Shown here piece after piece: positions 1-64,000 of a DNA stretch of 64,000 nt. The stretch's first letter is position 1. Every line of letters starts with the position of its first letter. The notes beneath the pieces were generated by a model. That model searched no databases, was not told where the DNA came from, and was given only the letters and a program-made list of their open reading frames with translations. The position numbers and the translations under genes were made by a program. Source of the DNA: Selaginella moellendorffii (Eukaryota; Plantae; Lycopodiophyta); NCBI RefSeq assembly GCF_000143415.4, contig NW_003314379.1, forward strand, positions 406,018-470,017, read 5' to 3'.

Positions 1-906
1 TCGAGCTTAGATGAGCTACTATTTAAAGATGAATAAGTTATCTACAAGGATGTCGTGTTTGCAGATGAAAAGTTCTATGAAATGGTTTTTTTCTGTGTGA
101 GTACGGTTGAGATGTATTGGGAGGGCGAGGAGGAAGCGGCCGGTCCGCTAAGGCGGCATTACAATGCTCCAGGGCCGCGAGAGCTTGATTCGGGTTGTAG
201 GGAAGCGGCAACGCAGTGTGTCACCCCAGGACGCTCCGCCAGCTCAGGTGAGTGATCGAGCTTGTAATCGTTTTCTTGCAGTGCTGTGATGTCAAACAGC
301 TTAGCTTGTTGTGACTGCCTTGTGTGTGGGAAGCAAACGCGGGAATGAACTTCTTGTCAGTTGCCACCTTGGTTTGGAGTTTGCTCTGTTTTGATTCAAG
401 CAGCTTGATCGATGGTTTGTCTTGTCCAGATACTTGCCTGCAAAGTGGGAAGAAAAACTCGTTCCAGATGTCTTCCAGACACACTTCAGGTTCTTGTTTC
501 ATTTTCTTGTGGGCTTCTTCTGGAATCTCGAGGGATTCCATGCATGTTAAAGATATCTGGCGATTCTCTCGTCCTTGATGAGTATCCTATCAAACAATGC
601 AGTCCTTGCTCCATATCCCCATTGTGGGCATCGCGGCGTTGGTAGAACACGTAGAGACTAAACCGTCATCGCACTGGGGCATCCTAAAGAAGACTTGGCT
701 GTCGTGATGCATGTCTCGCCCCCGAAGAGGCAGTGATCATCATAGCGACTACGGAATCACATAAGAGGCAAGCGACAAATTCCTCGCAGCCAGCGACGCC
801 AAGGAAAAAGAAACGTTGGCTCGTCAAGATGCCCAACCGGGGCATATCCCTGCTCTGCGTATAAAGGGCTGCTTGGATCTGGAGTTAGGGCAAATAGAGC
901 TGGGCT

Positions 907-1908
907 ATGGCGACGACAATCATCCCCGGCCTGGACAGCGATGCCGCTTACCAGTGCCTCCTGCGAGTGTCCCTCTCATCTCATGGGCAGATGCGCAAGA
1001 TGAGCCGAGCGTGGAGGGATCTCGTCTCCAGCGCCAAGTTCTACGATGATCGCGCTGCACAGGGGTTGGACGAGGAATGGCTTGTCGCCACGGTGATCCT
1101 CAGGCAAGAGGACGAGCTTTTGATCATGACGTTCAATCCCAGTAGCTCCAAGAAAGCGTGGATGGTTCTTCCTCCTCCACCGCGGGGCTTCTACGCCACT
1201 GGGGGATTCGATTGCAGGGCCCTCGGCAGCAAGCTCTATCTTCTCGGATTAGGCCAGGGGAAATCACTGAGCGTCTTCGATTCACACACGAATCGATGGA
1301 GCACCGCAGCGCCAATGCTGTGTCCTCGATTCTTCTATGCGTCCGCGGCTATGGAGGGTCAGCTCTACGTCGTTGGTGGCAACCGTGAGCGGCAGGAACA
1401 GGACGCTGAGACATACAATCCGCTGGAGGACCGATGGTATCCCCTCCCGCCATTGCCACCGCATGGGACCATGGCCTTTCGCAACGCTCTCGTCGTGGAT
1501 GGTTACAAGATGGTTATCTTGCGCGCTGGTAATGGAGAGACGCTTGTTTTCTCAGCACAAGATCATTCCTGGGAAGTGGCGGACATGACTAGATTGCGCG
1601 GGTGCTGCTGTATTGTCCATGGCAACCGGATCTACGATGCCAACACGTTGCAGAGATATGACAGTGGCAACAACTCATGGGAGGCACTCCAGCTGACGAA
1701 CGCTTCTTCCAGCGATAGCAAGTCTGTGTTCCGTGGTGTGAGCTGCCAGAAGAACATCTGGGCAGTCAAGGAGGATTGCAAGGTCGTGAAAGTGATCCAA
1801 GTTCCCAATGATGGCAGCCTGGAAGCCAAGGTGATGGCAGTTTATGAGCTCAATGTGCCTTTCAGCAATTTACATCTAATATTCGACCTCGAAGTTCTTC
1901 GAGCTTGA
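907..1908 (+). CDS. F-box/kelch-repeat protein (intronless, 333 aa)
   Basis: N-terminal F-box-like IIPGLDSDAAYQCLLRV...SRAWRDLV; kelch repeats LGSKLYLLG, WSTAAPM..PRFFYASAAMEGQLYVVGG, AETYNPLEDRWYPLPPLP; TATA-like TATAAA near 860. Confidence 0.9.
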   Translation: MATTIIPGLDSDAAYQCLLRVSLSSHGQMRKMSRAWRDLVSSAKFYDDRAAQGLDEEWLVATVILRQEDELLIMTFNPSSSKKAWMVLPPPPRGFYATGGFDCRALGSKLYLLGLGQGKSLSVFDSHTNRWSTAAPMLCPRFFYASAAMEGQLYVVGGNRERQEQDAETYNPLEDRWYPLPPLPPHGTMAFRNALVVDGYKMVILRAGNGETLVFSAQDHSWEVADMTRLRGCCCIVHGNRIYDANTLQRYDSGNNSWEALQLTNASSSDSKSVFRGVSCQKNIWAVKEDCKVVKVIQVPNDGSLEAKVMAVYELNVPFSNLHLIFDLEVLRA

Positions 1909-2141
1909 TGGATCCTGGATTATCTACTAGCTAAAGAAAAGTTTTTTACATGGATCTCCATGTTTTAAAAAGATAGTTTTATTTCATTTAAGGCAGCATT
2001 ACAGTGTGGCAGCTTGTAGGGAAGTAGTAGAGCAGTGTGTTCATGTCACTCCAAGATGCTGATGTGAGTTATTTTTTTGGTGAATTTTGTTTGTTGGAGT
2101 GTTTAAAAGGTAGCTTGTGAGCCCTGTCGGATGTGGGAATT

Positions 2142-2650
2142 GGGGATAGTCTAAAATTGAGTCGAGCTTACAAGTTTGAGCTCAATTCAATTCAAATCAA
2201 TGCAAATAAATATAGTCAATTATAAGTTTTATAAAGAAATTTCATGTCAGAAAAATGTTATCCTTCATGAACTTAAATTTATGAAAATGGTTTGGAGAAA
2301 TTTATATGTTTTGGTACTATTATAGAGAAAAAAAATTTATATAATAAAATACTGACTAAGTAATTTCTAGAATTAAAAGTTAGTCCAAACCCATATACAT
2401 TCACAATATTCTAGTTAAAGAGAATCATTTTCAGCTAAAAAAATGGGAATATTGAAGTTCACTATAAACTTGAAAATTCGTTTTATATATTTTGACATCT
2501 CAATAATTTAACCTTTCAACATTTTGATATTCCAATATTTTGACATTTCAATAATTGACCACCACACATTAAACTAAAAATATAAATAATTTTATAGACT
2601 CATTCATTCATCCATTCTTTAGGGTTTTGCAGAGATAGAAAGCAAGGGAG
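2142..2650. mobile_element. Truncated end of a third, diverged member of the A/B Mutator-like family
   Basis: GGGGATAGTCTAAAATTGAGTCGAGCTTACAAGTTTGAGCTCAATTCAA...AATATAGTCAAT matches the terminus at 22176 and the reverse complement of 55051. No matching second end found; right boundary approximate. Confidence 0.7.
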
Positions 2651-2799
2651 ACAAAAAATTTGTGAATAATTATAATATAAATAAATGTGAAAATATTAAA
2701 TTTTTTTTACTACTAAGATTTCATATTACACTTTTGATCTTTATTACCCACCTAGGAATGTAAAGACCATTATCACTATTAATAAAAATACTTCTATTA

Positions 2800-4162
2800 C
2801 TTTTGAAATAATAGTATGGTAGAAAAAAGAAGAAATGAATCTATTAAAAATAGCCTTATTTACCATTTTAAGGATATATATCTTCATCCGTATTTGACCT
2901 CATATAGTCATCGATTCCAATCTTAAATTTTTGAACACTATCCTTAATCATATAAAGATAATTTTATGACTCCTTTATTATTTAAGAGTTTCTATCATTC
3001 CCATGATCCCAATTATAGTCTACAATTACATTAACTACTTTGCTAAGTAAAATGTTTATATGGATCACATCATCAACTCTCTAAGGGAAACCTTTTTACT
3101 AATCCCAAAATCTTAAAGTCATTTTCTCATTAGCCCCTTTCTATTCACTATATTACTTATATATTCATATATAAACTAAAGTGGAGAGTCATGCCCTCTG
3201 GATATGTTACTTCTCGAGGATAGACCCATTTATCCTTACTTCAACTCTTGTTTGTCGAAATACCTTATCAATGCTTTAGTTACCTTGAACAAGTTTTATA
3301 GTTTTTGGTTCACTTAGTTGCTACACCGTTAATCTAGCTTACTGAACTATGTTTGCAACCACAAAATTATCTAAAGCACTCATATCAATAAAGATTTTAA
3401 CAAAACTACCTCTGAGCTTCTCTCAAAGAGCTAGTAAATGTTGCAAATGACTCTCTAGCAAAGTTGCTTATGTAATGAGTAACTTTGAGCTAAAGATTGC
3501 ATCACGTACCTTAGTTTGGATTTCACCTGATTTAATGACCACATTGACTTTGGCCTTTTTTGGGTAAGGATATTCTCTCAAAAATGTTATGCTTCACCAC
3601 AATTGAAACATATGTTATTTCTTATGCTACTAGTAGACTTAGCCTTTTTATTAGTGGGTTTATTCGTTTTCACTTGAGTCCCCCACATACTTGCTCACTA
3701 GCTATTGGATTTGCATTTTTGAAACCTTAAGGACTCATTCTTAGAGAAACTCTTCTTGAATTTCCCTTTGCCATATATCCCCCTTGGTTTAGCTTCTTTG
3801 CTAAATGTGGACCCTGACCCCGTTATGTTCCTTTTTCACAAGTTATAATTGAAATGCAGCTTAATAGTTGTATCCAATACTTCCTTGTAGTTGGTCGAGT
3901 TCCAACGCATCACTTCGTCTTAAGCCTAATATGAAGGCATGGAATGCATCCATGTTGCTCATATATATGAAAGGGATCCTCTTCACCATGAATACATTCA
4001 CATACTCTTGAATAGTTTTTGTCTACTTCAGCATACTCAACTCATCCTTTAGATGTAGAGTAGCATTTGGAGGAACATAAATTGCACGAATCCTCACTTT
4101 CATCATTTCCCAAGTGGGCTAGTCCTTTATTAGCCTTTGTTGTTCTCCACTAAGACTTAGTA
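2800..4162 (-). mobile_element. Decayed LTR-retrotransposon gag-like remnant, target of element C (probably continues at 17369-17560)
   Basis: Minus strand near 3975-4000 reads IHGEEDPF, resembling a gag FxGxxDP motif; many stops; AT-rich. Boundaries approximate. Confidence 0.35.
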
Positions 4163-4592
4163 AGCTCTATTTCGTTAAAGTGGGAATTGTCATTATCCCA
4201 CTTGTAAAATAAGGTTTCCAAACCTTTATATAGTATATAAATATAACAAAATTCAACTGCATTGAGGCACATGCCATTTTATTTTAAACAAGGAAATGTC
4301 TACTCAATCACTTCTCACTGCTTCACCTCTCTCTTCTCCTTGTCATTGTCGTCCAATTTCTTTCCATCCTTTTAATATTGGCTCAGTTGCTCCGAGTCTA
4401 GGTGGAGCCCAAGTCCCCATTCAATCTTTACTTTCCCCTTATTAATAAAACAACTTCGTAGACTTCCAATAACATGCTGTAACACTTCTAGTATAATGCA
4501 AATCCTCTCAAAGAATTGTCTTTTAATATTAATACAATGGCATGGAACCCCATGCCATAATAAGTTACATTTTTAAATAAATACATGCCATC

Positions 4593-5477
4593 TCAGACTG
4601 TTATTTTTTGCCTCCAACGCCTATACAATAATCTTGGAATTTCATCACTCTCCACACTATCAGGATTTAAACCCAATAGTAATGCCATCTCTTCTCTAAT
4701 ACGTCCACGCTCATGTTCAGTGGTCGAAGAACCCATCCGGTTGAGCAGATTATGGAGATGCGGATAGTGCTTGGCTAGACAATATACATGCCATAAATGA
4801 TGACTGGTGTCTGTCCGATCAAATGGCTTCTGATATACCGTTCCATCTGCCATTTGGTTGATTTCTGCAGCCACCTCCTGGACTAGCCGGTTCTCTATCA
4901 CCATCGCTTCAAGCCGTTTTGCAAGGTCCCCCAGAACATACGGTTTCTTCTCCCTAGTTTCCATACTGCAAGAGATGGGGTGCACTGCATATGTGTGCGT
5001 GTTCGCTGCAGTTTTAATCGGCGAGTCATCGATGATGAGGATTTCACTTGACCTAGCAGTCCGGTTCATCACTACAGCCTCTGCCTTGACGAAGATGGGC
5101 TTGCTACCCCTCACATGGACCATAGTCAAGCAATCCTCCTGCGTTAGGAGAAAGTCAAATGGTAATATTACTCGCGTCTGATCGTGCATCATCTGTAGCA
5201 ATATTAATGCATTGTGGCGCATCATGGATGTCCAAACTCCCAATTGCAAATTGAACCCGGCCCTCTGTTTTAAGTGTCGCATGGTCATTATTAGATCCCG
5301 CAGTTTCTCCCGTGTGATTAATGTGAATCTGTCTCTTTTGACCAACTTGCGACCGCAGGCTTTGGAGGGTGCAGTGACATTCGAGGACGAGCCACGCTCA
5401 TGGGAGAAAAGGACACCGTTCAGATCAAAAACGATACAGTACTTTCGCCGTGACTCTGAAATGAAATGCGTTAGCAT
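4593..5477 (-). CDS. FCP1/SCP-like (NIF) HAD phosphatase-fold domain, cargo of element C
   Basis: KYCIVFDLNGVL (HAD motif I variant), LGVWTSMMRHNA (motif II), KPIFVK, ILIIDDSPIK (motif IV). Confidence 0.75.
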   Translation of the reverse strand: MLTHFISESRRKYCIVFDLNGVLFSHERGSSSNVTAPSKACGRKLVKRDRFTLITREKLRDLIMTMRHLKQRAGFNLQLGVWTSMMRHNALILLQMMHDQTRVILPFDFLLTQEDCLTMVHVRGSKPIFVKAEAVVMNRTARSSEILIIDDSPIKTAANTHTYAVHPISCSMETREKKPYVLGDLAKRLEAMVIENRLVQEVAAEINQMADGTVYQKPFDRTDTSHHLWHVYCLAKHYPHLHNLLNRMGSSTTEHERGRIREEMALLLGLNPDSVESDEIPRLLYRRWRQKITV

Positions 5478-7380
5478 AAAAAATGGTACAAGTTAATTTT
5501 ACCATCTACAATATTAGCGAATGGTGCTCCCGATGGTCGTTCAGAGGGTTTTGGTCGAGGAAACGTGAAGGGTGGAAATACTCTCCTCTGCAATGTGGGG
5601 TCAATCGCATCCGATGGCGTGTGGGCACATGCCATTTCAGCTGTAGACTCTGGTACAACTGGCTCAACAGTGGCATGGGGTGGTTCCGATGGCGTGTGAT
5701 CACACGCCATTTCAGCTGGTGCCTCCGTTGGCAAAGTGGACATGACCGAACAGGCAGCAGGGGCGGTGTAGGGAGGTTCCAACGGCGCGTAGTCAGACGA
5801 TTGGGCACACGTTGGAAATGAGGATACGACCGGCTCGGCGGCTGGGGCGGCCTCATGCGGGTCCAATGGCGCCTGGTCACCGTCAGTTGGATACGTGGAC
5901 AAGATTGACTTAGTGGTATGGGCAGCATCAAGTGGAGCGTGGTCAACTTGCTTGGCGTTGATATGGATAGTAGCCTCCACCAGCTCTGATGACTCTTGCA
6001 GGCAAGTAGAGTCCACTGGCGGATCCATATGCATGTCCAAATATCTCCCTTCGATTGAGATGGTATCCTCCCGTGCTACTAAAAACAAACTCATTAGCAC
6101 ATTGAATCGACTATACTGTATTTACCATCAACTGCTATTGAGGAACTAGGACCGATATCACTTGGGCGCACTGCTGATTCTGAAGGATTGGACATACGTT
6201 TCGACCCTTGCTTGGCACTATCCTTCCTCGACACTAAAGGCTAGAGTTTGTATCTTAATTCAACTGAATAATCTCTACTTACCATTTCTTCTGCGACCTA
6301 CATGGACAATGTTAGAAATGGTAAAAGGTTAGGAATGGATGTACTATTATTTACCTGATGGTTTGTCTTGTATGACCTTCCTCCGCTGCTCTTTGGCCAC
6401 CTCAGGCTGGCCATCATCGTCATCATCGTCATCATCGTTATTGTGATCGTCACCATTGTGAGGACCATCCAAGTCCTCTTCGTCCTCCTCTTCTTCGTCC
6501 TCCTCTTCTTCGTCCTCCTCTTCGTCCTTCTGCTCTTCCTGTTCATTATCTTTCTCTGGCTCCTCATCCCCCTCTTGCATTTCTTCCATAGGTTGCTCAG
6601 GCTAGATTGCTTGTTTTTCCAGGACCATCTTGGAAAAATCATCTGGCCGAGTCTCCATCTCAAAATACAAGACATCCATAGCCTGTTTTAGTGCGTGACC
6701 TAGGACCGTATCCTCACCCGACTGTCTTAACATGGTTTCTGCACGTTCTTGCACCCTTCGAAGACGACGAGATGAGAAAAACGTGGCCCTGACTTGAAAA
6801 GCATCCCTCATCCATTGTACCTCTCCATTGAGATTGGGGAAGGGGAGTCCGCCATAGGAATCTGAGTCAGAAGGTGGTGACTGGCTCCTTTCACTCAGCC
6901 CTTGATCTGCAATGAATGGCATGAGCACACACGCCATAACCGCGAGGCATTACCTATCATCTTTTCGTTGCCCTTCTTCCTTTTCGAATCAAACGCCTCT
7001 GATCCCGACGACTGTCCAACGTGCTTTCGCTTTTTATGACCACTGTCAGTTTGAGCTTGGCTGGTGCTTGCCTGTTTTGCCTTTGAAGAAGTGTCTCCTC
7101 CAAGGAATGGCATGAGACCACACGCCATTGCAAATATAATTTGTACCTCCTTTTTTCCTATTGCTTGTCTGTTTGTCCTTCTTCGACGCGCCACCAGTGC
7201 GCTTTTCAGTCCTCGTGTCTGAATATTCACAACGATCTATAATCAAAATGGCGTGAGGCCTCACGTGACCTTACCTTGTGCAGGTTGTGACCTCGGCCTA
7301 ACATCAGTAGCTGTTAACGCCGTTTCAGCATCTGGGGGTGGCCACGCTCCTGCATACAGAGCTTGTGAGATAACATTTAA
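5471..7380 (-). CDS. Low-complexity exons (Pro/Ala-rich, acidic tract, basic NLS-like) downstream of the ParB-MTase-like ORF, probably the same spliced gene
   Basis: ORFs 5471-6100, 6347-6589 (E/D tract), 6602-6937 and 6895-7230, with short GT-AG introns at e.g. 6907-6953 and 7237-7274. Confidence 0.5.
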
Positions 7381-7382
7381 AC

Positions 7383-10180
7383 TTAAAGTGCGTACTCACC
7401 AGGTTCGTAGAGAAGATACTGTTTTTCTTTGGCAACTGTAATTATATGCTCCATTGAAGTCACCTCTTCAATGGAGTTTGTCACCGCAACACACGGGACA
7501 CCCTTGAGTAGTGCGGCTCGAAAGAATAGTCCGCCGCAGTTGTACTCGACAACGCATTTGCCCTTGGAGTCACCCGCTATTGCGTTGAAGACCCAGCTGA
7601 GCATTTCCCATGCTGCACCTGGAGCTTTCTTTGGATTCAAAAGCTCCATAGCCGTCTTCAGTTCCTCAGGCACGGGTAAATTGACCTCCCTCAGATCAAT
7701 TCGATCGGCTTTGTTGAACGAAGCTGGGAAGTCACTCCAGTCCCACTCTGCTGCAGGACCAATAACAAGGGCGACTGTGAAGATGCGGACATTCGTCGGT
7801 ATCTTCTTCTTAGCCATTATCCCATGGATCTCCCGCATCTCCTTGCCTTTCAACCGAGCCTTCACCTCGTTCAAGGCCTTCCAGAACTTGTGATAGGATT
7901 CGGAGTCGTAGATCATATAGTGGACTGAAGATTCCACCTCCGCAAGTCCCACCATTAAGTCAATGATGGAGCTGACTTCGTCTGCATGAGTGATCTCCTC
8001 GTTTGTGAAGTCCATCACACAAAAGATGTTCTTGACCTGCTCATCTCCGCGGGAAACGATGCTCCTCCACCTTTGATCCTCATCCGAATTCACGTATACC
8101 CGGTAAGGTTCTCGATAGGCCTCTGCTGCGGGGTCGAGCTGTTTCTGAAGCCGGCGGTCGACATCCCTCTTAATGAAATTTGGATACTGATCCAACTTCT
8201 CAGCTTTACTTTTCGTGGCATCCCGCAGCAGATCGATGAACTTGGGGGCCCCCTTCACGTACTCGTCGATGTCTTCATTTGACAAGTCCAGCTCTTCCAT
8301 CATCTCTTGCGTGGTGTCGATGCTCACCCTCGCCACGGCCACTTGCTCGAAGATCCAATCCTTCAATAGCGCACGAGCTCTCAGAGTCGTGCACAAGTCC
8401 TCGTATGGCACAATATGGCCGGGAGTCATTTTGGTCTTGTTGAAGACTACCTCACCAAGTAGAAGAGCATTAGCCACTGTCAGAAGGTCGTCGTCGTCTA
8501 GAGACCGCGAGAAACGCAAGGCGTTGAGCTTCAAATCATTGGGCTTCCGGCCGTCCTCCACACCCATTGAGTTTAGCAACTCCCCGTCATGGTACCTCCT
8601 TAGCACATCTACCCATTTGTCAAAAACAACTTTTGTCGCGAGTAGAATGTTATGGATGCTGAGTGTGTCATTGACCCCCAGTGTTTTCGAGAGAAGACTC
8701 GAGAATTCCTGCAATGGAAATGGCGTGAGGCCATATGCTATGCCACATGCAACGAGGCTTACCTGCCAGGCGCTAGTTGCTAGTGCACGTCCTTGTCTTG
8801 GTTTTTGTGGCTTCTTCAGTTGAACCCAGAGCTTCCGTGTTCGTGCCAATGTCTCGTGCAGACCCGATTTGTAGCACGTTTCTTGCTTGACATTCTGCGC
8901 GTGGGAGATGTATATGATAGATCGGAGGGGCGAGTTGCCTTTTATCAGGCGGACAACTCTTGTCTTGAAGACTTTCTTCACCTCCTCGCCCACCATAATA
9001 TCCACAACTATCTGTTGCATCGCCAAGCTAGAATGCTGCCCGGAGACGGCATAGAACCGGATGTTCTGATCGTCCAACACCTTCCTATTGATCAAGTCTG
9101 GAAACCTCGTCTCGCCCTTCATTGTTCGGTAGTAGGGGATCACGTCTGCGATGTCGGGTGTTACTGGACTTGCCAGCATCTTCTGCTTCAGTTTCTCCAC
9201 CCACTCATCAGATACTAGCCTGTGGTTGTATTTGCTTTGGATCTCGATACGGCTCACGTCGATTGTATATACTTTGTTGGAATAGTAACAAGTACTATTA
9301 TCTGCGACGATTTTTGCTGCCTCTTCTTGCTCTTTCTGCTCTTTGCGGCTCTTCTTTTTGGTGGGTGTAGTGTTCGAACCCGAGGCAATGGCATCACCGA
9401 GTAGCTTCTTTTTTGGAGCAGCAGAGTCGGACGTCGGCTTGAGCTTGACCACCCTTTTCTGCTTCGGGGTAGTTTCCAGATCGACCCCCTTCCCCTTCGC
9501 TTCGCAAACTGGAGGCACTCTCAACGGCTCAATGTTGGAATATAGTTTTTGAACATCGCCGTAGGTGAGGTCCGTGGATTCCATGTGATCTTCATAGACC
9601 CGCAGCGTCTTTGAAATTGTGGGCCTCCTGGACAACCTCTCCCTAGCTCCCTCTAGGAATTCCTGATAGCCGCTGCCCCCCTCCGGGAAGCCGCTAGGAT
9701 GTGCAAGGTGGATCTTGAAGGCGGACGCTGTCTCTACCACAAGTGCCAGTCCATATTCTTGCATGGAACTGCATGGAGTGTCTGTCACTTGGATGAGGAT
9801 CCCCATGCATTCTTTTCTCCCACCATCTGTGTTGTACAGCATCAGATCCTCGCCTTCCATCCCGAAAGTCCAACTGGTGAGCTCCTCCCCCTTCTCTGCA
9901 TCCACATTGACAGTGGCTGGAAGAAGAACGCAATTCCTCGCCTGTTCAAAAATGCACAACAATTAGAGCTGACAGATGAAAAGCTAGCAGCTGGAAATAA
10001 CGTGAGGCCACACGCCATTCACCACTGCATCAGATGTCTTGAGGCTGCATCCTAAGATGGCGTGAGGCTACACGCCATCTGTAACCGGACTGCACTCGAG
10101 AGCCCAATCGGTGCATGCCAATGTTGCTACTGAATGGCATGTGGCCTCATGCCATTTTCTACTTCGTCTAAAAGACTTAC
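7383..10180 (-). CDS. ParB/Srx-like domain fused to a degenerate amino-methyltransferase-like fold (element C cargo, spliced)
   Basis: 859-aa ORF 7383-9962. ParB-like: YTIDVSRIEI..YNHRLVSDEWVEKLKQKM...FYAVSGQHSSLAM. C-terminal KKAPG..EMLSWVF..CVVEYNCGGLFFRAALLKGVPCVAV resembles MTase motifs X-I-II. In-frame 54-bp intron 8709-8762; donor GTGAGT near 7399. 5' exons and start codon uncertain. Confidence 0.65.
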
Positions 10181-10389
10181 CATTTGAAGCCGAATGGAGG
10201 CCGTGACAATCGAGGCCGGACTCGCTGGCGAATGTGCACTGTGTGTGCAGCGGATCGTAGCAGCAAGGCTACTCTGCCACTTACAGTTGGAGAGTGGTGC
10301 TGAAATCTCCCGGGACGCCAAGTGGGCTGCGTGTGGGTGGTGGAGTGGGCGGCGGAGTTGGCGGCGAAGTTACAAACTGGGTGTGTCTT

Positions 10390-10560
10390 GAAGTGGACGC
10401 CGATGCACACGAGCGCGATGCGAGCGCGAGTGTGATGCAAGCGCGAGTGGACGCCGATGCACACGAGAAACCTGTAGAGAAGTGAGCGTGATCGCGAGTG
10501 GGAGCGCGATGCGAGCGGGAGCGCGAGTGTGATGCGAGCGCGAGCGCGAGTACAAAGCAA
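10390..10560. repeat. GCGA/GCGCGA-rich CpG-dense repeats upstream of the ParB-like gene
   Basis: Repeated GCGAGCGCGAGTGTGATGC and GTGGACGCCGATGCACACGAG units; a similar GCGAGCGGC array lies at 12600-12730 upstream of the transposase. Confidence 0.7.
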
Positions 10561-10859
10561 AATGCAAAACCTAACCTCACACGCGCGAAATGTCACAACG
10601 GTTGGTAATCCCGCCACGTCATCATTCCTCGGACTTGGGCGCCACCATTAATTTCTGGATTGCCGCGCGCATGCAAGCACGCAAAATCCAAAAGAAATCC
10701 GCAACGTCATCATTCCTCGGACTGCATGCACGCGAAATCCAAAAGAAAGATCATGATTGGGATATCATTTAATACCCTCGCTATATTTATACCATGCATG
10801 ATTGGATATTCCAAAGCATCTTGTATTTCCAAAAATGGCAGATGTTCAGCTAAATAAAG

Positions 10860-12230
10860 AAATTCTATCTGTTTCTATTTTTCTCTCAAATCAATATTAT
10901 AGCGTGTGGGCTCATGCAATTTTGAACCAAAGAAACCCAAAAAACGTTGGACCCAAAATATTTTGAAAAAACCCAAAAAACCCTAAACATTTTAAACCCA
11001 AAAATCCAGGCGTCCTGTGGCGTTATTCCTTGAATGGCGTGTGGGCGCATGCCATTTTCAGGGCCAAATGCTGAATGGAGAAAAATTCCCTTTCAGTGCA
11101 AATGCTGCAAGAGGCAGATGCCGAGCACAAAGGACTGTAACTACCTCACATGACACAGATAAATTTTTCTCTATTTGGCAAAGATAAACTTTATAGCGTG
11201 TGGGCTCATGCAATTTTGAACCCAAAAAATGCACCAAAAAATTCTCGGCGTCATCTGGCATTATCTCTTGAATGGCGTGGGGCCGCATGCCATTTTCAGG
11301 GGCACATAGGAGTATATTCCTAGGATATTCTGACACGCGCGAGATTTTTTTGAGTTTTCTGGAGATCCAACCGTTAGATCGCAACTAGATTTTACAGAAT
11401 GGTATACAATGTCTTTCTTGATGACCCTGCAAAGAAGCATCTCAATCGGACACCACATGAGACCACACGAGCCTTACAATGTTTCAGGGGCATTTGCCAT
11501 AGATCCGACCGTTATTTTGCTCCAAGATTTCACAGTTTGGTGTGCATTGACCTTTCCATCGAAACTGCAAAGGGACATCACAATCAGATCCGGGATCACA
11601 AGAAACTAACTTCACTAACTCTGGTTTCACCAAGATCTACGTAAGGAGTTATGAAATGAAAGGACCCTCTCTATTGAAATGTGTTTATGGTCCTAGGGGC
11701 ATTGTGACATATCAAAGGATTTTGCATCAAGTTCTGTATTTGCATGTTTATCAAGCTACTGAATTGCTAAACCCTAAACCCTAAACCCTAAACCCTAAAC
11801 ATGTGGCAAATGCTGCGTGAAGAAAGATGCCCTTTCTGGGCAAATGCTGTAAGAGGCAGATGCCGAGCAGATGTATCTCAGGCTAGCGAAGGGGACGAAC
11901 GAAAGCTAGCTATAAACATGACGGGATGCAAATAGATTACTAGGCTGGTCCTACGAAAATCAAAAACCATAATTGAAAACATTGAAAATGCAAAAAGAAA
12001 GGTTTATAATATTTTTGAATTTTAGGCAACCAAAGGAATGTAAGTAGGGCATGTGTTTGTAAGTTTAAAAATGCCTCAACCACTTAAATTCCCAAGTAAA
12101 TAAAGCTGTTTCTATTTTTGGTACAGGTAAACTTTATAGCGTGTGGGTTCATGCAATTTTGAACCCAAAAATGCACCAAAAAATGCTCGACTAGCATTAT
12201 TCTTTGAATGGCGTGTGGCCTTATATTGCC
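10860..12230. repeat. Three related direct-repeat blocks in the divergent intergenic region of element C
   Basis: TATAGCGTGTGGG(C/T)TCATGCAATTTTGAACC...TTGAATGGCGTG at ~10898, ~11192 and ~12135; GCAAATGCTG(C/T)AAGAGGCAGATGCCGAGCA at ~11098 and ~11839. Confidence 0.8.
11767..11800. repeat. Interstitial plant telomeric repeat (CCCTAAA)n / telo-box array
   Basis: CTAAACCCTAAACCCTAAACCCTAAACCCTAAAC. Confidence 0.9.
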
Positions 12231-13094
12231 ATAAATGGACGTACACACACAGCGTAATTATTCCTTTACACGGCGAATAATCTTGGCGCGGATCGCTGAC
12301 ATGGCATGGCAAAGTTCGAATCACTGACATGGCACAGCTGGATCGAGGCAAGGACATGATGTGACAAAGTTCAACCTCCGACAGCAAAGTCTAGAAGCTA
12401 CTCAGTTTGAAATTTGTCAGAGGAATCATAAGATCTGGTTTGTCAGAGGATTTGATGTGACGTTCAAGCGTGTGTTATTTTTGAATTCTCGAACTCATTC
12501 CTAGGTCTATCATTTTTGTGCGCCGTGTTCTTGGTTCCGCTGAGCGCAGTGAGCGCTGCTTGTGTAAGCGGCGTTGTGGGCTGTGGTTTATGCGTCTACG
12601 AGCGGTTGCGGCATTGCGAGCGCCATTGCGAGCGGCAGTTTATGCGAGTGGCAGTTTGTGCGAGTGGCGCTACGAGCAGTTGCGGTGTTGCGAGCGGCGC
12701 TACGAGTAGTTGCAGTGTTGCGAGCGGCACTGTCTTTGGTGTGGCTACCGCTTCCTCTTGATATTCGGCACTTGTGCTTCCTGGTATGTTCACCATGGAA
12801 TGGCTTAGGACCACATTTAGAAATGGCATGAGGCCACATGCCATCTTGGGCCCTTGCAATTTCATGGCTAGCGTATTGTCATGTATGTTTTTACTTGCCT
12901 GCAGCTGTGTGTATATCAAGATGGCATGAGGCCTCATGCCAATTTTGTGAATGCGAAATTTCACGTGGGTGTCAATAGCATGTTTGAATAATGGCATGTG
13001 GCCTCATGCTATTGAGGTTGTTTGGTATGTTATGATTTAGGCCATTCTCCAATCATTTTTTGTATGGTCTTAACTTCTTTTCTGCACTTTCAGA

Positions 13095-16000
13095 ATGGCC
13101 TTCAGGGTTGGGGAAAAGGTTTACATTTTGAATGGTGGGAAGAGAGTTGCAAAAGGGACCCTTGTGTCTATGGATCGGAACTTTGTTATACACTGTGAAA
13201 GGCTTGGGGAAGGCAATGCTGCTGTATCAGTAGAGACTGTCTTCGATGGGAATGTGGTCGCTATTGAACGAGGAGAGATGGTCGTCGGGGTAAATGTTGT
13301 TGTTGCCTTGAAAAATCTTCAGAAGAAAGCAGATGTTGGGGACAGCGCAAGTGCGACGCATGTTCCCTCCGTGGATCTTAAGAACCGTGCTACATGGATT
13401 TAGGCAAAAGTGTTTCTAAACAACCCCGAGGGGGAGGTGGTAGCTGAGGGCTTAGCCACAGTTGTCGATCCAAGAGATGCGGTTGCTAATCAAGAATTGG
13501 GCTGGGATGATATTGGAGTTGCGATTTTAAAGGTTGTTGACACAGAAGAAAACAGTCTGACTATTGGAAGCATTGTGCGGTGGAAATTGAGGCACTTAGT
13601 GTTTGAGAATGTGAAGGATTCACAATCAAACACCACTACAACTGATGATAGAACATCTCTTCATGGGAAAAGAAAGTACACCTTCCTAAAGCGCAGCCAA
13701 AGGGATCTGAGCAACGAACCGAAAAGGCAGAAAATGGCGATGGAGGTTCGAATGGTCTCGACAGTTGCTTGTTGCAAGAGGAGGTGCTGTCAACATGCTG
13801 ATTGGGATGCTATTGAAGAGGAGAGAGCAAGATACAAGACATTGTCCTGGAAGGCAGCTCGCAATTTTGTGTATGAGGCATTACGGTCATCTGTTGATGC
13901 TTCAGAACATCAGGTGGGGGGCATGGTCTTCCAGAGGGGTTTGGTCTGCATGAAGGCATGGAGAATCATTTATGGAGTCCCTCGAAGCACATTCTACAGA
14001 ATCAAAACTGAGTTCGAGGAACAAAGGGTTCAACAGGCAGTCCATGGGAACGACGGTACGCACAAAACCAGGGGTCATGTTGTATATGGAGAGGCAATCT
14101 TCAAGAGGTTTGTCGAGACATGTAGCGAGCAGCAACCACATAAAACCCGGCTCTTGGAAGATGGAACACGAGACACCCAACGAGTTCTCCCTTCCATGTA
14201 TACCAAGGGGGCCATATTGGAAGATGTGAATCGGGAACTCCAGAGTAATGGCTACAGGAAGCTGAGCCAATCTAGATTTAGTAGATTGTGGAGCAACAGG
14301 TTCAGGGATGTGAGTATAGGAAAGTACTCCAGCTTTTCAAAGTGTGACGAGTGCACTGCTATCAAAATGGCTTTGTCGAAGAATTCTTGCAGCGCTCAAG
14401 AGCGAGAGACGTTGGTTAGAAGGCGGCTCGACCACAACATCGAGCAGAGAAGCTGCAGGACTGCATATTATCATAACAGGATTCTCTCCATGGAGAGACC
14501 TGACTCTTACCTCTACATCATCCACGACAAAATGGACCAGAAAAAGACGTGCTTACCTCGACTCAATCCTGCCCCCAAGGCAATCTCTTCATCCATGCAG
14601 CTGCCTGTGTCTCTGTTTGGCATAATCGCTCATGGGCATGGTGCCCAGAACTATGGGAACTTCTTTGTACCTCTATGGGGTGGCGGGGGTGCAAACATGA
14701 TGATTGCGTCCCTAGCAAAACACTTAAGGTCTCTGCAAAGTGCGCAGACTGAGCTGAACGGCCAACCCTTGCATAAGGCCCTTGTCGATCGAACCCCATA
14801 CAGGGTTCAGCTGGAGGAGGAGCAAAGGCTTGCAGTATCGCGTGGGGCCCCATGCCATCCCAGTGAATATGTTGGCCGTCAGATTGTAGGGTTATCACGT
14901 GAGGCCTCATGCCATTCCGACGAGGCTGGTCGCCCGGTGAATGCACAGCCTCATCCAAACGAAGCAGAATCTCAAGGAAGTTCTTGCGGCTGATGTGGCC
15001 TTCCACCCCATCTTCTGCTCCAAACAGACAATGCTGGCAGTGAGAACAAAAACATGTACGTCTTCGCGTACTTGGCGATGCTTGTTGCCAAAGGCATATT
15101 TGAAACGGTTACACTTGGCTTTCTCATGGTTGGGCACACTCATGAAGACGTCGATGCCATGTTCAGTCACCTGGCAGAGTCCCTCCGGCGATCCAATGTC
15201 CTCACCCTCCCACAACTCTACGATGAATTCCAAAATTGCATCAAAGGCACTGTTGAAGCTGCACTTCTGACAGAGGTTCCAGACTTTAAGGGGTTTGTAA
15301 GAGGCTACATCAGGGATGGATCCGAAACGCTGATTGGCCACTCCAAGCCTCTTCAGTTTCATTTCAGCATGTGTGACGGTGCTCCAGTGATGAGGTACAA
15401 GATGAGAGAATGGGACACAGTGTGGCTGCCAGTGGACGGCATTGAACTCTTCAAGAGAGATCCCATAACTGGGGAACCTATGATTCCTCAGGGTTCCCCA
15501 CGGCCGATGCACCCGGATGGACTCAAAGACCAGGAAAGTATAGTGGCCGGGATTAGACAGCATATTGCCTTCTGGAAGAGGGGGTTGGTGTTTGGTGGAG
15601 AATCCTATTTTCAGAGGTGCAAGCCTTTGCTCGAATACTGGGAGAAGATTATATCTGCTATCCAAAATGGGCCGGTTGTATATGAAGAATTGGAAGAGTC
15701 CTTTTGGCCAGAACCCAGAGCACCAGATAGTAGCGGAACAATGTCCTCTGGAAATGCAGTGACAGATAACGATGTTGAGGATCACTATTGTGGGCCGAGG
15801 AACAAGAAGCCGGATTCAGCATTCAATCCAGTACAGGTCTGCAAAGGAATGGTCGTGCTTGTCAGACCCAGTAATAAAAAACAAATGATATGGGTGGGGC
15901 GCTGCATCACTGATGCAGAGGAGGACGCGGAAACTAACTCCTTCAATGTAACTGTGGAGTGGTTCAAGCCAAGTTCCGGATATACGAAGGATTGCCTAGA

Positions 16001-16163
16001 AAAGAGATGGGTGCTGAATCCAAGGGATCCCAGCATGAGCATATCGGTGGATAATGTTGTGCATGGTTGGATGCGGAAGCAGAGTGCCACCATCACCTTG
16101 CCAGACCATGCAAGAGATGCAGCAAGAGCATTCATAACTCGGGTTCAAGGTGAGATTCATTAA
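13095..16163 (+). pseudogene. Sola-like DDD transposase of element C (~1020 codons, two in-frame stops)
   Basis: ORFs 13095-13403, 13410-14993 and 15054-16163 share one frame, interrupted by TAG 13401 and TGA 14991. Motifs FSKCDEC, IIHDKMDQKKT.LP, LLLQTDNAGSENKN, FLMVGHTHEDVDAMFS. Confidence 0.85.
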
Positions 16164-16349
16164 TATTCCTTTACAAAGTTTCTAATGTATTTTTTTTCAA
16201 GGTGAACAATCTGAATCTGAATCAGAGGAGGCTTGATATAGTGTGTGAGGTAAAACAAAGATGATGTGACATATGCATTTACCAATCACACGTGCATAAA
16301 TCTAATAATATGGCGTGTGGCCCATATTAATGGCACATAAACCCATATT

Positions 16350-16709
16350 GTGGGCTTACGTGCTTTATGTACCATCATTCCCTTGCAGCGTGTGTGTTGG
16401 TTTCCTTTTATAACACAACGAACTCCATATTTTAGGGTGAAGAGCGTTCTCATGGCAAGCACAAAATCTGTAAGTGAGGCAGAAAAGGAGACGGAGAAGG
16501 AGATAGGTGAAGATGTAGAATATATAAGTCTTCCAAACTCCCCGTACTATACTCCAGGTGATCATTTTTCTGAACAAATGGCAACATTAACAACTATCGA
16601 GAACGCCCCAGTAACGTCAGAGACAACAATCCAAAGCAAAACAACTGACCCGGAGAAGGATGATAGTACTGCCGAGAGTACCAAAAAGGAGGTGTCCACT
16701 AGCGCTTAG
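16350..16709 (+). CDS. Small SPYYTPG-motif cargo ORF of element C (likely start at ATG ~16452)
   Basis: EYISLPNSPYYTPG...ENAPVTSETTIQSK...STAESTKK is clearly similar to ORFs 22466-22780 and 54447-54761. Confidence 0.65.
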   Translation: MGLRALCTIIPLQRVCWFPFITQRTPYFRVKSVLMASTKSVSEAEKETEKEIGEDVEYISLPNSPYYTPGDHFSEQMATLTTIENAPVTSETTIQSKTTDPEKDDSTAESTKKEVSTSA

Positions 16710-17563
16710 GCTTATAATGGCGTGTGCCCTCATGCCATTTACTTGATCACCAAATACCTTTTTCCCTTTGCACTAGTATATCTTAATACCGGTCTGAGAA
16801 ATAGAATGGCATGTGCCCTCAGGCCTTTTACTAAATCACCTTTGAAAGAAATGCAAGCCTCTATGTCGTAAAAAAAAGGTACTAGAGAAATTCCTTAATA
16901 ATATGAATGTTATTTAGTTTCATGAAAATACACTAAGGGTCAAATGAGTTAAATGACTTCTCCAGACTAGCAATGCCTCTTGCTACACCTTCACAATTAG
17001 ATTCGTTAGAAAAAGATAACATTGAATAATATCTAAATGTTCTCACCATTAAGTTATATGTCTGGCTAATAGGAATGATGTTCATCTTGGAAAGCTCACC
17101 ACACGCTCAATGAACAAACAAATAGTGTGTGCGCGCATGCCATCGCTCTTCTTTAGCTTCAGATTCGGCTTGTTCACCTTGACAATGAGATTTATTATAC
17201 AACTAGATGGACTCAGTCTGGACATAAGGTCACCGCGCTAGTCACCATGCCCCAGATATGTCTAGCCCCTGGACAAAAAACATATAATTTCACGTCATTT
17301 TCAAATACTTGAAAATTTGTACCTAGTCCCATTTTACTGAATAAATCCCACTTTAACGAAATAGAGCTTTAGTATTATTTGCCAAGTATGGTTTTGCACA
17401 TGGGACCCTTTTTGAGCTCAGTAACTACAATACTCAGAAGTAATCCTCTATATCATAAAATTAATCCTCCACCACTTTATAGTTATTCATTCCCTTGAAA
17501 ACTGATAGGGGCTTTGGTTTGTACTAGGGAATTATTTGAAGGATTGATTCCACTTAGGTTTGC

Positions 17564-17935
17564 TTGACCCTGACTTCAAGACAAAAGCAATCAATCTTCT
17601 CGACAGGTACAAAGATATTTTTGCTTGATCAAATACAGATTTGCGAGGAATTCCTCCCGAAATCTACATGCACCGAATCGCTACCTCAAATTATACCAAG
17701 AAAGCAAGTAGCCTATCGAATAAACCCTAACATGCAAATGAAAGTTAAAGAAGAACTTGACAAGCTTGAGAATGCCGGCTTCATCTACCTAATTCAAAAC
17801 CTGAAATGGCTATCACCACTTGTCATTATTCTCAAGAAAAATGGCAAACTCAAAGTCTACGTCAACTACAAAAGGCTCAATAATGCAACCCAAAAAAACA
17901 CCTTCCCAATTCTACTGGCTACTATAGAGACTTGA
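17564..17935 (+). pseudogene. Ty3/gypsy pol fragment (RT N-terminus)
   Basis: YRINPNMQMKVKEELDKLENAGFI...WLSPLVII.KKNGKLKVYVNYKRLNNAT. Confidence 0.85.
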
Positions 17936-18096
17936 ACTCAACACTGTAGAGCAAAGGGCAAAACCCTAACTCTAGCATTTGCGGCTATATCTCCAAGCAC
18001 CGAGATCAGGATCTACAACACCGAAATCAAGCTATAGGCCTCTACGAGGTCTCCTACATCATAGAGAAAGAGTACAAGATTGACATTGCAAAGAAA

Positions 18097-19002
18097 ATGC
18101 TTCCAGCTTTTCGAGAAGAAATGGTGTGTGCCCAAGAACTCAAATATATTTTCACCATGGGCTACATTGCAGGGGTAGTCAAGCTTCCAAACAACAGAAA
18201 GCAAGTCACATCCATGTTGCAAACAAAAGGGATGCCACCGGGATGCATCAAGATCATTGAGAATTACAACTCCAGAAGCTCACTTCAAGTGAGTAACATC
18301 ACCGATGAAGTGAAGCCAATGCTCAAGTTTCTCATCTCAACTCCCGAGATGTGCAAGTCAAGTAGCTCCACCAGCAAAGCCATTGCAATCCTCTATGACG
18401 ACTTGCAACACAAAATCAAAGTGGACATCACAAGTTACCTCCACAAAAAACTCATTAAGGAAATCCACTTGGCAACAAAACTGATCCATAGCAGCCAAAA
18501 ATGTGAAACACTTGCATTCCCCTATGTGGCTGCACTTGTGTCAGCTCTTGACTCGGCATTTCCACTCAGCGTGAAAGTACCTCCGACAACACCACAAACT
18601 AGAAGAAAGTGGGAATGCAAATCGAAGAGAAGAGAGGATCTGCTCCATATATCCGAAGAAGAAGACGAAGAGGAGGAAGAACAAGAGGACAAAAAAGAGC
18701 TTTTGCCACTGACAATGACTCCACCAGCAAAAAGAACCAAGATGACAACAGGTTCACCCCCAAAGAACAGGACAACCACAAACCAAATCGAAAGCATCAT
18801 CTCCAAGGAAGAATTGGAGGAAAAGAGTCAGGAACAAAACCAAGAAATCAATCTTGACTCCATAACCACCCCAACCAATAGTGTAGCAGTTCACACCAAG
18901 AAAGAAGGGCGAGCATCCCCACCTGCAAAAGCACCAGTTGACAACAGCACTATGCCTCAGCACCGAGAGCACCACAGCAAGGAGCGTCCAGACCAGGAAT
19001 GA
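18097..19002 (+). CDS. Hypothetical protein, probably a retroelement accessory ORF
   Basis: 301-aa ORF with an acidic/low-complexity tail, just after the gypsy fragment; polypurine-tract-like AGGGGGAGAG near 19711. No family recognised. Confidence 0.35.
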   Translation: MLPAFREEMVCAQELKYIFTMGYIAGVVKLPNNRKQVTSMLQTKGMPPGCIKIIENYNSRSSLQVSNITDEVKPMLKFLISTPEMCKSSSSTSKAIAILYDDLQHKIKVDITSYLHKKLIKEIHLATKLIHSSQKCETLAFPYVAALVSALDSAFPLSVKVPPTTPQTRRKWECKSKRREDLLHISEEEDEEEEEQEDKKELLPLTMTPPAKRTKMTTGSPPKNRTTTNQIESIISKEELEEKSQEQNQEINLDSITTPTNSVAVHTKKEGRASPPAKAPVDNSTMPQHREHHSKERPDQE

Positions 19003-21373
19003 TGCAGGGAGCCAAAGCAAGAGCAACAATGCGAACTAGAGCTGCCACACAGGCTGCTCAGCTCGGTGTTCCTTCAGTTTGTTGATGAAGTCCAACGCCT
19101 CCAACCAACGCCACAGATGCCAATCCTGCCGGACTTCGCATGATAGTTCCATGACGAATAGATGAGCATCTTTCTACACAATGGAGTATAGGCCATAATC
19201 AACGTAGTTGTCTTCCAGCCCCTAGATGCAAAGCTCAACAAGATCCAGAGCGACATCCAGCAGCTCAAAAGGAGCATTTGAGGTATGTCCTTCCAAGGGA
19301 CAGTATGTGCGGAGACACAATGCATCAATGATGAGCTCGCTAAAGAAAATGTAGACCTCCACAGTGAGGTCCCCATTTTGATGGCAAAGCAGCCTGCAGT
19401 AATGGAAGACGACAATGAAAGCAAACACGATGAGGAGAATGACGATGATGAAGAGTTCCATTAGCGACTCAACAAATTCCAAGTCAAACTCGCAGGAAAT
19501 TCAATGCCAACAAAGCCAACCAATGCAATGGAGTAGTAGGGGCTTCAAGACGAAGCTTTGTTTAGTTGTGGGAGAGTGAAGTATATCAAATTAAGCATGC
19601 ATTTGAGCATTTTTTTGACATTCAAGATTATGACCTTAACACTCAAGGTTACAATCTTGATAGTTAGAACTCAGGAAGAAATGGCAACTACCACCATGTA
19701 GGAGTAGTTAAGGGGGAGAGTTAACACTTGATCCTTATCCTTATCTTTGTTGTATTCCAACTTATCACCAATGCACATCTATTTGCTCAAGACTCGGAGT
19801 ATACTAGTGATGTCAAGTTTATCCTTACTCACGATCACTCGCATGATCCTTCTTGGGGATTGAAGGTCTCAAGTTAGTTTTTAATTAACTCATGTGTTTG
19901 GTAGCTTGTTCCAAGGGGAGGATTACTACACAAATGCAAGATCAATGACAACAAAAGCCCTTTGTCATTCTGCAACCACAACAGTAATCTGGTGCAGCTA
20001 GTCGCAATCCCAAGCCAAACCACACCAAAGATTTTCTCCTAGTTTTCAAACATCATTAATAGCATATAAAAGACCATTATCAAAGAGCATAAAGTTTGTG
20101 CTCTTGAATAGTTGCCTTCTGACAAAAGCATTCCTAGAGTTTTTATTAGAGGCTTTCTTTGGCCAACTGTGAAGGCAATGTATCCACCCCTTATGCACTA
20201 ATGTGTGACTTTCAAGTACTCTAGGCTTATCATAGATGCTTGATATAAGTTTTATCAAATAGTGAGTTCTGCTTCTATGCTTCTGACACTAGGCCTTCAC
20301 AATGATATTCAGGAGACTCTTCTAGTTTTCTCTCCATCCATTTCCAACAAGTTTGGACGTGCTGCATGAGAGTTTTGAGCTTGCAAAGCTTAGGATCCTG
20401 CAAGGTGGCATTTTCAAGATTCCAGCATGTTTTTCCTACTTTGACTTGGAGCAGTGACTCTTTTCAACCACACTCAGCTCTGGACCATGGCCATCCACAC
20501 CTGTAGCAGTCAATCAGAGCACCTCATTCTTTTAACAACTTCACAGCAATGAAAGTGGTGGACGTGAGCACTCTACAGCTTTTTCACAACTTTAGTACCT
20601 TTTCAGCAGGACTCTTGGATATAAGAGATTTTTTTGGCACTCTTGGACACAGCATGATAGGGGGAGCATGGCTTCCTCAACTTTGAGCTTTCCACTTGCC
20701 TTCTGGTGCAATTTTCACTTTGTACGACCTAGACTTCTATAGGCAATCCAGGATGACCACAGGTTGTCATCAGCACCTTCCTCTATCATTCATGACTACT
20801 CAATTGCAACATCATGGCTTTTGGGACAGTGGTGCATGTTTTAGGCTTTGACATCCACAACGACTTGGCTGTCCACCCTGCTAAATGATGTCCTGCAATT
20901 TACCTAGCTCCACCTTCACGTATAGCTGCACCATTGGCAAATCCTTTGTATCCATTCCAAAGCTCACTTATTGAATCCCATTTTAAAGAAGAGTTGTAGA
21001 ATAAAACAAAAACCTAAATGGTATTTGGAAGACATCTGAAGTTTCTGTTAAAGTGAAAGAGTGTATGCTAGACAGTGTTAGTTTTTTTCATCCCACTTTA
21101 ATCTGGACAAAATAAACCATCAATCAATGTGCTTGAAAGCACTAAACCAAGATGTCCCGCATATACTTGAAGCTAAGCCCAGGCCTCCTTTTGTTTCTTG
21201 CAAAAAACTCCAATAAACATCAGCATCCTGGAGTGACACAAACACAATGCTCTGCTGCTTCCCTACAAGCCACCTCAGCACATTGTAATGCCCCCTAAAA
21301 CCATCTTTTTAGGACATGCCTTTATTGGGCATTTGCTGCAAACACGACATCCATGTAAAGAACTTTCCTTTAG

Positions 21374-22175
21374 CTAGTAGCTGATCCAGGATCCATCAAG
21401 CTTGAAGAACTTCGAGTTGGAATGATGGATATGGATTGCTGCTGAAAGGCACGCTGTGTCTTCCAAGCCACCATCGTTGGGAACTTGGATCACTTTCATG
21501 ACCTTGCAATCCTCCTTGACTGCCCAGATGTTCTTCTGGCAGCTCACACCACAGAACCCAAACTTGCTATTGCTGGAAGAAGCGTTTGTCAGTTGGAGTG
21601 CCTCCCATGAGTTGTTGCCACTGTCATATCTCTGCAACAACGATCTGGTTATGTCGGCATCATACATCTGGTTGGCATGTACAATACAACAGCACCCATG
21701 CAATCTAGTCATGTCCACCACTTCCCAGGAATGGTCTTCTGCTGAGAAAACAAGTGTCTCTCCATTACCAGCATGTTCTTGTTACCATCCATGATGAGAG
21801 CATTGTGAAAGGCCATGGTCCCATGCGGTGACAATGGTAGGAGAGGATACCATTGGTCCTCCAGCAGATTGTAGGAGAGGATACCATTGGTCCTCCAGCA
21901 GATTGTATGCATTAGCGTCCTGTTTCTCCCACTCACGGTTGCCACCAACCCCCCATAGCTGCGGATGCAAAGAAGAATTGAGGACACAGCATTGGTGCTG
22001 TGGTGCTCCATTGATTCGTGTGTGAATCTAAGATGCTCAGTGATTTACTGTGGCCCCATCCTCCAATAAGATAGAGTTTGCTGCCAAGGGCCTTGCAATC
22101 AAATCCTCCAATGTCGTTGAAGTCTTGTGGTGGAGGAGGAAGAACCACCCACACTTTCTTTGAGCTACTGGGATT
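21374..22175 (-). pseudogene. F-box/kelch pseudogene, 3' part (interrupted by element A)
   Basis: High identity to 907-1908 (LQRYDSGNNSWEALQLTNASS, GFDCKALGSKLYL) with frameshifts and a short internal duplication at ~21840-21905. Confidence 0.9.
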
Positions 22176-22465
22176 GGGGATGGTCTAAAGTTGAGTTGAG
22201 CTCACGAGTTGAGCTCAATTCAACACAAGTTAACTCAAGTTAATATAGTCAATAAGAAGTATTACAAAGGAAATCTAAATTGAACAAATGAAGGTTCTAG
22301 CAAACTTTAAAATATTAAAAAACATAAATATCTGAGTTAAAAGTTTCTATAAAATTGAAATGTTTAAAAAAGACAAAGTTCATGAGAATCTATCTTTTAT
22401 AAAACTATATTATTTTATTATGACAACTGTTATAGCTGTCATATTTGATTTGACTACTTAATATT

Positions 22466-22780
22466 TTGAATACTTTTACAGCTATAGATGTTATTCCTTC
22501 ATTCAAAAGATTTTTTAGAGTTCTTGAGAAGATGGGAAGCAAGGAAAATACAAGATCTGTGAGTAAGAGTTGTAGTGCAAAAGAATGTGAGAATGCTAAT
22601 TTTGTTTCAGTGCCACAATCTCCATATTACACTCCTGGTCTTTATTACCCATTTGGGAATGTGGAGACCACTATCACGATTGATAAAAATGCCCCTATTA
22701 CTTCTAAAACAACAGTCCAGAGCAAGAGAAAGGAAGAAATGAACAGCACGTTGGAAAGCACCAAGAAATCTACTCCATAA
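22466..22780 (+). CDS. Small SPYYTPG-motif cargo ORF (element A)
   Basis: FVSVPQSPYYTPG...NAPITSKTTVQSK; open in both A and B. Confidence 0.6.
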   Translation: MNTFTAIDVIPSFKRFFRVLEKMGSKENTRSVSKSCSAKECENANFVSVPQSPYYTPGLYYPFGNVETTITIDKNAPITSKTTVQSKRKEEMNSTLESTKKSTP

Positions 22781-23370
22781 AACTTTCCATAACATTTGTA
22801 ATTTACATATTAATTCATATAAAAAACTTTGTTGCCTGCTTATATCGCAATCCTCTCATATGATAAGACCAAGGTATATTTTGCAATGAATCCTCATTAA
22901 AAGATTTTGGGAATTGTTTGTAAATAATAATAAAAGAAATCAAAATCTTTCGAAAGACTCAAAAGTAATATCATATTAAAGAATCAACTTTTTCTACATT
23001 TCCAAGACTGAAAGGCAATCTCAGATGAGAGAATGGTAGCGTGCCAACATGCTCTACCACTATAATGTGGTCTATATTTCCTTGTAGTTTATTTCCCTAG
23101 ACATTTGGCATGTGTAGAAAAGAATATATGTGTAGCAAAGTAGGATTCATCATAATGATAGAGCATGTGTATGCACGATAATCTAAAATTTTAGAAGCTC
23201 TTATGTTTACAAGAAAGCTATGATTATAAAGCCCCATTTCCAAGACTGACATTTAAAGAATCTAAATATTGTGAGTGTCATAATAAATAAACCTCATTCC
23301 CAAGACTAAAACTGAGTATATAAACTATCTAGAAAAGCTGTAGTCATCGTAGATTTTTTGTTCTCCTTAA

Positions 23371-23963
23371 TGTAAACAACCAAAGGGAACGACTTGAGAG
23401 ACGGTCCATGGGGTTCAAATATAGAGGGAAAGGGCCCATGAATAAAAGTGCACCCCCTTTTCCAATCGGTTAAGGGTTTTGGGATATTTGGAGTTAAGTG
23501 TCCTTGGGTTTGAATAGTACTGAGTTGGGTGACCTCCCGGGAAGTCCAAACTCAGGAGTTTACTTTTGGTATCAGAGAGGTCTCGGGTCCGACTCTGTTG
23601 GTTGGCTAGGGGAATCACATCACATGTTGATTGACATCTGGCTGGTCCAGTTTGCTCCCGCTGGGCTCAACCCGAGGGGTAGGGTGTCAAGAGAGCATGG
23701 CTCTCGGGAGAGCTGCGGCTCTCAGCTTTCGTTCACGAGGGCGTGAACTTGCAAGGAAGCGTGGTGAATTGTAAGCAACCAAAGGGAACGATTTGAAAGA
23801 CGGTCCATGGGGTTCAAATATAGAGGGAAAGGGCCCATGAATAAGAGTGCACCCTCTTTTCCAATCGGTTAAAGGTTTTGGGATATTTGGAGTTAAGCGT
23901 CCTTGGGTTTGAATAGTACTGGGCTGGGTGACCTCCCGGGAAGTCCAAACTCAGGAGCTTACT
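23371..23963 (+). mobile_element. Cassandra-type TRIM with 5S rRNA-derived LTRs
   Basis: 194-bp LTRs 23371-23564 and 23770-23963 containing 5S-like AGTTAAGCGT...AGTACTGGGCTGGGTGACCTCCCGGGAAGTCC; PBS TGGTATCAGAG (tRNA-Met); TSD CTTAA/CTTGA; element B has the empty site. Confidence 0.92.
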
Positions 23964-23964
23964 C

Positions 23965-24537
23965 TTGAGCTCTTTAGAAGCTTGTATTGAAATGACTCAA
24001 AGGAGAGCTATTGCTACTCATACTTGGCCCCCCAACATTTCATATCAATCTCCACCTCCATCCCCAAGTTCTACCAACATTTCACTTTCACCTCCACATA
24101 ACAATCCTTTTTTTGCTGAGGGCTCTAGTGAAGCTGAACTAGAGCTCCCTATATGTGAAATTCCGAATCTTACTACTAGAGAGGGATTGCTTCCAGCGCT
24201 TCAAGAGCAATGCCACATGTTTTTACAAGATTTTGCTCCTGACATGGCGGGATTATTTGAAAGCACAGAACACTATTACATTCGGTGTCCAATATGCTAC
24301 TTTTTCTTAGACAAGACAAATGGCTCTATGGGTTTACAAACTTTTCTTGAGCACTGTAGGAATTGCCCAATAGCAGGTTTGGAAAATATGCATATGTGGA
24401 TGTATAATAGATTCAAAAATGAGTTACGGACACATACCCACTATCGCTTCATGGTGAGGAACAACATCCCCTTGGGAAACACTACATCGGTTAGTGCAAA
24501 ATATGGGGTTTTTAGGCCACCCTACAGTGGAATGTAA
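23965..24537 (+). CDS. Cargo protein with CPIC...HC...H zinc finger (element A)
   Basis: RCPICYFFLDKTNGSMGLQTFLEHCRNC...MH; open counterpart at 53196-53777. Confidence 0.6.
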   Translation: MSSLEACIEMTQRRAIATHTWPPNISYQSPPPSPSSTNISLSPPHNNPFFAEGSSEAELELPICEIPNLTTREGLLPALQEQCHMFLQDFAPDMAGLFESTEHYYIRCPICYFFLDKTNGSMGLQTFLEHCRNCPIAGLENMHMWMYNRFKNELRTHTHYRFMVRNNIPLGNTTSVSAKYGVFRPPYSGM

Positions 24538-24825
24538 AATCTAGAATTACTTTACTATACTATAGTATTGTCACTATTAAAAGAAAAATATAATAAAATG
24601 ATATTAGTTGTAGGTAACATACCTTGTTCTAGAAGGTGCTATCATATCACATATAATTGTTACAAAATGTTGAAGGAGGAGATGGCAACACACAAGCGCT
24701 ACAAAGTGATGGTGACAGGTGAGAATGATAATTTGCAATTATGATATCTGACAATTTTACTGACATCTAACACTTTCATTGACATCTAACATATAACAAG
24801 CTTTCTATTTTATGTAAGGATGCAA

Positions 24826-27800
24826 TTAACTTTCTTCTGCCTCATCATCAACATAATGATTTCTTTTATACTTCCTCCTATATTGGTATTGTGGGGAAGA
24901 TTCACCTTGCATATGTTGAGCTATGGCTTCTGCATAGTCAGGGAGATTTCCAAAGCCTCCAATTCTAGAAACTCCAGGTGACTGTGATCTATAAATTAAA
25001 ATTAAACATATATTGAAATTTTAATAAACATAATTTACCTCCTTGAGGTTCGAGGTAACTCACGAAATCCTCTAAGCCAAAGTTTGAAGAAATGATGTTC
25101 TTCAATAGCAAACACCGACCTACCAGAGTCATGTGCTACCTCCACTATAGAACCACTACCTGCTGTGCAATCAATCACAACACCATCTGGTGGGCAATAG
25201 AGCTCAAGCAAGACTTGCATTGCCGAATGGAGTTCGAAATTGGTACCCTGGAAACGTGTTGCGGATCTGCTCATCCATAAGGTTGGGTATGATGTTAGTG
25301 GAACTGTCGTACCCAGGCAAAACACGTGTTGCACGTTCACTATCATGAAACCCATCATGTGTATTTCTGCAGAAGGCATGATAGGTCCACATCATAACCT
25401 GGAATATAAAAATGTTTAGAAATTAGATAAAAATATAAAATACGTACTCACTTTTTTAGGCTTCTCTTGGACACCCCTCGTATTAATGCCAATAGGATCC
25501 ATGATGCACCCGGAAGAGAATGACTTGAAATGAACTTTTGCTACGCACGTCATAAGCTCATACATCCAGTTGGGGTCATTCGGTAGGATGAAGATGACAT
25601 GGCTAGCTTCGAGCATAAGTGCTTCGGACAATAGGAATGCATTGCGTATGTGGTTAGGTATGAGAAAGTTCCAATCCTCAACTTTCCCATTGATATTTGA
25701 AAGACCATCTGGAAAGTCGAAGAGAATGAAGTCCGCAACTGGGAGCAAGGGCCTTTATATCTTTCGGCACCAACAGTTGAATTGGCGCCATACATCCATG
25801 TTGATGTCATCTTCTGTGAAAGATGTCAACAATCTACTGTAAGAGCCAATGAAGATACCCATAATGCCTCGTTGTGTTATTGGGGACATAGGACGGACCT
25901 ATAAAAGAGCTAAGTGAATGAAAAAAACAATAAATAGTATGCTACTGTCATATGGCGTGTTGTCAATGAGAGTTCCTCCAACTCCTCTTCACGAGCATCT
26001 TGTCAAGCTGGAATGATTTTACTACCAACAGTCATTGCTGCAAAAAACATGTATTACCACCTTTAGTTTGTAAAATTCACTTTTGCTTACTTCGAGGTCA
26101 ACATGATATTCTGTGACCCACTTGATCATCGTTATTTACTGGTAGAACCTAATCCGAATCTTGGTTGTTTGATGGTTGAACTGGAGCATGATCCTGGCTG
26201 TTTGGTGGTGGAATACGAACTTGATCTGGAGCTTCCTCATCCTTGTCTCCATTGTCACTTGCATTGCTATTGTTGCTAGCATTGACAACTTCCTCACGAT
26301 CTAGTGTAGAGGTCTCCTTCCCTATGAGCTCCAACTCCCAAGGGCATTTTATCTTTTATGCCTTTGGAACTCTCGCAAACATTGTTAAGTACATTCCTTC
26401 ATCCCTTACACCCTTTGCAACAAGTCGAGTTCAAACTGGTGCCTCAAATGGCATGCCTCTATATCGAAGATACCTATAAACAATATATATTAAAAAATAG
26501 TCTTAGAAATCATATTATACTTGTAAGCTGCACGTCGCATGAAATAAAGTTGACCATGTTGGCAATCATAAGTTGTTGTGCTTGTAGACTTCTCTGGCAG
26601 CCACCCCTCTTTGATCCCTTCCAATGACGTATTGATGTAGGTGTCAAAAGACATGAATGTGCCATCTGGATCGTCACCAATATATGGTGCCAAGAACTTC
26701 TCACCTTCACTTATGGTTTGTGTGATGTAAACAACCCTTCTCATCATGTTCTCAAATAGTTCTAGCAGTCCTTTCTCTCTGTTCATCAAGCAGACATTGA
26801 GGAACTCTAGAGTCTCTATCTGTTGCTTATATGGAAGCTTCGATTTTGCAATATTGTAAATCATGTCATCTGGAGTTTTGTTCACTGCAAAAGTAACATA
26901 TGCATAATTGAGAAAAATGAAGTGAGATAAGAAACTTATATTCATGAGAAGAAATTTCGGCTATAGTCTCTAGTCACTCTTTCGGCCTGTGATTGTCTAC
27001 TATGCATACTAATTTCTTCAACTTTGAGGACTTTGCATGCTGAATTTTGTGCTCAATTTGAACAAACTCAGCTGAGAGCTCTTCCCAACTCTTCTCTGGA
27101 TATGCAAGTTCGTAAGCATCTTGCTTGACCTTCACCAAAGGCTAAAAACCAAAACAATTAAAAGAGGCTTTTATAAAATAAAAGGGAAAGACATACCTTA
27201 CACCACACAACGAGCATAAAACTGATTGGGTTGTTGAACCAAGTTGTATTGTCATTTCGAGTGCGTGAGTGTCGAACAAGTGTTGCGAGATCATCACCAT
27301 AATGTTGGCGGATGTCATCCTCACTCAAATCTGCCAAAAATCGAAGTTGCTCGATGTCATGGACAAGGTTTTGTTTTTGAACAGCAAATTGCCCAAGCCT
27401 ACATTTAAACACAACAAAACAAGTTAAAGTGGAGTTACGCATTGATCTTTTGGCAGGCCAAGATAAGTCTGTTGACATCTAAAGGTCCCCTCACTTAGAC
27501 ATGGCTGACTGGAATGTTGATATGGTAGATAGGATCATCGCGAAAATGATCGTCGATACACTTCATCTAAGCTCTATATTGGTGGTTACCATCAATAATT
27601 TGGAACATTGTCCCCGCAAGCTGTTGAGTCTCAGGATGTCTGATAAGCATGTCATCAAATTCTAAGAACTTCCTCCTCCAAATAGGATCCCTGCTATTCA
27701 CAATCTCAGGTGTGATGGTAATGATCTTCGTTGTTCCTAGCTTGCAAAAAGAGACTAGAAACATACCAATGTTTGTTGCAAGGCCATTTTGTTTGAACAA

Positions 27801-28947
27801 GCTGTATATATCCGGGTTGACATACTTGGATGCTGTGTGGACAAGGTTCGTCTGTTGCAAACGGCAAAGTGGGATTTCTTTGATCAAGTCACAAAGGCCT
27901 GGCCACTTAAATGCCTCAAGTGTTTGGTGAACTACTTTTTCCCTTGTCCGTATAACAGTCTCTTGGAAGCGCTTGTCCACCACATTGTCAGGAAGGTCTG
28001 CAACTCTTTCAACTCCAAGTTGTTCCTCAAGTTCCATATCCTGAACACCACTAGATTGCCCAACTTCAGGGATTTGCGTTGGTGGTGGGCCAGTGAGGAG
28101 TAAAGTTGGAGGTGGCAGTGGTGATGGTGGGGGTGGTGGTGGTGGCAGTGGCGGCGGCGGCAGAGGCAATAGTGGCAGTGGTGGTGGCAATGGTGGTGGT
28201 GGCGGTGGCGATGGCGGTGGTGGAGGTGGTGATGGAGGTGGTGGAGGTGGCGATGGCGGTGGTGGAGGTGGTGATGGTGGAGGTGATGGTGGTGGAGGCG
28301 GTGAATCTTTAAGTAAATGTGTCTCTGTTGTGCCAATGGACATGTCGATCGTGATGTCGTCGTCAGTGCCGAATTGAACTTCTCGTGTCTTCTTGGCTCC
28401 AACAACCTTTTTATGTGTTACAATTTTCCTTTTCTGCAAGAGAAAAAATTTTGTTAGTCAAACTAAATAAAGATAATAAGAAATTCAAACAGTCAAAGAG
28501 AAAAAAAATCAAGTGGGCCTAGACTCCACCTCGGGCACTTTAGTTGCCCAGGGGGCCGAGGTTATTCAAATAACCTTGGCCCCCTGGGCAGCCAAAGTGC
28601 CCGAGGTGGCTGGCCCAAGCTCGACCTTGGGCAGTTTGGCCACCCGAGGGGCCGAGGTTATTTGAATAACCTTGGCCCCTTGGCTGGCAAAACTGCCCGA
28701 GGTGGCCGGCCCACGCTGGACCTTCAAATAACCTCGGCCCCTCGGCCCTCAAAACTGCCCGAGGTGGCCGGCCCGCGTTGGACCTCGGGCAGTTTTGCGG
28801 GCCGAGAGGCTAAGGTTATTCAAATAACCTTGGCCCCTCAGCCCACAAAACTGCCCGAGGTCGGCCCTAAAGAAGCAATCAAGAAAGAAGCAAGAGGAAA
28901 AAAATGGAAGTGGAAGTAATCAAATTGAAACTCACCCTTAGTGGCAT
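24826..28947 (-). pseudogene. ParB-MTase fusion gene of element A (disrupted)
   Basis: Exon-by-exon counterpart of 48810-52886 (FQIIDGNHQY, DFILFDFPDG, VIDCTAGSG) with a stop at 27567 and a frameshift near 25225. Confidence 0.85.
28525..28870. repeat. Palindrome cluster in intron 1 of the element A ParB-MTase gene
   Basis: 32-bp near-palindrome GGGGCCGAGGTTATT(C/T)(A/G)AATAACCT(C/T)GGCCCC at 28552, 28648 and 28806 (half copy ~28723), interleaved with AAACTGCCCGAGG / CCTYGGGCAGTTT inverted units. Confidence 0.9.
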
Positions 28948-28984
28948 CTTTCCTTCCCGATTTCTTGATCATGTTGGATTTCTT

Positions 28985-29220
28985 GTGCGCTCAATCTCTC
29001 CCGCTTGCGCGCTTAATCTCTCCCGCTCAGACGCTCAATCTCTCCCGCTCGCGCGCTTAATCTCTCTCGCTCATGCGCTCAATCTCTCCTGCTTGCGCTC
29101 TCAATCTCTCCCGCTCGTGCGCTCAATCTCTCCATCTCTTGCGTGCTCAATCCCTCGATCTCCTTCGTGCTCAATCCCTCGATCTCCTTCGTGTTCAATC
29201 TCTCGATCTCTCGTGCGCTC
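28985..29220. repeat. Tandem GCGCTCAATCTCTC repeats 5' of the ParB-MTase gene (copy in B at ~48535-48775)
   Basis: About 11 units of ~20-22 bp, followed by CCCTAACCCTAA telo-box-like motifs at ~29260-29295. Confidence 0.85.
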
Positions 29221-30122
29221 CACTCACAGTGCGAACAGTAACCTAATCTTGGCAGCTACCCTAACCCTAATCCTGACGGCTGCCCTAACCCTAATCAATC
29301 TCTCATCCTGGTCGTTCATTCCAAATAACCTAAATCTCAACCATCACAATATCTTTGATCTTATTTTATCTTATCATTATTATTATATGTAAATTATGCT
29401 TCTTTATTTTGTATATTTTAATGATGATATAACTAGCACCTATCAACATTTCTGTTATTAGAGATATCATATTATATTTTATAAATTATCTAGAAAGAAT
29501 GCATTCTCATCAATATTTTGTACATATTTTGGAATCGTTACAAGAACTTTAAAGAGTATAAATAAGGCACATTAAAATATGTTGTACTATATCCATCTAT
29601 GAATGGATGAATCCTCATCCAGTAATTTATTTTGTGTTGTATTAGATCTTAAATAATAGGCATGTGCTTTAAATGTCATTGAGCAATGTTCACAATTATG
29701 GATAAAACTTGAGTTGTACTACGAATCAAATCTGTCAGTGAAGAATAAGATTTGACAAGATTTATTATCAAGATTTATTATCATCTACCACTTAAAATTT
29801 GACAACTTGACATATCACACGTACTGACAGTCAAATTGAATCTCTTTTCTTGACACGCTATAGCAGAATGTCATTACTGATATCATTATTAACTATCAAA
29901 CTTCACATGCTGAAAATCCTTCCTTGGATCTATGTGTATACATGCATCAAACATCATAATAGATGACAGTAATATTAATACTGTCACACTTGAACATGTT
30001 AAATTTGCTATATAATTTAAATTCATTTTGTACGTTGTCTTCTTATTACTCTATTTAAATTTCAATTATGTTTCACTATGGATTTTTACAAGTAGCATAA
30101 AGAAAGAGAACTCCAAAACCTA

Positions 30123-33100
30123 TTGAGAAGGATGGAAAGGTTTCTTCTTCATTTTCAAGATCACCCACCTCTTTCATTCTCTCAGAGTATTGTTTTTGAA
30201 AGTTTTTTATGTCGGCATTTTGATCTTCGTCTTGGCTCTATTTCTTTAGAGGCTGTGATTCACAATGACACTAGTTTAGTTGCATACTTGGAGTTTCTTC
30301 TTTCTGGTGTGGGCGAAGGTGGACAACAATGGGATTTACAGAATTCCAAGTGGAAGGAGATTCGAGTGTTTGGATCTCTAGTCAAAATGTCAAAATGCGC
30401 TCCAGCCAAAGAGAATGTGAAGCAAGAGTCAGTCGTTATCCTCTCGTCCTTTTCTAGTTCAAGTGGAGAAGTCATACTAGTGTCGGCGCCGAATTCACCA
30501 GCTCTAGCTCCAGCTCTAGCTCTAGCTCCAACTTCAGCAATATTCAAAGTCGTTAACAATGCTTTCCAGTTTTCACGCCTCTCAATCGACGTGCACTTGT
30601 TTTTGTATAGGCTTGTTAGTGAGTTTCCATCCTTCTACAACGGCAACATTTTCTTCGAGCTACCACCTCTTGTCAGCAGCACGGGTTCCAAACGGAAGGG
30701 GATGGAAACCAAGCAGGATGTCCACAATTGGTGCAAGATCAAAACCACACACTTCCAACATTTTGAAGGCACAGTGTTTATAGTTCATTGTGGCGGGCAT
30801 TTAGATTTTGTGGATGAAGCATGCAATTGAGACCGCTGTAGAAACTCTATATTTTTCGAAGGGTCTGCAGTCAATCTTCCAACCTATGACACTATTGCTG
30901 TTGGATTCAAGTGTCGATTCTGCAAAAATGCTCCTCTATGTCATGTTATCTGTGAGGCCAAGATGTACTACTTTCTTCCACGGGATGGAATGGCTGGAAG
31001 AGCTGCAGTACATGTCGGCACACACATGCATCCAACGCAGGAAAGGATACAAAAGAGTTCTCTCAACCGTTTCAAAGATGCTGTGTAGCAAGAGACTATG
31101 AGAAACTCATTTGCAACTCTGAAGCATATTCAGAAGACTGTCCTCAAGGATTTTATCGCAAACACCTTACTCAATCTAGGTTGCCAAAAGACTCAACTAA
31201 ACGAGGCTAGCTTGCGAGACTTACTACGAGGAGTACAACCTACTACTAGCCTAAGGAGGTACATTTGTTATATTTCATATGTTATAATAATAATTTTTTC
31301 TTACATTATATTGTTTAGGATAAAATCTTGGATGTGTGAATCTCGAGAGGGGAAGTTGCAATCAAAAATTGACTCCATCCTTGAATTGAAACGGACCTAT
31401 CCATACGAGTTCATCCATGGAAGTTTGTTTCCAGACCAAATTGTGAATGAGCAAGAGCGCCCCTTCGTCTTCAAAATGTCTACTATGGGCCCTGCCTTTG
31501 GTGTAGATCTTGTCTCCCGAATGGACATGTTTGGGTCCAGTGACCTTGCAAATGCATGGGTATATTTTGACCATATAGAGCGCATATCAGGTTGGACAAC
31601 AATGGGAGCTCATGTATATGATCCAAGGTAATTTTTATTCTTATTATATTGAAATTGTTGTAATATTTGTGTTTTCATAGGCTACGTTGTAACTTAATAA
31701 TTGCGACAGCAGAGTTTAAAGTACAAGACCAAACAGCATAGGAAATATTTTGGAAGTCCCTCTCCGATATTATCCTAAAGCGGACTGGTAAGCCTGCAAA
31801 CTTTCGCGGTTTCATGGCAGATGGGGCTGGTGCAAACTAGAATGGTGTCCGAGCAGTTTTTGGGAATGGTCAGCCATTGGAAGGTTGTGAGAGGACTTGT
31901 GAGTTCCATTGGGCTCAAAGCCTAAACCAGCACTGCCACCGTATCAAGCCAGAGTTTCAATCAATATTTAAGGAGTTGTGCAAACAATGGCAAGTTGCAC
32001 CTTCTAAAGAAGAGCATGAGGCAAAAGCAAACGAGATCCGAATATGGTGACGTGAAGATGGCCATACAGACGTAAGTTGCCTACCACAACTTGAGTCATG
32101 GTTAGGGTGGTGGGAAGTTAGGATGTTCCAGTGGGGACATCACTCTTTTCATGTTGGTTTCTATTTTTTCTTCTCTTTTTATTACTTTTTAATATTGCAT
32201 TTTCCATTAGGATCAACCACTTGAGGACCTCGCATACACCCCAATTGTGAATCTCTCTGAAAGTAAGCACTGGAGTTGGCGTTCTTTTGAGGTAGGGAAA
32301 GGGAAGATGAGTCTATATGAAGCCTGCCTATCAGATTTGATATGTGTTATAGAGCAATCTTTAAAAGCATTGGCATTCGAAGAACGAAGATACATGGGAA
32401 CAAGGCCTTCTATTGAGATGTTACATGATAGGATGAAGAGAAAATTAACTCCACCCGCCCGAACAGTGGCAACTACAGTTGAGGAAGTGGTCTGTAGCAC
32501 ATTTATGGAGTACACTCCTCGAGCTTCTATTGGTGATATGAAGACTGTCTGCTCAAAGTGTCGTTTTTCCTTTGCTGGGGAAGATGTTGGTACGGACCTT
32601 GGAGTGAAAAGCTCTCATAGGCCTGATGTTGAGTACCATTCTGCTCCAAGACACCGCTCTCGGACTGAGCCACCTCAAGTGGCTGATGAAGAGAGTGCAT
32701 CGCAACATGTTGAAATTGCTTACTGTAGCGTGGAGCCAAAGCAATGGGCAATCCGACGCGTGCCAACAAAATCGAATGTAAGGTGTGTGGGGATGCTTCC
32801 GAGGGGCAAGTGTTGGGCCTGGATTTGTGGTGACAAATTTGCTTCTGTTCCAACCCCATGTTTCTATGGGGAACGAAAGCAAGTAGGATTTTCGAGATGG
32901 TGCTGGCTATATTGTTGCAACACCGATGCCAACCATATAAAGCGGCTTGAAGACACTATAGTGACTAAACCTGATGCAGTACCTAAAGAATGGCCAGTTG
33001 CTAATGGGGTTGCACTCACCTCAGAGGAAATTGAAAACCTTGAGAAATCTGGTTTCAATCTTGAGAGGAGTGTTGGAGATATAAGTGACAGAACCAAGAC

Positions 33101-33486
33101 TATTCCTACAGAGATGCATAGGAGGCCAACACGAAAAGGTAAGGCAGTTAAATTTATTGGTACCATCTCCAAGCAAAATTTATTGGTACCATCTCCAAAC
33201 TTGGCTCAAACACTTGAGTGTGAGATTCTTTCCATAAAGTACATCACTGCGCTTGCAAAGGAGTACATAGTCAAAACAGAAGGTGGAGAGTACACAATTG
33301 CCATTCACGACTTTCTTTTTTGCACATGTCCAGACTTTACGAAGCGCGAGGAACATGGGAAGGCATATGCTCCTTACAAGCATATGTACTACATCTTCAT
33401 CAACATCTTGCACTAGGATCCTAAAGTGGATACACTAAGCAAGTCTTACTATTGCTGAGTTGCAGAAAACTTTTGGAGCTAACTAG
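30123..33486 (+). pseudogene. Mutator-like transposase of element A (several stops)
   Basis: Same gene as 44297-47644, with stops at e.g. 30828, ~31086, ~31738 and 33414. Confidence 0.85.
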
Positions 33487-33577
33487 ATTTCTCCAACACT
33501 ATCGATGTTTATTCTCTATCAATAAAACTTATTATACTTTATATAATTAATAAAAATGTGCTTTTTCATTTCACTTT

Positions 33578-34048
33578 TCATTTTATATGCTTCCGAGTGT
33601 TCTTTTCGCAATACTGCCCATAGTACTCGTGTGTCTCCATTTTTGTCTTTACCATCTCAAAAAAAATTTCATAGTAGTCTTTCGGGTGCGTGATGTTGTA
33701 ATGTGTCGCGAGAGCATATATACCATCATATTGATTATTGCCATTATTTCCACCAGACGCTAGAAAACATATAGGGCATTTCTTGAAAGTGGCAGAATTG
33801 CACTTAATCAGTAAAAGGGCATTCTTTTTCACCCAATTTATTGCACCCTCTGTCATTGCATTTATCTTCAACTCATGATCATTATCCTCACTATCCTCTC
33901 TTTCATTCTCTTGTGTGGTTTGGTTATGTTGTGCAATGGGATAGTTATTGCATCTCCCAGCCCTTGAACCCTGGGAAGAAATATTGCGAGAATTAAAATT
34001 ACCAACACTAGAACCCATAGACATTTGTGTGTATTTCCCTTTTTTCAA
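33578..34048 (-). CDS. Small cargo protein with CPIC...H...H zinc finger (element A)
   Basis: KCPICFLASGG...YDGIYALATHYNITHPKDY; counterpart of 43753-44205. Confidence 0.6.
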   Translation of the reverse strand: MKKGKYTQMSMGSSVGNFNSRNISSQGSRAGRCNNYPIAQHNQTTQENEREDSEDNDHELKINAMTEGAINWVKKNALLLIKCNSATFKKCPICFLASGGNNGNNQYDGIYALATHYNITHPKDYYEIFFEMVKTKMETHEYYGQYCEKNTRKHIK

Positions 34049-34782
34049 ATGAGAGTGTGAATGAAGATTTCTAAATTCTAGACAATATGCTATGACAAAC
34101 CCCTCAAAAATGCATTCTAGAAAGAACCAAGTCCTTCTTTTATATGCAATAAGCTTACACTAACAATTATTTTTTTTCCCTTTCAAACGGTTATATGGCT
34201 TTACATAGAATCTTATTTCAAATTTAATAATTTTTTAAGTTTGACAAACTTGACATTTACTAGCTAGAAAGCACAGAGTACAAATTTAAAGAAGTTACAA
34301 GAATACTCTTTTTGAAAACATTTTATTTTATGTTCTAACAAACGTCCCTATCATTGTATGTAGTAAATATTTAAAATATTAGAACAAAAAGTGTCCTTTA
34401 GAACATTTGTATCTATATAATATATAGATGTGAGTGCTTGGAATATGGAAAGGGAATACAAAAATGTGCATATCAATTAGCCCAAAAATCCTAGATTATA
34501 TACAGGAGCAAGTGGTTCGGATTGAAACCAATCCGACGGCTACCAAAATCCCACTATGCTAATATTAGTATACGGCATCGTAGCTATACACTTGGCCCTC
34601 ACATCATCCCCTCCTCTTGGAATAATGGAAGGCTATCAGGGTTCTCTTGTAGATGGGCCGGGATCTGGAGGAACGTCAGGAGGAGGCATCGGTGGATCTG
34701 TAGATGGCATTAACTGCTTCTGATCCCTTTGTATGAAGCGTTTCAACTGCTGCACATGCATAATCTCCGGAGGATCGGCCTG

Positions 34783-37700
34783 CTAGACGTCATGCCGAAC
34801 CTCATAAACTTGTGGTCCAACTTGCCGCAACACCCGATATGGTCTTTTCCACTGCGCAAGGAGCCCCTTAGATAAACCACATACCGTAAGATGGGGAAAA
34901 CGGACTAACACCAAATCATCCACTTTGTACTCTGCAAGTGGACGATGATGGGAGTTGTAGCACTGTTGTTGTCCCACTTGTATGCGGCCTAAGTATTCGG
35001 CAGACTCTGCTCGGACAAGTGGAAGAATGCTCGTCAAATATTGATCCCATGACCTAGCATCAGGGGCTTGTGGCAATTGCGAAGGTAAACCCAGCTCCGT
35101 TGGTAATATTGGATCATGACCATATAGAAGTTTATATGGTGAAGCACCAACAGAACTCTGCACCCCTGTGACATAGGCATACCGAAGAGACGACAAATAA
35201 CCATCCCAATTTGAATGCTAAAAGTTCACATACTTCGCAATCATCCCTTTGAATGTCCGAACGAGCTGTTCCACTAGACCGTCTAATTGTGGATGATAAG
35301 CACTCGTAAAAGTGTGGCGTATCCCCAACCGAGATGTCAAAATATGAAATACCTCAGCCATAAATGCAGGACCATTATCTGAAAGAATCCGCTCTGAACA
35401 AGAATGTTGGAACACCACGCGATTGAGGAGAAAGTATCCAACAACAGTTGCAGAGGCGCTAGCAAGAGCACCAACTTCCACCCAACGAGTCAAGTAGTCA
35501 GAAGCAATAATAACATACTCATTGCCAGCAGTCGACCGTGGAAAAGGTCCCATAAGATCAAACGCCACCAACTCAAACGGACGGGAAACTGCAATTGACT
35601 CTAACCGTCCTTCCGCAGCACAAGGGGGAGTATTACGAGCTTGGCACCAAACGCAGTTACGCACATACCGGATAACATCACGTCGCATCTTTGGCCAATA
35701 GAAAGACCTGCGCAGCTTCTCGGTCATACGACGATGTCCCATTTGCCCACCTAGAATAGGAGAATCATGGTAGGCATGGAGAAACCGTGGAATAAAGATA
35801 GAAGGCACCACCAGTCGTAAATGATCATCAGGATCCGTCCCCACAAAATAAAGAAGGCCATCTTCAAGGCGATATTGAGAATGTAAATGCCGGAAAGGCA
35901 AGTTATTAGCAAGTGATGTAGGATCCTCAAACGCATCTCGAAGCCTTCGAATCCACGGCTCAATCTTTTGAGCCTTGCAAACCTCATCAAGAGAAGGTAG
36001 ATCTTGCTCTGCACCTTGTGGACACTGAACATCAAGTACAGCAACCGCCGACGGCATGGAATCCTCGTCTAGAAAATCCACAGATGCTGGAACAACAGGC
36101 TCATCAGAAACATGAGAAGAAAGTGGAGAAGGAAGAGGAGCTCAAGAAAGGGCATTAGCATCAGCCATAGAACTCCCTGGGTGATGAACAACATCAAAAT
36201 CATATATCTAAAGCTTTAAAGCCCACCGAGCAATACAACCAACCAGGTTCTTCCGCTTCAATAATGAAATAACGGTAGTATGGTCACCTTCAAGTAACGT
36301 CCGAGAACCATGTAGATATGCATGAAGTTTCTCGAAACCCCAAACTGCCGCTAAACACTCCTTCTTTGTCGTGGAGTAGTTCACCTCTGCTGGTTGTAAC
36401 GTACGGCTTATATATGCAATGGGATGACGCTGACCAGGCACACTCGGGCTCTTTTGCATTAACACACCTCCAAGACCAATATCAAAAGCATCAACGCGCA
36501 AAATAAAAGGTCGAGTGTAGTCAGGATATGCTAAAACCGGAGGAGTCGTCAAAAGCTCTTTGAGATCCACAAACGCCCGCTCACAATCTGAAGACCAGAT
36601 GAAAGATGACATTGATAACTTCAGCAACGTTCGCAACGGTGCAGTGTGATCAGAAAGATGATCCACAAAACAACCGAGATACTGCACCTTGCCCAGGAAG
36701 CACTGCACATCATTCACACACTTTGGAGTAGGGAACTTTAGAATGGCTACGAGTTTGTCAGGATCAACTTGCAAACCCTCACGAGAAATACGGTACCCAA
36801 GATAAGTTGTGCCCTTGGACTCAAACACGCACTTCGATCGCTTCAGCTTTAAACCAACATCCCGTAGCCGATCCAACACTTTACACACATCACGAACATG
36901 CTCTGCCCACGTCCCCTCCGAGTGAATCAAGACATCATCAATGAAGTCAGTAGTCACCTCTGGCATATCACAAAGAACTTCGTCCATCATCCGCTGAAAA
37001 GTTGCTGGAGCATTGTTCAAACCAAACGGCATCACCAAGAACTCATACAAACTAAATGGTGTATGAAAAGTAGTCTTAGGAATATCTTCGTCGGCCATTG
37101 GTACTTGCCAGTACCCAGAAGCAAGATCTAGCTTGGTGAACCAACAACTTCGCCCCAGACGATCCAAGAGATCAATAGTGTGAGGAAGAGGGTACACATC
37201 CGGGATCGTCACTTCATTTAACGAACAATAATCGATGCAGAAACGAATACTCCCATCAGGCTTTGTCACAAGATGAAGTTCACATGCCCAAGGACTCCGC
37301 GACTTCCGAATAACACCCTTCTCCAACATCTCCTTGACGTTTTCACGTAAAATCTTGATCTCCTTGGGTGACCGACGACGAACAGAAACCTTGATTGGAC
37401 GAGCATCCCCGGTTGGAATGGGATGACGTGTGGCAATCTTGGCCCCAGACAATAGGTCAAATTCAAAGAGATCAGAATACTCCTTCATAAGCTGGTCAAC
37501 AACTGCAACACAAAGATCATTGGAGGGATCGGAAAAGGGAAGAACAGAACAAGATGGAAACACAAGAGGAAATAGTAGGGGAACAAAATTAATGGAAGCA
37601 AAGGTAGAAGTAGAGGGACGAAGAAGTACGGAAGTGAGAGGAATGGATGAAATATAAAGAAGTATGAGACAAGGGGGAGAAGCCTCAAAGTCACATTTGG

Positions 37701-38100
37701 CATGATTGCGTTGCAACCAATCCATACCAAGAATGAGGTCAAAAGCTTGACTCGGCACCACCCGCAACGACTGCAACTCAAGCTTGAGATCGCCCACACG
37801 CACAACCAGGTCCGCCTCATCTCGTGCACATGCATGTGTACGGCTGTTGCCATAAAGAATGAAAACTGGATCCGCCGCACGACACAAGTGTAGACGACAA
37901 CGTGTGGCAATAGGTCGAGCAATAGAAGATAAACTCGAACCTGTATCAACCAACACGGAGAGAAAAATAGGAGAGCTCTTGTTATAAAAACGAGCTTGGA
38001 AAGTAAACACTGGATGAACCGGTGCCGAGTGAACCCCTTGATGATACTCCCGAAAGAAAGATGGAAGGGTCACTAACTTATTCGCGCAAGATCCCTCCAT
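34783..38100 (-). pseudogene. pol: Pol (protease-RT-RNaseH-integrase) with stops
   Basis: VLVDTGSS; KLDLASGYWQV, MPFGLNNAPATFQR, FIDDVL; RNaseH NYSTTKKECLA; integrase CVWCQ, DLMGPFP, SDNGPAF; GPY-like WKRPY. Confidence 0.92.
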
Positions 38101-38990
38101 TACTCGCGTGACTCCTCATTTCCCGGATGCACCTTGGTATCCAAACCTTCCACCGCAGCAGCACCAACGGGACGTTGCTGACGCCAAGGTCTCCACCCAG
38201 GAAATGGAGGTCGCCAATCCGAAAAGCGCCTACAATGCCGATAAGTATGACCAACTTCATCACACGCCCAGCAACGAACATTATGGCCACAACCACATCC
38301 TCGCCCTTGTCCTTGGACTCGAGTAGCAGCAGCATCAACCTCCATTGGAACAGGACCATCACTCATAGGAAGTGGAGCGGAAGGACGTGCAGCGAAAAGT
38401 GGAAGAGGCGACATCTCATAACGTTGTGCCAAGCGAAGAGCATCGTCAAGGGTGGCAGGAGCAAGTGCATGCACAAGGCCGGCAAGATCTTGACGAAGTG
38501 CTGGCCACAACATTCCTAGCTTGATCCGCTCCGACATATTTGGCTCCGCACGAAGCAAAAGACTTCGAAAACGAATGCCAAATTGCATCACCGACTCAGA
38601 TGGCCCTTGGCGAAGACGATGCAATTGTTGGAAGGCATCATCACAATCGTCGGCGTGTCCAAAGGCGCGTTTGAAGACGTCCGGAAGAACACTCCAATCG
38701 CCACGAGTGGCTGCGCTCAATCCATTGTACCATTGCAATGCTGTCCCTTGGAGACATGTGGGGAACTCACGCAAATGTCGAGCATCATCCCAAGAATGAT
38801 ATGTGGCAACCACCGTGAAGTGATCGAACCAATGGTACACATCATCCCCAGGATTCCCACGAAAGAACTCCGGCCGAACACGAGGATTGGCACTAAGAGC
38901 AGGAGGAGTTGTACCATGTGCCGTGAACGATGCCATCAACTGAGTTTGGTTGTTCAATTGCAAGCGCATAGCATCAAGCAATTGAACCAA
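38100..38990 (-). CDS. gag: Gag
   Basis: PEFFRGNPGDDVYHW, LQGTALQWY, LRQGPSESVMQF, zinc knuckle CWACDEVGHTYRHC. Confidence 0.9.
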   Translation of the reverse strand: MVQLLDAMRLQLNNQTQLMASFTAHGTTPPALSANPRVRPEFFRGNPGDDVYHWFDHFTVVATYHSWDDARHLREFPTCLQGTALQWYNGLSAATRGDWSVLPDVFKRAFGHADDCDDAFQQLHRLRQGPSESVMQFGIRFRSLLLRAEPNMSERIKLGMLWPALRQDLAGLVHALAPATLDDALRLAQRYEMSPLPLFAARPSAPLPMSDGPVPMEVDAAATRVQGQGRGCGCGHNVRCWACDEVGHTYRHCRRFSDWRPPFPGWRPWRQQRPVGAAAVEGLDTKVHPGNEESRE

Positions 38991-39561
38991 CTATTGCTCT
39001 AGACTCAAAGGAAGAGATGGCGGATCGGCCATGAAGATGAACGCAAACGAAAGAGCAAAAGAAGAGAAATAACAAAAAGCTGAAAAGAAATAGTAGATCT
39101 AGACAATGCAAAAAGCTAGATCTAAACCAAAATCCTGAAAGGAAAGAACAAAAGAAAGGAACTGGAAAAAGCTAAATCTAGACAATGCAAAAGCTAGATC
39201 TAAACTGAAATCCCAAATCCAAGCACTCCCTAGGGACAATCAAAGGTGCCCCTCAACTCCACCAATGTGAGTACTTGGAATATGGAAAGGGAATACAGAA
39301 ATGTGCATATCAATTAGCCCAAAAACCCTAGCTTATATACAGGAGCGAGTGGTCCGGATTGAAACCAATCCGACAGCTACCAAAACCCCACTACGCTAAT
39401 ATTAGTATACGGCATCGTAGCTGTACACTTGGCCCTCACATAGAGAATTATGAAATTATTAAGTTCGCCATAACCTTAAAATTTTAAAGTTTATAATGTT
39501 TGTACTAAATTACAATTGAAAATTGAGCTCAACTCGTGAGCTCAAATATGGTCCATGCCCC

Positions 39562-39680
39562 TGGGATTGAATGCCATGATCAAAAGCTCATCCTCTTGCT
39601 TGAGGATCACTGTGGCTCTTCATCCAACCCCTGTGCAAAGTGATCATTGTAGAATTTGGCATTAGAGATGAGATCCCTCA
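39562..39680 (-). pseudogene. F-box/kelch pseudogene, 5' part (continuation of 21374-22175)
   Basis: TGGGATTGAATGCCATGATCAAAAGCTCATCCTCTTGCTTGAGGATCAC matches the reverse complement of ~1092-1141. Confidence 0.9.
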
Positions 39681-40215
39681 TTTTGAAGTTTTAAATATAT
39701 GACTTTGAAATTGTTCATTGCTTAAAGAGTTATATGGTTGATGCTAATGCTTTTTTTCAAGCTCTTCTCCCTTCTTTGCTATCTTTTTATGTTTATTACG
39801 AGTTTGTTTTTATAATATTTATGGATTTTTTAAATGAAGATTTCATATTGTTAGTGGTTGCTATATTTGATGTTCAGTGTTCATAAAGTGTAGAGCAAAA
39901 TTTACCTTCTCTTGATGAGGTTCATGAGGCTCAAAAAGTTAAGCCACATATTTAAAGGCATTGTAATAGATTTGAGAATTTTACATCATTTGTTGATGAC
40001 TTGTCATTTCAGCATTTACATTCTCAATATTGCTTTAAGAATAATTATTTTTATTTTGAGAGGACAAATCCTGATAATCATTTACTGCTAATCAAACCTT
40101 TAATATTTATTCCACCCTTTTTCCACACTTACCATGATTCTTCTATTCTACGTAAATATATAAGACATCATTGTATGACTGAGAAGTTGCATAAATTCTT
40201 TTATTGGTTAGAAAT
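39681..40215 (+). mobile_element. Heavily AT-shifted fragment of the same gypsy family (RNaseH-integrase linker)
   Basis: Collinear with the reverse complement of ~35690-36225 (FQHLHSQY vs FRHLHSQY; DNHL vs DDHL). Confidence 0.8.
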
Positions 40216-40309
40216 GTCAACCACAAACTATAAAATTTGACAATTGAAGTGGCAATCATCAATAGAGTAAGAGGCAAATTTTACAGTTGAAGTGGCGATC
40301 ATCAATAGA

Positions 40310-41130
40310 GTAAGAGGCGGCAATAGTGTTGCTTATCCCTGGCCTGGACAACAATGCCACTTACTAATGCCTCCTGCAAGTGTCACTCTCATCCCATGAG
40401 CAGATGTACCAAGTGAGCTGAGCATGGAGGAATCTCATCTCCAGTGCCAAGTTCTATGATGATCACTCCACCCAGGGATTGGACAAGGAATTGCTTGTTG
40501 CCACGGTGTTGCTTAGGGACGAGCTTTCAATCATTGCGTTCAATCCAGTAGTGAATGGATGATATTACCTCCTCCTCCTTGTAGGGCTTCATGCTCGACA
40601 CCAGGAGAGGATTCAAGTGAAGGGCCATCGGCAGCAAGCTCTATCTTCTTGGGAGATGGGGCCGCAACAAATCAGTGAGCATCTTCAATGCACACACAAA
40701 TTGATGGAGCATCACGGCGCCAATGCTGCATCGACGAAAGTGCTATGTGTCCGCGGCTATGGAGGGTCAGCTCTACATCGTGGGTGGCAACAGTATGGGG
40801 GAGGAACCAGATGCTGAGGTATACAAACCAGTGGAGGATCGATGGGATCCTCTCCCCCTTCCACCATCGCTGGAAAACAGATTTCACAACGCCCTCCTCG
40901 TCGATGACAGCAAGATGGTTGTGACCTCGTGCTGTGGTGGCCCGACGTTTGTTTTCTCAGCTCGAGATCTTTCCTGGGAAGTGGCGGACCTCCTTGGATT
41001 GCAGGAGCGGCACTGCTGCTTTGTGCACTCCAACCAGATGTACAAGTCCGACAAGGCGGGATCATTGTTGTTGAGATACGACAATGGCAAGAAGTCGTGG
41101 GAGGCAAGAACACGTCACGTTTTTATGTGA
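40310..41130 (+). pseudogene. Third F-box/kelch copy (pseudogene)
   Basis: LIPGLDNNATY* and SAAMEGQLYIVGG...AEVYKPVEDRWDPLPLPP; stops and frameshifts in the 5' half. Confidence 0.85.
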
Positions 41131-41292
41131 AAACATGCAGTCACTGATCCTTCTATTGACTTTTTTGATACGATCTTTCTCTGAAATTCGGGGAATGTGA
41201 TCAATTGAGATCACATTTCTGAGGTAAATCAGAACACCTTTTTGACTTGTATATGATTCTTTCCGGCTTGGAGGGTTTTTGACTTCGAGGTC

Positions 41293-42741
41293 ATGATGGA
41301 GGAAGAGGGCTACAGGTCGCAAATGACAACGGGCAGCTTGATTCCGCTGCTGCAGAAGGCCCTTTTGCAACACCAAGTAAGAATTGAACCACTTCCAGTT
41401 GCGGCTCCTGTTTTGCAGCTGGACGATCCTGCGCTGAGTTACCTTTCCAAGATGCTTTTAGGCGGGGATAGTGATAGTGACGAGCAGGAGGTTGCAACCC
41501 CGCAGCAGAACAGATACCAGGCTTACATGGACGACCTGAATTCCATCATAAGAGGTTGCGTCCAGTCTCCGGACAGTGATCAAGAACAGGTCGACCAGGA
41601 AGTATTTAGCTTGCTCAGAGAGTGCGCAAGAGCAGTAGCAGCCAGGAACTCGGCACAGGTTTACAATCTCATCGGATTGATCAAGAACTCAGTGACATCC
41701 GAAAACAGCCACTTAGAAAGGACCGCATTGTTCTTCGTCAACGCACTGGTAGCAAGGCTTAAAGGGTGTGGTTCACAGCTCTACTCGGCTCTGTCCAGAG
41801 AGGTTTCTCAGAAGCGCTACGTGGGGCTTTTGTGCATGAACCTCCCGTGGTTCAGCGCCACCGAGGTGATCTCGAATCACATAATTCTCGAGGCGTGCAA
41901 GGGAGCCAAGCGGATTCATATTGTGGACTACGGGATACTGTATGGCAGCCAGTGGCCGTGGCTTATCCGAGCTTTATCTCAGCGACCCGAGGGAGCTCCA
42001 CTGCTGAGGATGACAGGAATCGACTCGTCTGGGATGATAGATGGTGCACAGATTGGGAAGCATTTACTCGAGTTCGCAGAATTGTGTGGGATTCCGTTTG
42101 AGTTTAACTACATCACTGCAGACTCTTGGGAGCTCGCACAGCCGCAGTGCAACAGCTTGAACGAGTTTGTGGTCATCAACACAAACAGGAGACTGCGATT
42201 CTTGAGGGACGACTCCACCGCAGCAAACAATCCAAGGAAGGTGTTCTTCGATCGCATGCTCAAGCTCCAGCCGGCATTGTTGATCCAGTCTCTGCAAAGC
42301 GCCGACCCCAACGTCTCATCCCCGTTCTTCGTCCAGCGCTTTGAGGCGACACTTGCGTACTATGCCAACATTCTAAACGGTTTTGGAGAGGTTCTTAAGG
42401 ATCATCCGCAAGAGCTTGGCTTCGCAAGAAAGTTTGTGGAGAGGAGCATCATGAATGTGGTGGCCTGTGAAGGGGTGGATCGAGTGGAACGGCCGGGGCC
42501 ATACTACTACTGGGATTCGACGGCAAAGAAAGCTGGATTCGAGCAGCTGCCTCTGAGCGACCAAGTTATCGAGACAGCCAGGCTGATCTGGAGAGGCGAG
42601 AAGTTTAGCTTGTACAGGGATGGGCACTGGTTGCTACTGGCATGGAAGGACGCCCTGGCGTTTGGGATTTGTGCATGGAAACCTGGCGTGAAGCCGAGAA
42701 ATTCGTACAGCGCCAAGAGTTCAAAAAGATACCACTTCTAA
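41293..42741 (+). CDS. GRAS transcription factor, LISCL (SCL9/14/33-like) type, intronless, 482 aa
   Basis: LSYLSKMLL; LLRECARAV; VHIID variant IHIVDYGILYGSQWPWLI; LRMTGID; PFYRE variant SPFFVQRFEATLAYY; NVVACEGVDRVERP; C-terminal CAW (SAW). Confidence 0.93.
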   Translation: MMEEEGYRSQMTTGSLIPLLQKALLQHQVRIEPLPVAAPVLQLDDPALSYLSKMLLGGDSDSDEQEVATPQQNRYQAYMDDLNSIIRGCVQSPDSDQEQVDQEVFSLLRECARAVAARNSAQVYNLIGLIKNSVTSENSHLERTALFFVNALVARLKGCGSQLYSALSREVSQKRYVGLLCMNLPWFSATEVISNHIILEACKGAKRIHIVDYGILYGSQWPWLIRALSQRPEGAPLLRMTGIDSSGMIDGAQIGKHLLEFAELCGIPFEFNYITADSWELAQPQCNSLNEFVVINTNRRLRFLRDDSTAANNPRKVFFDRMLKLQPALLIQSLQSADPNVSSPFFVQRFEATLAYYANILNGFGEVLKDHPQELGFARKFVERSIMNVVACEGVDRVERPGPYYYWDSTAKKAGFEQLPLSDQVIETARLIWRGEKFSLYRDGHWLLLAWKDALAFGICAWKPGVKPRNSYSAKSSKRYHF

Positions 42742-42894
42742 AAGCTCTTGCACTCGTGCGTGTTGACTAAGAAGTGGCTGAAATTTGACTAGCAGCCAGC
42801 ACTCTCTTCTCCCTATCATCTCTTACTTATCTTCTTTCCAGAGTGGTTTAGGCCTAGTAATCTTCTGTTGTTGCTGTCAATAAAGACACATTCT

Positions 42895-43209
42895 TCAGTT
42901 CCATATCCTGCCTGCATTGTGAAAGGAACAAATCATGCTTGCCTGTTGGTTCAAACTCCCTCCATTGTTGTCATAAAGGTTGGCCCAGTCAAAGTCAATG
43001 AACCTAACATTGTTGTCATGCATGTTGCTATGCACGTCATATGTAGCCTGCTTGTCTTGCCAACTTTCACCCCGTGAGCAGCCTTCAGACACGCCACCCT
43101 CTGACCCCAGAGTGTTTCCACATCCCTAAGGCCATAAAGAAGCTCCCAGCCTGTCTTACTATCCAGGTACTCCATTTCCACCTCCAGCCAGGTTGTGGGG
43201 TGTGTAGCT
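42895..43209 (-). pseudogene. Kinase/phosphotransferase-like pseudogene, 3' part (split by element B)
   Basis: WLEVEMEYLD...VHSNMHDNNVRFIDFDWA resembles catalytic-loop and DF motifs; continues across the TSD from 55052-55427. Confidence 0.55.
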
Positions 43210-43752
43210 GGGGCGTGGACCATACTTGAGCTCACGAGTTGAAGAGTTGAGCTCACGAGTTGAGCTCAATTTTCAATTGTAATTTAGTACAAACATTATA
43301 AATTTTAAAATTTTAAGGTTATGGCGAACCTAATAATTTAATAACTCTCTATATATTATATAGATAAAAATGTTCTAAATAACACATTTTGTTCTAATAA
43401 TTTAAATATTTACTACATGCAATGATAGGGACATTTGTTAGAACATAAAATAAAATGTTTGAAAAAAGAGTATTCTTGTCACTTCTTTAAATTTGTACTC
43501 TATGCTTTCTGGCTAGTAAATGTTAGGTTTGTCAGAATTAAAAAATTATTAAATTTGAAATAAGATTCTATGTGAAGCCATATAACCGTTTGAAAGGAAA
43601 AAAAATAACCGTTGATGTAAGCTTATTGCATATAAAAGAAAGACTTGGTTCTTTGTAGAATACATTCTTGAGGGGTTTGTTGTAGCATACTGTCTAGAAT
43701 TTATAGATCTTCATTCACACTCTCATTCGAAAAAAGGGAAATACACCCACAA

Positions 43753-44205
43753 ATGTCTATGGGTTCTAGTGTTGGTAATTTTAACTCTCACAATCTTTCT
43801 TCCCAGGGCTCAAGGGCTAGGAGATGCAATAACTATCCCATTGCACAACATAACCAAATCACACAAGAGAATGAAAGAGAGGATAGTGAGGATAGTGATC
43901 ATGAGTTGGAGATAAATGCAATGACAGAGGGTGCAACAAATTGGGTGAAAAAGAATGCCCTCTTACTTGTTTTAGAAAAGTGCAGTTCTGCCACTTTCAA
44001 GAAGTGCCCCATATGTTTTCTAGCGTCTGGTGGAAACAATGGCAATGATCAGTATGATGGTATATATGCTCTTGCGACACACTGCAACATCACGCACCCG
44101 AAAGACTACCATGAAATATTTTTTGAGATGGTAAAGACAGAAATGGAGACACACGAGTACTATGGGCAGTATTGCGAGAAGAACACTCGGAAGCATATAA
44201 AATGA
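43753..44205 (+). CDS. Small cargo zinc-finger protein (element B)
   Basis: KCPICFLASGGNNGNDQYDGIYALATHCNITHPKDYH. Confidence 0.62.
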   Translation: MSMGSSVGNFNSHNLSSQGSRARRCNNYPIAQHNQITQENEREDSEDSDHELEINAMTEGATNWVKKNALLLVLEKCSSATFKKCPICFLASGGNNGNDQYDGIYALATHCNITHPKDYHEIFFEMVKTEMETHEYYGQYCEKNTRKHIK

Positions 44206-44296
44206 AAAGTGAAATGAAAAAGCACATTTGTATTAATTATATAAAGTATAATAAGTTTTATTGATAGAGAATAAACATCGATAATGTTGGAGAAAT

Positions 44297-47200
44297 CTAA
44301 TTAGCTCCAAAAGTTTTCTGCAACTCAGCAATAGTAAGGCTTGCTTGGTGTATATGAATATCCACTTTAGGATCCTGGTGCAAGATGTTGATGAAGATGT
44401 AGTACATATGCTTGCAAGGAGCATATGCCTTCCTATGTTCCTCGCGCTTCGTAAAGTCTGGACATGTGCAAGAAGGAAAGTTGTGAATGGCAATTGTGTA
44501 CTCTCCACCTTCTGTTTTGACTATGTACTCCTTTGCAAGCGCAGTGATGTACTTCGTAGAGAGAATCTCACACTCAAGTGTTTGAGCCAAGTTTATTTTA
44601 CCTTGCTTCTGCTTGGAGACGGTACCAATAAATTTAACTGCTTTACCTTTTCGTGCTGGCCTCCTGTGCATCTCTGTAGGAATAGTCCTGCTCCTGTCAC
44701 TCATGTCTCCAACTCTCCTCTCAAGATTAAAACCAGATTTCTCAAGGTTTTCAATCTCATCCGATGTGAGCGCGACCCCATTAACAACTGGCCATTCTTT
44801 AGGTACTGCATCAGGTTTAGTCACTATAGTGTCTTCAAGCCGCTTCGTATGGTTGGCGTCGGTGTTGCAACAATATAGCCAGCACCATCTTGAAAATCCT
44901 GCTTGCTTTCGTTCCCCATAGAAACATGGGGCTGGAACAGAAGCAGATTTTTCACCACGAATCCAGGCCCAACACTTGCCCCTCGGAAGCATCCCCACAC
45001 ACCTTACATTTGATTTTGCTGGCACACGTCGGATTGCCCATTGCTTCGGCTCCACGCTACGGTAAGCAATTTCAACCTGTTGCGATGCACTCTCTTCATC
45101 AGCCACTTGAGGTGGCTCAGTCCGAGAGCGGTGTCTTGGAGCAGAATGGTACTCGACATCAGGCCTGTGGGAGCTTTTTGCTCCAAGGTCCGTACCAACA
45201 TCGTCCCCAGCAAAGGTAAAACGACGCTTTGAGTGAATAGTCTTCATATCACCAATAGAAGCTCGGGGAGTGTACTCCATAGATGTGCCACGGACCACTT
45301 CCTCAACTGCAGTTGCCACTGTTCGGGCGGGTGGAGTTAATTTTCTCTTCATCCTATCATGTAACATCTCAACAGAAGGCTCTGTTCCCATATATCTTCC
45401 TTCCTCGAATGCCAGTGCTTTTGAAGATTGCTCTATAGCACGTATCAAATCTGATAGATAGGCTTCGTATAGACTCATCTTCCCTTTCCCTGCCTCAGAG
45501 GAACGCCAACTCCAATGCTTACTTTCGGAGAGATTCACAGTTGGGGTGTATGCGATGTCCTCAAGTGGTTGATCCTAATGAAAAAGGCAATATTAAAAGG
45601 TAATAAAAGGAGAAGAAAAAATATAAACCAACCTGAAAAGAGTGATGTCCCCATTGGAACATCCTAACTTCCCACCATCCTAACCATGACTCAAGTTGTG
45701 GTAGGCAACTTACGTCTGTATGGCCATCTTCACGCCACCACATTCGGATCTCGTTTGCTTTTGCCTCATGCTCTTCTTCAGAAGGTGCAACCTGCCATTG
45801 TTTGCACAACTCCTTAAATATTGATTGAAACTCTGGCTTGATAAGGTGGCAGTGCTGGTTTAGGCTTTGAGCCCAATGGAACTCACAAGTCCTCTCACGA
45901 CCTTCCAATGGTTGACCATTCCCAAAAACTGCTCGGATACCATTCCAGTTTGCACCAGCCCCATCTGCCATGAAACCACGAAAGTTTGCAGGCTTACCAG
46001 TCCGCTTTAGGACAATATCAGAGAGGGACTTCCAAAATATTTCCTGTGCTGTCTAGTCTTGTACTTTAAACTTTGCTGTCGCAATTGTTAAGTTACAACG
46101 TAGCCTATGAAAACATAAATATTATAACAATTTCAATATAATGAGAATAAAAATTACCTTGGATCATACACATGAGCTCCCATGGTTGTCCAACCGGATA
46201 CACGCTCCATATGGTCAAAATGTACCCATGCATTTGCAAGGTCACTGGACCCAAACATGTCCATTCGGGAGACAAGATCTACGCCAGAGGCAGGGCCCAT
46301 GGTAGACATTTTGAAGACGAAGGGGCACTCTTGCTCATTCATAACTTGGTCTGGAAACAAACTTCCGTGGATGAACTCGTATGGACAGGTCCGTTTCAAT
46401 TCAAGGATGGAGTCAATTTTTGATTGCAACTTCCCCTCTCGAGATTCACACATCCAAGATTTTATCCTAAACAATATAATGTAAGAAAAAATTATTATTA
46501 TAACGTATGAAAAATAACGGATGTACCTCCTTAGGCTAGTAGCAGGTTGTACTCCTCGTAGTGAGTCCCGCAAGCTAGCCTCGTTTAGTTGAGTCTTTTG
46601 GCAACCTGGATTGAGTAAGGTATTTGCGATAAAATCCTTGAGGACAGTCTTCTGAACATGCTTCGGAGTTGCAGATGAGTTTCTCATAGTCTCTTCCTGT
46701 ACAGCATCTTTGAAACGGTTGAGAGAACTCCTTTGTATCCCTTCCTGCATTGGATGCATATGTGTGCCAACATGCACTGCAGCTCTTCCAGCCACTCCAT
46801 CCCGTGGAAGAAAGTAGTACATCTTGGCCTCGCAGATAGCACGACATAGAGGAGCATTTTTGCAGAATCGACATTTGAATCCAACAGCAATGGTATCACA
46901 GGCTGGAGGATTGACTGCAGACCCTTCGAAAAATATAGAGTTTCTAGAGCGGTCTCGATTGCATGCTTCATCCACACAATCTAAATGCCCGCCACAATGA
47001 ACTATAGACACTGTGCCTTCAAAATGTTGGAAGTGTGTGGTCTTGATCTTGCACCAATTGTGGACATCCTGCTTGGTTTCCATCCCCTTCCGTTTGGAAC
47101 CTGTGCTGCTGACAAGAGGTGGTAGCTCGAAGAAAATGCTGCCGTTGTAGGAGGATGGAAGCTCACCCACAAGCCTATACAAAAACAAGTGCACGTCGAT

Positions 47201-47644
47201 TGAGAGGCATGAAAACTGGAAAGCATTGTTAACGACTTTGAATATTGCTGAAGTTGGAGCTGGAGCTGGTGAATTTGGCGCCGACACTAGCATGACATCT
47301 TCACTTGAACTAGAAGAGGACGAGAGGATAACGACTGACTCTTGCTTCACATTCACTTTCGCTGGAGCGCATTTTGGCATTTTGACTGGAGATCCAAACA
47401 CTCGAATCTCCTTCGACTTGGAATTTTGTAAATCCCATTGTTGTCCACCCTCGCCCACACCAGAAAGAAGAAACTCCGAGTATGCAACTATACCGATGTC
47501 GTTGCGGATCACAGCCTCTAAAGAAATAGAGCCAAGACGAAGATCAAAATGCCGACATAAAAAACTTTCAGAAACAATACTCTGAGAGAATGAAAGAGGT
47601 GGGTGATCTCGAAAATGAAGAAGAAACCTCTCCATCCTTCTCAA
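44297..47644 (-). pseudogene. Mutator-family transposase (GCM/WRKY-like Zn domain, DDE, SWIM); three introns, one nonsense codon; likely ATG at 47380
   Basis: CGGHLDC..C...CRFC...HVGTHMHP; VHFDH; FMADGAGANWNGIRAVFG; CEFH (CxxH); TVNLSESKH (catalytic E); SWIM CTCPDF...PCKHM. TAG at 46053-46055 where A has Gln. Confidence 0.88.
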
Positions 47645-48809
47645 TAAGTTTTGGAGTTCTCTCTCTTTATGCTACTTGTAAAAATCTATAGTGAAACATA
47701 ATTGAAATTTAAATAGAGTAATAAGAAGACAACGTACAAAATGAATTTAAATTCTATAGCAAATTTAACATGTGTAAGTGTGACAGTATTAATATTACTG
47801 TCATCTATTATGATGTCTGATGCATGTATACACATAGATCCAAGGAAAGATTTTCAGCACGTGAAGTTTGATAGTTAATAATGATACCAATAATGACATT
47901 CTGCTATAACGTGTCAAACCAAGAGATCCAATCTAACTATCAACACGTGTGATATGTCAAGTTGTCAAATTTTAAGTGGTAGATGATAATAGATCTTGTC
48001 AAATCTTATTCTTCAATAACAGATTTGATTCGTAGTACAACTCAAGTTTTATCCATAATTGTGAACACTGCTCAATGACATTTAAAGCACGTGCCTATTG
48101 TTTAGGATCTAATACAGTACAAAATAAATTTCTGGATGAGGATTCATCCATTCATAGATGGATATAGTACAACATATTTTAACGTGCCTTATTTATACTC
48201 TTTGAAGTTCTTGTAACGATTCCAAAATATGTACAAAATAGTGATGAGAATGCATCCTTTCTAGATAATTTGTAAAATATAATATCATATCTCTAATAAC
48301 AGAAATGTTGATAGGTGCTAGTTATACCATCATTAAAATATACAAAATAAAGAAGCATAATTTACATATAATAATAATGATAAGATAAAATAAGATCAAA
48401 GATATTGTGATGGTTGAGATTTAGGTTATTCGGAATGAACGGCCAGGATTAGAGATTGGTTAGGGTTAGGGCAGCCGTCAGGATTAGGGTTAGGGTAGCT
48501 GCCAAGATTAGGTTACTGTTCGCATTGTGGGTAGAGCGCGCGAGAGATCAAGAGATTGAGCACGAAGGAGATCGAGGGATTGAGCGCGAAGGAGATTGAG
48601 CGACTGAGCGTGCAAGAGATCGAGAGATTGAGCGTGCAAGAGATCGAGAGATTGAGCGCGCGAGTGGGAGAGTTTGAGCGCGCGAGCAGGAGAGATTGAG
48701 CGCGCGAGCAGGAGAGATTGAGTGCGTGAGCGGGAGAGATTGAGTGCGCGAGCGGGAGAGATTGAGCGCACAAGAAATCTAGCACGATCAAGAAATCGAG
48801 GGAGGAAAG

Positions 48810-51800
48810 ATGCCGCCAAGGGTGAGTTTCGATTTGATTGCTTCCACTTCCATTTTTTGAGTCCATTGCTTCCATTCCATTTCTTCCCTTTTTTTTTCTT
48901 GATTGCTTCTTTGCTGGCCGAGGTCGAGCTCGGGCGGGCCATCTCGGGGAGTTTTGCTTGCCAAGGGGCTGAGGTTATTCAAATAACCTCGGCCCCTCGG
49001 CGAGCAAAACTGCCCGAGGTCGAGCTCGGGCAGGCCACNNNNNNNNNNNNNNNNNNNNNNNNNNNNNNNNNNNNNNNNNNNNNNNNNNNNNNNNNNNNNN
49101 NNNNNNNNNNNNNNNNNNNNNNNNNNNNNNNNNNNNNNNNNNNNCAAAGTGCCCGAGGTGGAGTCTAGGCCCACTTGATTTTTTTTTTCTCTTTGACTGT
49201 TTGAATTTCTCATTATCTTTATTTAGTTTGACTAACAAAACTTTTTCTCTTGCAGAAAAGGAAAATTGTAACACAGAAAAAGGTTGTTGGAGCCAAGAAG
49301 ACACGAGAAGTTCAATTTGGCACTGACGACGACATCACAATCGACATGTCCATTGGCACAACAGAGACACATTTAAATAGAGATTCACCACCTCCACCAC
49401 CATCACCTCCACCATCACCACCTCTACCACCGCCATCGCCACCTCCACCACCTCCATCACCACCTCCACCACCTCCATCGCCACCGCCACCACCACCATT
49501 GCCACCACCACTACCACTATTGCCTCTGCCCCCACCGCCACCGCCACCACCACCATTGCCACCACCACTGCCACTATTGCCTTTGCCCCCGCCACCACCG
49601 CCACCACCACCAACGCAAATCCCTGAAGTTGGGCAATCTAGTGGTGTTCACGATAGGGAACCTGAGGAACAACCTGGAGCTGAAAGAGTTGCAGACCTTC
49701 CTGACAACGTGGTGGACAAGCGCTTCCAAGAGACTGTTATGCGGACAAGGGAAAAAGCAGTTCACCAAACACTTGAGGCGCTCAAGTGGCCAGGCCCTTG
49801 TGACTTGATCAGAGAAATCCCCCTTTGCCGTTTGCAGCAGACGAACCTTGTCCGCACAGCATCCAAGTATGTCAACCCGGATATATACAGCTTGTTCAAA
49901 CAGAATGGCCTTGCAACAAATATCGGTATGTTTTTAGTCTCTTTTTGCAAGCCAGGAACAATGGAGATCATTACTGTCACACCCGAGATTGTGAATAGCT
50001 GGGATCCTATTTGGAGGAGGAAGTCCCTAGAATTTGATGACATGCTTATCAGACATCCTGAGACTCGACAACTTGCGGGGACAATGTTCCAAATTATTGA
50101 CGGTAACCACCGATATGGAGCTTGGATGAAGTGTATCGACGATCATTTTTGCGATGATCCTGTCTACCATATCAACGTTCCAGTCGGCCATGTTTACGCG
50201 AGGGGACCTTTGGATGTCAACAGACTTATCTTGGCTTGCCAAAAGATAAATGCGTAAGTTTTATAATTTTACCTCTAACTCCACTTTAACTTGTTTTGTT
50301 GTGTTTAAATGTAGGCTTGGGCAGTTCGCTGTTCAAAAACAAAATCTTGTCCATGACATCGAGCAACTTCGCTTTTTGGCAGACTTGAGTGAGGATGACA
50401 TCCGCCAACATTATGGTGATGATCTCGCAACACTTGTTCGGCACTCACGCACTCGAAATGACGGTACAACTTGGTTCAACAACCCAATCAGTTTTATGCT
50501 CGCTGTGTGGTGTAAGGTATGTCTTTCCCTTTTATTTTATAAAAGCCTCTTTTAATTTTTTGGGTTTTTAGCCTTTGGTGAAGGTCAAGCAGGATGCTTA
50601 CGAACTTGCATATCCGGAGAAGAGTCGGGAAGAGCTCTCAGCTGAGTTTGTACAAATTGAGCACAAAATTCAGCATGCAAAGTCCTCAAAGTTGAAGAAA
50701 CTAGTATGCATTGCAGACAATCGCAGGCCGAAGGAGTGGCTAGAGACTATAGCCGAAATTTCTTCTCATGAATGTAAGTTTTTTATCACACTTCATTTTT
50801 CTTAATTATGCATATGTTACTTTTGCAGTGAACAAAACTCCAGATGACATGATTTACAATATCGCAAAATCGAAGCTTCCATATAAGCAACAGATAGAGA
50901 CTCTGGAGTTCCTCAATGTCTGCTTGATGAACAGAGAGAAAGGACTGCCAGAACTATTTGAGAACATGATGAGAAGGGCTGTCTACATCACGCAAACTAT
51001 AAGTGAAGGTGAGAAGTTCTTGGCACTACACATTGGTGACGATCCAGATGGCACATTCATGTCTTTCGACACCTACATCAACACGTCATTGGAAGGGATC
51101 GAAGAGGGGTGGCTGCCAGAGAAGTCTACAAGCACAACAACTTATGATTGCCAACATGGTCAACCTTATTTCATGCGACGTGCAGCTTATAGGTATAATA
51201 TGATTTCTAAGACTGTTTTTTAATATATATTGTTTACAGGTATCTTCGATATAGAGGCATGCCATTTGAGGCACCAGTTTGCACTCGACTTGTTGCAAAG
51301 GGTGTAAGAGATGGAGGAATGTATCCAACAATGTTTGCGAGAGTTCCAAAGGCACGGAAGATAGAATGCCCTTGGGAGTTGGAGCTCCTAGGGAAGGAGA
51401 CCTCTACACTAGATCGCGAGGAAATTATCAATGCTAGCAACGATGGCAATGCAAGTGACGATGGAGACGAGGATGAGGAAGCTCCAGATCAAGTTCATGT
51501 TCCACCACCAGACAGTCAGGAACAGGCTCCAATTCAACCATCAAACAACCAAGATCCGGATCAGGTTTTACCAGTAAATAACGATGATCAAGTGGTTCAC
51601 AGAATATCACGTCGACCTCGAGGTAAGCAAAAGTGAATTTTACAAACTAAAGGTGGTAATACATGTTTTTTGCAGCAATGACTGTTGGTAGTAATTTCAT
51701 TCCAGCTCGACGAGATGCTCGTGAAGAGGAGTTGGAGGAACTCTCATCAACAACACGCCATATGACGGTATCATACTATTTATTACTTTTTTCATTCACT

Positions 51801-52886
51801 TAGCTCTTTTATAGGTCCGTCCTGTGTCCCCAATAACACAACGAGGCATTGTGGGTATCTTCATTGGCTCTTACAGTAGATTATTGACATCTTTCACGGA
51901 AGACGACATCAACATGGATATACGTCGCCAGTTCAACCGTTGGTGCCGAAAGATACAAAGGCCCGTGCTCCCAGTTGCGGACTTCATTCTCTTCGACTTT
52001 CCAGATGGTCTTTCAGATATCGATGGGAAAGTTGAGGATTGGAACTTTCTCACACCTGACCACTTGCGCGATGCATTCCTATTGTCCGAAGTACTTATGC
52101 TCGAAGCTGGCCATGTCGTCTTCATCCTACCGAACGACCCCAACTGGATGTATGAGCTTATGACGTGCGCAGCAGAAGTTCATTTCAAGTCATTCTCTTC
52201 TGGGTGCATTATGGATCCTATTGGCGTTGATACGAGGGGCGTCCAAGGGAAGCCTGAAAAGGTGAGTATGTATTTTATATTTTTATCTAATTTCTAAACA
52301 TTTTTATTTTCCAGGTTATGATGTGGACCTATCATGCCTTCTGCAGAAACACACATGATGGGTTTCGTGATAGCGAACATGCAGCACGTGTTTTGCCTGG
52401 GTACGACAGTTCCAATAACATCATACCCAACCTTGTGGATGAGCAGATCCGCAACACGTTTCCAGGGTACCGATTCCGAACTCCATCAGCAATGCAAGTC
52501 TTGCTTGAGCTCTATTGCCCACCAGATGGTATTGTGATTGATTGCACAGCAGGTAGCGGTTCTATGGTGGAGGCAGCACGTGACTCTGGTAGGTCGGTGT
52601 TTGCTATTGAAGAACATCATTTCTTCAAACGCCGGCTCAGAGGATTTCGTGAGTTGCCTTCAACCTCAAGGAGGTAAATTATGTTTATTAAAATTTCAAT
52701 ATATATTTCATTCTATTTTATAGATCACAGTCACCTGGAGTTTCTAGAATTGGAGGCTTTCGAAGTCTCCCTGACTATGCAGAAGCCATGGCTCAACATA
52801 TGCAAGGTGAATCTTCCCCACAATACCACTATAGGAGGAAGTATAAAAGAAATCATTATGTTGATGATGAGGCAGAAGAAAGTTAA
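48810..52886 (+). CDS. ParB/Srx-like + beta-class N4/N6 DNA-methyltransferase-fold fusion protein, ~1073 aa, 10 exons, apparently intact
   Basis: Phase-consistent exons 48810-48821, 49256-50253, 50315-50516, 50572-50773, 50829-51192, 51240-51622, 51676-51767, 51815-52261, 52315-52673, 52724-52886 (3222 nt). NLS-like MPPRKRK; poly-Pro; FQIIDGNHRYGAW; VADFILFDFPDG; LLELYCPPDGIVIDCTAGSGSMVEAARDSGRSVFAIE. Confidence 0.82.
48915..49170. repeat. Palindrome cluster in intron 1 (element B), spanning an assembly gap
   Basis: GGGGCTGAGGTTATTCAAATAACCTCGGCCCC at 48965; CCGAGGTCGAGCTCGG; N-run ~49039-49144. Confidence 0.85.
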
Positions 52887-53195
52887 TTGCATCCTTACAT
52901 AAAATGGAAAGCTTGTTATATGTTAGATGTCAGTGAAAGTGTCAGATGTCAGTAAAATTGTCAAATGTCAATGTCAGTGTCAGATACCATAATTATAGAT
53001 TATCATTCTCACCTGTCACCATCACTTTGTAGCGTTTGTGTGTTGCCATCTCCTCCTTCAACATTTTGTAAACAATTGTATGTGATATGATAGCACCTTC
53101 TAGAACAAGGTATGTTACCTACAACTAATATCATTTTATTATATTTTTTATTTTAATAGTGACAATACTATAGTATAGTAAAGTAATTCTAGATC

Positions 53196-53777
53196 TTACA
53201 TTCCACTATAGGGTGGCCTAAAAACCCCATATTTTGCACTAGCCAATGTAGTGTTTCCCAAGGGGATGTTGTTCCTCACCATAAAGCGATAGTGGGTATG
53301 TGTCTGTAACTTATTCTTGAATCTATTGTACATCCACATGTGCACATTTTCCAGACCTGCCGTTGGGCAATTCTTACAGTGCTCAAGAAAAGTTTGTAAA
53401 CCCATAGAGCCATTTTTCTTGTCCAAGAAAAAGTAGCATATTGGACATCGAATGTAATAGCGTTCTGTGCTTTCAAGTAGTCCTGCCATGTCAGGAGCAA
53501 GATCTTGCAAAAACATGTGGCATTGCTCTTGAAGCGCTAAAGGCAATCCCTCTCTAGTAGCAAGATCCAGAATTTCACATATAGGGAGCTCTAATTCAGC
53601 TTCACTAGAGCCCTCAGCAGAAAAAGGATTGTTATGTAGAGGTGAAGGTGGAATGTTGGTAGAACTTGGGGATGGAGGTGGAGATTGATATGAAATGCTG
53701 AGGGGCCAAGTACGATTAGCAATGGGTCTCCTTTGAGCCATTTCAATATAAACTTCTAAGGAGCTCAAGGAGAACAA
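53196..53777 (-). CDS. Cargo zinc-finger protein (element B)
   Basis: RCPICYFFLDKKNGSMGLQTFLEHCKNCPTAGLENVH. Confidence 0.62.
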   Translation of the reverse strand: MFSLSSLEVYIEMAQRRPIANRTWPLSISYQSPPPSPSSTNIPPSPLHNNPFSAEGSSEAELELPICEILDLATREGLPLALQEQCHMFLQDLAPDMAGLLESTERYYIRCPICYFFLDKKNGSMGLQTFLEHCKNCPTAGLENVHMWMYNRFKNKLQTHTHYRFMVRNNIPLGNTTLASAKYGVFRPPYSGM

Positions 53778-53830
53778 AAAACCTACAATGACTATAACTT
53801 TTCTAGATAGTTTATATACTAAGTTTTAGT

Positions 53831-53968
53831 CTTGGGAATGCGGTTTATTTATTATGACACTGACAATACTCAGATTCTTGGGAACGAGGTTTATTTATTA
53901 TGACACTGACAATACTCAGATTCTTGGGAATGAGGTTTATTTATTATGACACTGACAATACTCAGATT
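53831..53968. repeat. Three tandem copies of a 46-bp unit (single copy in element A)
   Basis: CTTGGGAAYGMGGTTTATTTATTATGACACTGACAATACTCAGATT at 53831, 53877 and 53923. Confidence 0.92.
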
Positions 53969-54446
53969 CTTTAAATGTCAGTCTTGGAAATGGGGCTTCA
54001 TAATCATAGCTTTCTTGTAAACATAAGAGCTTCTAGAATTTTAGATTATCGTGTATACACATGCTCTATCATTATGATGAATCCTACTTTGCTACACATA
54101 TATTCTTTTCTACACATGCCAAATGTCTACGGAAATAAATTGCAAGGAAATATAGACCACATTATAGTGGTAGAGCACGTTGGCACGCTACCATTCTCTC
54201 ATGTGAGATTGCCTTTTAGTCTTGGAAATGTAGATAAAGTTGATTCTTTGATGTGATATTACTTTTGAGTCTTTCGAAAGATTTTGATTTCTTTTATCAT
54301 TATTTACAAACAATTCCCAAAAACTTTTAATGAGGATTCACTGCAAAATATACCTTGGTCTTATCATATGAGAGGATTGCGATATAGGCAAGCAATAGAG
54401 TTTTTAATATGAATTAATATGTAAATTACAAATGTCATGGAAAGTT

Positions 54447-54761
54447 TTATGGAGTAGATTTCTTGGTGCTTTCCGCTGTGCTGTTCATTTCTTCATTTCT
54501 CTTGCTCTGGACTGTTGTTTCAGAAGTAACAGGAGCATTTTTATCAATCGTGATAGTGGTCTCTACATTCCCAGATGGGTAATAAGGACCAGGAGTGTAA
54601 TATGGAGATTGTGGTAATGAAACAAAATTAACATTCTCACATTCCTTTGCACTACAACTCTTACTCACAGATCTTGTATTTTCCTTGCTTCCCATCTTCT
54701 CAAGAACCCTAAAAACTCTTTTGAATGAAGGAATAGTATCTATAGCTGTAAAAGTATTCAA
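54447..54761 (-). CDS. Small SPYYTPG-motif cargo ORF (element B)
   Basis: FVSLPQSPYYTPG...NAPVTSETTVQSK...STAESTKK. Confidence 0.62.
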   Translation of the reverse strand: MNTFTAIDTIPSFKRVFRVLEKMGSKENTRSVSKSCSAKECENVNFVSLPQSPYYTPGPYYPSGNVETTITIDKNAPVTSETTVQSKRNEEMNSTAESTKKSTP

Positions 54762-55051
54762 AATATTAAGTAGTCAAATCAAATATGACAGCTGTAACAG
54801 TTGTCATAATAAAATAATATAGTTTTATAAAAGATAGGTTCTCATGAACTTTGTCTTTTTTAAACAATTCAATCTTATAGAAACTTTTAACTTAGATATT
54901 TACGTATTTTAATATTTTAAAGTTTGCTAGAACCTTCATTTATTCAATTTAGATCTCCTTTGTAATATTTCTTATTGACTATGTTGACTTGAGTTGACTT
55001 GTGTTGAATTGAGCTCAACTCATGAGCTCAACTCAACTTTGGACCATCCCC

Positions 55052-55427
55052 TGTAGCTGGCATCAGCCCACATTTGTGCATACCTGTACTGTTGAACATA
55101 CTTGACCGCAAACTTCTCACTGCTTGCCATGTCCTTGGCAAGATAAACTAGCTTACTGGGATGGATAATTTCCTCTGTTACCCCAGGATTTACACACTCG
55201 AAGAAAGGATATAGGATGCATTTCTCATTCAGGGCCACCAAACTGCAATTTAGACATTGGGCTGCACTATCTAATTGTTGGTGATACTGCTGCAGCCTGA
55301 GAATTGCCTGCTTCATGGCTGCACAAACAACAGCTCCCTGCACCACTATATGCTGATCATAAGCTTGAATGGGTGTGAGAAGGAGCGATGCTAGACCTTG
55401 CAGAGCCATAGCAGTATCAATCTGCAT
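55052..55427 (-). pseudogene. Kinase-like pseudogene, 5' part
   Basis: LVYLAKDMASSEKFAVKYVQQY resembles kinase subdomains I-II. Confidence 0.5.
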
Positions 55428-55429
55428 TA

Positions 55430-55670
55430 GTTAACCCTTTCCTTTTATATTTAAAGTTTTATAGATTATCTCTCAACATGTTTCTCTTTTATATCAAATG
55501 TAAGCTCTTAAATTTGGACTTCTTAGGAAGTCACCCAAATTAGTACTATTCAAACCCAAGAACAAACCCTAAATATCCCAAGATCTTTAATTGATTAAAA
55601 AAAGAGGTGCACTTTTATCCATAGGCCCTTTCCTTTTATATTTAAATCTTTATAAATCATCTTTTATAAT
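55430..55670 (-). mobile_element. Degenerate Cassandra LTR fragments
   Basis: TTTGGACTTCTTAGGAAGTCACCCAAATTAGTACTATTCAAACCCAAG is a mutated reverse complement of the LTR at 23371. Confidence 0.75.
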
Positions 55671-55699
55671 CCACAATAACCAAAATAGTATCATTTTTT

Positions 55700-56340
55700 T
55701 GAAAGGTTTTGGGTAAACCAATGATAAAGTCCATCTAGATGCTATCTCACTTGTTCTTATGTACATGTAGAGGATGATAGAGGCCAACAAGCTTTTGATG
55801 ATTAACTTTGATTATTTGGCAGATACATACTTCTCAACATCTAACTTTATCCTAGGCAAAAAAAAAGGCCTCTTCACCAATATATACATTCTTAGTATCC
55901 TCAGATACCTAGCACTTGGCACTCATGACACAACCAAAATCTATTTAATAAGTTTGTCAACACAAGGAACCACTATATATCCCTTCTTCACTAAAATTCC
56001 ATTTTATATCACGAATGATGCAAATTTGTCACCCTTCAAATTTGTAGAGACATCCCTCAAAAAAACCTTCACACTAGTATCATTGATAAAGGAGTTGAAG
56101 TCAATAAACTCCTTAATCTCACCCAAGAGATCACTAGATATTTTCATGAATGAGATAGAATTTATTATTCTGGATAATGCATCAACCACCTTATTATTGC
56201 CTCTATACGTGTACTGGATTGTAATAAACATTTTCTCCAAAAACTCTTGCCAATGAGTAAAGTGGCCTTGAAGGTCCTTTTGATGATTGAAATACTAGAG
56301 AGACTGATGGTTTGAATCCACATTAATTGTTATACTGATA
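55700..56340 (-). pseudogene. Decayed gypsy RNaseH/integrase fragment
   Basis: TIQYTYRGNNKVVDALSRI. Confidence 0.65.
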
Positions 56341-59259
56341 AATGTAGAATTAATATAAATAAAAAATTGTGTTGAAGATTTAGTAATTTTTAAACCTTTT
56401 CACTATTTTAGTGGAAGTCTATAGCACACGTGGTTTTTACCCTTTATTTTATGGTGATTTACCATATGATAACCACAAAGCAGAACCTAAACCCTCCATG
56501 TGCCACATGTTATATGCCATATGTCACATGCCACATGTCCAAAGGACAATGGTGTGGATCCCGAGTTTCAAGACCCCACTGAATAAAGGAACGGTGCCAA
56601 ACTCCCAAGCATGGAGTCAAGGAGTGATGGCACTCAAGCACGGAACGACTCTTGAGCATACAGCCCAAGAAGTGAAGGGACAAAAGCACAAACTTGGAAC
56701 AATCCTAAAGTATCTAGCATCCCAATGTTAGGACTGGCATGCAAAATGGAGCCAAACAGAGTTTGGCGTTATTTTAACATACCAATGGCCTAATATAAAG
56801 ATATAGGTACTTCACTAGCTAGCATGGAATGAAACTTGGGTTTAGACCCAAGTTGAACACAAAACAAGAACAGGCATGCAAGTGGAAGCTAGACTATATC
56901 TTAGGTTGATCAACCATATTTGACCTACCCACTATCCCTACTATACATTTGGAACCCCCTATAACCCCCTCCCCCTTCCCCTTGAAGAACACACACTTTG
57001 GGCTTTCACCCCAAGCCTCCATTAGTATCATGAGTTAATCTCTGGGACAAGTTTGAAACTTATTAAATATGGAATGTCCCTAAATTGCAAATTTGGACAT
57101 GGGATGAACATTATTGTGTGTCAAGACAATTTCTACATTTCGTAAATATGCTAAATGAGCAAATCTAGACACTTTTCATAAATAGCATTTGGGATTGAAA
57201 TGAGACTAACACAAAGGGCATGATAGTAAGGGTGTTTGGCAAACACGGTAAGTTATCATCCAGTGATATTAAGGGACTAATCTCAATACACGAGAGTTCT
57301 TGTCACTAGCCAGTGCAAGATATAACAAGACGGGAACTCCTTATTGGGCTAAGTATGCTTAGTTTATAGCATGTAGGAATTCTGTCCTTATACTTGTTTG
57401 GTCTAAGTACACTCAAAATGCCCAATTAACTCCACTAGCATAAGAGGCACAAGGGTCCAGCATACTGACTTTTTGCTGTCGTGGCAATAAGGAAAGAGTG
57501 TCTATAATGACTAGCCAATAAGTAACTTTCAATATCCAAAGCCATATTTGTGACACTCTCCCCCCCTTAGGGAAGATTAATGTCCTCGTTAATGCATACT
57601 TGAGTCTAGACCACCAGCAAGGAAACAACTCTAGAAAAAGTTCACAGTGATCACACTATGTGAGAAATGCACCAACTTAAATGAGTTAGAGTAACCTTTT
57701 TGTTTAACGCGGATGCACTACCAACTCAAACACCTTCCGGCCATCATTGACAAGGAAATGACCAACAGAGTTAACCACCCTTGCTACTCTAGGTGTCACT
57801 CAGCTTACAAAAGTGTGATATGCCCCTACCTGTAGGTGGCATAGAGAGAGAAGCCAGAGGCCCCAACCCTTATGAGCAAAGAAACCAAACCCGTCGGTAA
57901 TGTTTAGATAGACTACTGTAAACAGGCAGTAAGAGTTGTTTACATGGTCACGCCTTTTAAACGGAATCAGGAACATCAATAAAAAGGCGGGATATATGAC
58001 TAGTCGACAGTAGTTACCCCATGACTAAAGATTTCACCATGCACACGAAGTGCCGAAGCCAGTCTGCCTATACTAGCCCAAACTCAAAGATCAATAGATG
58101 GACAATACCAAAGTCAAAGACAATGATATCTTAAAGACTTAAATAACAGTGAATAAATCTTAGATTAGAACATAAAAGTATTCCAAGTAAGTTATCATCC
58201 GATAAACCAGTATTATAGTAGAGGAACCATCAAGATCAACATAATTGGAAAACATAGGATTTACCATTCAAAAAAATTCAATAATCTGTGTATCATCAAG
58301 GAAACTTAATGATAAAATTTAACTATCAAAGATTGTAGATAACATACTAAACAACTTACAAAAGATAACTCAAAAAACACAAAGTATCATTAACTGGCAA
58401 ACAAAATACTCGCGAATATATCACCCAAAATAACATCTAAATTTATCAGAACTAACTCGACCAACAATTAATAGAACAAAGTGAATGCCGCAAAACTAAT
58501 AAACACTTGTTCATGCCAACTATCATATTAGCTAAAGTCAATAGATTCTAATCAACAATACCAAGGAACTAGAGTTGCTAAAGCAAGAGTCAATAACATC
58601 CTATCAATGTCTCAAACCCAAAAGACCAATCCAAAGCAAACCACAAAGAACATGTGGTATTGCAAAAAACCATAAGCCATTAAAGAAGACAACTAACTAT
58701 CATAAAAAATCATTAATTATCCCATCAATAAACATATGCATAATCATCATTGAAGAAGGGATCCACCATCCTGAAGAATAACAAATCATTATATACCAAA
58801 AATAATCTAGCAAAATCTTTGACAAAAATAATCAACTATCCTAGATGACAGTTAATCATCATCAATGATTGCTAAATGCAAAAGCTAACTTCAACATCAA
58901 AGCTAATGAGCTAAAGTGCCTTTCTCAACAACTTCTAATAAATGGACCACAAGAATAAAAACTTAAGGAACCAAAAACTTGAAGAAGTTTATAGCCACAT
59001 CTTGCTTAACAATGATCATAAATTTTGCATAAACTAACTTCATGTGAGACACAAAATCCCTAGGCCCTAAAGTGGAGCCGAAAGGGTGCCATGTGGTAGT
59101 GGCCGAAGCAAAAGCCAAATGAGCGTAACACGTTTGAACTAAAAGCTCCGATTTAAAAAGGTTGAGAGCGGAAGTGGAACTCCCAATAAAGTGCTCGAGG
59201 AACAAGCACAAAGCAAGCAATGAGTGAGTCTCTAGAAAAGGGACATAAGAGGACCAAAA

Positions 59260-60280
59260 CATGACACGAGATGGACCCCAGATGGAGTCCAAGATGGACC
59301 CGAGATGGAGTCCGAGATGGACTCGAGATGGAGTCCGAAATAGACGCGAGATGGAGTCCGAGTCTAAGTTCAAGTCCGAGTCCAAGTCTGAATACTAATA
59401 CAGGCTGTTGGGTGAAAGCCCAAAGAAATCGTCCCCCGGGGGGGGGGGGGGCTATAGGGGGGTTCCAAAAGTATAATAGGGAGAGTGTGGGGGTTGGAGC
59501 CCAGTTGAGCCAGTTTGGCCAAGAAAGGCCAATTTGGCCCAAGAAGGCCATACCCAGTGTTGGGTGATAAGCTGACCACTGAGAAGTCCAAGACTAGTGA
59601 TTTGATCTCCCGGGGGAATTAGAGTTGGCTCTTGAACACTTCACCAAGCTACCCCACTTGTCGATCCATATTCACTCTAGTTTTGGACTTCCCAGTGGTC
59701 AACTTATCACCCAACATTAGGTATGGCCTTCCTGAGCCAAATTGGCCTTTCTTGGCCAAACTAGCTCCATTGGGCTCCAACCCTCACACTCTCCCTATTA
59801 TACTTTTGGCTACGGGGGGTTCCAAAAGTATAGTAGAGAGAGTGTGAGAGAGATGGAGTTCGAAATGGACCTAAGATGGAGTCTGAAATGGAATCCAAGA
59901 TGAAGTCCGAGATGGAACCGAGATTGAGACCGAGACCAAGACCGAGATTGAGACCAAGTCCGAGTCCGAGTTTAAGTCCGAGTCTGAGTCTGAATACTAA
60001 TACAGGCTTTTGGGTGAAAGCCCAAAGCGATCGTCCCCCAAAGGGCGGAGGGGGGCTACAAAGGGTTCCAAAAGTATAGTAGGGAGAGTGTGGGGGTTAG
60101 AGCTCAGTGGAGCTAGTTTGGCCAGAAAAGGCCAATTTGGCCCAAGAAGGCCATACCCAGTGTTGGGTGATGAGCTAACCACTGAGAAGTCCAAAACTAG
60201 AGTGAATATGGACCGACAAACGAGGTAGCTTGGTGAAGTGTTCAAGAGCCGGCTCTAGTTCCCCTAGGAGATCGAATGGT
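59260..60280. repeat. Repeat block with GAGATGGAGTCC 12-mers and a direct-inverted-direct triplication
   Basis: Segment CCAAAAGTATA...GGCCAATTTGGCCCAAG...GAGAAGTCCAA is forward at ~59465, inverted within ~59601-59809 and forward at ~60068. Confidence 0.8.
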
Positions 60281-60999
60281 CAATGCTCCCAATCCAAGTG
60301 TGGGTGGCACTACCTACTTGGATACCAGGTGTGGCTCAATGGAATCTCGCTCTAAGCCCATGGCTAGAGCACCCAAAGGCGGAAAGCGGGGAGAGTACCC
60401 ATGAGGCCCACGTAGGGCCATAGTGTTTCGAAATGTTATCCCAAAGTCCCAGACTGTGGAAAGGAAGAGGAGTAGCCCTTTGGTGTGGTGACTAAGGACA
60501 CAGTCACACAGTGAGGAAGTCCCAGAAGACCGTGGGACTTAATGGTCGAGCCTATGGGCCTTGATCCAGTGGTAGTGTTGGCGAACACAGCCATAGATAA
60601 AAAGGGACTTGGTGAGGATTGGAAAGGAGATATTGGGGAAGGCTGTTCCCCATGTCTACAGACACCCTAAGGATGCTAAGAAGTGGATCTGGGATGATCA
60701 CTCATGGACAGATGGCCCAGTCTTGGAGAGACGGGATTGCAATGCAGGTGGCGTTGGACCATCAATGTGATCAAGGTGAATGGGCATGGCCTAGCGTAAC
60801 AGGCTGATATGTCGGTGGTACCTTGGGGTGTCAATCATGGGATCGGACATGTGGAACACTTGGACCAAGTGCAAAGGTTGAGTGGCATGGATGTCACTCT
60901 CGAGGTCAGCAAGCCCCAAGTCCTTAATTGGACTTATGGAGGTTGTGAGTGAGACCCTTCCTAGTGGTCGAAAAGGTGGTTAAATGACTAAAGTAGAAT

Positions 61000-63800
61000 G
61001 GAAAAATTAGTCACTTACACTTCAATACTAAAGAAAAAATCATGGCACAACCCACAATATCCTTTTAAACACATCCAGAAGCTAAACTTTATAATGCAAA
61101 ACTAATGAAGAGCAATTCTACATCAATCCAAAAACTAAGTATGACAAAGCTATACTCAACAAATGACTACCAAACCAATCTTCCATGAATCCATTTATAG
61201 CAAGACGTAACTCACTTTGTAACAAGCGCAAGAAAAATCATCAATGATTGATATATCCCAATTCAAATTCAACAAAGATTCAAACATTCCAATATTGATC
61301 ATTAGCTCTTCCTCTCGTAAAGTTAGCATTGTATGTGACTAAATCATTTTTCAAGGAAAAGCTAAAGCTCAACCTCTACTAAACAATCTCATCTAGAACA
61401 CAACTAACTCAACTTGCTACTCAATTCATTTAAATGTTAATATAGTTGCTAACTAGCAAATGCACTAATGTCAATAACATAAAGTTATAACCAAATCATC
61501 AACACTATCTTCATCAAGATTAATGAAACTCAATATCAATCCTATAGAAAGACATCTCATTTCACTTGAAACTCAATATCAATCCTATAGAAAGACATCT
61601 CATTTCACTTGAATCTCAATTTCAACAATATCAACAATAAGGAATTATTTCAATGTTATCAACACCATAATAAAACTAGTAGAAAGCAAGAGTGAACCTC
61701 ACTCAAAGCTCTATAGCAATCAAGCTAACCAAGGTTGAAGATACTTTAGTCAATATTCGAGACCAATCTTTCAACAATACTCAGGTACAGATAACACATC
61801 ATCAAAGAGTGACTCACCATATCCAAGACTCAATGAAATCCAGCACCACAAACTAAATGCAACTAAATGACATTGACAAATGTAGAATCAATATGCCAAC
61901 ATGGAAAACCATGTAAATATATAACATGATCCTCTGCAACACCATTTGGTAAAGCAAACCCATCACTACTAAATCATCATTGAGCGAAGCAAGTACTAAA
62001 ATCCCTCAACAAAGTTTATAAGTAATCATTAGTCACAAAGCAACCAACAATCACTTTTCAACTTACCTTCACAAAACCAAACACTAAACTCATATCATTG
62101 AGTTATATGATTGTCCAACATGAATGTGATACCCCATGTACGAGATAAAGGTTCATAGACAAGCATAAACTAAATGATCACTCAAATCCAACTCAACCGC
62201 AATAAGTTCACCAATACGTTTAACTAATAGCTCTGAGCATGCCTTGAAGAAATTAGCTATGCATGATCAACATTTAGTCAAAACTAAAGTGAAGACTATG
62301 AGATGGACTTATATTGGTACACAACCTCCTCATAGACAAAGCTATAGTATAGGTACTAACATCTAATTAAGTTAGACATCACCATCCTCAACCAAGGTGC
62401 AAAGCTACTAAATCTAAGTCAAGATTAGTGAAAACTCACTACTCTTATAGAGTCTAACAAAATGCAAAGTGCAATTTGCCACCAAGCACAATGTTATAGA
62501 AGAAAGGCACAAAGGTCATCTTTCTAAAAAAGTGCAATAGCCGTTTTTCTATACTAACTCTAGACTCATCTAACTCAATTGTCTTAGCCCTAAAAGTCAG
62601 TATCTTTTTCACATCATACAAATTACTTACTAAGGTCTAAGCTAATTGAAGTCAACTCTAACCCCTTTACTAATTCATACTAACATATGAAAATAGAATG
62701 GTTTTCGAGCAAAATGATCAATAAATCAGCTATTGGAAAAGCCTATAAAAATGGAAATATTTTCCATCCTAAAGAAAGAATGACTCTCAGTACAGGAATA
62801 CAAACTTTCAAAACTCAACCAACTTCCTTCTACTTATAATTTCACATAAGTTCAACTCAACACAAATTTTCATAATATATAGTATGCTTAAGTCTCGAAC
62901 ATCATGCCCATATCTCCAAATCCAACACCGACATCCACAAAAATGCAAAATAAACATTCAATACTTGATTATGAAGACCACATCTTCAGATATCCATATT
63001 GCACTAACACTCTTCTTCAACCACCTTCAAGATCCAATATGAAGCCAAAACACTAACAAGAAAAATGACATGAAAAACTAAGCTCTAAGGAGAATTCCTC
63101 ATTACTTGAAATAATAATGCCACTTCCACTAACACAAGTGCTAACTTTGTCAATGCCTCAACTACACACCTTCTCCATCCAATAATTTACTCTAAGTGCA
63201 ACAGATTTACTGACAAACTATAGCAAATGAATGCTACAACTCTTTTCTAACATTTAATGGGCAAACCCAAGAAACTAAGATACCAACTTAAGCTTAGTAT
63301 AATGAATCACTATTAAGAATCCAGTCGAAGCTACTACAATGCCACTACGTGCAAGTAGCTTCACCATCAACCACTTTAGGGTTGATCATTGTTTAACCAA
63401 GCAACTTTGTAAACACATTGCTCATTATCACATAGATATGATATAAGTATCATAATGATTTGATCATCAATTGAGTAGCACCACAAGCAATGCCCATGTT
63501 ATTATTACAAAGGTTTATGTGAGTATCAAGTGTTAACTCGATTCGACAAAATACAACATATATGCCACACTCCACCGATAAAGATTTATAACACCTAACA
63601 CCACTAATTTTTGTTCACAACACGGACAATTTCATGCCACTATCTTTCCGACGAAACTCAAAACTAATCCAACACCAAGCTACTCAAGGAACAATAGCAA
63701 AGTTTTCCAAAAAAGAATTGAACATTGCAACCCAAGTCTTCAATAGCAAGCCTAGACGAAACGGTTTAGCACTTCACTGCTATCCATCCTATGACTCCCA
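61000..63800 (+). mobile_element. Very decayed retroelement-like sequence (possibly LINE)
   Basis: G-poor, A/C-rich strand, no long ORF; faint RT-like NGFRAK near 62698; 43-bp tandem duplication at ~61524-61610. Confidence 0.3.
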
Positions 63801-64000
63801 CTTGTAAGACCATCATTTCCAATATGCATCAAAGTAGGGACTCTTGATTGCATGATGTGAACATAATGTAAGTGACTAATTTTTCCATTCTACTTTAGTC
63901 ACTTAACCATATCTCCGACCACCTGGAGGAGTTTCATTCACAACCTCCATAAGTCCAATTCAGGACTGGGGGCTTGCCAACCCTGAGAATGGCATCCATG

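Follow-up and report, generated by a model that had tools for sequence, protein, structure and literature searches.

Bacterial ParB, Noc and KorB act through palindromic sites on the replicon that encodes the protein, and introner elements are short introns that share a repeated sequence. Among transposons, Ectocarpus Sola1-1_Ec32 carries a gene with ParB-like and N4C/N6A methyltransferase domains opposite its transposase, the authors suggesting that the product binds and modifies its own element; the accessible parts of that paper name no target motif for it (PMC12477816). In VANDAL21, a Mutator-like element, the accessible parts of the source describe 9-bp non-palindromic VANC21 motifs in tandem arrays that are located in non-coding regions, including the introns of the accessory gene itself, and are bound by an element-encoded protein (PMC5735166). 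For fungal Starships, the accessible part of a preprint presents DUF3723, a mobile-element accessory protein, as conserved cargo (bioRxiv 10.1101/2021.12.13.472469).

We analysed a window of 64,000 nucleotides from the lycophyte Selaginella moellendorffii (contig NW_003314379.1, positions 406,018 to 470,017), which contains a whole, unstranded DNA transposon of 13,208 bp (element A, 4162..17369). It is bounded by perfect 24-bp terminal inverted repeats (4162-4185 and 17346-17369) and flanked by a target-site duplication that reads TAGT or TTAGTA (4 or 6 bp), both fitting the single copy. For Sola1 a target preference AWWT/AWDT has been described in insect families (PMC3845634), and TAGT at this single insertion mismatches that insect-derived preference. 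The transposase, a single frame on the plus strand (13095..16163) with two in-frame stops at 13401 and 14991, is of the DUF7869 DDD/E type (PF25273, E 1e-39). D478, D481, D645 and D687 are invariant in 31 of 31 homologues and supply the DDD catalytic triad that is a feature of Sola transposons. We describe element A as Sola1-like, a probable family tie that runs through DUF7869 and motifs that we take to link DUF7869 with Sola1. DNA of relatives was found neither in metagenome contigs, queried with the protein and the exact motif, nor in viral contigs, queried with the transposase.

Head-to-head with the transposase and separated from it by a spacer lies the accessory gene (4593..10183, minus strand), predicted to have 10 introns and to encode 1637 amino acids that form a ParB fold, a helical region, a methyltransferase fold, linkers and a NIF domain. 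The window copy has an internal stop at codon 1035, and contigs of runs X1 and X8 differ from the window at 6604, inside this stop; in fern homologues the ParB-like region and NIF also occur in one protein. The designation 'ParB-like' given in the first-pass annotation is supported by the predicted fold: the model of the ParB/sulfiredoxin-fold domain (8763..9329, minus strand, SGQH motif, pLDDT 78.8) matched Noc (Foldseek E 1.3e-4), with ParB next, and aligned with PadC with Z 9.4 and rmsd 3.0 over 99 residues. The arginine motif by which ParB binds CTP is GxxR; element A has GQHS instead, and throughout the family G-Q-H is invariant, with S or L as the next residue. The second predicted domain, a beta-class N4C/N6A DNA methyltransferase fold (7401..8114, minus strand, pLDDT 62.7), resembles CcrM (E 2.3e-5; Z 13.2, rmsd 4.6, 205 aligned). 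Catalytic motifs of this class are (D/S/N)PP(Y/F/W) and FxGxG, and they are degenerate here (DFTN and EYNCGG) as well as in homologues (DLRR/DSAN). The C-terminal NIF/FCP1-type HAD domain contains DLNGV (4596..5455, minus strand; PF03031, E 1.8e-5, above the cut-off). As both enzymatic-looking domains appear degenerate, the accessory protein would act as binder or scaffold.

The helical region that follows the ParB fold was barely covered by the fold searches, and neither these nor the PDB sequence search nor the Atlas identified a helix-turn-helix; PDB sequence searches with both alignments gave nothing meaningful, and the Atlas returned no usable match for this region. Scanned frames of element A contained no further ATPase-family gene that could serve as ParA partner, and no VANC-type Pfam match was found in the element. 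Element A resembles the bacterial systems (7ol9, 7bm8, 8qa8) in its predicted ParB/Srx fold and in dispersed palindromic sites on its own replicon, but differs from them by having no ParA, GQHS as arginine motif, no identified helix-turn-helix, a 22-bp site with a 6-bp spacer and a eukaryotic gene with introns. By Atlas features DUF3723 is the nearest named family for the ParB-like region of a fern homologue (score 0.96), whereas neither the window protein nor its 18 homologues have a Pfam match to it and the element class is another one. With Sola1-1_Ec32, compared through the accessible description, element A shares a large Sola1-type architecture and an opposite-strand accessory gene in which a ParB-like domain is followed by an amino-methyltransferase domain. 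It differs in that it resides in a land plant, has degenerate methyltransferase motifs and an added NIF domain, and offers a candidate site, a 22-bp palindrome with 22 copies that also lies in introns.

This palindrome, ATGGCRTG-N6-CAYGCCAT, was counted at up to four mismatches, and 22 copies were found, whereas 0.01 were expected from 100 shuffles. All 25 copies at up to six mismatches lie within 4256-17143, so that the motif is confined to element A, where its density per kb falls from 10.3 in introns through 2.4 in other non-coding DNA to 0.4-0.65 in coding DNA. Introns make up 8.4% of the positions of the accessory gene body but hold seven of its nine copies (binomial p 9e-7), or four of six if intron 1 is left out (p 7e-5), which fits the earlier proposal that introns would carry binding sites without expense to the protein. 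Half of all copies (11/22) lie outside any predicted gene body, namely eight in the spacer between the genes (10899..13012, unstranded; at 10899, 11034, 11193, 11272, 12136, 12823, 12921 and 12991) and, by motif count, two 3' of the transposase (16717..16827, unstranded) and one downstream of the accessory gene (4537). Exonic placement was borne out for 5614-5635 and 5689-5710 (unstranded, together 5614..5710, in a Pro/Ala-rich exon) and for 14837 and 14894 in the plus-strand transposase gene. The latter two fall in a variable insert of the catalytic core that is 88 aa long here; among 31 homologues, 23 have an insert of 47-118 aa and the other eight one of 3-17 aa. This variable length ruled them out as intronic copies.

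The arms of the palindrome do not covary (positions 6/17 pair in 9 of 22 copies, shuffle mean 9.3), as expected of a DNA site that is read in either arm, and an Rfam scan gave one chance match only. Positions 5-6 of the half-sites (n = 44) read CG in 20, CA in 23, CC in one and TG in no case, meaning that the opposite strand accepts C or T, a pattern that would suit a binder indifferent to methyl-CpG. Like VANDAL21 with VANC21, as far as the accessible parts of that work describe it, element A has a family-specific motif enriched in non-coding parts, introns included; its motif differs in being a dispersed 22-bp palindrome, placed once per mini-intron over the branch-point position, and it goes along with an unrelated protein and a DUF7869 transposase.

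We then examined the predicted introns, all on the minus strand. Four mini-introns, at 6907..6953 (47 nt), 7098..7146 (49 nt) and 7237..7274 (38 nt), each in phase 1, and at 8709..8762 (54 nt, phase 0), start with GT, end with AG and contain one motif each (6916-6937, 7107-7128, 7248-7269 and 8720-8741), which accounts for 41-58% of their length. Retention of any of the first three introduces stops. Retention of 8709-8762 introduces none, so this intron call rests on homologues. Splice signals are of unequal quality: both donor and acceptor of 7237-7274 score above all exonic GT/AG, 6907-6953 combines a good acceptor with a weak donor (18% of exonic GTs match the score of donor 6953), and 7098-7146 has a weak donor (9% of exonic GTs score as high as 7146) and a weak acceptor, GAG in the window, which a variant at 7100 turns into CAG in the run X8 contig. 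The predicted introns display U2 spliceosomal traits, i.e. GT-AG ends, a branch-point-like word near the 3' end and restoration of the frame upon removal, the prediction having been made with the palindrome positions already known. The eight introns downstream of 8709-8762 are all in phase 1, so the small exons within 6954-7349 could be skipped with the frame intact. Taken together, we consider it very likely that the four motif-bearing mini-introns are real.

At the 5' end the first-pass annotation had proposed 10127-10180 as a fifth mini-intron and 10052-10085 and 9991-10023 as further candidates, and this part did not stand. The three together do not leave an open frame: of the 602 GT-AG paths that lead without a stop from the ATG at 10183 to the long frame, 36 include intron 10127-10180, none joins it with 10052-10085, and all 602 use the acceptor at 9942. 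Moreover, 9991-10023 lacks a GT start, which 9991-10022 does have. The simplest reading replaces all three by a single predicted first intron of 239 nt directly after the ATG (9942..10180, minus strand) that holds three palindromes (9997, 10057, 10134), with CTAAT placing an A at -22 and a moderate acceptor (6% score as high as 9942). The gene also has five predicted motif-free introns of similar size on the minus strand that had previously been overlooked, at 7350..7399 (50 nt), 6298..6354 (57 nt), 6234..6282 (49 nt), 6079..6125 (47 nt) and 5456..5502 (47 nt, directly before the NIF domain).

Comparison of 4300-11600 with one raw RNA run and three contig runs, which gave almost no coverage, revealed no spliced junction, and a search with 5400-10500 brought up no RNA data set. 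Run X9 yielded a few stranded RNA reads at 9668-10170, and both reads over 10165/10167 lie inside predicted intron 1; about 170 of its 197 reads match no more than 40 bp, at 10248-10287. In run X2, taken as RNA by guess only, one contig is unspliced from 9783 to 10175, and its 12 differences and foreign end suggest that it stems from another, truncated copy.

That the motif occupies the branch-point position of the mini-introns had not been remarked upon before. In all four, its CTCAY lies 16-18 nt ahead of the 3' end (CTCAC with A at -18 in 7237-7274 and 8709-8762, CTCAT with A at -16 in 6907-6953 and 7098-7146), and a CTRAY-type word is likewise present at -15 to -22 in intron 1 and in four of five motif-free introns, the exception being 6234..6282, which has none. 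CTCAY is present on the sense strand in all four mini-intron copies, compared with five of the 18 copies elsewhere (Fisher p 0.017), and the tails from motif to 3' end measure 9-11 nt throughout (p ~0.001 under random placement); the test comprises four introns, with windows picked after inspecting them. As CTCAY sits where motif-free introns have their branch-point-like word, the palindrome probably doubles as branch point and is likely to be in use as such. Searches of mainly open-access literature brought up no listed paper on such palindromes as branch points or on this land-plant element.

The explanation we favour, to which we assign a probability of roughly 0.55, is that the palindrome is the landing site of the ParB-fold protein and at the same time the branch point of four mini-introns. 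Its parts differ in strength. There is a good chance that the motif is bound as DNA by an element-encoded protein, and it is somewhat more likely than not that the binder is the ParB-fold accessory protein. This protein would dock as a dimer on both GCRTG half-sites, and family members might thereby become marked from one end to the other. The motif would have colonised mini-introns of the ordinary host type, of which at least one is old, and the overlap with the branch point would let a 22-bp site fit into an intron of 38-54 nt without lengthening it. Marking would most likely keep copies expressed or mobile despite host methylation, as VANC21 does for VANDAL21; by this analogy, an anti-silencing role on element A is possible, at somewhat less than even odds.

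Alternatively, the palindromes could be transposase binding sites, comparable to the subterminal repeats of hAT/CACTA elements, that serve synapsis or self-activation and leave the accessory gene a bystander. According to the accessible part of a preprint, a transposase can regulate the copies of its own element in a sequence-specific manner (bioRxiv 10.64898/2026.08.24.746577), and beyond the catalytic core the transposase has a weak N-terminal PF03017 match, with PF26133 in homologues. However, the copies do not cluster near the termini: 15 of the 22 are internal (6916 to 13012), with over 2.7 kb separating them from each end, and neither inverted repeat includes the motif. Element B, another transposon of the window that is unrelated to element A, likewise argues against this reading, which we regard as unlikely: its transposase is a different one, yet the layout recurs, with a ParB-like/PF01555 gene that has palindromes of another sequence in intron 1. 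The restriction of this other motif to intron 1, the remaining eight introns of the element B gene being motif-free, weighs against the favoured explanation. Profile comparison of the ParB regions of elements A and B aligned 15 columns with a probability of 0.2%, so they are at most remotely related. A still broader reading takes both as instances of a ParB-parS-like module, domesticated by unrelated plant transposon superfamilies, whose protein would load on its own palindromes, spread and shield or re-mark the element against silencing, with sites overwriting branch points in compact genomes; on balance we doubt it.

The first-pass annotation had also raised motif-seeded intron gain, by which a palindrome in a linker exon supplies CTCAY and recruits a nearby GT/AG, or a motif-acceptor cassette is copied in the manner of introners. 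The constant distance from motif to AG, with similar tails in all four mini-introns, would agree with this, as would the similarity of introns 6907 and 7098 (87% over 31 nt, repeat family D19), the crowding of three motif introns into 370 nt of non-conserved linker and the higher GC content of motif introns in general (0.43-0.53 vs 0.28-0.38 in motif-free introns). Yet the sole datable intron, 8709-8762, has the same geometry, and its position is common to 21-34% identical homologues from ferns, liverworts and a lycophyte. A HMMER protein search with the long frame gave 18 hits (P0035 and P0036 were excluded from the hits as repeat proteins), a word-based search giving no match, and splicing out the 18 codons of 8709-8762 raised the phmmer scores of all three spanning hits by 13-15 bits. 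Fern gene models have their exon junction at this very position, a homologue from Selaginella moellendorffii has been annotated in two versions whose sole difference is two residues at this site, and all 11 apparently unspliced homologue frames that reach it show Val, followed by a stop within 1-28 residues. The shared position suggests that this intron is old and argues against motif-seeded gain there. In contrast to introners, the short introns have no more in common than the motif and a short tail, length and 5' part varying, and the exon flanks show no target-site duplication; furthermore, the same gene contains five introns of comparable size and phase that lack the motif. The small exons are not mutual duplicates (p 0.05-0.74), which also led us to reject exon duplication as origin of the linker introns. 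For the mini-introns as a group we consider motif-seeded gain quite improbable.

A short repeat could also have spread neutrally, through slippage and gene conversion, and persisted only where harmless. This might account for the longer duplicated flanks around spacer copies (repeat families D13 and D18), but is highly improbable given isolated copies with unrelated flanks in which four positions per half-site are invariant or almost invariant over 13 kb, coding exons included. Least credible is that the motif acts as RNA, folding into a hairpin that masks the branch point and so holds down splicing of the accessory transcript. In favour of this, a full hairpin (8-bp stem, -10.5 kcal/mol, branch A buried in the 3' arm) can form in two of the four mini-introns, a fold that would also weigh against use of the branch point there. 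Against it, the other two have a decayed 5' arm and a weak fold (about -5 kcal/mol), the arms lack covariation and half of the copies lie beyond any predicted gene body.

ParB-methyltransferase accessory proteins of algal transposons have been proposed to recognise and mark the elements that encode them. For this proposal element A offers a concrete candidate target, and the element B family in the same window provides a specificity control for palindrome binding. If our reading is true, land plants would have a VANC-like self-recognition that relies on a protein of bacterial type, and a single short word would be protein-binding site and branch point at once.

We found that element A, the 13.2-kb Sola1-like DNA transposon with the 22-bp palindrome (the motif), spans 4162-17369 (13,208 bp) and has 24-bp terminal inverted repeats, with TAGT (or TTAGTA) duplicated. 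Its DUF7869 transposase gene (13095-16163, plus strand; PF25273, E 1e-39) contains two in-frame stops; the aspartates are invariant in 31/31 homologues, and the protein agrees with the motifs of Sola1, to which it would belong as a putative member. With as many as 4 mismatches allowed, the motif consensus ATGGCRTG-WGGCCW-CAYGCCAT has 22 copies (shuffle mean 0.01); with up to 6 it has 25 (shuffle mean 1.4), every one of them within 4256-17143. Motif density per kb is 10.3 for introns, 2.4 for non-coding DNA elsewhere, and 0.41 and 0.65 for the two coding regions. The arms do not covary, with positions 6 and 17 paired in 9 of 22 copies (shuffle mean 9.3), indicating a candidate DNA site rather than a hairpin. 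Positions 5-6 of the half-site read CG or CA 43 times out of 44 and never TG; C is fixed on one strand and C or T accepted on the other, a tolerance that would suit a binder indifferent to methyl-CpG. CG-rich short tandem repeats directly precede the start codon of the accessory gene (10420-10560) and that of the transposase (12560-12720), and the spacer between these genes holds a brief stretch of plant telomere-type repeats at ~11.8 kb.

The model of the minus-strand accessory gene starts at ATG 10183, ends with the stop codon at 4593 and has ten GT-AG introns, giving 1637 codons with one internal stop. Contigs of runs X1 and X8 read differently at position 6604 inside this stop, and the window copy is therefore slightly decayed. 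Retention of any of nine introns introduces stops; retention of 8709-8762 is frame-neutral. The first-pass annotation had called the gene ParB-like, and a ParB/Srx fold is indeed predicted for 8763-9329, together with a beta-class N4C/N6A methyltransferase fold (7401-8114), whose motifs for catalysis and cofactor binding appear degenerate, and a NIF domain at the C-terminal end. The ParB-like profile matches twelve fern proteins, ten of which carry NIF in the same chain, supporting the long gene model, and fern homologue N-termini line up, in a by-eye alignment, with the residues directly after intron 1. Homologues with a named source are from a fern, a moss, liverworts and the lycophyte Selaginella moellendorffii; together with the very short introns, they suggest a spikemoss-type host. 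One from S. moellendorffii (P0032/P0050, LOC9650508; 449-451 aa), found on two scaffolds only, lacks NIF and most of the ParB-like domain and is possibly a domesticated accessory-gene copy.

Splice-site scores, for which 14 other introns in the window served as the training set, were compared with those of 119 exonic GT and 201 exonic AG. Of the motif-bearing mini-introns proposed in the first-pass annotation, 6907-6953, 7098-7146, 7237-7274 and 8709-8762 hold, whereas three 5' candidates fail together. Donor and acceptor of both 7237-7274 and 8709-8762 outscore all exonic sites; the donors at 6953 and 7146 score weak, and the acceptor at 7098 is GAG in the window and CAG in contig run X8. The 5' region is most simply described by one 239-nt intron (intron 1) holding three motif copies, with a moderately scoring acceptor at 9942; decent sites are also present at 9991-10022. 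The three proposed 5' mini-introns jointly yield a stop, and 10127-10180 and 10052-10085 occur together in none of 602 stop-free paths, all of which use acceptor 9942. Five further introns (47-57 nt) are motif-free. The eight introns downstream all have phase 1, and therefore the frame would also stay intact if the small exons within 6954-7349 were skipped; the motif copies would then still be intronic, but outside mini-introns.

Comparison of 4300-11600 with one raw RNA run (X9) and three contig runs (X1, X2, X8) listed no spliced joint in RNA. About 170 of 197 X9 reads match 10248-10287 only, a 40-bp piece in the accessory gene's 5' region; the flanks of these abundant reads appear to resemble the 3' end of large-subunit rRNA, and Rfam gave no match. 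The remaining reads (about four reads' worth, estimated from depth) fall within 9668-10170, their first mate being on the plus strand, indicating RNA from the accessory gene's strand, and both reads at 10165/10167 are inside predicted intron 1. An X2 contig, RNA by guess, is unspliced across 9783-10175; it shows 12 differences and ends in foreign sequence, and therefore likely originates from another, truncated copy; X1 is likewise unspliced, but extends over upstream DNA to 10804. The accessory-gene introns are therefore predicted ones.

In 4/4 mini-introns, 9-11 nt separate the motif from the end of the intron, and the motif reads CTCAY on the sense strand, which places the A at -16 to -18. 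CTRAY is the branch-point consensus, and a CTRAY-type word with its A at -15 to -22 occurs in four of the five motif-free introns and in intron 1. CTCAY is found on that strand in only 5 of 18 other motif copies (p 0.017), and the spacing has a p of about 0.001 under random placement, both tests being post hoc and based on four introns. All four mini-intron motifs have a perfect 3' arm, and two have a decayed 5' arm. The motif has probably spread into ordinary mini-introns by occupying the branch point; the literature searches gave no description of branch-point overlap by such palindromes.

Motif-seeded intron gain had been suggested as well. HMMER gave 18 matches, of which two were excluded as repeat proteins and 16 kept. 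Excising 8709-8762 (18 codons) raised three spanning homologues from 56.6 to 72.0, 36.5 to 49.4 and 35.1 to 48.4 bits; for a further 14 the shift was -4.7 to +1.1 bits, and the match of one excluded repeat protein was lost. Among the kept homologues, three are annotated spliced models, one begins just past the site and one ends ahead of it; all 11 others have Val at the aligned position (chosen by eye) followed by a stop within 1-28 residues, as would be seen if these frames had been called from unspliced DNA and ran through a phase-0 GT donor. Two annotations of a S. moellendorffii homologue differ solely by two residues at this site, and fern models place an exon join there. Score gains, Val/stop pattern, dual annotation and fern joins thus indicate that the position is old, which argues against motif-seeded gain of this intron.

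Element B, a second, unrelated transposon family, forms an inverted pair of ~12-kb copies (22176-34428 and 43348-55051; 93-95% identical). Its SWIM-like transposase frame falls below the cut-off (E 0.011). The ParB-like gene (ATG 48810, stop near 52880; nine introns, 1073 codons, no internal stop) contains IIDGNHR, presumably a ParB-type motif, and a PF01555 match just below the cut-off (E 1.9e-5); its methyltransferase motifs (DFPD, DCTAGSGS) look less decayed than those of element A. Intron 1 (434 nt at 48822-49255; about 28430-28935 in the other copy) begins after four codons and is packed with palindromic units of 75-96 bp (core AGGTTATTYRAATAACCT, half-site SCCGAGGT) unlike element A's palindrome; the copy at 49 kb includes a 106-N gap. 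Thirteen of 14 half-site matches in the window fall within the first introns of the two copies, and the other eight introns (47-61 nt) are AT-rich and motif-free. No copy of element A's motif lies within 21-56 kb, and the ParB-like regions of the two elements do not align. Element B is an independent parallel to element A, a ParB-like gene with its own intronic palindrome. CG-rich short tandem repeats (48534-48796 and 28942-29165) directly precede its ParB-like start codons. Near one of its ends each element has short frames (16341-16709 in A, 54450-54773 in B) that share the peptide features SLP(N/Q)SPYY(T)PG(D/P) and might be a third small gene present in the two families. A Gypsy-type LTR retrotransposon (34428-39441; 177-bp LTRs, 94% identical) adjoins the first element B copy, Kelch F-box copies or fragments lie at 898-1905, 21374-22184 and 40335-41130, one being cut by an element B end, and a GRAS gene is located at 41257; the Kelch F-box and GRAS genes mark the window as eukaryotic and plant-like.

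In VANDAL21, introns and other non-coding stretches carry a 9-bp motif that is bound by VANC21 (PMC5735166), and Spm ends carry clustered motifs bound by TnpA (bioRxiv 10.64898/2026.08.24.746577). Ectocarpus Sola1-1_Ec32 has a ParB-like and N4C/N6A methyltransferase gene opposite the transposase, and the product of that gene has been proposed to bind the element that encodes it and to modify that element (PMC12477816), and ParB-HTH methyltransferase fusions are described from chlorophytes and chytrids (PMC4738411). The nearest Atlas family to the ParB-like region of a fern homologue is DUF3723, described as Starship cargo (bioRxiv 10.1101/2021.12.13.472469). The target preference of Sola1 and its presence in plants have been described (PMC3845634, PMC9033089), and intron lengths in Selaginella are sharply unlike those of other land plants (PMC6157073). 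The first-pass annotation, which regarded introns as carriers of binding sites in coding DNA, is confirmed in part as to observation and supported in part as to interpretation. The motif would be a candidate landing site for the element-encoded ParB-fold accessory protein, and we consider it slightly better than an even chance (about 55%) that it is this protein's element-specific DNA site and colonised ordinary mini-introns via branch-point takeover.
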